A stretch of DNA of 32,000 nt from Thermodesulfobacteriota bacterium (GTDB taxonomy: Bacteria > Desulfobacterota > WTBG01 > JAGOGO01), in contig CP113000.1 of assembly GCA_026625185.1 (NCBI GenBank), positions 2,532,651 through 2,564,650 on the forward strand. The letters run 5' to 3'. The position numbers and the translations under genes were made by a program. Below, one piece after another: positions 1 to 32,000 of this stretch. Under the pieces are notes generated by a model. That model was given only the letters and a program-made list of their open reading frames with translations, was not told the DNA's origin and ran no database searches. Each line of letters opens with the position of its first letter. The first letter of the stretch is position 1.

Positions 1-160
1 CCACCAGAATACATCCTATGGGAGCCGCCACTGTACCCATTTCCGCGGTTCCCACCAGAATACATCCTATGGGAGCCGCCACTGTACCCATTTCCGCGGT
101 TCCCACCAGAATACATCCTATGGGAGCCGCCACTGTACCCATTTCCGCGGTTCCCACCAT
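1..160. repeat. Perfect 51-bp tandem repeat: copies at 1-51, 52-102 and 103-153, plus the first 7 nt of a fourth; may continue beyond the window
   Basis: Direct reading shows the unit ccaccagaatacatcctatgggagccgccactgtacccatttccgcggttc repeated without mismatch. The 51-nt period equals 17 codons and is in frame with the minus-strand CDS. Confidence 0.95.
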
Positions 161-575
161 AGTATCCCCTATGGTTGTCGCCATAGTATCCCCCGTCATG
201 GTGTCCACCGCCATGGTATCCGTAATGATGCCCACCATAGTATCCCCCATAATATCCATACCAAGGCCAATAATAGGTACCATAGTAGCCATAGTAAGGT
301 CTATAATAGCCGCCATAGTACCCATATCCGGGTTCGCCATAATAACCATAGTCTCCTCCATACACAACTGGAGATGCGGGGTAATAGCCTGGGGGATAAA
401 AAAAAGAATTAATGATCGCAGCCGTTCCATTAAGGACAGCAGACATTCCTATCCCGACCGCGTAAAAAGGCCAGAAAAGGGGCCAGAAAATGTCCACCTC
501 AGCTTTGGCGGGAGTGGCTGTTAGAAGGGTTATGGTTAGGGTTAATCCTACTATGAAAGTTAATGTCTTTTTCAT
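1..575 (-). CDS. Secreted Gly/Tyr/His-rich low-complexity repeat protein, 3'-partial (runs off the left edge)
   Basis: My reverse-strand translation from the ATG at 575-573 gives MKKTLTFIVGLTLTITLLTATPAKA/EVD, a signal peptide with an AxA cleavage site. A hydrophobic stretch follows, then GGDYGYYGEPGYGYYGGYYRPYYGYYG...GGHHYGYHGGGHHDGGYYG and repeated GGNRGNGYSGGSHRMYS units. It is absent from the ORF track because it has no in-window stop. The Shine-Dalgarno (AAGGG) is weak. Confidence 0.6.
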   Translation of the reverse strand, partial: MKKTLTFIVGLTLTITLLTATPAKAEVDIFWPLFWPFYAVGIGMSAVLNGTAAIINSFFYPPGYYPASPVVYGGDYGYYGEPGYGYYGGYYRPYYGYYGTYYWPWYGYYGGYYGGHHYGYHGGGHHDGGYYGDNHRGYYGGNRGNGYSGGSHRMYSGGNRGNGYSGGSHRMYSGGNRGNGYSGGSHRMYSG

Positions 576-1043
576 TTTTTTACCCTTTTATTCTTTGGAA
601 CTCGTTTTTTAAATATTATTACCAACCTAATTATTTGCCCAAGCATTCATTAAAAAGTTAATTAATATTTTACTATTTTAATAAATATTTAACGCTAATC
701 TCTATTTGCTAAGACGCATAACTTCTAAAATAGTTTACAAGAAATAAGCACCACAAAAAAATATTTTTTTGGTAGGTCGTTGTCAGGACTAAAAGGATAA
801 CATATTAATTAAATGATATTTTTTTATCATTTCTCTTCCAATAGTGAAAATACTATTTAAAATTAAAAAACTTTCTTTTTTTACCGTTAAAAATCAGCTA
901 AGCCAATTCTGGAGAGAGAAGGTAAAACCACCATAAAAAAATAAGTTGGGCGTAACCTTGGATATTTATTTGTAGAAGTTTAAAAGCTGGTCCCGGGCGG
1001 TGTTAATTAATTAAAAAAACAATCAATTCAAGAGGGAACGACT

Positions 1044-1214
1044 ATGTTGATAGCAGCAGTGATTTTGTTTGCCATTGCTGCCTTGTTTGGCTTGACGATG
1101 GCCCTAAGGCATTTTCAGGGTAAGACGCCGCCTCCGGTCGCATTGGCGCAGGGTTGCATGGCGTGTTTGCCGCGTCTGAACAAGAAGGCTTTAAAAGGAT
1201 GGCACAAGCCTTAG
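1044..1214 (+). CDS. Small hydrophobic protein (56 aa), probably a truncated or frameshifted membrane-protein remnant
   Basis: ATG at 1044 is preceded by GAGGGA. Translation is MLIAAVILFAIAALFGLTMALRHFQGKTPPPVALAQG..., one TM helix followed by non-membrane-like sequence. An alternative frame continues as ...GLHGVFAAS, suggesting a frameshift. It falls below the ORF-track size cutoff. Confidence 0.25.
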   Translation: MLIAAVILFAIAALFGLTMALRHFQGKTPPPVALAQGCMACLPRLNKKALKGWHKP

Positions 1215-1474
1215 GCTGCAGCATACCATGGACAAGAGAAAATCAGAGGTGAGGCACAATAATGAAAGCGACTCAACAGTTAACATTTTTCTTTTAAAAA
1301 TTGATACCTCAATTAATTTAGGAGGTCATTCGATCTGTAAAAGAGTTCACGGAAGGTGAATCCTTCTCGGGTGATGTCACCCTCTCGGCTCTTCAATTCA
1401 ACGGTTTCAAGGCCAAAGATGAAAACTGAATTTTTTGCATTTCACCTATCGGTCGGGGGTTGCACCTGTAATAC

Positions 1475-3211
1475 TTAATGCCCCACATCCTCATGAACGG
1501 CTGCGCAAAGATTCTGATTAGTGCTATAATCTATGGGAATATCAACAATCACGGGCCCCGTCAAGTTAAGGGCCCTTGAAAGTAAAGGGGTTATATCGTC
1601 GGTACTGTTGATCCGCAATCCTATTGCACCGAAGGATTCGGCAAATTTAACGATGTCCACGCTTCCAAATTCTACGCCGAAGGAGCGTCCGTATTTGAGC
1701 TGCTGCTGTATTTTTACCAAATCATAGCTCCCGTCCCTCCATACGAGGTGGACAAAATTGCTCTTTTCGCGTACTGCTGTCTCAAGTTCCATCGCCGAGA
1801 ACAAGAATCCCCCGTCCCCTGACATTGAGATTACCTTTTCTCCTGGACGCGCCAAGGTAGTTGCAATTGCCCAGGGGAGGGCTACCCCTAATGTTTGCTG
1901 TCCGTTGCTGAAGAGCAATCGGCGAGGTTCATAGCTGGCAAAATATCTGGCCATCCAAACATAGATTGAGCCAACATCACAGACCACCGTGACATCATCA
2001 CCTATGAGATTTCTCATTTCATATATGAGCCGCATGGGGTGTATGGGAAACCCTGATTGTCTTGCCCCCAGGGCCTTTGCTTCAAGGAGAGCATCCTGGA
2101 CCTCCATGACCAAAGGGTTTGACGTAGGGTCATCCATACGGGGTCTGAGGTGCTTGGCAAGTTCGTCAATATTCGTCGCAATTTCGCCAAGTAGTTCCAT
2201 TTTCGGCTGATAGTACTTGTCAATGACCGGGATATGGTTCTCTATGCTGATAATCGTCCCTTCTCTGCCTTTGTTCCATGTTTCTGGGTCGTATTCAACG
2301 GGGTCAAATCCAACAGTGATTACTACATCAGCCTTTTTTAAGAGCCTGTCGCCCGGCTGATTCTGGAATATTCCGAGACTGCCGGCATAACAGTTAAAAA
2401 GCTCTCTGGGGAGTACGCCGGATGCCTGGTAAGTGTTAACAAACGGCATTGGGTATTGGTTCAACAGCCTTCTTAATGCCTGGGTTACTTCGGGCCTACT
2501 CGCTGAAACACCCGCAAAAACAACAGGCATTTTTGCTGAATTGATGATCGCAGCAGCATTTTTAACAGCCTCTACACTGAAAGCACCTCTGCCGCCCGGG
2601 GGAAAGAACCTGATTGGAGTGGTATCGACAGCGCCAACAAGAACATCCTGGGGGAGGCTGATGAATGAAGCACCTAAAGGCGGGGTGATACTCTGCCGGA
2701 AGGCGTTCACCACTACCTCGGGGATACTGTTACCGTCATATACCTCAACCGCATATTTGGTAACGGGTTGCATGACCCCGACATTATTAAGGCATTGATG
2801 TGTTTTTATGTGTCGCATCCCGCGGCGGACATTTCCTCCCAGGGCAACGAGCGGGTATCCATCACATGTAGCAGTTGAGAGGCCGGTGGTAAGATTTGTC
2901 ACACCCGGGCCAGAAGTGACAAGACATACCCCTGGTGTGCCGGTTAAAAGGCCGATCATCCCTGCCATGAAGGCCGCATTCTGCTCGTGACGGCACAATA
3001 TTAAACGTGGACCATGGTCTGAAAGCACATCGAAGATGGTATCTACCTTTGCGCCTGGAATACCGAAAATATATTGAACACCCTGTTCTTCAAGACATTG
3101 CACCAATAATTCTGCCCCGGTACTTGCTATAGAAGTATTGTTATTATTTATGTGTATCCTCGTTTTTTTTAAGGGTGAATCTCCCTCCCTTCGGGGGGGA
3201 AATAGGGTCAT
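1475..3211 (-). CDS. alsS: Acetolactate synthase, catabolic (AlsS/BudB-type ThDP enzyme)
   Basis: 578-aa ORF with GAELLVQCLEEQGVQYIFGIPGAKV, RHEQNAAFMAGMIG, LVTSGPGVTNL and the ThDP motif SMSGDGGFLFS. It has a 4-bp ATGA overlap with the upstream acetolactate decarboxylase gene. There is a ~30-aa N-terminal extension relative to the usual AlsS start, so the start is uncertain. Confidence 0.85.
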   Translation of the reverse strand: MTLFPPRREGDSPLKKTRIHINNNNTSIASTGAELLVQCLEEQGVQYIFGIPGAKVDTIFDVLSDHGPRLILCRHEQNAAFMAGMIGLLTGTPGVCLVTSGPGVTNLTTGLSTATCDGYPLVALGGNVRRGMRHIKTHQCLNNVGVMQPVTKYAVEVYDGNSIPEVVVNAFRQSITPPLGASFISLPQDVLVGAVDTTPIRFFPPGGRGAFSVEAVKNAAAIINSAKMPVVFAGVSASRPEVTQALRRLLNQYPMPFVNTYQASGVLPRELFNCYAGSLGIFQNQPGDRLLKKADVVITVGFDPVEYDPETWNKGREGTIISIENHIPVIDKYYQPKMELLGEIATNIDELAKHLRPRMDDPTSNPLVMEVQDALLEAKALGARQSGFPIHPMRLIYEMRNLIGDDVTVVCDVGSIYVWMARYFASYEPRRLLFSNGQQTLGVALPWAIATTLARPGEKVISMSGDGGFLFSAMELETAVREKSNFVHLVWRDGSYDLVKIQQQLKYGRSFGVEFGSVDIVKFAESFGAIGLRINSTDDITPLLSRALNLTGPVIVDIPIDYSTNQNLCAAVHEDVGH

Positions 3212-4056
3212 TTTTCCGCTTTATCTAAATCCTTGCCGATGTCCCGTGTTAGATCGGCGGTGAGAAAATCCAACGTGATGGGCAAACCCACATCGAGTTT
3301 AGGCACATGCTGGATACCTATGCGGGCGCTTTTCAAGGTACACTCGATTAAATGACCGCCGTGCCGGCGGTCTTCTGTGAGGAAGTGCATGTGGTAACCC
3401 GGCGCATTGAGCGATTCCATAAAGCGGGGGGTGTAAAATCCGGCAAGACAGCCCTGTACATCGTAAAAGTCAAAAACCGGCTGGTTTTTTGTGGCTTCAA
3501 CGAGTGGCTTATAATTTTCCGACCGCAGAACTGCCCTTGTTCTGACGTGGCTGAATGCACCATCAATGCGGATTGCGTAGAGCATGTTCTCCGAGGGGAT
3601 AAGCGTATTTAGAAGGTTGTAGAATTCTTTGGGGGTGTGGTTTTCCTCAATAGCGTCAAAAGTATCGGGACTGAAAAAAGTGACACAGGCAAACGGTGAC
3701 TGCTCATCGTCTTTGACACTATAGACATCTCCGTCAGACCTTATCTGGTAAACATTTCCATCAAGAATGACCATCTCTCCATCAAGGTAATTAAATGTTC
3801 CCAGACCAAAGTCACCATGTTCCTTTATACGGGCCATGGTGGTATCCTCTACATAAAAACCATCAACGAGCGCAATGATGGGGGCGGAAATAAAAACAGC
3901 GTTGCCGCCCTTTTCATTGAAAAGAAATCTTCTAAGGGCCTGTTTGATCAGGTCAATTACTGAAACCCCCATACGTTCCGCTAAAATTGTGAGCCGGTTC
4001 AATTGGTCCTGCGGTAAGTTAAGTTCAAGTTTTGAAAAGACAGGGTTGTTAATCAT
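3208..4056 (-). CDS. alsD: Alpha-acetolactate decarboxylase with an N-terminal ribbon-helix-helix (CopG-like) domain
   Basis: 282-aa ORF. Residues from ~50 onward match the AlsD/BudA pattern (ALVDGFY..DTT...IKEHGDFGLGTFNYLDGEMVILDGNVYQIRSDG...SPFACVTFF). Residues ~9-45 (KLELNLPQDQLNRLTILAERMGVSVIDLIKQALRRFL) fit the RHH beta-alpha-alpha pattern. Confidence 0.85.
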   Translation of the reverse strand: MINNPVFSKLELNLPQDQLNRLTILAERMGVSVIDLIKQALRRFLFNEKGGNAVFISAPIIALVDGFYVEDTTMARIKEHGDFGLGTFNYLDGEMVILDGNVYQIRSDGDVYSVKDDEQSPFACVTFFSPDTFDAIEENHTPKEFYNLLNTLIPSENMLYAIRIDGAFSHVRTRAVLRSENYKPLVEATKNQPVFDFYDVQGCLAGFYTPRFMESLNAPGYHMHFLTEDRRHGGHLIECTLKSARIGIQHVPKLDVGLPITLDFLTADLTRDIGKDLDKAEK

Positions 4057-4245
4057 AATTTTCCGGGAGGTTTCTCGATTTTTCGGCCCCGGGGGGCATT
4101 AAATAAATTTTTTATTTTAATAACACAAGAAAGACAAATAATCAATATAAACATACCGATTCTCCGGATAAAAATCCAATAATATCTAAAGAAATCAATA
4201 TGCAGGTGGTTTTTGATTGCCTTTCCTAATGTCATCCATCAAGTG

Positions 4246-4569
4246 TCAGTTCTCGAAACTAAAGTGGATGCACGGATCCTTATAGCCTTCGAGGTATTTC
4301 GCGATCGCATTAGGGAGTGTTTCCATTCCAAGCTGCAGACTGGCTTCGTCCAGGATAAGTTCGGCAAATCTCTTGCCAATTATTTCATCGCACGGGTTTT
4401 TTGGCGGTAAGACAGGTCTCGAAAGGGGCAGATGATTTTCAATAATCGCATCCACCTCTGATTCGTGAATGAAGGCGTCACAAAATACCCGAGGCGCGCT
4501 TTCATTAACCTCCACAATCACCTTTTTCGAACGCTGTGAAGCAAAAAGGAATATATGTTGCAGCCCCAA
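4246..4569 (-). pseudogene. Remnant of an acetyl-CoA hydrolase/transferase-family (4-hydroxybutyrate CoA-transferase-like) gene
   Basis: The 107-aa fragment has VIVEVNESAPRVFCDAFIHESEVDAIIENHLPL...DEIIGKRFAELILDEASLQLGMETLPNAIAKYL..DPCIHFS. This resembles the family core (VI.EVN...PRT.GD..IH.S.ID.IVE; LI.DG.TLQ.GIG.IPNAV; GIH.E). It covers only about a quarter of a normal protein, with a TTG-only start and a premature stop. A further fragment in another frame may extend it to ~4790. Confidence 0.5.
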
Positions 4570-5534
4570 AGCCGAAATACTCTGCTTTATCCATGGTCGA
4601 TAGGTTGTGGTTAAGGTTGGGTCAGCAATTAAGTATCCTGTAAAAAACTGGGAACCTGGTAAAACAGCGAGGAAATATACTACGCAAGGTCGGCACGTAC
4701 CATTTTGCGAACCGGGTCACTGACAAACCAGGCATTCGCCTGTACGCAGTCAGCAACATCGAGGGTAAAATAAAGAGTCACCCTGAGCGAAAGCGGTGGG
4801 GTCGCGGCATGGTAGAAAGAAGGGGATTCTAAGAGTTTCGCTGAGACTTATGTTGGTTTTGGAAAATAAATTTTTGTTGAAAACTCCTGTGATCTGTTAT
4901 AGTCTTTAGGACTACCTGAAAGATTTTGGGGGTGGATTATGGTCCCTGACCCCGGATTACAAGAGAATTTACAGATTGAACTAATTTGAGCCAGTTCTGC
5001 ATTGACATACAAGACCGTTTTTTTAGGCCCCCCCGAAAAAGCAATGCCTTATCAATCAGATCAGAATAAGAACAATCAGAATTAGACAGGTCATTCAGAA
5101 GTTGGGTGACAATCTTCGATTTTAAATTAACCTTTTTTCAATACAACATTTTAAGAAACAACAAGAAGTTGGTTATTACCCCAATTTGTGAAGATGCCTA
5201 CGATCTCTGATCATATCTGCTATCTATGCTGCCGATCACCTGTTGACAAAGGATAGCCAGTAATATCTGTATCTGAAAGAATAAATTTTTTGGATACAGG
5301 AAACTTTTTTGCCGCTGACAGCGATTACTATAACCTTGTGAATCTCAACTACGGAACGATTGTATTTTGCTTTGCTGCGCTGTTAGCCGGCTGATCTTGA
5401 ATTTGAGGCCACTGATCAATCTGCAGCTGCCGAAATGCAGCGCGAGCGGTACATTTGAACTTGGAATGGCTTTTCTGGGTGGTCCACAAGACAGTGTTTT
5501 TCAGTTTTTAAATCCAACAAACAGGAGGATTATC

Positions 5535-5870
5535 ATGGAGATTCAAATTAGGAGAGAAAGCAAGGCAACGGTCGTGACGGTAACTGGGCGGATGGATACG
5601 CTGACGGCTCCGGCATACCAGACGAAGCTGAATGATCTGATTGCAGAGGAAATAACCTCTTTTGTGATTGATTTCGCCGGCCTTGATTACATCAGCAGTG
5701 CCGGGCTTCGGGTGATTCTCTCGACCGCCAAGGTGGTGAAAGGAAAGGGGGGGCAGGTTAGTTTCGCCAATCTGAAGGGGACGGTCAGGGAGGTGTTCGA
5801 AGTGTCCGGCTTCGGCTCCCTGTTCCCTATGTACGACTCGGTGGCCGTTGCCTTGTCTGAGATCGGTTGA
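5535..5870 (+). CDS. Anti-sigma-factor antagonist (STAS domain, SpoIIAA/RsbV-like)
   Basis: ATG at 5535 sits 6 nt after AGGAGGA. The 111-aa product has the STAS pattern and the phosphorylatable Ser motif DFAGLDYISSAGLRVIL. The longer track ORF (from 5367) has no SD and a non-protein-like N-terminus. Confidence 0.85.
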   Translation: MEIQIRRESKATVVTVTGRMDTLTAPAYQTKLNDLIAEEITSFVIDFAGLDYISSAGLRVILSTAKVVKGKGGQVSFANLKGTVREVFEVSGFGSLFPMYDSVAVALSEIG

Positions 5871-5877
5871 CACAGCC

Positions 5878-6306
5878 ATGGAATTCACAACTATGACATA
5901 TGTGGCCAGTGTCGACAATCTTGACAGGGTCATTGGTTTTGTGGAGGGTTGCGCGGATCGATTCGGCCTGAAAGGTGTGAAAAAGTCCCGGATGCTGGTC
6001 GCCATTGAGGAGGCCCTTGCGAATTTCTTCCATTATGCCTATCCCCGCAGTGAGGAAAAGGTCGAGCTTGCCTGCCCCGGCGGAGGTAATTTTTTGGTAA
6101 TCAAGATCGCAGACAGTGGTGTCGCATTCAACTTGCTGTTGCTACCCGATCCGAACATTACGGCCGACATAATTGAACGTAAAATCGGCGGACTGGGTGT
6201 CTATCTTATTCGCATGCTGACTGACGATGTGAGCTGCCAGAGAAAAGACGGGCGGAATATCCTCAGGATGGTTCTGCTCACACGCAATGCGGAGGCTCTG
6301 TCATGA
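5878..6306 (+). CDS. Anti-sigma regulatory factor / Ser-protein kinase (SpoIIAB/RsbW-like, HATPase_c_2)
   Basis: MEFTTMTYVASVDNL... carries an N-box-like EEALANFFHYAY, a G1 box ADSGVAFN and a G2 box GGLGVYLIRMLTDD. It starts 8 nt after the STAS stop, and its stop overlaps the next start (ATGA at 6303). Confidence 0.8.
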   Translation: MEFTTMTYVASVDNLDRVIGFVEGCADRFGLKGVKKSRMLVAIEEALANFFHYAYPRSEEKVELACPGGGNFLVIKIADSGVAFNLLLLPDPNITADIIERKIGGLGVYLIRMLTDDVSCQRKDGRNILRMVLLTRNAEALS

Positions 6307-7313
6307 CGAGGGCAGTTTCAGCGATGTTTAGAGTATTTCTGGTGGCGGCGGTGGTAATACTTTGTGTAGTCGCTTCCTCACCTGCCTGTGCTTCTGAGCC
6401 CACGCTTAAAAAAGCATCCTTAATCCCGCTGTGGGGTCCGCAAGCCCAGTTTGCCGGATATTATATGGCGCTAAACAAGGGGTTCTATAGAGCACATGGC
6501 ATTGACCTGACCATACTAAGCGGTGGGCCAAACAACTCAGCCTCTGAATATCTGAGCCGCGGCAAGGCGGATTTCGCAGTGCTCTGGCTCACCACTGCGA
6601 TTTATGAGCGAGCGGCGGGAGTGAAACTGATCAATCTGGCACAGATTGTTCAAAAATCCTCCATGATGCTGGTTGCCAAAAAATCAAGCGGCATCACCAC
6701 GCCGGCCGATATTAACGGGAAAAAGGTTGGTCTCTGGCGATGGCCTTTCGCTATTTCCCCCCACGTTTTTTTCAAGAAATACGACCTGCGGGTACATGAG
6801 GTGCCACAATCCTACACTATAAATTTATTTCTACGGGACGGGATTGATGTGGCCTCCGCCATGGGTTACAACGAATACCATACTATTCTTAATGCCGGAT
6901 TTGATCCCGATGAACTGAGCATATTTCTGCTCAGGGATTATGGTATAAACCTGCCGGAAGACGGTCTCTACTGCCTTGAAAAAACATTAAAGAATGATCC
7001 GGTCCTTACGAAGGATTTTGTGCAAGCATCGCTAGAGGGGTGGAACTATGCCTTTGCGCACCCTGACGAAACGCTGGATATCGTCATCAACTACATGCGG
7101 GAGGCAAAGCTACCGGCCAGCCGAATGCACCAGAAATGGATGTTGGAACAGCTGCGCGACCTGATCATGCCCAAGGGTAACCAATTGGTAACCGGATGTC
7201 TTACGCAGAACGATTACAAAACAGCAGGACATATTCTGCTGCAAGTGGGTGAGATCCAGACCATTCCCGACTTTAATGCATTTATGGGGAGGACCGAAGA
7301 TGCTCACCAATAG
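6303..7313 (+). CDS. Periplasmic substrate-binding protein, NMT1/THI5-like (NitT/TauT-type ABC SBP fold), orphan
   Basis: 336 aa with a signal peptide (VFLVAAVVILCVVASSPACA/SE) and an SBP-like body (PLWGPQAQFAGYYMALNKGFY...GIDL...). No permease or ATPase genes are adjacent. It is translationally coupled to both neighbours. Confidence 0.7.
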   Translation: MTRAVSAMFRVFLVAAVVILCVVASSPACASEPTLKKASLIPLWGPQAQFAGYYMALNKGFYRAHGIDLTILSGGPNNSASEYLSRGKADFAVLWLTTAIYERAAGVKLINLAQIVQKSSMMLVAKKSSGITTPADINGKKVGLWRWPFAISPHVFFKKYDLRVHEVPQSYTINLFLRDGIDVASAMGYNEYHTILNAGFDPDELSIFLLRDYGINLPEDGLYCLEKTLKNDPVLTKDFVQASLEGWNYAFAHPDETLDIVINYMREAKLPASRMHQKWMLEQLRDLIMPKGNQLVTGCLTQNDYKTAGHILLQVGEIQTIPDFNAFMGRTEDAHQ

Positions 7314-9210
7314 AAGCATAGCCTTCAAATTGATTCTGGTTATCACGCTCTGCAGCATAGGTATTTTTACCACCATCCTAGGTTACAACTATTACCATTC
7401 CCGGCTTGTTCTGATAAAAGAGCTGGAGAGCAATGCCCGCAATCTGACCCTGGCTTCCGTAAACCGTATAGAGACGGTATTGAACGGGGTAGCCAAGGTT
7501 ACAGAAAGTGTTGCCCGCTCTCTTGAGAATGGAAAGCAAACCCATAAGGAGCGCACCGCTCTGTTCAGGTCCACAGTTGCAGAGAACTCCGAGATTTACG
7601 GCTGCGGAGTTGGGTTCGAACGGCGTGCCGCGGGTCCCAACCCCCACCCCTACGTCTCCCACTTCTATAGAGATCATGACAAAATTATCTGTGCCATAGA
7701 CAATTCCTCAAATTATCTTTACGAGGATTGGTATCAGATCTGCAGGGAGATGGAGAAGAAAGAGTGGACAGAGCCCCATTATGAGAAAAACGCCTTGATG
7801 ACGACCTGTTCTGTTCCATTTTATGATATAACGGACGGGGTCAGGCGTCCAAGGGGTGTCGTGTTTTCCGATATCTCTCTCGATTGGTTGACTGAGCTGG
7901 TCGCATCGCTCAAGGTGCTCAAAAGCGGTTATGCCATTCTCATTTCCCGTAACGGAACTATCCTAACCCATCCTATCCGGGAGTTGATTATGAACGAGAC
8001 CATCTTCAGCCTTGCCGAGGCCCGTAAAGATCCAACGATACGTGCGCTGGGCAAGAAGATGATCAAGGGTAATGAAGGCTTCATCCCCTTTACGAATATC
8101 AACGGCATCAAAACACGGGTCTATTATGCGCCGATCCCTTCCATCGGCTGGTCCTTGGCCCTTGTCTTTCCTGAAGTGGAACTACTGGCTGAGATAAAAA
8201 GATTGAGCCTGACTGGTGGGATCATGGCGCTGGTTGGCCTAATGCTTCTAACCATGGGGGTGATTCTGATCGCTCGTTCAATTACCGCACCGTTGGTGGA
8301 TCTGGCAAAGGCGACAACTGCGATTGCCCAAGGAGACTTTGACGTGGAACTCCCGCCTGCACGATCCCAGGACGAAGCGGGCGCGCTTACAACCGCATTT
8401 GGAGTGATGAAAAGTTCCCTCAAGGAATATATCAAAAAGCTGACAGAAACAACCGCCGCCAAGGAACGTATCGAGAGTGAATTGAACATTGCCCACGATA
8501 TCCAAATGGCTCTTCTCCCCAAAATATTTCCACCTTTTCCTGATCGGCCGGAATTTGACCTCTACGCTCTGATAGAGCCGGCTAAAGAGGTAGGAGGGGA
8601 TTACTACGATTTCTTTTTTGTCGACGACAACCATTTGTGTTTTGTTATCGGCGATGTCTCGGGCAAAGGGGTGCCGGCAGCGCTTTTCATGGCCGTGTCC
8701 ATGACGCTCATCAAGGCTACGGCCCGCCATGGCCTTCCTCCCGAAGAAATCCTGTTCAGAGTCAATAACGAGCTTGCCCACGAAAACGATTCCTGCATGT
8801 TCGTCACCACATTTATAGGGATGCTGGATATGGAGAGCGGAGAACTGCTCTATGCCAACGGCGGTCATAATCCTCCCCTGCACTTAAAGCGCGGAGGAGG
8901 AGTTGACTGGTTGCCGATATCGGGTAGCCTCATGGTCGGTGCCATGGAGGAGTCACCCTACCGTCGTGAACGACTTCGGCTTGAGCCGGGAGACAGTCTG
9001 TTTCTTTACACCGACGGCGTGAACGAAGCGATGAACGCTCGGGATGAGACCTTTTCCGATTTTCGGCTGGAGAGGAGCCTGCTTGCGTTGCAAGGGAGTA
9101 AAATCAAGGATGTAGTTTCCGGGATCATGGCGAATATTCGAGAATTCACCGGAGAGGCCCCCCAGTCCGATGACATAACAATGATGATGATTCAGTACCG
9201 GGGAAGGTAA
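7300..9210 (+). CDS. Membrane sensor phosphatase: TM, Cache-like periplasmic domain, TM, HAMP, PP2C/SpoIIE (RsbU-like)
   Basis: ATG at 7300 follows GGGAGGA. The protein has two TM segments flanking a ~290-aa periplasmic domain with dCache-like motifs (GVVFSDISLDWL), then a HAMP domain (ITAPLVDLAKATTAIAQGDFDVEL). PP2C motifs are present (GGDYYDFF, FVIGDVSGKGVPAALFMA, YANGGHNPP, LYTDGVNEA, SDDITMMMIQY). It overlaps the SBP gene by 14 nt. Confidence 0.85.
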   Translation: MLTNRSIAFKLILVITLCSIGIFTTILGYNYYHSRLVLIKELESNARNLTLASVNRIETVLNGVAKVTESVARSLENGKQTHKERTALFRSTVAENSEIYGCGVGFERRAAGPNPHPYVSHFYRDHDKIICAIDNSSNYLYEDWYQICREMEKKEWTEPHYEKNALMTTCSVPFYDITDGVRRPRGVVFSDISLDWLTELVASLKVLKSGYAILISRNGTILTHPIRELIMNETIFSLAEARKDPTIRALGKKMIKGNEGFIPFTNINGIKTRVYYAPIPSIGWSLALVFPEVELLAEIKRLSLTGGIMALVGLMLLTMGVILIARSITAPLVDLAKATTAIAQGDFDVELPPARSQDEAGALTTAFGVMKSSLKEYIKKLTETTAAKERIESELNIAHDIQMALLPKIFPPFPDRPEFDLYALIEPAKEVGGDYYDFFFVDDNHLCFVIGDVSGKGVPAALFMAVSMTLIKATARHGLPPEEILFRVNNELAHENDSCMFVTTFIGMLDMESGELLYANGGHNPPLHLKRGGGVDWLPISGSLMVGAMEESPYRRERLRLEPGDSLFLYTDGVNEAMNARDETFSDFRLERSLLALQGSKIKDVVSGIMANIREFTGEAPQSDDITMMMIQYRGR

Positions 9211-9238
9211 TAAATTGTACTAAAAAACTATATAAAAT

Positions 9239-9293
9239 GCCTTCAAATTAAATAGCAATTACTATCGCTTTTCATTGCTATTTAATTGAAGGC
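9239..9293. terminator. Long AT-rich hairpin (about 19-20 bp stem, one bulge, 16-nt loop) between convergent genes; likely the hsp20 terminator or bidirectional
   Basis: gccttcaaattaaatagcaa (9239-9258) pairs with ttgctatttaattgaaggc (9275-9293). In minus-strand sense it is followed by a T-rich tract. Confidence 0.55.
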
Positions 9294-9298
9294 AGAAG

Positions 9299-9320
9299 GA
9301 CCTTAAAAAAAGGTCTTTTT
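9299..9320 (+). terminator. Small intrinsic terminator after the PP2C gene
   Basis: GACCT-taaaaaa-AGGTC hairpin followed by TTTTT. The stem is only 5 bp. Confidence 0.4.
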
Positions 9321-9338
9321 AAGCCGCTTAATTTTCAT

Positions 9339-9797
9339 TTAAGCAGCTTTTTTATATTCTTCTTTTACACCCTCGATGGGGATCTTTTTCCCTTTGACTT
9401 CTTCAGATAAATATATCGTGAGTTCAAGCATCCCCTTTTCATATTTGGCGCTTATCTTTTCAACATCTACATCCCGAGGCACATGAAAACAACGACTGAA
9501 TTTTCCATAATTCATCTCTTCAAAGCAATAACAAGATCCCTTTTCTGTTTTAGACCGTTTCCGTTCCCCGCTGATGCAAAGGTGACCATCTTTAAGCGAA
9601 ATATCCACATCCTTGGGGTCGACTCCGGGAAGCTCAACCCGCAGGTGTACCGTATTATCTTTTATGAAGCTTTCCATAGATGGATAATAACCATAGCTTG
9701 TTGACCAATCATCCATCCGGAAAAAGTCATCTATCCAATCTCCAAAATCCCATCCGAATCGGGATAATGATCTTGGTTTCCATAATGTGATAGCCAT
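9339..9797 (-). CDS. Small heat-shock protein, Hsp20/alpha-crystallin family
   Basis: MAITLWKP... starts 6 nt after GGAGGTG. The alpha-crystallin core is present (HLRVELPGVDPKDVDISLKDGHLCISGERK...GKFSRCFHVPRDVDVEKISAKYEKGMLELTI). The track ORF starts 5 codons earlier with no SD. Confidence 0.85.
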   Translation of the reverse strand: MAITLWKPRSLSRFGWDFGDWIDDFFRMDDWSTSYGYYPSMESFIKDNTVHLRVELPGVDPKDVDISLKDGHLCISGERKRSKTEKGSCYCFEEMNYGKFSRCFHVPRDVDVEKISAKYEKGMLELTIYLSEEVKGKKIPIEGVKEEYKKAA

Positions 9798-10060
9798 GTT
9801 AAACACCTCCATTCGTCATGAAAACCTTTTAAGGGCATGACCCTTGAAAGATTGAATTTGTTTAACTTTTAAAGAGCTTCTCTCCTTCCTTAATTCTTTT
9901 CTTAACCCCTTTATTCACTTTCTTTATAAAAAGTTAGTCAGTTCTAACTCTTTGTCAAGAGGGAGGATTTTTTTAGAACCCTAGGTGAAGCCAATAGGAC
10001 TTGCGGTTTTCTGGATTTGACAACTTAGGGACCAAAAAAAATTGCCTACAAAGTGCCTAT

Positions 10061-10087
10061 AAACAGAAAAGCCAGCCGAACCTGGCT
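10061..10087 (-). terminator. Intrinsic terminator downstream of the tRNA-Val 3'-half fragment (candidate original tRNA-Val terminator)
   Basis: AGCCAG-ccgaac-CTGGCT hairpin, followed in minus-strand sense by TTTTCTGTTT. Confidence 0.45.
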
Positions 10088-10131
10088 TGAAAGTGGCAAA
10101 ATAACCAATCAAAATTACTAATCTTTTTAAG

Positions 10132-10173
10132 TAGGCGGAGCAGGTTTCGAACCTACGACCTCCAGCTTGTAAG
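10132..10173 (-). repeat. Orphan 3' half of tRNA-Val (3' end to anticodon loop); att-like direct repeat of 13237-13278
   Basis: By eye, 41 of 42 nt match the 3' part of the intact tRNA-Val at 13237-13309 in the same orientation. Similarity stops at the 5' edge of the anticodon loop. No matching acceptor 5' strand or D-arm lies upstream. Confidence 0.8.
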
Positions 10174-10486
10174 AGCGTTCCAGCCATACAACATATTTAT
10201 TTTATTATATATTTTTCTGTTTTCTTTCGCTTTTTCCCCTTAAAAACGGTCAAAATAACCGTAAAATTTTATCGTTTTCTAAACCTTTGGTGATAACCCT
10301 GGAAGAAAAATTTTCGAAGAAATCACTTTTAGTCTGTTTTGACCTGTCTTACCCTGTCAAAAAACTATACAATTTTTTAAAATAATTTTTTGCAAGTTAA
10401 GATAGAATTAGTGCAGATTGCTGCGGGGTAGAACCAGTTGTCTGTTTTCGAATAGGAAAATACTTATCAGGTTATTCCTTTGAGTA

Positions 10487-11293
10487 TTATTTTGTATTGA
10501 TCTGTTTAAACAACGCATAAGCCCACTCTTGGTCCAATTCTTTCAAAACCTTGTATTCTTCCAGTGCCAACTCCTTGCCACCTAAATTGCAATAAGCGAC
10601 GCCCAGGTTATAGTGGGCTTCGGCAAAATCCGGTTTAATGCGGATAGCCTCTTTGTAAGCTTCTATTGCCTCCTGGTAGCAACCGAAGTTCCCATAGGCC
10701 AGGCCCAAATTGTTGTGTGCATCGGCAAAATCCGGTTTAATGCGGATAGTCTCTTTGTAAGCTTCTATTGCCTCCTGATTGCGGCCGAGGTGGCCATAAG
10801 ACTGGCCCAGGTTATGGTGGGCATCATAATCCGGGTACAGGGAGCTAGCCTCTTTATAAATCTCCTCGCCCTCTTGGTAGCGACCGGCGTCGTAATAAGA
10901 CTGCCCCAGTTTATTGCGGGCTTCAATATAAGATGGTCTCAATCGGATAGCCTGTTTAAAAGCTTCCACTGCCTCCTGGTAGCGACCGAGGTTGTAATAA
11001 GACACGCCCATGCTATAATGAGCTAAAACATCATCTGGATTAATACGGTTACCCTCTTTGAAAGCTTCCACCGCTTCCTGATAGCGGCCGAGATGGTAAT
11101 AAGACAGGCCTAGGTTAAGGTGTGCTTTTGCTAAAAGAAAATTCAATTCCAGTGCTTTTTTAAAATAAGGTATAGCTTTTTCATAATTTTTAGCCACAAA
11201 ATACGATTGTCCTTTTTTAAAGAAGTCCTCCCCTTTACCCATATTTGTTAATGAAATACTTGTTCCGGAATCAGATTTTTTAAAAAATGCCAT
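10487..11293 (-). CDS. Tetratricopeptide-repeat protein (about 7 TPR units)
   Basis: 268 aa made of 34-aa units such as AH.NLG.SYY.LGRYQEAVEAFK.AIR..P.. and AHNNLGLAY.N.G.YQEAIEAYKEAIRIKPDFA. No signal peptide is evident. Confidence 0.85.
   Translation of the reverse strand: MAFFKKSDSGTSISLTNMGKGEDFFKKGQSYFVAKNYEKAIPYFKKALELNFLLAKAHLNLGLSYYHLGRYQEAVEAFKEGNRINPDDVLAHYSMGVSYYNLGRYQEAVEAFKQAIRLRPSYIEARNKLGQSYYDAGRYQEGEEIYKEASSLYPDYDAHHNLGQSYGHLGRNQEAIEAYKETIRIKPDFADAHNNLGLAYGNFGCYQEAIEAYKEAIRIKPDFAEAHYNLGVAYCNLGGKELALEEYKVLKELDQEWAYALFKQINTK
10621..10777. repeat. 102-bp-period near-identical DNA repeat inside the TPR gene (55-nt cores at 10621-10675 and 10723-10777, 1 mismatch)
   Basis: cggcaaaatccggtttaatgcggatag[c/t]ctctttgtaagcttctattgcctcctg occurs twice exactly 102 nt (34 codons) apart. 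Confidence 0.9.
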
Positions 11294-11502
11294 CGCTTAC
11301 CCCTTTATAATTACATAATCAAATCCTTTAATTACCCAATTAATAATTAAAGGCAACCATTGCACCATTCTTTATAACAGTTTTCGGATAAACTTTTACT
11401 TAGTATAATTGTACAGGTTTCTATTGGATTTTTAAAGCAAAAAAAGGCCCGAACTGAAACCTCCTAAATCTAAATTTCCCCCTCGCCGTCCCTTACTATC
11501 AC

Positions 11503-12909
11503 TCACATTTCCACAAAATAGTTTTCCCAAGCGGCCAACACGGTTTCTTTTGTGAGGGCTGGGGAACAGTTATAGTAGTGGGCATCATCAACAATGTTTT
11601 CAATGATATCCCGAGGGTGGCAAGCATTAAGTTTGACGTTAAACTTTCTATAATAGTCTTTAATGAGATAGTCAAACACGTCCTTTTTGAAAGTGATACC
11701 ATTAACCTCACACATTTTCTTGAAAATTTGCTCATATTCTTGAAGCGTTGGGTGGTCAATTCTAAACTTGTATCGGATTCTTCGTAGGAAACCCTCATCT
11801 ACCAGATCCTTGGGTTCAATGTTCGTCGAGAAGACTACGAGTTGATCGAAGGGGATCTCGAACTTCATGCCGGTATGGAGGGTAAAAATGTCAGTTCTGC
11901 GTTCTAGAGGGACAATCCAGCGGTTAAGGAGTTTCTTGGGGTCAACTAGCTGACGCCCGAAGTCATCAACGATAAACAACCCGTTGTTGGCTTTCATCTG
12001 GACTGGAGCTTCATAGAACTTTGATATCGGATTGAACTCAAGGTCGAGTGCTTTAAGGGTGAGCTCTCCTCCAGCCATAATCACGGGCCTTTTCACTCGG
12101 ATCCATCGCTGGTCTACCTCTTCAGCACCGAGCTCTGGTTGAACTGCAATATGGTTAACCGGATCATAAACGGTGATAATCTCACTCTCCACCAAGACCG
12201 CATGTGGCAAATAAATGGTGCCAGGAAGAACCTTACCGATCGCCTCAGCAATAGCCGTCTTGCCGTTACCCGCTGGGCCATAAAGAAACATTGTTTTTCC
12301 GGAACTCACTGCAGGTCCAAGCCTTTTCAAAAGTCCTTCATTCACAACAAGGTGAGAAAAGGCGTCATTAAGGCTCTTTTCATCCACAATGACGCTTTTA
12401 ATAGTCTGCACCCTGACCATTTCTCGATACTTTTGCAATCTCACCGGAGCAGGTCCCGCATAGCGGGAGATCTCAAAAAGTTCTGTGCTTCGGTTTTTGC
12501 CTCTGTCGGTAAGGGAAAACCTATAGGTGAAGCCGCTCAATTGGTCAGCCCCTTTTACCTCGAGGAGGAGATCCTTTCTCAGCTTATCAATTGCCTTTGT
12601 TACCACTGATGGGGGCAACTTCACTTTGTCTACTACATCATTTATGATGAATTCCCCCATAAACAGCACGTGTTTCATAATGAGATCTGCAATAAAAGAA
12701 ATATCGAGCCCTGTCTCTTCCACCGTTTGAGGAGGTTGGGGAGTCATCTTAAAAAACGCTGCAACTTCTTCTTCTGTGATAAAATGTAGAGCGACTAGGT
12801 TTTGGCCAATCCTACCACCTTGAAGTTTTTGGCGTTTTAAGGCCATCTGGAACTGCTCCTCGGTAACAATCCTTTTTTCTACCAACTGTTCACCAATCCA
12901 ATTTTGCAT
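11503..12909 (-). CDS. AAA+ ATPase with an N-terminal T2SSE_N/MshEN-like domain
   Basis: Walker A is LYGPAGNGKTAIAEAIG and Walker B is LFIVDDFGRQ, with an Arg-rich LRRIRYK downstream. The N-terminus reads WIGEQLVEKRIVTEEQFQMALKRQ-KLQGG-RIGQNLVALHFITEEEVAAFF. GGAGGTG precedes tandem ATGs at 12912 and 12909; the second was chosen for SD spacing. The track start at 12960 is unlikely. Confidence 0.8.
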   Translation of the reverse strand: MQNWIGEQLVEKRIVTEEQFQMALKRQKLQGGRIGQNLVALHFITEEEVAAFFKMTPQPPQTVEETGLDISFIADLIMKHVLFMGEFIINDVVDKVKLPPSVVTKAIDKLRKDLLLEVKGADQLSGFTYRFSLTDRGKNRSTELFEISRYAGPAPVRLQKYREMVRVQTIKSVIVDEKSLNDAFSHLVVNEGLLKRLGPAVSSGKTMFLYGPAGNGKTAIAEAIGKVLPGTIYLPHAVLVESEIITVYDPVNHIAVQPELGAEEVDQRWIRVKRPVIMAGGELTLKALDLEFNPISKFYEAPVQMKANNGLFIVDDFGRQLVDPKKLLNRWIVPLERRTDIFTLHTGMKFEIPFDQLVVFSTNIEPKDLVDEGFLRRIRYKFRIDHPTLQEYEQIFKKMCEVNGITFKKDVFDYLIKDYYRKFNVKLNACHPRDIIENIVDDAHYYNCSPALTKETVLAAWENYFVEM

Positions 12910-13153
12910 CATACACCTCCTCGATATATTCATTAAGACCATACGGGTTTCCACGATCAAGCGGCCACACTAAAAACGTGGGGATTTCGTATGCCTTCAG
13001 ACCCAAGTGGAGAATTTTTTAACTTGAGTTTACGGCCCCTTGATGGACCGGGCCTTTGTTTTTTATGGTAAGATTGTATTGTTTCTTACGTTACAAGGTC
13101 AATTGTTTTTTCTCTCAAAGGTTTCACCCCTTTTATTCTGATTTTTATCGAAA

Positions 13154-13177
13154 GTGTTGGGAATAGTGTTGGGAATA
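13154..13177. repeat. Tandem 12-mer gtgttgggaata x2
   Basis: Read directly. It lies between the tRNA-Val terminator and the ATPase gene start. Confidence 0.9.
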
Positions 13178-13190
13178 ACTTTTTTGCGAA

Positions 13191-13224
13191 ATAAAAAAGG
13201 CCCTAGAAAATCTTCTAAGGCCTT
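13191..13224 (-). terminator. Intrinsic terminator immediately downstream of tRNA-Val
   Basis: AAGGCC-c-TAGAA-aatc-TTCTA-a-GGCCTT hairpin, followed in minus-strand sense by TTTTTTAT. Confidence 0.6.
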
Positions 13225-13236
13225 GTTTCCATTTGA

Positions 13237-13309
13237 TAGGCGGAGCAGGTTTCGAACCTACGACCTCCGGCTTGTAAGGCCGGCGCTCTCCCAGCTGAGC
13301 TATCCGCCC
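13237..13309 (-). tRNA. tRNA-Val (anticodon TAC)
   Basis: The reverse complement GGGCGGATAGCTCAGCTGGGAGAGCGCCGGCCTTACAAGCCGGAGGTCGTAGGTTCGAAACCTGCTCCGCCTA folds as a cloverleaf. The anticodon stem is CCGGC/GCCGG with loop CTTACAA. CCA is not encoded. Confidence 0.9.
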
Positions 13310-13328
13310 ATAGACGGCTTTGGCAAGT

Positions 13329-15779
13329 TTAATGGGTTACTAATTCGCCCCCCTTTTCAGCGGAGGTTTTAAAAAACTCTTCGGTGCGCTCGAATCTATC
13401 TCGTAAAAACTTTTCCGGATCATCCAGAATAAGTGCCCGCCGAAGCACTTCATCAACATGGTCCGTGAGAATAATCTTTAAGTCTTTTTTTACCCGGGGC
13501 GGTATCTCTTTAAGGTCTTTTTCATTATCACGGGGAATGATCACACAGGTAACGTTCCCGCGGTGAGCGGCAATGAGTTTTTCTTTTAATCCCCCAATGG
13601 GAAGCACTTTGCCGCGGAGGGTTATTTCTCCGGTCATCGCGATATCTTTGCGAACCGGTTTTTTGGTGACCGCGGAAGCTAATGAAGTCGCCATGGCCAC
13701 GCCCGCGGAGGGGCCGTCTTTGGGGGTCGCTCCTTCGGGGACATGGATATGTATGTCAATATTCTGGAAGAAATCTTTATCCAGCCCCAGGTGTTCCCCG
13801 CGGGAGCGGATATAGGTCCATGCCGCATGGGCGGACTCCTGCATGACATCACCGAGTTTGCCGGTCAGACGTGGCGGATTTCCTTTGCCGGGCATGACAA
13901 TCGCCTCGATGGAGAGAAGCTCTCCGCCGGCTTCGGTCCACGCCAGTCCCGTGGTCATTCCGATCTCGTCTTTTTCTTCGGTCTTGCCGTATCTGAATTT
14001 ATAAACTCCCAAATACTTGGAAATATTCTGGGCCGTAATCTGGAAGTGGCTCTCCCGGCCTTTGCGGATAACTTCCTTGGCCACTTTCCGGCAGATGGAC
14101 GCTATCTCCCGCTCCAGGTTTCTGACCCCCGCTTCCCGGGTGAAGCGTCGGATGATGGTAAGAATGCTGTTGTCAGTAAAGGTGATATTTTTCTCGGTCA
14201 AACCGTTTTCTTTTATTTGTTTCGGAATGAGAAACAGACGGGCAATGTGAAGCTTTTCATCTTCAGTGTAGCCGGGAAGCCGGATAATTTCCATCCGGTC
14301 CCGCAAAGCGGGGATAATCGGGTCCACTAAATTCGCAGTGGTAATGAACATAACCTCGGATAAGTCATAATCCACGTCGACATAGTGGTCGTTGAACGCG
14401 TGGTTTTGTTCCGGGTCCAAGACCTCAAGCAGCGCCGCCGAAGGGTCGCCACGGAAATCCGCGCTCATCTTATCCACTTCATCGAGGAGAAAAACCGGGT
14501 TATTGGAGCCAGCCTTCTTGAGCCCCTGGAGAATTTTTCCGGGTAAAGCTCCGATATAGGTACGCCGATGACCCCGGATTTCAGCCTCATCTCGAACCCC
14601 GCCTAAGGAGAGACGGACAAAGTTTCTCCCGGTGGCCCGGGCAATAGACTTAGCTAACGAAGTCTTACCCACTCCCGGCGGGCCAACAAAACATAGGATG
14701 GGGCCTTTGAGTTTTTCCACCAGACCCTGAACCGCTAAATACTCCAAGATGCGTTCTTTAGGGTCTTTAAGTCCGTAGTGGTCTTCTTCGAGGATCTGGG
14801 TTGCTTCATCAATATTGAGCTTGGTTTCGGTTTTTTCAAACCAGGGAAGCGAGAGCATCCAGTCGATGTAGTTTCTTACCACGGTAACTTCTGCGGACAT
14901 GGGAGGCATCATCTTTAGCTTCTTGAATTCCTTTTTTACCTTGTCGGTTGCTTCTGGGGACATCTTTTTCTTTTTTATCTGTTCCTCGAGGTCTTTGAGT
15001 TCGGTGGTCATATCATCCCGGTCGCCCATTTCCTTTTGGATAGCCCGCATCTGCTCGGAAAGATAGTATTCCTTTTGAGTTTTCTCCATTTGTTTTTTGA
15101 CGCGGTTGCGGATTTTTTTCTCGATCTCGAGGATTTCGATTTCTCCCTCCATAAAGCTGTAGAGTTTTTCCAGCCGTTCCTTCCCGTTTTCTATTTCCAA
15201 AAGTTTTTGTTTGTCCTCCAGCTTTAAGGTGAGGTGAGCGGCAATCGTATCCGTAAGCCGGTTGGGTTCATCGATCGTGCTGACGGAAACCAGCATCTCG
15301 GGAGGAACTTTTTTACTCAGCTTGACATAGTTTTCGAAGGTGGAGTGCGCGCGCCGCATCAGGGCTTCAACCTCAGGGGTGATCTCGGTAGCGTCTTCAA
15401 TTTCTCTCACGTAAACCTGAAAGAAATCAGGATGAGGTAAAAACTCCTGGATGACTCCGCGTTTTTTCCCTTCGACTAAGACCTTTACTCCTCCATCGGG
15501 AAGCCGAAGGAGTTGGAGGACTGTTCCCAAGGTGCCGACACTATGGATGTCGTCTTCAGAGGGATTGTCATCCTTGGCTTTTATTTGGGTGGCTAAAAAG
15601 ACAAGTTTTTCTTTGTTCAAGGCTTCTTCCAAAGCCTTTATGGACTTGGCGCGGCCGACAAAAAGGGGAACAACCATATATGGAAAAAGCACGATATCCC
15701 GCAACGGCAAAAGGGGATACGTTTTTTCTTTTTCCCGATCAAACGGTACCAGCTGGTCTTTTTGGTTTTTGAAAATCAT
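13329..15779 (-). CDS. lon: ATP-dependent Lon protease (endopeptidase La)
   Basis: 816 aa with a LON N-domain ([23 protein letters not shown]), an AAA+ Walker A (GPPGVGKTS) and the protease motif [11 protein letters not shown] with catalytic Ser. Confidence 0.95.
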
Positions 15780-15790
15780 TTTCGTATGAC

Positions 15791-17044
15791 CTATGCGGAT
15801 TTTATTTCTTTTTCATACATGAGAAGGGGGGATTCCCTCTTTAAGACTACTTCTTCATTAATAATGCATTCCTTAATGTTTGACTGTGAGGGAATATCAA
15901 ACATCAGATCGAGCATGATGTCTTCCATAATAGACCGTAGACCCCGCGCCCCGGTTTTGCGCTTGTTTGCTTGTTGAGAAATTGCCGAGAGCGCTCCCTT
16001 TGTGAAGCGTAGCTTAACATTTTCAAAGGAAAACATGGTCTGATACTGTTTGACTAAAGCGTTCTTGGGCTCAACCAGGATCTGCATCAGGGCTTCCTCA
16101 GAAAGCTCACTTAAGGTGGCGATCACCGGCAGACGGCCGATCAGCTCTGGGATCAGGCCATACTTGAGCAAATCCTCGGGCTGAATCTCGTTTAAAATTT
16201 TTCCGACTTTTCTTTCCTTTTTGCTTACAACATTACCCATAAACCCCATTGAGCTATGGCCTAAACGCTTTTCTATAATATCTTCAACCCCGTTAAACGC
16301 CCCACCGCAGATAAAAAGAATGTTCGTTGTATCAACCTGGAGAAAATCTTGCTGGGGATGTTTTCTACCGCCCTTGGGGGGAACATTTGCAATGGTTCCT
16401 TCAATAATTTTGAGAAGCGCCTGCTGCACGCCTTCCCCGGAAACATCACGGGTGATGGACGGTGAATCCGTTTTCCGGGAAATTTTATCAATCTCATCAA
16501 TGTAAATAATTCCTTTAGTGGTCCGCTCGATATCGTAATCCCCGGCCTGGAGGAGACTGAGAATGATGTTTTCGACATCTTCACCCACGTAGCCCGCTTC
16601 GGTAAGCGTTGTGGCATCAGCAATAGTGAAAGGCACATTGAGGATCTTTGCCAAGGTCTGTGCTAACAGGGTTTTGCCGGTTCCCGTCGGGCCGACCAAA
16701 AGGATATTGCTTTTCTGGAGCTCCACATCACTGACTGACTTTTTGGCCTCGATCCGTTTATAGTGGTTGTGCACCGCGACCGAAAGAATTTTTTTCGCTC
16801 GTTCCTGACCGATCACGTACTCGTCAAGGGTCTTTTTGATTTCTGCTGGTTTGGGTATCGTGGTGCTTTTCCGGGTCGCATCTTCTTTTTCATATTCTTC
16901 AGCGATGATATCATTGCAGAGTTCAATGCACTCATCACAGATATAGACCGAAGGGCCGGCGATCAGTTTTTTTACCTCATCCTGGCTTTTGCCGCAGAAC
17001 GAACAGAAGAGGTTGTTGTATTTATCGGAGCCTTTTTTACTCAC
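15791..17044 (-). CDS. clpX: ATP-dependent Clp protease ATP-binding subunit ClpX
   Basis: 417 aa with an N-terminal zinc finger ([11 protein letters not shown]...[10 protein letters not shown]), Walker A GPTGTGKT and the GYVGEDVEN pore loop. Confidence 0.95.
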
Positions 17045-17672
17045 TACTTTTTTCTCCTTTGTTCAGGATGGATTTGAGGTCCATAACCACGTGGGGATTT
17101 TTCTCGATCACCGCGTCAATGATGCCGTATTTTTTTGCTTCGTCGCCACTCATGAAATAATCCCGCTCGGTATCTTGCTGAATTTTTTCCAAAGGCTGGT
17201 TGGTGTGTCTGGTCAAGATCATGTCCAGTTCCTTCCTCATCCTGAGTATTTCACGGGCATGGATGTCGATATCCGTGGCTTGGCCCTGAATTCCGCCCAA
17301 CAGCTGATGGATTAAGATGCGGGAGTGGGGTAACGCGAAACGCTTACTCGGAGAGCCAGCCGCAAGCAGTAAAGCGCCCATGCTTGCCGCTTGTCCGAGG
17401 CAGATGGTGCACACATTAGGTTTTATATACTGCATGGTATCGTAGATCGCTAACCCTGCGGTCACGATACCTCCGGGAGAATTCAAATAAAGATAAATAT
17501 CTTTATCCGGATCTTCGGACTCCAGAAAAAGCATCTGGGCAATGATTAAGTTAGCGATGGTATCATCGATGGGGGTTCCCAGGAATATAATTCTGTCTTT
17601 TAAAAGTCGTGAATAAATATCATAAGCCCGTTCACCGCGGCTGGTCTGCTCGATCACAATGGGTACCAGCAT
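17037..17672 (-). CDS. clpP: ATP-dependent Clp protease proteolytic subunit ClpP
   Basis: 211 aa with [32 protein letters not shown] and the catalytic context [11 protein letters not shown]. It overlaps the clpX start by 8 nt. Confidence 0.95.
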
Positions 17673-17692
17673 CAGAAAATAGTCCTCCTTTG

Positions 17693-18982
17693 TTAAGATT
17701 TCTTTCGATCCACTGAAATTAGTTTAGCTTTTTCAGCAAGAAACGCAAGGGTTTTCTCCTCCAAGACTTTGGACTTGATCCGGTCTTTAGCCTCTTGCCC
17801 TGAGTGCTGTTCACTATCTTCCTCCGCGTCAGGAGACATATTTTTAAGATACGCTTTTATCTCCGATGGGTCAACTTCTATTCCTTCTCTTTTTGCTATA
17901 TCGGAAAGAAGGAAAGAACGCTTTACCTGAAATTCAGCGATCGGACGATAGGCTTCTTTAAGTTCCCGGTTCATCATGGGTGAGGAATCCATTTTGATTC
18001 CTTGGTTGGTCATCTGGGAACGCGCGTGATAAATTAAAAATTCAGTCTGTCGTTCAACCAAGGAGGGCGGAACGTCAAAGGGGTTATTTTCCAGAATTTT
18101 TTGGAGAAGATTATTATACATGGTAGAGCGGATGCGCTCTTCTTCCCTCCGAGTGATTTCTGTTTTTAAGTGGTCCTTAAGCACGGCCAGGGTTTCAAAC
18201 TCACCGACGTCACGGGCAAAATTATCATCCAGAGGAGGGGTAATTTTTTCTTTTATTTCTTTTATTGTTACATCAAACGTTATAGTTTTTCCAGCAAACT
18301 CCTTTTGTCCAAAATCTTCGGGAGTGGTAACAACAATTTCCCGGTTAGCTCCTGATCTTAACCCGATTAATTGGTTAGTAAATCCAGGGAGAAAGCTTTC
18401 GGGGGTGATTTCAATCAACCGATCCAGGACTTTCCCGCCTTTCAGAGGTTCTTTCTCAATGGTTCCGGCATAGTCAATGACCACGAAATCTCCGGAACGA
18501 ATAGAACGATCTTCCTCAACCGTTTTTAGTTGAGCGTGATAGGCGCGTATTTGCTCCAAATATTGGTTGACATCCTCTTCAGTGACCTCTAATTTTTCTT
18601 GCTCGGCTTCAATCCCTAGATAATCCCCCTTTAAATCAAGGGCAGGGGCAACCTCAACGCGGGCCGTGTACGTAAAATCTTTTTCCGGCGCGAACTTAGG
18701 GGTATCGATGATGGGAGGAGAAACAGGCAGGATGTTTGTTTCTTTAATAGCAGTTTCATAAGAGTCGCTGACGAGTTTGCTGATGACTTCGCCTTCGACC
18801 TGCTTTTTGTAAATCCTTTCCAAAACCGCGCGCGGGACCTTCCCAGGACGAAACCCTTTAATTTTTGCTGTTTTTCTCAAGTCAAAATAAAATTTCTCAA
18901 TCTCATTGCCGATACTATCCGCGGAGATTGTCACTTCGAGTTGCTTTACTACCGGGCTAATATCTTTCACTTCTTCTTTCAA
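17693..18982 (-). CDS. tig: Trigger factor
   Basis: 429 aa with the ribosome-binding signature GFRPGKVP near the N-terminus. It sits in the conserved position upstream of clpP-clpX-lon. Confidence 0.9.
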
Positions 18983-19027
18983 GTCGCTGGTTTCCTTATT
19001 AAAATATTAACATTACAACCACTTCCA

Positions 19028-19112
19028 TGCGAGAGGGGGGAGTTGAACCCCCATCCCGTTTTGCGGGGCTGGATCCTAAGTCCAGTGCGTCTGCCAATTC
19101 CGCCACTCTCGC
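19028..19112 (-). tRNA. tRNA-Leu (anticodon TAG)
   Basis: The reverse complement GCGAGAGTGGCGGAATTGGCAGACGCACTGGACTTAGGATCCAGCCCCGCAAAACGGGATGGGGGTTCAACTCCCCCCTCTCGCA has acceptor GCGAGAG/CTCTCGC, anticodon stem CTGGA/TCCAG, loop CTTAGGA and a long variable arm. Confidence 0.9.
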
Positions 19113-19128
19113 AAGGATTCTCTGTTCA

Positions 19129-19170
19129 TGGGCTGTCGGGTGATCGAACCCCAAGCCTACTCATTAAGAG
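19129..19170 (-). repeat. Orphan 3' half of tRNA-Lys (3' end to anticodon loop); att-like direct repeat of 30108-30149
   Basis: By eye, 39 of 42 nt match the 3' part of the intact tRNA-Lys(CTT) in the same orientation. Similarity stops at the 5' edge of the anticodon loop (CTCTTAA). No 5' half is present. It lies 16 nt from tRNA-Leu. Confidence 0.8.
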
Positions 19171-19570
19171 ATGATATACAGTAATTAATGATTTCAATAA
19201 CTTATCAAAACAATTTGCGAATTTGTAATGATAATTTAACTATTATACCCTATTTTGTCAAATAACAGTGGGAAAATAGGGGGAAAGTTTTCCTTTGTCA
19301 AGTTTAAAAAAAAATTACTTTTTGAAAAAATCACCCATTGATAAAAACCGACCCGTGAGGGATTCCGCTCAGGCGTATAGGTTAATAAGGGAAAAATTTT
19401 GTAAACTAATTGGGTTCTGTGTCAGGGAGGTTAAAAAATAAAAACCCCATATAACCATGGAATATTCCAGGGAAGAGAGTGAGGTGAGAGAAATAAAAAC
19501 ATGGCAGAAGCCTCTCCGGTTTATTCTCCTGAAAATCAAATTTGAAAAAAACGGCTAACCCCTATTTCAT

Positions 19571-20365
19571 TCACTGTAAGCCTTTTAAGGCTTCTTGAAC
19601 GGAAATGCCTCGATGAACAATTTTGCTGATTGCCTCAACAATTTTTGTTGGCCTGGAGTGCTGAAAAACATTTCGTCCAATGGAAACACCCGCACCTCCT
19701 GCATCCATACAACCTTTTACCATTTTCAACACATCTTCATCAGTATCCATCTTCTCTCCACCCGCAATCACCACCGGAACAAAACAACCCTCGACAACCT
19801 TACGAAATGTTTCCGGCGATCCCGTGTAAGGAACTTTGACAATATCTGCGCCCAATTCAGCCCCAACCCGGGCAGCATGTTTTACTAGTTCCGGATCATA
19901 TTGGTTCTTGATTTTCGGGCCACGGGTGTAAATCATTGCTAAAAGGGGAAAACCCCATTTCCTTGCTTCACGAGATACCTCCCCCAAATCACTGAGCATA
20001 ATTTTCTCATCCTCAGCTCCGATATTTACATGAATCGAAACCGCGTCTGCTCCTATTTCAATCGCTTCTTCTATGGTGCAGATTAATGTTTTGGAATTCG
20101 GATCCGGAGCTAAAGAAGTGCTGGCCGACATATGAATTATAAGCCCTAAATCTTTTCCCCCTCCACGGTGACCGGTTTCCACCAAACCTTTGTGGATTAC
20201 AATCGCATTTGCTCCCCCTTCAGCTACAGCGTTGACCGTAGATTTCCAATCGACGAGTCCCTCCACCGGACCGATGCTGATTCCATGGTCCATGGGTATT
20301 ATTACCGTTTTTCCTGAATTTCGATCAATGATGCGTTCTAAGCGGATTTGTTTCCCGATTTTCAC
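19571..20365 (-). CDS. DhnA-type class I aldolase (ADH synthase AroA'/FbaB family)
   Basis: [31 protein letters not shown]...[12 protein letters not shown]...[12 protein letters not shown]...[11 protein letters not shown] (Schiff-base Lys context)...[12 protein letters not shown] prefer the GTG at 20365, which follows AGGAGG by 5 nt. The track ORF starts at the ATG at 20449, adding 28 unconserved residues. Confidence 0.8.
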
Positions 20366-20840
20366 CTTTTCCTCCTTTAAAAATGAATCAATAAATTCTC
20401 TGGTATTCAAAAATCGCCAGGTTTTTTGTAACGATGATTCAACTTGCAATTTTTAAAAAAAACTTAATCAAATCTGATTAGTTTAACTTTTCGCCCCCCA
20501 ATTGGGAAACAAAGGTGATCGCATAATAACATAAGTTATTTTTATACGCAAATGGCATAATTTTAACTCTAAATGTGGTATATGTTTTGGGTGCCGGTCA
20601 ACCTAAGGCCACGTCCATTTAAACTGCATCGAAGGATTTTGGAGTTATACCAAACATTGGCTTTATCCCTCACGGGGAGAGCCGATAAAAACTTTTCATC
20701 TTTTTCTTGGAGAAATTTAGTTCGTTTTAAACACAGAAACAGAGATTTTCCCCTTGACTTACAAATTATTAAGAAGTACTGGCTATAACAAATAAAACAA
20801 ACTTTGGTCCGGAATCATTAACCATTACCTAAAATAAAAG

Positions 20841-21668
20841 ATGACCGATTATTTTGCCGGAATCGACATCGGCTCCACCATGACCAAGGTTGTGGTCATG
20901 GATGCGGGGATCATCTCCTCGGTTATTGAGCCTACTGGCCCGGAACAGCGGAGATTGGCCCACCGGGTCATGGAAACTGCACTCCGTCAGGCTCAACTTC
21001 CTTTTGAGTCCATCACCTACCTCGTCGCCACCGGCTACGGCCGGATTAATGTCTCCTTTGCGGATAAACAACTCACCGAAATAAGTTGTCATGCCCGGGG
21101 AGTGACGCACCTTTATCCCCAGACACATACCCTCATTGATGTTGGAGGACAAGACAGCAAAGCAATCAAAATAACTGACGGCAAACCCTTTGACTTTGTT
21201 ATGAATGACAAGTGTGCGGCTGGTTGCGGAAGATTTTTAGAGGTGATCGCGGATTCCCTGGGAATCACCCTGGAAAAGATGGATAACCTATCATTGCAGA
21301 GTTTCAACCCGGCTCACGTGAGTAACCTCTGTACCGTGTTTGCGGAACAGGAGGTTGCAACGAAACTCTCGGAAGGAATACCCATTCCTGATTTGGCCGC
21401 TGGTATCCTGATATCTTTAGCTGACCGGATCGCAGCCATGGCAAAAAAAATTAAACCAACCAGGGAGGTTGTCATGACCGGCGGCGGGGCAAAAATAAAA
21501 GGCTTGGTAAACGCGCTTTCCAAAGCTCTTGGTTACCCATTACTGATCCCCTCGGAACCGTTGCTGACCGGCGCCCTAGGAGCGGCTTTGCTGGGGAAAG
21601 ATATGGTTGAGAAGGCTTTCAAGACCGGTGAGCATTTGGGGCTGGAGAAGCGTTGTTTAAAAAAATAA
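20841..21668 (+). CDS. HgdC/BcrAD/BadFG-family [4Fe-4S] ATPase (radical-enzyme activase), canonical paralog
   Basis: ASKHA motifs are present: GIDIGSTMTKVVV, DVGGQDSKAI and MTGGGAKIKG. The cluster-bridging Cys contexts NDKCAAGCGRFLE and NLCTVFAEQE are also present. Its 3' end overlaps the convergent Fe-S gene by 12 nt. Confidence 0.85.
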   Translation: MTDYFAGIDIGSTMTKVVVMDAGIISSVIEPTGPEQRRLAHRVMETALRQAQLPFESITYLVATGYGRINVSFADKQLTEISCHARGVTHLYPQTHTLIDVGGQDSKAIKITDGKPFDFVMNDKCAAGCGRFLEVIADSLGITLEKMDNLSLQSFNPAHVSNLCTVFAEQEVATKLSEGIPIPDLAAGILISLADRIAAMAKKIKPTREVVMTGGGAKIKGLVNALSKALGYPLLIPSEPLLTGALGAALLGKDMVEKAFKTGEHLGLEKRCLKK

Positions 21669-23033
21669 AGGTTGCTTAACGTTACCCCGCGTTTCTCTTC
21701 CAAGAAGCTGTGCAATATGCATAACTTTAATAGGTAACTGATGACGACGCACTCCATCCATAAGCTGGATGAGGCAGCCCGGACACGAAGTAACGACCAC
21801 TTGAGCATTGGTTTTTTTAATGGCCTCTATTTTTTTTGCCTGAATGGCAAGGCTGATTTCCCGGTGCTTTATTCCAAAGGACCCTCCTAGACCGCAACAG
21901 GTGTCTGCTCCTTTCATCTCAATAAACGTTACTCCTTCGAGGGCATGTAAAATCTTTCGGGGAGCATCGTGGATCCCCTGGTGCCAACGCAGATGGCAGG
22001 GGTCATGGTACGTTACCCGAAGCGGAAAGGCAGTGATTTGGCGAGGATTGAAACCCGGTCTAACCAGAAACTCGGAGAAATCATAAATCTTTTGGGAAAG
22101 TTCCCGGGCTTTTTCCCGGATGGGATCTTTCGGGGAAAATAAGTCGCCGTATCTTTTGAGTGCCGCGCTGCAGGTAGCGCACCCGGTAACAATAGCAGCA
22201 AAGGAAGATAATACATCAATATTCTTTCGGGCCATAAGGGTTGCTGTTTCCAAATCCCCTGCACTTTGGACTGCCAGCCCGCAACAGGTTTGTCCGAAAG
22301 GATTAACCACCTCAAAACCAGCCTCGGCCAAAGCAAAGACCATGTCTTTACCGCTATCGGCAAAAAAGAACTCCAACCCGCAACCCGGGAAAAAGGCTAC
22401 TTCACCACGCCTCTGAATACCAAAAAGAGGAAGCGTGCGCAGGGGAATGCGCTGGGAAAGAAAAGGCGAGGAGAGACGGGGGAGCGCCAGCCCCCTGGAA
22501 AAGATTGAGGCAAAGTCAGCCAAATGGCGAAGAGGTTTTCCTTCGTTGATCGAACACCCGGGAATTTTTGTGGCTAACCCCAGAAGTCTGGCTACCAGTG
22601 AGCGGTGTTTCAGGATTCCTCGGTAGACAAGTTGCTCAGTCCAGTTAAGACCTTTCTGAGTTACCAGCCGGGCCCGCGCCTGCACGGCAAGTGTTGCGGA
22701 TGATATTCTGGCCGGGCAGGTAGCCTCACATCGGCCACATAAAATGCAGAAGGAAAGGACATCCCGGTAGGTGCCTTCAGTGTTAATTTCCCCTTTGTTT
22801 GCCCACTGAATGAGCAGGTTCCTCCCCCGGGCAACATGACTTTCCATATGGTCAACACCATATACCGGGCAGGAAGACATGCAGAAGCCGCATTTCATGC
22901 AGCGGGAAGCGTCATCAACGGAAGTTAGGTAATCCATATTTTTCTGAATTTCTGTAACCCGTTGCCCGGAGCGAAGCGTGTTGAAAGCTCTTGAGTACCC
23001 ATTATGGTGAGCAGTAAGGAGCAAATGTTCCAC
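21657..23033 (-). CDS. (Fe-S) oxidoreductase, GlcF/GlpC/LutA-like (2x[4Fe-4S] ferredoxin motif plus two CCG domains)
   Basis: The ferredoxin motifs are CMKCGFCMSSCP and CILCGRCEATCP. The two Cys-rich CCG-type modules are FFPGC...QTCCG and YHDPCH...DTCCGLGG...SCPGC. It lies directly downstream of the glcD-like gene. Confidence 0.8.
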   Translation of the reverse strand: MEHLLLTAHHNGYSRAFNTLRSGQRVTEIQKNMDYLTSVDDASRCMKCGFCMSSCPVYGVDHMESHVARGRNLLIQWANKGEINTEGTYRDVLSFCILCGRCEATCPARISSATLAVQARARLVTQKGLNWTEQLVYRGILKHRSLVARLLGLATKIPGCSINEGKPLRHLADFASIFSRGLALPRLSSPFLSQRIPLRTLPLFGIQRRGEVAFFPGCGLEFFFADSGKDMVFALAEAGFEVVNPFGQTCCGLAVQSAGDLETATLMARKNIDVLSSFAAIVTGCATCSAALKRYGDLFSPKDPIREKARELSQKIYDFSEFLVRPGFNPRQITAFPLRVTYHDPCHLRWHQGIHDAPRKILHALEGVTFIEMKGADTCCGLGGSFGIKHREISLAIQAKKIEAIKKTNAQVVVTSCPGCLIQLMDGVRRHQLPIKVMHIAQLLGRETRGNVKQPLFF

Positions 23034-23099
23034 CCATAGGAACCTCAGATGGGTTACTGCAAAGGCTGTGAATTGCGGGGCAAAAGGTTTTCACAATTA

Positions 23100-24479
23100 C
23101 TACCAAATCTTTCCGGGGTTAAGAATTCCCTTGGGGTCAAAAACTTTTTTTATTTCTTTCAAAAGTTCGATGGCTTCGGCCGGCAAAGCCTGTTTCAGAA
23201 ATCTCTTTTTTTCCAAACCAATTCCATGTTCTCCGGAAAGGACTCCACCGAGATCTAAAGCCGCAGCAAATATATCGTCCAGGGCTTTCTCCGCCCGGGC
23301 ATAGTGGGCGGGATCTTTTCGATTCGTTAAAATAGCGGGATGGAGGTTCCCGTCTCCCGCATGACCAATAATGACAATAGTTAGATTGTAAGTCCGGGCA
23401 CATCTTCTGATTCTGCCGATCAATTCGGGGATCCGGTTTATAGGTACGGTAACATCTTCGGCCAACACTGTGGGAGCGTTGCCGAAAATAGCGGAAAACC
23501 CTGCCCGGCGTGCAGTCCAGAAATTTTCTGCTTCATTGGCATCACGAGCGGGCCTGACGTCAATTGCCCCGGTTTTTTTACAACAATCAACAACCCCTTC
23601 CGTTTCTTTTTTCACTGCTTCGGACATCCCATCGAGTTCAAAAAGAAGAATTGCTTCTGCTGTTAGCGGAAGCCCCAAGGGGGTTACTTCTTCGATTCGT
23701 TGGATTAACCAGTTATCCATAAGCTCGATCTTGGCCGGCATAATTCCCGAAGCAAAAATCCGTTGGACAGTTTCTCCTGCAGTCACGACATTATCAAAGA
23801 CGGCAAGTACGGTCTGGTGTGCCTGGGGAAGGGGTAAGAGCCTCAGGGTAACCTGGGTTATAACCGCTAACGTTCCCTCGGAACCGCAGATGAGTTGAGG
23901 GAGATCATACCCGGTTACGTTCTTCATGGTCTTTCCACCCAGATCAATGATAGTACCAGAAGGAAGGACGGTCCGCATTCCCAGAAGGTAATGTTTAAAA
24001 ACCCCGTATTTAACCGCATAAGGACCGCCGGCGTTTTCCGAAACGCAGCCCCCAAGGGTAGCGGCCAAGAAACTTTGCGGGTCAGGAGGGAAAAAAAGCC
24101 GATGCTTGACGAGTTCCTGGTTTAGGTCATGGAGTACCACCCCCACCTCAGCGGTTGCGCTAAAATTAGCCGCATTAATTGCAATGATCCTGTTCATACG
24201 GGTGGTGCAGAGAACAATACCCCCGAGGACTGGAATCGAACCTCCACTGACATTGGTGCCTGCACCACGCACGGTAACCGGGATAACGTCCTGAGTGGCA
24301 AGTTTCATAATCTCTGAAACCTGGTCAGTGGTGGTCGGAAAAACGACGACCTCCGGCTTTGCCTCCCAATTGGTGGTACCGTCATACGAATAGGTGAGTA
24401 AGTCCACGGGGGAGGTAAGCACACCTTTCTCCCCCGCGATTTTTCGAAGCCTTTCAGTAGTGCCTTTGGGAAGCCCCAT
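23100..24479 (-). CDS. FAD-linked oxidase, GlcD / D-lactate (D-2-hydroxyacid) dehydrogenase-like
   Basis: 459 aa with an FAD_binding_4 pattern (VVVFPTTTDQVSEIMKLA...PVTVRGAGTNVSGGSIP) and a C-terminal FAD-oxidase_C pattern (GHAGDGNLHP...GVLSGEHGIGLEKK...DPKGILNPGK). Confidence 0.85.
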   Translation of the reverse strand: MGLPKGTTERLRKIAGEKGVLTSPVDLLTYSYDGTTNWEAKPEVVVFPTTTDQVSEIMKLATQDVIPVTVRGAGTNVSGGSIPVLGGIVLCTTRMNRIIAINAANFSATAEVGVVLHDLNQELVKHRLFFPPDPQSFLAATLGGCVSENAGGPYAVKYGVFKHYLLGMRTVLPSGTIIDLGGKTMKNVTGYDLPQLICGSEGTLAVITQVTLRLLPLPQAHQTVLAVFDNVVTAGETVQRIFASGIMPAKIELMDNWLIQRIEEVTPLGLPLTAEAILLFELDGMSEAVKKETEGVVDCCKKTGAIDVRPARDANEAENFWTARRAGFSAIFGNAPTVLAEDVTVPINRIPELIGRIRRCARTYNLTIVIIGHAGDGNLHPAILTNRKDPAHYARAEKALDDIFAAALDLGGVLSGEHGIGLEKKRFLKQALPAEAIELLKEIKKVFDPKGILNPGKIW

Positions 24480-24888
24480 AATTTCTCTTTTTTTTGTTGG
24501 TTTGCTGTTCCTGCGGTTTCTTCATATAATAAAATCATATCTGAATTCGGGCGATTCTGCAATGCCTTCTGATTAACGCACCCAAACCATTGAAGCCATC
24601 AGAGAGAATGAAGGTGATTTCTCAGTTTTTTTAATATGATAGATAGGATGACAATATTCATTAATTCAAGGCAACGTTAAAAACACACCCCAGTTTACCA
24701 GAGACGGGTTGTCAAAAGATTTTGCAGAGGCTAAACTTAACTTTTCGTGATGGTGCTTAAGTGCTTTACCTTCCGACAAGTAACCTATTAGAATTATGAA
24801 CAAATTACTTTTTCTGGTTCAACGGTGAGGAGGTTTTTTTCTCTCTTCGCCTTGGTAAATTTTTGAAAATATCGAAATCGTTATTTCC

Positions 24889-24917
24889 TTGACAAAAAAG
24901 TAATTATTTGATATAAA
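24889..24917 (+). promoter_or_regulatory. Near-consensus sigma-70 promoter for the MBL-activase-dehydratase operon
   Basis: TTGACA (24889-24894), a 17-nt spacer, then TATAAA (24912-24917). Confidence 0.6.
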
Positions 24918-25076
24918 AATTATTTTTTTATGGCAAAAATCATTATTTTAAGTATTCGAAGGGATTTTTGCAAGAACATAAGCTTTAGAACCAATATGAT
25001 TTTGATTCGCAGGGAAATTTGCCGGCATAAAAACCTCTCGAACGTCAGGTGCAAAACAAACAAGGAGAAAAAAACA

Positions 25077-26006
25077 TTGAACGAAAAAACATTCAAGCCA
25101 ATTAAAGCTACCCAAACCTTTTACCAGCTGGGCACCTCTTCCTTTCCAGCCTATTTATCCCTGGGCGAAAAAGGGATGATCATTGAAGGAGGTACCGGCG
25201 CAACCTTCAAAATCATAGTAAACCAAATCGAAGAGTTGGGTATTGACCCGAACCGGATTCAATTTATTGTTTTAACGCATACCCACGCCGACCATATCGG
25301 TGCAGTCCCCCGTTTAAAAAGTATCTGGCCCCATGTAAAAGTTTTAGCAAGCCCGGTAGCAGCCAAGACCGTGAGTAAAAAAGAGATGTATGAAGACTTC
25401 CTTTGCACCGACCAAGCTATTGCGGAGATCCTGAAAGGCAAAGGAGATATCGCTACATTACCACCGACACTGCAAGATTATTCTTTTGCCGTTGACCAGG
25501 TCCTTAAAGATGGTGATACGATAGATTTGGGTGCTGGGATTTCCTGGACCGTTTACCATGCCCCCGGACATTCCCCCTGCCACATTGCCTTGTTTGAAGC
25601 AAAAGAAGGAACCCTCGATATTGGTGATTCGACCGGTTTTTATGTTCCAGAAAAAGACGTTTTTTGGCCAAATTACTTTGAGTCACTGGAAAAATACTGC
25701 GATAGTATCCGCAAACTTTCTTCGATTCCTGCTCAAAGGATTGTTTTGAGTCATAACTGCGTGATCGAGGGGGGAGTTAAAAAGCATTTTGAAAAGGCGC
25801 TCAAGGCAACCCAACACTACCATCAGGACCTCATCAGAAGAGTAGAAGCTGGCGAAGATTCAGAAGCAATCGCTTTAGAAAAAGCTCAGTGGGTAAGCAG
25901 CCTCACCGATATCCTCCCTTTTGAGGCAATAGTTAGTCTGGCCAAACTCCTGATAAAACGTTCCCAACAAGAAGTTGAAAAACCAAAGTTGTTTATCTTC
26001 GAATAG
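25077..26006 (+). CDS. MBL-fold metallo-hydrolase
   Basis: The metal motif LTHTHADHIG is followed by HAPGHSP and downstream D/H ligand positions (DSTG, SHN). I prefer the TTG at 25077, which follows AAGGAGA by 8 nt. The track ORF begins at the ATG at 24930, but its first 49 aa are basic, low-complexity and AT-driven. Confidence 0.75.
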   Translation: MNEKTFKPIKATQTFYQLGTSSFPAYLSLGEKGMIIEGGTGATFKIIVNQIEELGIDPNRIQFIVLTHTHADHIGAVPRLKSIWPHVKVLASPVAAKTVSKKEMYEDFLCTDQAIAEILKGKGDIATLPPTLQDYSFAVDQVLKDGDTIDLGAGISWTVYHAPGHSPCHIALFEAKEGTLDIGDSTGFYVPEKDVFWPNYFESLEKYCDSIRKLSSIPAQRIVLSHNCVIEGGVKKHFEKALKATQHYHQDLIRRVEAGEDSEAIALEKAQWVSSLTDILPFEAIVSLAKLLIKRSQQEVEKPKLFIFE

Positions 26007-26109
26007 GCAGATCCGGTTCAGGTTCTTTGAACTGATCGAACGGTGTCACTCCCTTCCCGTTCAGGAAATGTCCCGTTAGCTTTAACCCCAAAGCAAGATT
26101 TAAAAAAAA

Positions 26110-26892
26110 ATGAGCGTATATGCGGCAGGGATTGATATCGGGTCAGCATTTTCCAAAGGAGTCATTTTTAAAAACAAACAGACTTTGGGTTTTTGTTGCA
26201 TTCCCTCGGGAGGAGATTATAGGGCGACTGCTGAGAAAATAAAAAAAGAACTGCTTTCTAAAACCGGCCTCTCTTCACCTGCGCCAATTTTTACGGTAGC
26301 GACTGGTCTGGGCGCAAAGATGGTAGGTTTTGCTGATGTAATCAGAACTGAATTATCCTGCCATGCAAGAGGAATTATCACTATTTTCCCTTCCGTAAGA
26401 ACAGTTGTGGATATTGGCGATTCTTACAGTAGAGCGTTGCGGATTGATGAACACGGCCATCTCTTAAAATTTTTATTGAGTGGTAAGTGTGCCGGAGGAA
26501 GTGCAAGGATCTTAAAAAAAATTGCCAAAATTTTACAGGTAAAACTCGAGGAGTTGGGGCCCCTGTCATTGCGTTCCCAAAAACAGGTTGATTTTAACAC
26601 CAACTGTGCCGTTTTTGCTGAGTCGGAGGCAGTATCCCGGATTGCGGAAGGAGCCTCCAAGGAGGACCTTTTGGCCGGAATACACCGAGCGTTAGCAGCT
26701 CAAGTCAATAATCTTGCCGAACGGGTTGGAATAGAAAAGGACTATGCATTGGTTGGTGGGGGAGCAAAAGATGAAGGTCTGGTTAAGGCAGTGGAGTTGA
26801 TGAACGGCTTTAACCTTGTGGTGCCGTCTGAACCCCTTCTTACGGCTGCACTCGGCGCTGCAATTCTTGCGGAAGAAATGGCACCAGCCTAA
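26110..26892 (+). CDS. HgdC/BcrAD-family ATPase, divergent paralog
   Basis: It has GIDIGSAFSKGVI, Cys contexts SGKCAGGSARIL and NTNCAVFAESE, and LVGGGAKDEG. The phosphate-2 motif reads DIGDSYSRAL instead of D(I/V)GGQD. Confidence 0.8.
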   Translation: MSVYAAGIDIGSAFSKGVIFKNKQTLGFCCIPSGGDYRATAEKIKKELLSKTGLSSPAPIFTVATGLGAKMVGFADVIRTELSCHARGIITIFPSVRTVVDIGDSYSRALRIDEHGHLLKFLLSGKCAGGSARILKKIAKILQVKLEELGPLSLRSQKQVDFNTNCAVFAESEAVSRIAEGASKEDLLAGIHRALAAQVNNLAERVGIEKDYALVGGGAKDEGLVKAVELMNGFNLVVPSEPLLTAALGAAILAEEMAPA

Positions 26893-26925
26893 CCGGTTAC
26901 TTAAAAGCGTTTTTAAAAGGAGAAA

Positions 26926-28092
26926 ATGTTAATGGAAGAAAAGCAAAAAGGCATGTGGCCATTGGTGGAAAAGTATTACCAGGACTACGGCAGCCGGGCG
27001 AGAGAACTAAAAAAGGATGGGATAAAGTTTATGGGATATATCTGTTCCTTTGTTCCGGTTGAAATTATCCGGGCTGCCGGTTTTGTTCCTTTTAGGATCA
27101 GGGGCAACGTGCATGAGCCGATCACCAAAGGTAATACTCAGTTGGAAACTATTGCCTGTCCTTTTATGCGAAGTTGTTTCGATCTTTCCTTCAAAGGACA
27201 CTACGACTTTTGTGAAGGGGTTATTATACCCCACGCCTGCGACAGCATGACCAGGTCTTACAGTGTATGGAAGTATTCACTCGGACTTCCCTATTCTCAT
27301 TTTGTTAATGTCCCGCACACCGTCAACGCAGCCTCACTCCAGTTTTTTGAGGCCGAGCTTAATACCTTTCGAAAAAGCTTAGGGAGGTATGCGGGTAAAG
27401 AGATCAACACGGCAGAAATTGCTCAGGCTATTACCGCCTATAACCAACTGCGAAAAAAAGTTAAAGCCCTTTACGAGCTCCGGAAGACCAATCCCCCTCT
27501 GGTCTCAGGAACGGAGATGGCAAAGTTGCTCACGGTAACGGCCGGGCTTCCAGTGGAAGAAGCCAACCTCCTCTGCGATCAAGCCCTTGACCAACTGCCC
27601 CAGCGCACCGCGCCTTCCGACAAAAAGTTCCCCCGGATTCTGATTGATGGTGCCTGCATTGACAACATCGATCTTGTGCAACTTGTTGAAGAGAGTGGTG
27701 CCAGCGTAGTGGCCGATGACCTCTGTCTGGGCATGCGGGACTTTTGGCCAACCACTGACGTAGACCAGGATCCCCTCAAGGCGCTCAGCCGCCGTTATCT
27801 TGAGAAGTTGAACTGCCCCCGTACCTTTCGGCAGAGCCCGGGAGGGAGCCTGTCTGATGACCTGCAGGCGCGGTTCGGAGATATGGGGGCGCACATCAAA
27901 GAGTTCGGGGTTGACGGGATTATTATCTATGTTTACAAATACTGTGATCCCTTCGGCTTTGAGGTTTCAGCCCGCAAGGCCTACCTAAGCTCCCTGGGGG
28001 TCAGCATCCTTTACCTTGAGGACGAGTACTCGGCCGGTACCATTGGCCGCCTGAGGACTAGGATTCAGGCATTTCTGGAAATGATGGGGTAA
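26926..28092 (+). CDS. HGD-D family subunit, BcrC/BzdN/HgdB-like
   Basis: 388 aa with family Cys contexts IACPFMRSC, PHACDSM and YKYCDPFGFE, and the C-terminus LEDEYS. An alternative ATG at 26932 has better SD spacing. Confidence 0.8.
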   Translation: MLMEEKQKGMWPLVEKYYQDYGSRARELKKDGIKFMGYICSFVPVEIIRAAGFVPFRIRGNVHEPITKGNTQLETIACPFMRSCFDLSFKGHYDFCEGVIIPHACDSMTRSYSVWKYSLGLPYSHFVNVPHTVNAASLQFFEAELNTFRKSLGRYAGKEINTAEIAQAITAYNQLRKKVKALYELRKTNPPLVSGTEMAKLLTVTAGLPVEEANLLCDQALDQLPQRTAPSDKKFPRILIDGACIDNIDLVQLVEESGASVVADDLCLGMRDFWPTTDVDQDPLKALSRRYLEKLNCPRTFRQSPGGSLSDDLQARFGDMGAHIKEFGVDGIIIYVYKYCDPFGFEVSARKAYLSSLGVSILYLEDEYSAGTIGRLRTRIQAFLEMMG

Positions 28093-28201
28093 AACAGAAG
28101 GGGTGAACTGCCGGAACAGTGGAGTCGTGGGAAAAACGAACCCATACCCCATTATCCCCAATACATGAGAAGAAGTACTATTATGATGGAGGTTTTTATT
28201 T

Positions 28202-29602
28202 ATGGCTGAGGAGCAGAAGAAGAACGAAAATCAAAAACGAAGAACCGCCACTAAGGCTGCATCCATGATTGGTCCGATGGTTAAGGAATTGATCGCCGCC
28301 ACCCATCGCGCCAAAGCAGAGGGAAAGAAACTCGCCTATACTTTTATCTCCTGTCACTACGAAGAAATCGTCCGGGCGATGGATGTCGTGCCGGTGTGGA
28401 CAGAGAATTTTGCGGGAATCTGCGGAGCAAAGCGTGATGCCGAGAGATTCCTTTCCCGGGCCGAGTCCCTCGACTTTTCCCGATCCCTGTGTTCCTATGC
28501 CCTGTGTGGTATTGGATTTGATCAGTGGCGTGAAGATCTCGGAGAAATGCCCCCCGATCCCCCCTGGGGGGGACAGGGCCGGCCGGATATGATGCTCTCC
28601 AGCGGCCAGATTCTCTGTGACCCCCGCAACAAATGGTATCAGGCAGCGCAGCAGTTCATGCCCGATGTCCCCAACTATAACTTCAGCATCCCCTGGCCTC
28701 TTTATGATGATGATATCGAGCTGACAGAAATCGAGCCTTATTACATCAAGTACATTGTCTCGGAATTAAAGGGCCTCATCGCCTTTCTGGAAACCCAAAC
28801 CCAGAAGAGAATGGATTACGACCGCTTGGGGGAACTGGTGAATCTCACCGAGCGCACCTGGAATATGATCTGGGAGACTTACGAGCTCCGGCGCGCTGTG
28901 CCCACCCCGATGGATACCGGCGACGCGATGAACACTATGGTGCCCTGGGCATTCATGATGGCCACCCAGGAGAGCTATAACTTCTTCGCTGAGTTAAACC
29001 GGGAGCTTAAAGAAAAAATTGCCAGAAAGGAAGGAGTTATCAAAGATGAGAAATATCGGTTGCTCTGGGGCGGAGGCCTTCCCGCCTGGTTTGCGCTCAA
29101 GGATTTCAACTATTTTAACAGCAAAGGTGCGGTGTTCCCGGTAGAGACCACCTACCGTTTAATTGAACCGATTTACCGCCTCAACATTCCTGATACCAAT
29201 GACCCACTGGAACGGATCGCCTACCGCTGGTTTCGTTACTGGACCTATATGTACGACAAAGCCAAGAAAAGGCCGGGCTCGGAACCGGACGTGGAGCGCC
29301 TGATTCAGTTCATTGAGGATTATAAGATAGACGGGGTGGTAATGCACGAAGCCTTTTCCTGCCGCACCTGGCACCTCGGCCTAATCTGGCAGCTCAGCCA
29401 GCTCAAGAAAATCTATAAGCCGGTGCCGTTCCTCACCATAGGGCCGGATGGCACCAAAAATGTGGAACACCGGGAGCTGCCCACCCTGATACTGGAAAGT
29501 GATATCATCGACATCAACTCCTATTCCGAGGCGGATACCCGGAATCGCATTGATGCCTTTATCGAGACCCTGGAATCAATCAAGAAACAGCGGGAAAATT
29601 AA
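28202..29602 (+). CDS. HGD-D family subunit, BcrB/BzdO/HgdA-like
   Basis: 466 aa; GGAGG lies 9 nt upstream of the ATG. Motifs include SLCSYALCG, RPDMMLSSGQILCDPRNKW, EKYRLLWGGGLPAW, IDGVVMHEAFSCRTWHLG and LESDIIDINSYSEADTRNRIDAFIETL. Confidence 0.8.
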   Translation: MAEEQKKNENQKRRTATKAASMIGPMVKELIAATHRAKAEGKKLAYTFISCHYEEIVRAMDVVPVWTENFAGICGAKRDAERFLSRAESLDFSRSLCSYALCGIGFDQWREDLGEMPPDPPWGGQGRPDMMLSSGQILCDPRNKWYQAAQQFMPDVPNYNFSIPWPLYDDDIELTEIEPYYIKYIVSELKGLIAFLETQTQKRMDYDRLGELVNLTERTWNMIWETYELRRAVPTPMDTGDAMNTMVPWAFMMATQESYNFFAELNRELKEKIARKEGVIKDEKYRLLWGGGLPAWFALKDFNYFNSKGAVFPVETTYRLIEPIYRLNIPDTNDPLERIAYRWFRYWTYMYDKAKKRPGSEPDVERLIQFIEDYKIDGVVMHEAFSCRTWHLGLIWQLSQLKKIYKPVPFLTIGPDGTKNVEHRELPTLILESDIIDINSYSEADTRNRIDAFIETLESIKKQREN

Positions 29603-29657
29603 CTCGTTATCCGGTTTAGCTCATTGTCTGGTTTACAAACCAGGGCACGTTTATCAA

Positions 29658-29863
29658 CGACCCTTTAATGCGGCGGTTCTAAAGTATATCGCCATCGATC
29701 CTAAACGTTATTCCTTGAAAGATGTCCGACACACCACTGCGAGCTTAATGCACCGCAAAGGGGTTCATACCAAGTCGCCTTTATTTGTATATCTTTGTTG
29801 TCTCGTCATACTCCTCGACGCACTTAAATGTACGCCTGCGTCGATTTCTCGTCGCCGTCTTGA
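29658..29863 (+). pseudogene. Tyrosine recombinase/integrase C-terminal remnant (5'-truncated, frameshifted, with an internal stop)
   Basis: Frame 0 reads RPFNAAVLKYIAIDPKRYSLKDVRHTTASLMHRKGV, matching the HxLRHT.As.l...Gv box. A +1 shift then gives LLSRHTPRRT*MYACV, resembling LLGH....T..Y(catalytic Tyr)ahv. Only about 70 codons remain. It lies 245 nt from the tRNA-Lys 3' end. Confidence 0.55.
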
Positions 29864-30107
29864 TCTACTTTTAAATGCAACTTGGTATCATGTATTGGCA
29901 AACAAAGACCAATTACGACCTACTAAAGTAAAAATTACTATCGATTTCTATATTGGGTCAGATAGGAGATATTAATGTAAATAGATTAAGGAATTGATTC
30001 TCAATAGTGGGGAAAAATCGGGAAATGATGATTTTTTAAATTACCCGGATTACCTATAAGACTACCTACAAAATTAAAACAACTTAATAAATTAGAGGGT
30101 TAGGTAA

Positions 30108-30180
30108 TGGGCCGTCGGGGGATCGAACCCCAAGCCTACTGATTAAGAGTCAGTTGCTCTGCCGATTGAGCTAACGGCCC
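30108..30180 (-). tRNA. tRNA-Lys (anticodon CTT)
   Basis: The reverse complement GGGCCGTTAGCTCAATCGGCAGAGCAACTGACTCTTAATCAGTAGGCTTGGGGTTCGATCCCCCGACGGCCCA folds as a cloverleaf with anticodon stem ACTGA/TCAGT and loop CTCTTAA. Confidence 0.9.
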
Positions 30181-30339
30181 TTAACACCTTTAGAAAGTCC
30201 CGCTGCTTGCCGCTTAGAAATTTTTCATTATTACCAATGAGTTCTCTTTAGTAAGCTGCTTCTAACAGGCAAACAGCGGATATAATTTCCTTTTGGTGCT
30301 AATCACATTGGGAGGTCGGAGACCTTCTAACGTGGTTTA

Positions 30340-30416
<77 letters not shown>

Positions 30417-30420
30417 CAAA

Positions 30421-30495
30421 GGTGAGTGAAGGGATTCGAACCCTCGACCACTGAGGCCACAACCCAGTGCTCTAACCAGCTGAGCTACACCCACC
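30421..30495 (-). tRNA. tRNA-His (anticodon GTG, with encoded G-1)
   Basis: The reverse complement GGTGGGTGTAGCTCAGCTGGTTAGAGCACTGGGTTGTGGCCTCAGTGGTCGAGGGTTCGAATCCCTTCACTCACC has loop TTGTGGC. An extra 5' G lies opposite the discriminator C, as is typical of tRNA-His. Confidence 0.85.
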
Positions 30496-30509
30496 ATAAA
30501 TTTCATGAA

Positions 30510-30583
<74 letters not shown>

Positions 30584-30972
30584 AGATATTGAAACATTTG
30601 GAAAAAAATATCAATAAAAAAAACTGAAACTTTTATTTTCTTTTAGAATACAGAAGTCAAGCGATTTATTTTTAACTAGCTTATCTTTTTTATATTTTTC
30701 AATAGAACAAGCTTTTTGTCAACAGGTCATTTCAAAAGAATGATTCACCTTAAAATTTTTTGTTGACATAACGAGCGATTATTAGTAAAGATTCAATTCT
30801 GTTGGATAAAAAATTCCAAAAATGAAGGTGTTTAAAGTTACGAAAAACCTTTACAGTTTGTAAAAAGTATATATTTTATCGTTCTGAAACTCCGCTAACC
30901 AACGTGTTCCTTTTTCCTAAAAATTCAGGAAATATCAATGATTTAGCTCTATCTTTTTCTATTTTTTTGGAT

Positions 30973-30988
30973 TGGAATGGCTATTGCA
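30973..30988 (+). promoter_or_regulatory. Candidate sigma-54 (-24/-12) promoter upstream of the acyl-CoA dehydrogenase gene
   Basis: TTGGAATGGCTATTGCA has TGG and TTGCA at the canonical GG-N10-GC spacing, about 130 nt upstream of the ATG at 31117. The -24 half is weak (TGGAAT versus TGGCAC). Confidence 0.3.
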
Positions 30989-31116
30989 CTCTTTCAAAAA
31001 ATAATTAAAGAGGAGCACCGGAGTAGAGAATTTTTAGAGCTGAGACCCCACACTAACGTGCAAAAATTTTAAGCCTCAGCTGGTCAAATTCACCACCAAA
31101 AGAAAGGAGTTTTACA

Positions 31117-32000
31117 ATGAAGTTCGACTTTACCGAAGAACAAAAATCAATGATGGAGGTTGGGCGGGATTTTGCGGAAAAAGATATCCTTCCCACTCAA
31201 GAAGAGGATGAAAAAGCACATCATTTTCGTAAAGAAACCTTTAAAAAGATGGCGGAATTGGGTTTTTTTGGGTGCGTTATTCCCGAAAAATATGGCGGCA
31301 ATGAGACCGGGCACCTGTGCGCTGCTTTGTTAACCGAAGAGATTGCTCGGGTGAGCGCTTCCTGGACGTTGCCTTTTAATATGCAGATGTGGGGACCCGC
31401 GTTTACTATTCTTAACTATGGCAATGAAGAACAGAAGGAAAAGTATATTCCCGCATTAGTGAACGGCGATGTGATTGGTGCGTTTGCCATTACGGAACCG
31501 AATTCCGGTTCGGATGTGGCTGGCATGGGAACCACGGCAACGGAAACTGATGACGGGTATATTTTGAACGGGCAGAAGATGTGGATTTCAAACGCCCAAA
31601 CAGCGGATATGTCGTTAGTATATGCATATACAGATAAGGCGAAAAAGCACAAAGGCATTTCCTGCTTTTTAGTTGATATGAAAAACAATCCGGGCATCAA
31701 AACTGCGGCGATTGAGACCAAACTCGGACTTTTTTGCGCCCCTACAGGAGAAATAGCTTTTGAAGACGCGAAAATTCCGAAATCAGCTCTCCTGGGACAA
31801 AAGGGCGATGGTTTTAAGATCTGCATGTGGCAACTCAATAACACCCGTTTGGGTTGCGCTGCTCGCGGGGTGGGAATCGCCCGCGGCTGTCACGAACATG
31901 CAATCAAGTATGCTTTGGAGAGAACTCAGTTTGGTCAACCTATTGCTGAATTTGAGATGATCCAGGATCAACTCGCCCTGATGTACGTGGAGTATGAGGC
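31117..32000 (+). CDS. Acyl-CoA dehydrogenase, 3'-partial (runs off the right edge)
   Basis: ATG at 31117 follows AAGGAG. My translation is MKFDFTEEQKSMMEVGRDFAEKDILP...GAFAITEPNSGSDVAGMGTTA...GYILNGQKMWISNA...FGQPIAEFEMIQDQLA, the classic ACAD pattern. It is absent from the ORF track because there is no in-window stop. Confidence 0.9.
   Translation, partial: MKFDFTEEQKSMMEVGRDFAEKDILPTQEEDEKAHHFRKETFKKMAELGFFGCVIPEKYGGNETGHLCAALLTEEIARVSASWTLPFNMQMWGPAFTILNYGNEEQKEKYIPALVNGDVIGAFAITEPNSGSDVAGMGTTATETDDGYILNGQKMWISNAQTADMSLVYAYTDKAKKHKGISCFLVDMKNNPGIKTAAIETKLGLFCAPTGEIAFEDAKIPKSALLGQKGDGFKICMWQLNNTRLGCAARGVGIARGCHEHAIKYALERTQFGQPIAEFEMIQDQLALMYVEYE

Follow-up and report, generated by a model that had tools for sequence, protein, structure and literature searches.

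The stretch of DNA analyzed here (the window, 32 kb in length) contains a group of tRNA genes upstream of the protein quality control genes tig, clpP, clpX, and lon, with 10.9 kb of DNA bracketed by an intact tRNA-Lys and by an orphan copy of its 3′ part (Table 1). Both features had been proposed in a preliminary description of this DNA. The intact tRNA-Lys(CTT) on the minus strand was recovered with ARAGORN and Rfam, and the same-orientation copy without a 5′ half, described as 42 nucleotides with 39 identical, was found again with one more flanking base. A repeat search of the window reported a single direct repeat, in which 40 of 43 nucleotides (93%) are identical, on the same strand, between 19128–19170 and the core identity block of attL at 30107–30149, a similarity far beyond chance in 32 kb. 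The orphan copy opens precisely with the anticodon loop (CTCTTAA), at its 5′ edge; the sequence before that point shows no resemblance to the 5′ half of the tRNA, and a native spacer of 15 nucleotides (rather than the 16 first counted) separates it from tRNA-Leu. All three mismatches of the copy (C40G, C61A, and G68A) are at stem positions; they could be drift of a nonfunctional copy, as the preliminary description proposed from C61A, which breaks a base pair, or differences already present in the attP of the element, the data fitting both.

Table 1. Features of the island and of the genes that flank it, in window coordinates
Feature	Position	Strand	Evidence or remark
tRNA-Leu(TAG), tig, clpP, clpX, lon: downstream genes of the original transcription unit, now displaced	13329–19113	minus	
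tRNA-Leu(TAG)	19027–19113	minus	ARAGORN, Rfam
attR: orphan 3′ part of tRNA-Lys, anticodon loop to 3′ end	19128–19170	minus	3 mismatches
Distal att arm	19171–19290	plus	alignment, motif searches, promoter scan
DeoC-family aldolase	19571–20449	minus	Pfam, NCBIfam
Second activase-type ATPase	20841–21668	plus	Pfam, NCBIfam
Fe-S/CCG-domain partner, similar to GlcF, GlpC, LdhH	21657–23033	minus	Pfam, NCBIfam
GlcD-like FAD-linked oxidase	23100–24479	minus	Pfam, NCBIfam
MBL-fold protein	24930–26006	plus	Pfam, NCBIfam
Acyl-CoA dehydratase-activase-type ATPase	26110–26892	plus	Pfam, NCBIfam
HGD-D family subunit, first	26926–28092	plus	Pfam, NCBIfam
HGD-D family subunit, second	28202–29602	plus	Pfam, NCBIfam
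Tyrosine-integrase pseudogene, C-terminal ~100 codons	29625–30059	plus	phmmer, alignment, blastp, tblastn
Hairpin insertion, MITE-like, 123 bp, inside the integrase pseudogene	29766–29888		alignment, fold
Integrase-proximal att arm	29985–30107	plus	motif search; overlap with the integrase pseudogene at the 3′ end of the latter
tRNA-Lys(CTT), intact (attL)	30108–30180	minus	ARAGORN and Rfam, 69 bits
Spacer between tRNA-Arg(TCG) and tRNA-Lys, 158 nt	30181–30338	minus	
tRNA-Arg(TCT), tRNA-His(GTG), tRNA-Arg(TCG): upstream part of the split operon	30339–30584	minus	ARAGORN, Rfam

The decayed C terminus of a tyrosine recombinase that had been suspected just inside the intact tRNA-Lys proved to be real by phmmer, alignment, and blastp. 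[quoted passage not shown] With a 123-bp insert removed, it is 59–62% identical to residues 272–362 of 371-residue tyrosine integrases (blastp), and local blastp matched it to the proteins P0350 and P0321 over 88–93 residues at E values of about 1e-30. Full-length proteins matched by the remnant in a phmmer search of 1.84 billion representatives carry the Pfam domain PF00589; the remnant itself gave no Pfam (including PF00589), PHROGs, or PDB sequence match, even at E = 10, because the 123-bp insertion interrupts it. The RHT box and the tyrosine of FYIGSD are retained, LRH has changed to LRP, and there are two in-frame stops. The loss of the integrase inferred in the preliminary description is thus upheld to the extent that only a C-terminal pseudogene, and not a functional gene, lies by the regenerated tRNA, but the loss was not simple drift, as the N-terminal ~260 codons have been deleted up to the stop codon of the neighboring cargo gene and a hairpin has been inserted. 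This hairpin (fold z −4.8) is absent by alignment from L014, an independent contig that is otherwise collinear, and at least 12 short, unrelated open reading frames of the protein library contain its translation. A “frameshift” reconstruction of the remnant (LLSRH...MYAC) was rejected, as it had read through the insertion. Compared with L014, the remnant shows 11–16% divergence and several indels, and the adjacent HgdB gene 2.6% nucleotide divergence. A tblastn comparison with phages returned one weak match (E 0.2) at the correct position of an integrase gene, which is no more than suggestive. A split integrase of the SSV type was also considered and rejected, as the window has no N-terminal integrase fragment and the att core is located past the stop codon of the integrase. 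With ~260 N-terminal codons of the integrase missing and no further recombinase gene seen in the island's annotated open reading frames, the island can presumably no longer excise.

Intact versions of the integrase, which the preliminary description had suggested seeking, do exist beside tRNA genes with the same geometry and the same duplicated segment from anticodon loop to 3′ end. In the type example, L086, an element of 7.8 kb with an intact integrase of ~371 residues, an HTH_3 gene and int lie beside tRNA-Thr(CGT); int ends 26 nucleotides from the convergent tRNA, and a perfect 47-nucleotide repeat of the 3′ part of the tRNA is found 7,842 bp away. The arrangement of int and tRNA at two further loci, L085 and L083, is that of the window and L086. 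In the window as in L086, the identity block extends from near tRNA position 31–32 to the 3′ end, int and tRNA are convergent (48 nucleotides with a 43-nucleotide block in the window, 26 with a 47-nucleotide block in L086), and a tandem AGTGGGAAAATAGNGGGAA motif is found on both sides of the core, with the second copy inside the 3′ end of int. The L086 integrase finds the remnant in the window by tblastn at an E value of 2e-20. The two loci differ in the target, which is tRNA-Lys(CTT) in the window and tRNA-Thr(CGT) in L086, in the truncation and interruption of the window integrase, and in the backbone, which in the window is wholly gone, with a 10-kb metabolic cluster instead. Among the backbone genes of L086 are DUF3854, DUF5659, and an HTH_3 gene that overlaps the start of int; in tblastn comparisons of the backbone proteins of L086 and L090 with the window, nothing matched except the integrase remnant, and no metabolic cargo is present in the two intact family elements examined. 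Elements with the 371-residue integrase are uncharacterized and come from Thermodesulfobacteriota, Syntrophales, and related metagenomes. The window island and these elements define a previously undescribed family of integrases and att arms in uncultivated Thermodesulfobacteriota. A scan of genome contigs with the integrase alignment also revealed a further integrase remnant, L082, without a tRNA left, and a scan of viral contigs with the same alignment yielded a distant integrase only.

The att arms provide a second line of homology to the intact element. The proximal arm carries the tandem motif AGTGGGGAAAAATCGGGAAA at 30006–30025, and this motif is found also at the 3′ end of int in L086, L085, L082, and L014. 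The distal arm aligns with positions 889–1004 of L086 (about 80% identical by eye) and carries the tandem motif AGTGGGAAAATAGGGGGAAA at 19267–19286, starting 97 nucleotides from the core, as it does in L086. Exactly two tandem AGTGGGAAAATAGNGGGAA motifs occur in the window, one at each end of the island, and L086 has two copies at the same spacing. The sequence AGTGGGAAAATAGTGGGAA is a candidate arm site of the integrase. The distal arm also bears on the suggestion that a TATAAT could serve as replacement promoter for tRNA-Leu and tig. The hexamer is present (19247–19242, minus strand) and the idea is plausible, but the promoter scan offers a better candidate on the minus strand, an outward TTGACA (19261–19256)-17-TAAATT (19238–19233) that faces tRNA-Leu and tig, overlaps the TATAAT, and lies within the conserved distal arm. 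tRNA-Leu and tig would now be transcribed from this promoter-like site or by read-through from the aldolase gene.

The empty site that an insertion implies was sought in close relatives and is present in four contigs (L003, L004, L005, and L007), in which Arg-His-Arg-Lys tRNA genes are followed after 15–16 nucleotides by tRNA-Leu and tig with nothing between. The trigger factors of these relatives are 86–92% identical to that of the window; a separate scan of genome contigs with tig gave no match. Collinearity with the empty-site relatives stops exactly at 30107 and 19170, either copy in the window can be aligned with the 43-nucleotide segment of every one of these relatives, and the native tRNA-Lys genes of L003, L004, and L007 have the same sequence as the window tRNA-Lys. 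The block from tRNA-Leu through tig, clpP, clpX, and lon is collinear with L003, L005, and L007 at 88–92% nucleotide identity (blastn). The empty sites, the integrase family, and the homology of the distal arm to L086 all support the original proposal that an element entered tRNA-Lys of an Arg-His-Arg-Lys-Leu operon, and it can be held with high confidence that the 10.9-kb island was inserted at tRNA-Lys by an integrative element and later immobilized.

How this would have happened can be outlined from the features that survive. A small element with a lambda-type (arm-plus-core binding) tyrosine integrase of ~371 residues would have had an attP that duplicated the tRNA sequence between the anticodon loop and the 3′ end. 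Recombination would have taken place between this attP and the chromosomal tRNA-Lys(CTT), which stood fourth in an Arg-His-Arg-Lys-Leu tRNA operon continuing directly into tig-clpP-clpX-lon. Integration would have rebuilt a working tRNA-Lys beside the integrase gene (attL) while moving the 3′ half-tRNA, the 15-nucleotide spacer, and tRNA-Leu 10.9 kb off (attR). Immobilization would then have involved deletion of the first ~260 integrase codons and all of the backbone genes, leaving only the two att arms, with the integrase remnant gaining two stop codons and the 123-bp hairpin repeat.

The genes carried between the arms are metabolic. The cargo operon at 24930–29602 is a cluster conserved in L009, L010, L017, and L026; broad synteny links the GlcD-like/Fe-S pair to the ATPase and MBL genes, and the second ATPase in other genomes directly follows the large HGD-D subunit. 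A circular permutation, which would put the displaced second ATPase beside HgdB across the att junction, was also weighed, but it is speculative and unsupported. The aldolase scores 374.9 bits against the NCBIfam model TIGR01949 (cut-off 299), that of 2-amino-3,7-dideoxy-d-threo-hept-6-ulosonate (ADH) synthase. The island is predicted to encode an enzyme of the benzoyl-CoA-reductase/2-hydroxyacyl-CoA-dehydratase type, a GlcD-like dehydrogenase together with the Fe-S protein that partners it, and an aldolase of the ADH-synthase type, and dN/dS values of 0.1–0.4 point to a coherent metabolic cluster under purifying selection. The preliminary description had named native composition, when combined with a vertical phylogeny of the cargo genes, as counting against an insertion. 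By GC content, codon usage, and tetranucleotide profile, the island is indeed indistinguishable from the flanking core, so that one half of that pair holds and composition gives no hint of a foreign source; the empty sites outweigh this result.

The metabolic cluster either arrived with the element or replaced the interior of the element later. In the second case, which is a serious possibility at somewhat less than an even chance, the att/int module and the cluster have separate histories, a chromosomal cluster having taken the place of the interior of a backbone-bearing element. The route would be deletion and recombination with DNA of the host or a near relative, and the “cargo” would never have been mobile. 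Replacement would require at least two further events within a small element, and neither boundary showed a recombination scar, insertion sequence end, or repeat; both boundaries nevertheless fall exactly at gene ends, at 29602 (next to the truncated integrase) and at ~19584. The latter is where homology ends with L016, in which the same cargo occurs at ~95% nucleotide identity with different genes beyond the aldolase, an IS3-type transposase inside the cluster, and no att arm within 3.7 kb. These differences speak for a cluster with a history of its own, as do the core-like composition of the island, the presence in the phylum of the cluster as a widespread conserved neighborhood, and the contrast between intact family members without such cargo and a window without backbone. 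L016 may, however, hold this island in a longer form that ends outside the contig, and L014 and L017 share the internal order of the window. The dS values do not discriminate in tying L016 to any empty-site genome.

A more specific version of the immobilization step starts from the point of integrase loss, which is nearly the same in three independent remnants (the window, L085 at tRNA-Thr(TGT), and L082), with breakpoints within ~30 nucleotides at a CAGAGTGGGTATTTT sequence resembling the arm-site motif. That the element was immobilized by site-specific secondary recombination in the integrase gene, and that a distal-arm promoter evolved for the host genes that were cut off, is an improbable reading. 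If true, secondary recombination would swap the element backbone for other DNA and fix the element, and the outward TTGACA-17-TWAATT would restore host expression, of tRNA-Leu and tig-clpP-clpX-lon here and of a thioredoxin-like gene in L086.

Comparison of core genes is informative about when the element arrived. Between the window and L003/L005, dS is 0.12–0.27 (tig, clpP, and clpX), compared with 0.08 to L014, which fits an insertion later than the split from L003/L005 but earlier than that from L014. An island ancestral to the clade, lost from the empty-site relatives by precise integrase-mediated excision, would leave exactly the tRNA-Lys, 15 nucleotides, and tRNA-Leu of L003, L005, and L007, and the host-like composition fits long residence. 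Yet the site is empty in each of three lineages at growing distance (tig 92%, 91%, and 86% identical), which makes a single gain more parsimonious, and the 3 differences in 42 nucleotides of the orphan half are about the dS within the island clade (0.08) and below that to the empty-site relatives, making this reading very unlikely. That no mobile element was involved, the half-tRNA being a product of local tRNA-gene duplication (tRNA operons do duplicate and decay) or of mis-assembly over a short repeat in a contig from a metagenome-assembled genome, has almost no probability, as the two repeat copies are exactly where an integrase pseudogene and a pair of arms with homology to an intact element are found, the junctions are repeated in independent assemblies and samples, and an imperfect repeat of 43 nucleotides is too short to mislead modern assemblers. 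An assembly artefact in particular is excluded because the island-tig arrangement recurs in other assemblies of the organism (at least three similar places, contigs over 1 Mb among them) and L014 has the same junction of HgdB, integrase remnant, and tRNA-Lys.

The immobilized tRNA-Lys island is an ordinary representative of a very common kind of element, and understanding of the mechanism is unchanged by it. In the Islander survey (Hudson, Lau & Williams 2015, PMC4383910), a regenerated target and a displaced 3′ tDNA fragment are the mark of an island; the 3′ fragment was present in 3760 of 3919 islands and an anticodon-centered attP in 2083. The window island resembles those of attP sublocation class “A” (anticodon-centered) in its intact regenerated tRNA at one end, the same-orientation 3′ fragment from the anticodon loop at the other, an integrase (here a pseudogene) beside the intact tRNA, and an empty site in relatives. 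Unlike them, it retains no mobility genes, and its integrase is a quarter-length pseudogene beyond PF00589 detection. It would probably be overlooked by an Islander-type search, for which an integrase must be recognized by Pfam; a small repeat interrupting an integrase remnant lets islands escape profile-based detection. With domesticated metabolic or “fitness” islands it shares a functional cluster, purifying selection, and fixation by recombinase loss, whereas its cargo is compositionally native and drawn from a neighborhood widespread in the same phylum. If the cargo was transferred at all, its source was a close relative or the genome itself. The locus catches a tRNA-targeted island after domestication, with the two att arms and one quarter of the integrase still there, the backbone gone, and a complete anaerobic-metabolism cluster locked directly upstream of the main protein quality control operon. 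The L086-type family of integrases and att arms could serve for mapping islands in uncultivated Thermodesulfobacteriota genomes.

The spacer between tRNA-Arg(TCG) and tRNA-Lys, which in relatives measures 3–4 nucleotides and in L007 about 29 (alignment, blastn), folds in the window as a very stable long hairpin (−56.7 kcal/mol, z −7.3) and is probably an independent small insertion outside the island. A half-copy of tRNA-Val looked like the mark of another island whose site is empty in relatives, but that empty site is not upheld, since by alignment the sequence immediately downstream of the intact tRNA-Val is present in L003 and L005 as well. By the tRNA-Arg/His/Arg group lies a promoter-like site, TTGACA-17-AAAAAT at 30722–30694, which is conserved in L003.

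That an element inserted into the tRNA-Lys gene of an Arg-His-Arg-Lys-Leu operon, as the preliminary description had proposed, is supported by empty sites in relatives, by integrase homology and by homology of the attachment arms. Well supported yet not surprising, the feature belongs to the commonest class of tRNA-integrated islands and is both decayed and immobilised. A 3' tDNA fragment accompanies 3760 of the 3919 islands in the Islander survey, with an anticodon-centred attP in 2083, and the island in the window fits the established picture of such tRNA-targeted islands (PMC4383910). Newly delineated is the family of integrases and att arms to which it belongs, from uncultivated Thermodesulfobacteriota.

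The six tRNA genes of the window, called by ARAGORN and checked with Rfam, all lie on the minus strand, and Rfam gives no further above-threshold match in the window. The one long direct repeat that a repeat search finds in the region pairs 19128-19170 with 30107-30149 (43 nt, 93% identity). On the tRNA strand (19170-19129), the orphan copy has its 5' edge exactly at the anticodon loop (CTCTTAA) and extends to the tRNA 3' end, and the bases preceding it bear no likeness to the tRNA 5' half. The same-orientation half-copy is thereby confirmed, although its distance from tRNA-Leu is 15 nt, not the 16 nt first given.

Genes of the island and tRNA genes of the window; cargo assignments are from Pfam and NCBIfam profiles
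Feature	Position	Strand	Basis
tRNA-Val(TAC)	13235-13310	-	ARAGORN, Rfam
tRNA-Leu(TAG)	19027-19113	-	ARAGORN, Rfam
DeoC-family aldolase, above NCBIfam ADH synthase cut-off	19571-20449	-	
Activase-type ATPase (first)	20841-21668	+	
Fe-S/CCG protein	21657-23033	-	
GlcD-like FAD oxidase	23100-24479	-	
MBL-fold protein	24930-26006	+	
Activase-type ATPase (second)	26110-26892	+	
HGD-D subunit	26926-28092	+	
HGD-D subunit (HgdB)	28202-29602	+	
Integrase pseudogene	~29625-30059	+	A3, local search
tRNA-Lys(CTT)	30108-30180	-	ARAGORN, Rfam
tRNA-Arg(TCG)	30339-30414	-	ARAGORN, Rfam
tRNA-His(GTG)	30420-30495	-	ARAGORN, Rfam
tRNA-Arg(TCT)	30509-30584	-	ARAGORN, Rfam

Relatives chosen via their trigger-factor homologues (92% identical to that of the window in L003/L004, 91% in L005, 86% in L007) carry the expected empty site in 4 of 4 contigs: acyl-CoA dehydrogenase/ETF genes are followed by Arg-His-Arg-Lys, a 15-16-nt spacer and then Leu, tig, clpP, clpX, lon and tRNA-Val. 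In alignment A1 and whole-contig blastn, collinearity with the window stops exactly at 30107 and restarts at 19170, each relative's sole 43-nt segment aligns with both window copies, and it is the orphan copy, rather than the intact gene, that the native 15-nt spacer adjoins. Compared with three sister lineages, the window thus carries an insertion of 10,937 bp between the two copies. Changes are confined to the orphan copy, the relatives' gene and the window's intact tRNA-Lys being identical.

The translation from 29601 onwards, LKDVRHTTASLMHRKGV, has no match in Pfam, PHROGs or PDB sequence searches, and tblastn against 2.3 Gb of phage records gives one weak match, which falls on the RHT box of an integrase gene. 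In an exhaustive phmmer search of 1.84 billion representative proteins, residues 11-57 match full-length proteins of 370-415 aa, all PF00589 Phage_integrase by Pfam, and the matches to residues ~50-101 are a dozen unrelated short ORFs with 66-86% identity. The second set is explained by a 123-bp hairpin-forming repeat (z -4.8) inserted in frame into the remnant at 29766-29888, exactly the segment absent from L014, an independent contig of 1.7 kb in which the HgdB-remnant-tRNA-Lys junction recurs and HgdB is 97% identical to that of the window. The repeat is MITE-like, with termini ATACCAAGT...ACTTGGTAT; its translation, HTKSPSFVYLCCLLVILLDVLK.TPASIPRRRLDLLLNATWY, occurs in at least 12 unrelated short predicted proteins of public metagenomes, and the repeat is therefore widespread.

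With the repeat excised, the remnant can be aligned with the C-terminal ~100 residues of the integrase family (A3), retaining the RHT box and the FYIGSD tyrosine but with LRH changed to LRP and two in-frame stops. In a local search it is 59-62% identical to residues 272-362 of 371-aa members over 88-93 residues (E ~1e-30), which bears out the reported tyrosine-recombinase C-terminus. The pseudogene is convergent with tRNA-Lys, 48 nt away, and lacks its first ~260 codons, homology beginning a few bases from the HgdB stop codon at 29602. The window and L014 remnants are 11-16% divergent and are further separated by several indels, versus 2.6% divergence in HgdB, and so behave as unconstrained DNA. 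Three C-terminal remnants, independent and each in a different context, start within ~30 nt of one another relative to the intact gene (window ~29603-29625, L082 ~9990-10010, L085 ~355-370), near a CAGAGTGGGTATTTT sequence resembling the arm motif described below; this common breakpoint could reflect chance, ascertainment or a recombination hot spot.

Intact versions of the integrase were found adjoining tRNA genes, in a family of at least 288 members, mostly of 369-371 aa. In L086/L087/L088 int converges on tRNA-Thr(CGT) and stops 26 nt short of it, and a perfect 47-nt repeat of the tRNA-Thr 3' part, reaching the anticodon loop, lies 7,842 bp off; the backbone between comprises an HTH_3 gene overlapping the int start, DUF3854, DUF5659 and a Terminase_2-like HTH protein. 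L083 and L085 have the same int-tRNA geometry at a tRNA(TGT). The distal end of the island (19171-19290) aligns to the L086 sequence beside its orphan half (A6; identity ~80% by eye, over the conserved stretch), sharing the blocks TAATGATTTCAATAA, AATTTGTAATGA, ACCCTATTTTGTCAA and AGTGGGAAAATAGNGGGAA. The last, searched as AGTGGGRAAAANNNGGGAAA with at most 2 mismatches, has exactly two matches in the 32 kb of the window (19267-19286 and 30006-30025) against an expected 0.05, a generous comparison since the pattern is partly window-derived; A6 is independent of that pattern. The motif also occurs twice in L086 at equivalent places, the distal copy beginning 97 nt from the core in both, and at the int 3' end of L085, L082 and L014; its copies are putative arm-type integrase-binding sites. 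The arm homology and the motif at each end mark both island ends as the arms of a single attP of this integrase family, with tRNA-Lys as core instead of tRNA-Thr.

With its two ATPases and two HGD-D subunits, the cargo has the subunit make-up of class I benzoyl-CoA reductases and related enzymes, but none of the four reaches an equivalog cut-off. Many related contigs have these genes together as a conserved neighbourhood; in L017 and L016 the island interior has the same order at ~95% nucleotide identity, and cargo dN/dS against these contigs is 0.1-0.4, like core genes. The expected compositional contrast did not appear: GC is 46.5% in the island and 45.6% in the core, codon usage does not differ (permutation p = 0.43), and tetranucleotide correlations are equal. 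Apart from the integrase remnant, tblastn detects no L086 or L090 backbone protein in the window. It is quite possible, if not the favoured reading, that the metabolic cluster replaced the element interior after integration instead of being carried in. L016 has the same cluster, but its match to the window ends exactly with the stop codon of the aldolase (~19584); isochorismatase and nitroreductase genes come next, and the first 3.7 kb past the aldolase contain no att arm.

In other genomes (e.g. L010 10001-12251) the first ATPase comes immediately after the large HGD-D subunit; in the island, L016 and L017 it lies ~7 kb from HgdB, past the FAD-oxidase/Fe-S pair, and the cluster was thus rearranged before or during capture. 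L016 also carries an IS3-type (rve) transposase in the aldolase-ATPase spacer (4705-5899), and the FAD-oxidase/MBL spacer has an additional ~400-nt segment in L016 (37-464) and L017 (3791-4194) that the window lacks.

A promoter-like TTGACA-17-AAAAAT lies upstream of tRNA-Arg(TCT) in the window and L003, and in L003 no promoter-like or same-strand terminator-like site occurs between the tRNAs or before tig, so the five tRNAs and tig were probably one transcription unit originally. In the window, tRNA-Leu and tig are now 11 kb from that site. Of the replacement promoter proposed near the distal end, the TATAAT is overlapped on the minus strand, within the conserved distal arm, by TTGACA (19261-19256)-17-TAAATT (19238-19233), a candidate promoter for tRNA-Leu/tig, and L086 has TTGACA-17-TTAATT in the equivalent place, facing a host gene starting ~17 nt past the half-tRNA; the count of promoter-like sites is, however, not above shuffled expectation, which makes the distal-arm promoter a lead, not a result.

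Core dS between the window and L003/L005 is 0.12-0.27 (tig, clpP, clpX), and HgdB dS against the island-bearing L014 is 0.08; an insertion after the split from L003/L005 and before that from L014 would fit these values. The differences of the orphan copy, at 3 of 42 positions, agree with this timing too, though so small a number has a wide error. They (C40G, C61A, G68A) each fall at a stem position; the earlier reading had linked C61A to drift, but all three could equally have pre-existed in attP if crossover occurred near the 3' end.

The 158-nt spacer between tRNA-Arg(TCG) and tRNA-Lys (30181-30338; 3-4 nt in L003/L004/L005, ~29 nt in L007) folds into a very stable long hairpin inside the tRNA operon (-56.7 kcal/mol, z -7.3), with no second copy in the window or the relatives' fetched loci. 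A 3'-half orphan copy of tRNA-Val(TAC), from anticodon loop to 3' end (10132-10173; 41 of 42 nt identical), is oriented like the intact gene and located 3.1 kb downstream of it. Between the copies are an MshEN-type c-di-GMP-binding AAA+ ATPase (11503-12960) and a TPR protein (10487-11293), and no integrase remnant was seen there. The ~100 nt that adjoin intact tRNA-Val on its downstream side, a tandem ATTCCCAACAC motif among them, are common to the window, L003 and L005 (A9). These two relatives therefore give no evidence of an empty site, which may mean an older or shared insertion. The adjoining lon (13329-15779) has a dS of 0.57-0.59 against L003/L005, versus 0.12-0.27 for clpX, clpP and tig (15791-18982), a contrast suggesting a recombination boundary or mosaic ancestry inside the operon.

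Follow-up and report, generated by a model that had tools for sequence, protein, structure and literature searches.

Positions 20841-29602 of the window (the whole 32,000-nt stretch of DNA analysed), from a relative of sediment sulfate reducers, carry a conserved set of seven genes, and we give an even chance to the reading that they encode an uncharacterised enzyme of the BCR/2-hydroxyacyl-CoA-dehydratase/DCCP superfamily together with three conserved helpers, on a route from an enoyl-CoA or 2-hydroxyacyl-CoA through a 2-hydroxyacid to a 2-oxoacid. We are fairly confident that the seven genes work together as one unit. The core probably works on a CoA thioester through ketyl-radical chemistry, and the balance tips slightly towards a redox-neutral (de)hydration, rather than a net reduction, as its reaction. 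No biochemical or expression data were found in the literature. Pfam and NCBIfam profile searches recovered all seven genes with the domains and places given in the first-pass annotation, and its description of a mixed set, with BCR-like architecture and partners resembling those of dehydratase pathways, is borne out. As it also reported, ferredoxin, CoA ligase, CoA transferase, dienoyl-CoA hydratase and ring-cleavage genes are absent from 20.4-30.1 kb. The genes do not, as had been proposed, lie on an island: the seven-gene region is flanked by housekeeping genes, no mobility genes occur within the 32,000-nt window and the family is widespread in the same lineages.

At the centre of the set are two ATPases and two HGD-D subunits. 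Relatives of the large subunit, O′ (28202-29602, plus strand, 466 aa), are found in 303 species genomes, among Desulfobacterales, Desulfatiglandales, Syntrophaceae and Syntrophorhabdus, and are 70-97% identical across more than 120 clusters. Neighbourhoods were analysed for 76 species loci, out of the 303 genome loci encoding an O′ relative, and the order ATPase1-N′-O′-ATPase2 is conserved in these (N′, the small HGD-D subunit, lies at 26926-28092, plus strand, 388 aa). An orthologue of ATPase2 stands directly 3′ of the large subunit in 72 analysed loci. Judged by gene order, the two ATPases and two HGD-D subunits are one conserved four-gene unit. In the window, ATPase2 (20841-21668, plus strand, 275 aa, BcrAD_BadFG) has moved along with the CCG and GlcD genes and now lies across the operon from its usual place; its end does lie 4.4 kb upstream of ATPase1 (26110-26892, plus strand, 260 aa, PF01869) on the same strand, but what had been taken for a second, separate paralogue is the displaced fourth gene of the unit.

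The two ATPases are 39% identical. ATPase2 scores 206 bits against PF01869 and 267 bits against TIGR00241 (cut-off 125), has its DVGGQD motif intact, keeps both cluster cysteines (in KCAAGCG and CTVFAEQE), and has HadI (219 bits) and MbdQ (216 bits) as its best solved relatives; by these features it is a canonical HgdC/BcrAD-type electron-transferring ATPase. ATPase1 (PF01869, 152 bits; TIGR00241, 199 bits) also keeps both cluster cysteines, but its phosphate-2 motif reads DIGDSYS in place of DIGGQD. All 29 readable upstream ATPase orthologues, of 39 in total, carry D[VI]GD[LS][YH][ST]K at this position, and the downstream ATPases of the unit carry GGQD. Across the orthologues read, the degenerate nucleotide motif of ATPase1 is family-wide, in contrast to MbdP, which retains DIGGQT.

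The best solved match of N′ in the PDB is BzdN (161 bits), with C40, C78, C105, C267, C297 and C340 aligning with Cys36, 73, 100, 263, 293 and 327 of that protein; these six cluster cysteines are invariant in 68 orthologues and the remaining cysteines vary. Against NCBIfam models N′ scored 207 bits for DCCP (cut-off 350), 162 for BzdN (454) and 146 for HadC (700), and we predict a BzdN/DCCP-like protein carrying an [8Fe-9S] double cubane. Ligand and catalytic residues were mapped with reference to the BzdNO structure (PMC11971306). In O′, C97, C139 and C387 align with BzdO Cys95, Cys128 and Cys380, E68 with the catalytic Glu65, and Y99 and Y318 with Tyr97 and Tyr298, the pair of tyrosines that holds the thioester oxygen in BzdO (PMC11971306); R142 takes the place of His131. 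The ligand and catalytic residues are invariant across the family, and O′ is predicted to be the active-site subunit, with a three-cysteine [4Fe-4S] cluster and one open iron coordination site. Foldseek placed the AF2 model of O′ (pLDDT 94) equally close to BzdO (TM-score 0.78), MbdO (0.80) and HadB (0.76), so the small-then-large subunit order, previously read as BCR-like, is weak evidence. In NCBIfam, the curated cut-offs for Bzd, Bcr, Had and DCCP were missed by every subunit; all 110 cluster representatives (50% identity) nearest to O′ missed the curated cut-offs too. With all curated equivalog cut-offs missed, we agree with the earlier view that the locus matches none of the characterised bcr, bzd, mbd, hgd, had, fld and lcd cluster layouts.

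Three further genes encode the helpers. The GlcD-like FAD dehydrogenase (23100-24479, minus strand, 459 aa) contains the Pfam domains FAD_binding_4 and FAD-oxidase_C and scores 464 bits against TIGR00387, below the cut-off of 568. Its PDB matches are LctD (311 bits), glycolate oxidase (307), LDHD (247) and D2HGDH (179), and it is most like a D-2-hydroxyacid dehydrogenase, closest to D-lactate dehydrogenase and glycolate oxidase. Two CCG domains and a Fer4_8 domain make up the 2x[4Fe-4S]/2xCCG protein (21657-23033, minus strand, 458 aa), which matches the CCG domains of HdrB in the PDB and scores below cut-off with every NCBIfam model concerned (LdhH, 306 bits against a cut-off of 800; TfrB, 197; GlpC, 176; GlcF, 138); it is likely to be the electron-transfer partner of the GlcD-like dehydrogenase. 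The MBL-fold hydrolase (25077-26006, plus strand, Pfam Lactamase_B) is the first gene of its operon, and its HTHADH motif, H165 and D184 do not vary within the family. The first-pass annotation had pointed to glyoxalase-II-type enzymes, a likeness that we rejected on a TIGR03413 score of 44 bits (cut-off 201). Its best solved homologue is instead the 2-aminobenzoylacetyl-CoA thioesterase PqsE (72 bits, full-length alignment), and the protein is better described as PqsE-like and a candidate acyl-CoA thioesterase. That this predicted activity rests on a 72-bit similarity counts against our preferred reading.

The GlcD-CCG operon and the MBL-led operon diverge from an intergenic region (24480-25076) in which no Rfam family was matched. 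A promoter-like TTGACA-17 nt-TATAAA element was read from the sequence at 24889-24917 (plus strand); it was missed by our promoter scanner, which demands a T at the end of the second hexamer. The near-consensus promoter described ahead of the MBL operon is thus present as an element, but promoter-like matches across the region (13 observed, 11.7 expected) are not above chance. The longest open reading frame of the MBL gene (24930-26006) starts only ~13 nt past the -10 element, and a TTG at 25077, preceded by an AAGGAG ribosome-binding site at 25062-25067, gives a 309-aa protein and agrees with the NCBI call for the identical genome; the gene most likely starts at this TTG and not at 24930. Further along, the 5′ part of an acyl-CoA dehydrogenase gene, recognised from its translation (31117-32000, plus strand), runs off the window. 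The full-length copy in locus L087 only just clears the threshold for non-decarboxylating glutaryl-CoA dehydrogenase (NF045552, 472 bits, cut-off 470); after it come genes for EtfB, EtfA, a biotin carrier and, ahead of the carrier, a 663-aa FeS/CCG protein. The gene adjoins the cluster only in this species, and its functional tie to the seven genes is uncertain.

All seven genes occur together again in another Thermodesulfobacteriota lineage (loci L004-L006 and L013), and in locus L070 the MBL gene lies inside the operon, in the order ATPase1-MBL-N′-O′-ATPase2. In Chloroflexi-type loci, orthologues of the MBL (62% identity), CCG (62-65%) and GlcD (72-73%, as in L004) proteins adjoin a different radical enzyme, consisting of a HadB-like 411-aa HGD-D protein and a single 254-aa ATPase. 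The 3′ ends of the ATPase2 and CCG genes overlap convergently by 12 bp in the window (21657-21668), and such an overlap is also seen in the Chloroflexi-type loci; an aminotransferase adjoins the trio locus in Chloroflexi. The genes are therefore found together elsewhere, contrary to the doubt raised in the first-pass annotation that they might never be, and the pairing of an orthologous trio with both BCR-like and unrelated HadB-like enzymes suggests (R)-2-hydroxyacyl-CoA as their common chemistry. An ATPase or HGD-D gene lies directly downstream of the MBL gene in 30 of 50 informative homologue loci, no radical-enzyme gene is found downstream in 20, and a GlcD homologue lies within 7 kb of the MBL gene in 9 of 19 loci. 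Non-orthologous GlcD forms are also linked to these radical enzymes: Desulfatiglandales-type loci have GlcD fused to CCG (38% identical), and L095/L123-type loci have a 41%-identical GlcD protein without a CCG subunit. Near O′, the MBL gene occurs in 4 of the 76 species loci and separate GlcD and CCG genes in two; most O′-centred loci have neither MBL nor GlcD within 10 kb, so many carriers may have the trio at another genomic site or need none. Both this sparse occurrence and six Chloroflexi-type loci that retain MBL-ATPase-CCG-GlcD but have no HGD-D gene count against our preferred reading.

It is rather unlikely that the core is a true ATP-stoichiometric reductase, a class-I-BCR analogue acting on a hard-to-reduce acyl-CoA such as a substituted aryl-CoA, a dienoyl- or alicyclic-CoA, or a 2-hydroxyacyl-CoA undergoing reductive alpha-dehydroxylation. 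The MBL protein would then be a product or rescue thioesterase, and GlcD/CCG would act on a later or parallel intermediate. The likeness to benzoyl-CoA reductase lies in the ATP-driven iron-sulfur architecture with two unlike ATPases, which share a conserved operon with N′ and O′. Apart from DCCP, the six-cysteine double cubane is so far known from BzdN/MbdN-type reductases alone; N′ finds its best solved match in BzdN, and the carriers (Syntrophus, Syntrophorhabdus, Desulfatiglandales and Desulfobacteraceae) belong to the classic anaerobes that degrade aromatic compounds and fatty acids. We know of no dehydratase with both two unlike ATPases and a double cubane; this is the architecture of ATP-stoichiometric reductases and counts against (de)hydration. 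However, the Bzd and Bcr equivalog cut-offs are all missed widely, His131 of BzdO is replaced by arginine in O′, and ferredoxin, BzdV/KGOR, dienoyl-CoA hydratase, Had and Oah genes occur in none of the examined contexts. The THNCoA reductase of N47/NaphS2 likewise has a different layout (NOPQ + ferredoxin + BzdV). The linked ligase is of the fatty-acyl rather than the benzoate type, and the trio also serves a HadB-like single-subunit enzyme without a double-cubane partner. A stoichiometric ATP cost would, moreover, fit poorly with syntrophs, which live at the energetic limit (see also PMC5736913).

We consider it improbable that GlcD/CCG is an electron-input module rather than a pathway enzyme, oxidising a D-2-hydroxyacid such as D-lactate and feeding the HgdC-type ATPase directly from the 2x[4Fe-4S] domain, in place of ferredoxin or flavodoxin, with the ATPase pushing the electrons uphill. 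No version of the cluster contains a ferredoxin or flavodoxin gene, and both CxxCxxCxxxCP motifs, the only ferredoxin motifs in the whole window, belong to the CCG protein. The adjacency and convergent overlap of the ATPase and CCG genes in both phyla, the movement of ATPase2-CCG-GlcD as one block in this genome and the six loci devoid of HGD-D genes point the same way. Nevertheless, the pyruvate/lactate couple, at about -190 mV, lies far above the potential that reduction of activase clusters normally calls for and could be tolerated only for catalytic priming; in addition, convergent genes share no transcript, the GlcD paralogue of L095/L123-type loci lacks a CCG subunit, and most N′O′ loci have no GlcD gene nearby. 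Less credible still is a chance juxtaposition of an ordinary D-lactate dehydrogenase and an unrelated MBL protein with a BCR-like operon, because, common as GlcD + FeS/CCG D-lactate dehydrogenases are in sulfate reducers, and despite the many O′ and MBL loci that lack the other partners, the orthologous trio adjoins genes for HGD-D proteins and ATPases in two phyla and at least four gene orders, the MBL gene of L070 lies within the operon and non-orthologous GlcD forms have been recruited repeatedly.

In the reading that we prefer, a radical enzyme with three helpers, the ATPase pair would accept a single electron at its bridging [4Fe-4S] cluster, and ATP hydrolysis, probably by ATPase2 only, would push it into N′ and then into the O′ cluster, where the acyl-CoA thioester carbonyl would become a ketyl radical anion. 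The radical enzyme would convert 2-enoyl-CoA and water to (R)-2-hydroxyacyl-CoA, the MBL thioesterase would split this into a D-2-hydroxyacid and CoA, and GlcD/CCG would oxidise the acid to a 2-oxoacid, with the electrons going to quinone or a disulfide. The lack of a CoA ligase or transferase gene in the window makes enoyl-CoA to 2-hydroxyacid to 2-oxoacid the coherent direction; in Syntrophaceae, however, the unit sits after an ABC transporter and a fatty-acyl-CoA ligase, suggesting catabolism of an imported acid in the opposite direction. Acryloyl-/lactoyl-CoA and glutaconyl-/2-hydroxyglutaryl-CoA are candidate substrates, and in Chloroflexi the adjacent aminotransferase could carry the 2-oxoacid on to an amino acid.

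Domain searches placed the seven genes of the cluster at the positions, and with the domains, that the first-pass annotation had read from the sequence. The canonical HgdC-type ATPase (ATPase2; 20841-21668, + strand) is followed on the - strand by a protein with two [4Fe-4S] motifs and two CCG domains (the CCG protein; 21657-23033) and a GlcD-like FAD dehydrogenase (23100-24479). An MBL-fold hydrolase (open reading frame 24930-26006), a divergent ATPase (ATPase1; 26110-26892), the small HGD-D subunit N′ (388 aa; 26926-28092) and the large HGD-D subunit O′ (466 aa; 28202-29602) then lie on the + strand. A promoter-like TTGACA-17-TATAAA element is present at 24889-24917, and promoter and terminator scans gave matches in the region that were not above chance. 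With only about 13 nt between this element and 24930, the hydrolase is more likely to start at the TTG at 25077 than at 24930; the TTG has an AAGGAG ribosome-binding site upstream, and its 309-aa product is the NCBI call for the identical genome. O′ is identical to WAC06986.1, from a Thermodesulfobacteriota MAG, and the same locus is also found in GCA_029216075.1. Ferredoxin-type motifs in the whole window are confined to the CCG protein. The cluster contains no CoA ligase, CoA transferase or ring-pathway gene, and no ferredoxin, ferredoxin-reducing system or dienoyl-CoA hydratase/Had/Oah gene was found in the window or in any related locus.

Four of these genes form a conserved core, ATPase1-N′-O′-ATPase2, on one strand. 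Searches detected more than 870 O′ homologues, the best 120 being 70-97% identical, and a scan of one genome per species found O′ relatives in 303 loci. The best 80 of the 303 come from Desulfobacterales, Desulfatiglandales, Syntrophaceae (including Syntrophus buswellii) and Syntrophorhabdus, and also include single Dehalococcoidia and Myxococcota MAGs. Identity of O′ across orders is 70-85% and, among the best loci of the 303, ATPase2 follows O′ in 72 and ATPase1 precedes N′ in 39. One Desulfobacteraceae-type group (L008-L030) has the small subunit, large subunit and ATPase2 only, with no ATPase1 or MBL gene within 10 kb; the unit there adjoins transglycosylase-like and class I aldolase genes. 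The core unit of the Syntrophaceae is preceded by a Liv-type ABC transporter and a fatty-acyl-CoA ligase; both Syntrophus buswellii and S. aciditrophicus have all four core genes. Recurrence of the full seven-gene set in other genomes had been proposed as a check, and it was found at four loci (L004-L006 and L013), in the order MBL-ATPase1-small-large-ATPase2, with CCG and GlcD lying convergently behind it. The window order is a cyclic permutation of this, with the ATPase2/CCG/GlcD block upstream of the MBL gene, and is common to related strains (L087-L090 and L097). The second ATPase thus does lie 4.4 kb upstream, as first described, but it is the displaced fourth gene of the conserved core rather than an extra paralogue.

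The description of the cluster as island-borne had to be abandoned. No integrase, transposase or other mobility gene is present in the window, the GC content of the cluster (0.43-0.52, against 0.39-0.52 elsewhere in the window) is unremarkable, the arrangement is kept in related strains and the family is widespread across the same orders. The rest of the window consists, by Pfam, of housekeeping and regulatory genes, among them those for Hsp20, a TPR protein, Lon, ClpP, trigger factor and ADH synthase. The cluster is flanked by tig-clpP-clpX-lon, in which clpX is assigned by position to a 417-aa open reading frame between lon and clpP (15791-17044, - strand), and by the ADH synthase gene; six tRNA genes lie on both sides of it, and an Rfam search of the window returned nothing but tRNAs.

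Several other genes of the window deserve mention in their own right. Divergent from ATPase2 is a 2-amino-3,7-dideoxy-D-threo-hept-6-ulosonate synthase (19571-20449, - strand) that passes the NCBIfam cut-offs; this enzyme is a marker of the archaeal-type DKFP route, by which aromatic amino acids are made. A 485-aa open reading frame (11503-12960, - strand) lies in a region of low GC content (0.39-0.41) and gave no Pfam hit at E ≤ 1e-5. At 5367-9210, on the + strand, a partner-switching module is made up of a STAS protein and an anti-sigma-type kinase (HATPase_c_2) together with a binding protein of NMT1/THI5 type and a dCache-HAMP-SpoIIE phosphatase. At 1475-4056, on the - strand, lies an acetoin-type pair that looks unusual for a Thermodesulfobacteriota genome: a TPP enzyme resembling acetolactate synthase (578 aa) and an alpha-acetolactate decarboxylase (282 aa). 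The proposed acetone activators of sulfate reducers are TDP-dependent enzymes of the acetolactate-synthase-like kind (PMC8084838).

Comparison with solved structures gave BzdN, BzdO and MbdO as the best or joint-best matches of the two subunits. For N′ the best was BzdN (161 bits), and Cys40, Cys78, Cys105, Cys267, Cys297 and Cys340 of N′ align with Cys36, Cys73, Cys100, Cys263, Cys293 and Cys327, the six ligands of the [8Fe-9S] double cubane in BzdN (PMC11971306). Across 68 orthologues these six never change, unlike the remaining cysteines; HadC lacks the counterparts of Cys40 and Cys267, the two extra residues that make the double cubane in N′. Identity between O′ and BzdO is no more than about 20% (57 bits), but Cys97, Cys139 and Cys387 align with the [4Fe-4S] cysteine ligands of BzdO, Glu68 with Glu65, and Tyr99 and Tyr318 with the thioester-binding Tyr97 and Tyr298. 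Of the BzdO acid/base pair, Glu65 and His131, only the glutamate is kept: His131 is replaced by Arg142, invariant across the orthologue set, and Gln274 of BzdO aligns with Gly or Leu. MbdO likewise has no counterpart of His131, and the histidine may therefore not define the whole Bzd/Mbd type. AlphaFold2 modelled O′ with a pLDDT of 94 from 110 diverse relatives, compared with 56 from a shallow 26-sequence alignment. Foldseek found the O′ model equally close to BzdO (TM 0.78), MbdO (0.80) and HadB (0.76), and so did not separate reductase from dehydratase.

None of the curated equivalogs for BzdN, BzdO, BzdQ, BcrA-D, HadB, HadC and DCCP was reached, and the margins are wide. N′ scored 162 bits against the BzdN cut-off of 454, and O′ scored 76 against 449 for BzdO; the BzdQ model gave 146 and 132 (cut-off 380), BcrB 70 (487), BcrC 126 (421), HadB 85 (750) and HadC 146 (700), and the Hgd, Fld and Lcd models were not among the NCBIfam hits. 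The DCCP model NF040772 gave 207 bits for N′, its best NCBIfam score, and 67 for O′, against a cut-off of 350. A HMMER search of 1.84 billion representatives returned 139 cluster representatives (50% identity) at E < 1e-30, every one of them nearer to O′ than BzdO. Of the 110 nearest full-length representatives, none comes close to a curated family (best HadB 1e-92, BzdO 2e-66), and our literature search found no paper on the O′ clade or the gene set. The O′ clade and its whole sequence-space neighbourhood are uncharacterised. With every curated equivalog cut-off missed and the layouts different, the original statement that the cluster matches no known bcr/bzd or dehydratase cluster holds.

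The two ATPases are 39% identical, with distinct conserved motifs. Both carry the two [4Fe-4S]-bridging cysteine motifs and score above the TIGR00241 cut-off of 125 bits (267 and 199), as expected of an 'archerase' domain. ATPase2 is canonical. In ATPase1 the DIGGQD phosphate-2 loop is replaced by D[VI]GD[LS][YH][ST]K in all 29 readable sequences of the 39 upstream orthologues (L001-L086), whereas MbdP, the divergent subunit of a true BCR, keeps DIGGQT. These motifs suggest that ATPase1 and ATPase2 may form a heterodimer with a single competent ATP site. The best solved match for both is HadI, with MbdQ scoring about equally, and the scores against these structures do not discriminate between reductase and dehydratase.

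The MBL hydrolase, GlcD-like dehydrogenase and CCG protein form a helper trio around this core. The hydrolase has an intact HxHxDH metal motif and had been likened to glyoxalase-II-type enzymes, an assignment that fails: it scores 44 bits against the cut-off of 201 for the glyoxalase II model TIGR03413, and its best solved homologue is not GloB but PqsE, which aligns over the entire length with the C-terminal helices included (72 bits; residues 18-292). The similarity to PqsE, the 2-aminobenzoylacetyl-CoA thioesterase of Pseudomonas aeruginosa, is distant, and the genomic contexts differ, quinolone synthesis in one case and a radical-enzyme operon in the other. The GlcD protein is most similar to LctD (311 bits), from the LDH/Etf complex of Acetobacterium woodii, and to glycolate oxidase (307 bits), with LDHD close and D2HGDH less so; with LctD and GlcDEF it shares the FAD_binding_4/FAD-oxidase_C fold. 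Its partner, the CCG protein, has HdrB-type CCG domains and is an FeS/CCG subunit of the GlcF/GlpC/HdrD type. Unlike GlcDEF and LctD, the cluster has neither a GlcE nor an Etf gene, and the glycolate oxidase equivalogs are missed (GlcD 464 against 568 bits, GlcF 138 against 333).

Orthologues of the trio recur in Chloroflexi-type loci (MBL 62%, CCG 62-65% and GlcD 72-73% identical), where the order is aminotransferase-MBL-H411-ATPase (254 aa), beyond which CCG and GlcD lie in convergent orientation; H411 is a HadB-like HGD-D protein of 411 aa (235 bits), 22% identical to O′. The 3′ overlap of the ATPase and CCG genes is the same in these loci and in the window. A metagenome scan for the hydrolase returned 79 MBL loci: 9 have MBL-ATPase1-N′-O′(-ATPase2), 21 have MBL-H411-ATPase and 6 have MBL-ATPase-CCG-GlcD but lack an HGD-D gene. 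Immediately after MBL, 30 of the 50 loci with enough downstream sequence have an ATPase or HGD-D gene, and the neighbours in 'MBL-only' loci are heterogeneous, with no recurrent partner. The Chloroflexi-type loci L112, L117, L122, L136, L137, L157 and L091 have aminotransferase-MBL-ATPase with convergent CCG-GlcD and no HGD-D gene between MBL and ATPase; in such loci the ATPase therefore stays with the trio even without an adjacent radical enzyme. On one metagenome contig (L101; SDBU01019407.1) an MBL-H411-ATPase set is immediately preceded, on the other strand, by distant N- and O-like genes (31% and 25% identical), so that both kinds of radical enzyme lie beside one MBL gene. In four others (L165, L169, L171 and L154) the MBL homologue carries a long fused C-terminal extension that brings the protein to about 850-870 aa. 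Within O′-centred loci the trio is a minority feature (MBL in 4 of 76, separate GlcD and CCG in 2 of 76). Loci of the Desulfatiglandales type have a non-orthologous GlcD-CCG fusion, a CoA ligase and a thiolase beside the four-gene unit, and those of the L095/L123 type a 41%-identical, non-orthologous GlcD on the same strand.

Several known systems resemble parts of this assembly. BzdNOPQ, the Azoarcus-type class I BCR (PDB 8s02), and MbdONQP, the 3-methylbenzoyl-CoA reductase (9g87/9gai), likewise combine two HGD-D-fold subunits with two different HgdC-type ATPases and, as in class I BCRs, the core genes encode both ATPases with the catalytic subunits. The gene order, however, is ATPase-N-O-ATPase rather than the NOPQ of bzd, the ferredoxin, BzdV/KGOR and downstream ring-pathway genes of bzd type are absent, and one ATPase has a degenerate GGQD loop where MbdP keeps GGQT. 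HadBC/HadI, the (R)-2-hydroxyisocaproyl-CoA dehydratase related to Hgd, Fld and Lcd, shares the fold of O′, and the partner genes in our cluster point to 2-hydroxyacid chemistry: at least four gene arrangements include a linked (R)-2-hydroxyacid partner, the GlcD-type dehydrogenase. Those dehydratases use one homodimeric activase in place of two ATPases and a β subunit with a single [4Fe-4S] cluster, and our cluster differs further in having no CoA transferase, in the MBL hydrolase that leads the operon and in an FAD/FeS (GlcD/CCG) dehydrogenase instead of the usual NAD-dependent type. DCCP/DCCP-R (PDB 6eno, 7yyl; E. coli YjiM/YjiL type) shares the six-cysteine motif and an HgdC-type ATPase as electron donor, but is a homodimer with one subunit and one ATPase type, whereas N′ is paired with a distinct O′ that has a thioester-binding site.

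Two further comparisons concern strict anaerobes. The THNCoA reductase of N47 and NaphS2 is also class-I-BCR-like and from strictly anaerobic Desulfobacterota, but its genes are annotated in the bzd-type NOPQ order, with ferredoxin, BzdV and β-oxidation genes in the thn operon; we reject identity with it on this published layout, not on sequence. In the sulfate reducer Desulfococcus biacutus, acetone induces two-subunit BCR-like proteins (DebiaDRAFT_04515/16), linked to a pathway whose intermediate is a 2-hydroxyacyl-CoA, 2-hydroxyisobutyryl-CoA (PMC8084838). These may be relatives of N′ and O′; none of their neighbours (a TDP-dependent enzyme, a B12 mutase and a Zn-dependent dehydrogenase) occurs in the loci analysed. 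As a conserved and uncharacterised variant within a known superfamily, the N′O′ enzyme lies outside every characterised BCR or dehydratase family; the partner module of its locus is newly recognised.

(R)-2-Hydroxyacyl-CoA chemistry is the only chemistry common to the HGD-D proteins, the thioesterase-like hydrolase, the D-2-hydroxyacid dehydrogenase and the Chloroflexi aminotransferase, and on this ground we place the enzyme in a putative sequence that would run from enoyl-CoA through (R)-2-hydroxyacyl-CoA and D-2-hydroxyacid to 2-oxoacid. This direction is suggested because the cluster has no ligase or transferase and the hydrolase and flavin dehydrogenase steps are effectively one-way. We lean towards a redox-neutral (de)hydratase as the role of N′O′, because one trio serves both the HadB-like single-subunit H411 and the BCR-like N′O′. 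The double cubane and the two ATPases would also suit a net reductase, which we consider unlikely beside this sharing of the trio. That GlcD and the CCG protein feed electrons to the ATPase, replacing the missing ferredoxin, is more improbable still, though suggested by the way ATPase and CCG genes stay adjacent and by the loci that lack an HGD-D gene.

For the (de)hydratase, two substrate pairs are candidates from gene similarity. Acryloyl-/lactoyl-CoA is suggested because the GlcD protein is most like D-LDH, and glutaconyl-/2-hydroxyglutaryl-CoA because a downstream gene resembles a non-decarboxylating glutaryl-CoA dehydrogenase. This acyl-CoA dehydrogenase (window 31117-32000, + strand, continuing in L087, 12916-18145) only just exceeds the cut-off of the NCBIfam model for the non-decarboxylating enzyme of Desulfococcus type (472 against 470 bits). 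Behind it come genes for EtfB, EtfA, a 663-aa FeS/CCG protein whose N-terminus is QmoC-like, and a biotin carrier of 71 aa. We do not accept the adjacency of this dehydrogenase as proof of glutaconyl-CoA, since the adjacency is confined to one species and D-LDH is a nearer match to the GlcD protein than D2HGDH is.

It is conceivable, if doubtful, that the locus represents an undescribed, widespread route in strictly anaerobic sediment bacteria of the Thermodesulfobacteriota and Chloroflexota, in which the 2-hydroxyacyl-CoA pathway of amino-acid fermentation is run backwards. An ATP-primed ketyl-radical enzyme would hydrate an enoyl-CoA, and the MBL thioesterase and GlcD/CCG dehydrogenase would pull the product to the 2-oxoacid and then to the amino acid. 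In the Thermodesulfobacteriota, the radical step would use the full BCR architecture, a double cubane with an asymmetric ATPase pair in which one ATP site is degenerate.

The BCR/dehydratase/DCCP superfamily is the main biological means of ATP-driven electron injection at very low potential outside nitrogenase, and to our knowledge few of its members have a known substrate. The clade described here is large, with O′ relatives in 303 species genomes and 139 representatives nearer than any solved enzyme, and it is carried by the groups dominant in anaerobic carbon turnover, in sediments as well as in digesters and hydrocarbon seeps. The clade brings together features that have until now been seen apart, namely a BzdN-type double cubane, an asymmetric ATPase pair, one member of which lacks the canonical nucleotide loop, and partners from 2-hydroxyacid metabolism. 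The MBL/GlcD/CCG trio offers a handle on the substrate, narrowing it to short 2-hydroxyacyl-, enoyl- or dicarboxylyl-CoA esters. On the backward-route reading, the N′O′ enzyme would be the first double-cubane enzyme for 2-hydroxyacyl-CoA (hydration) chemistry, or else a new reductive α-dehydroxylase; and if the reverse route is real, it would be a new link from intermediates of β-oxidation and the benzoyl-CoA pathway to central 2-oxoacids in strict anaerobes.
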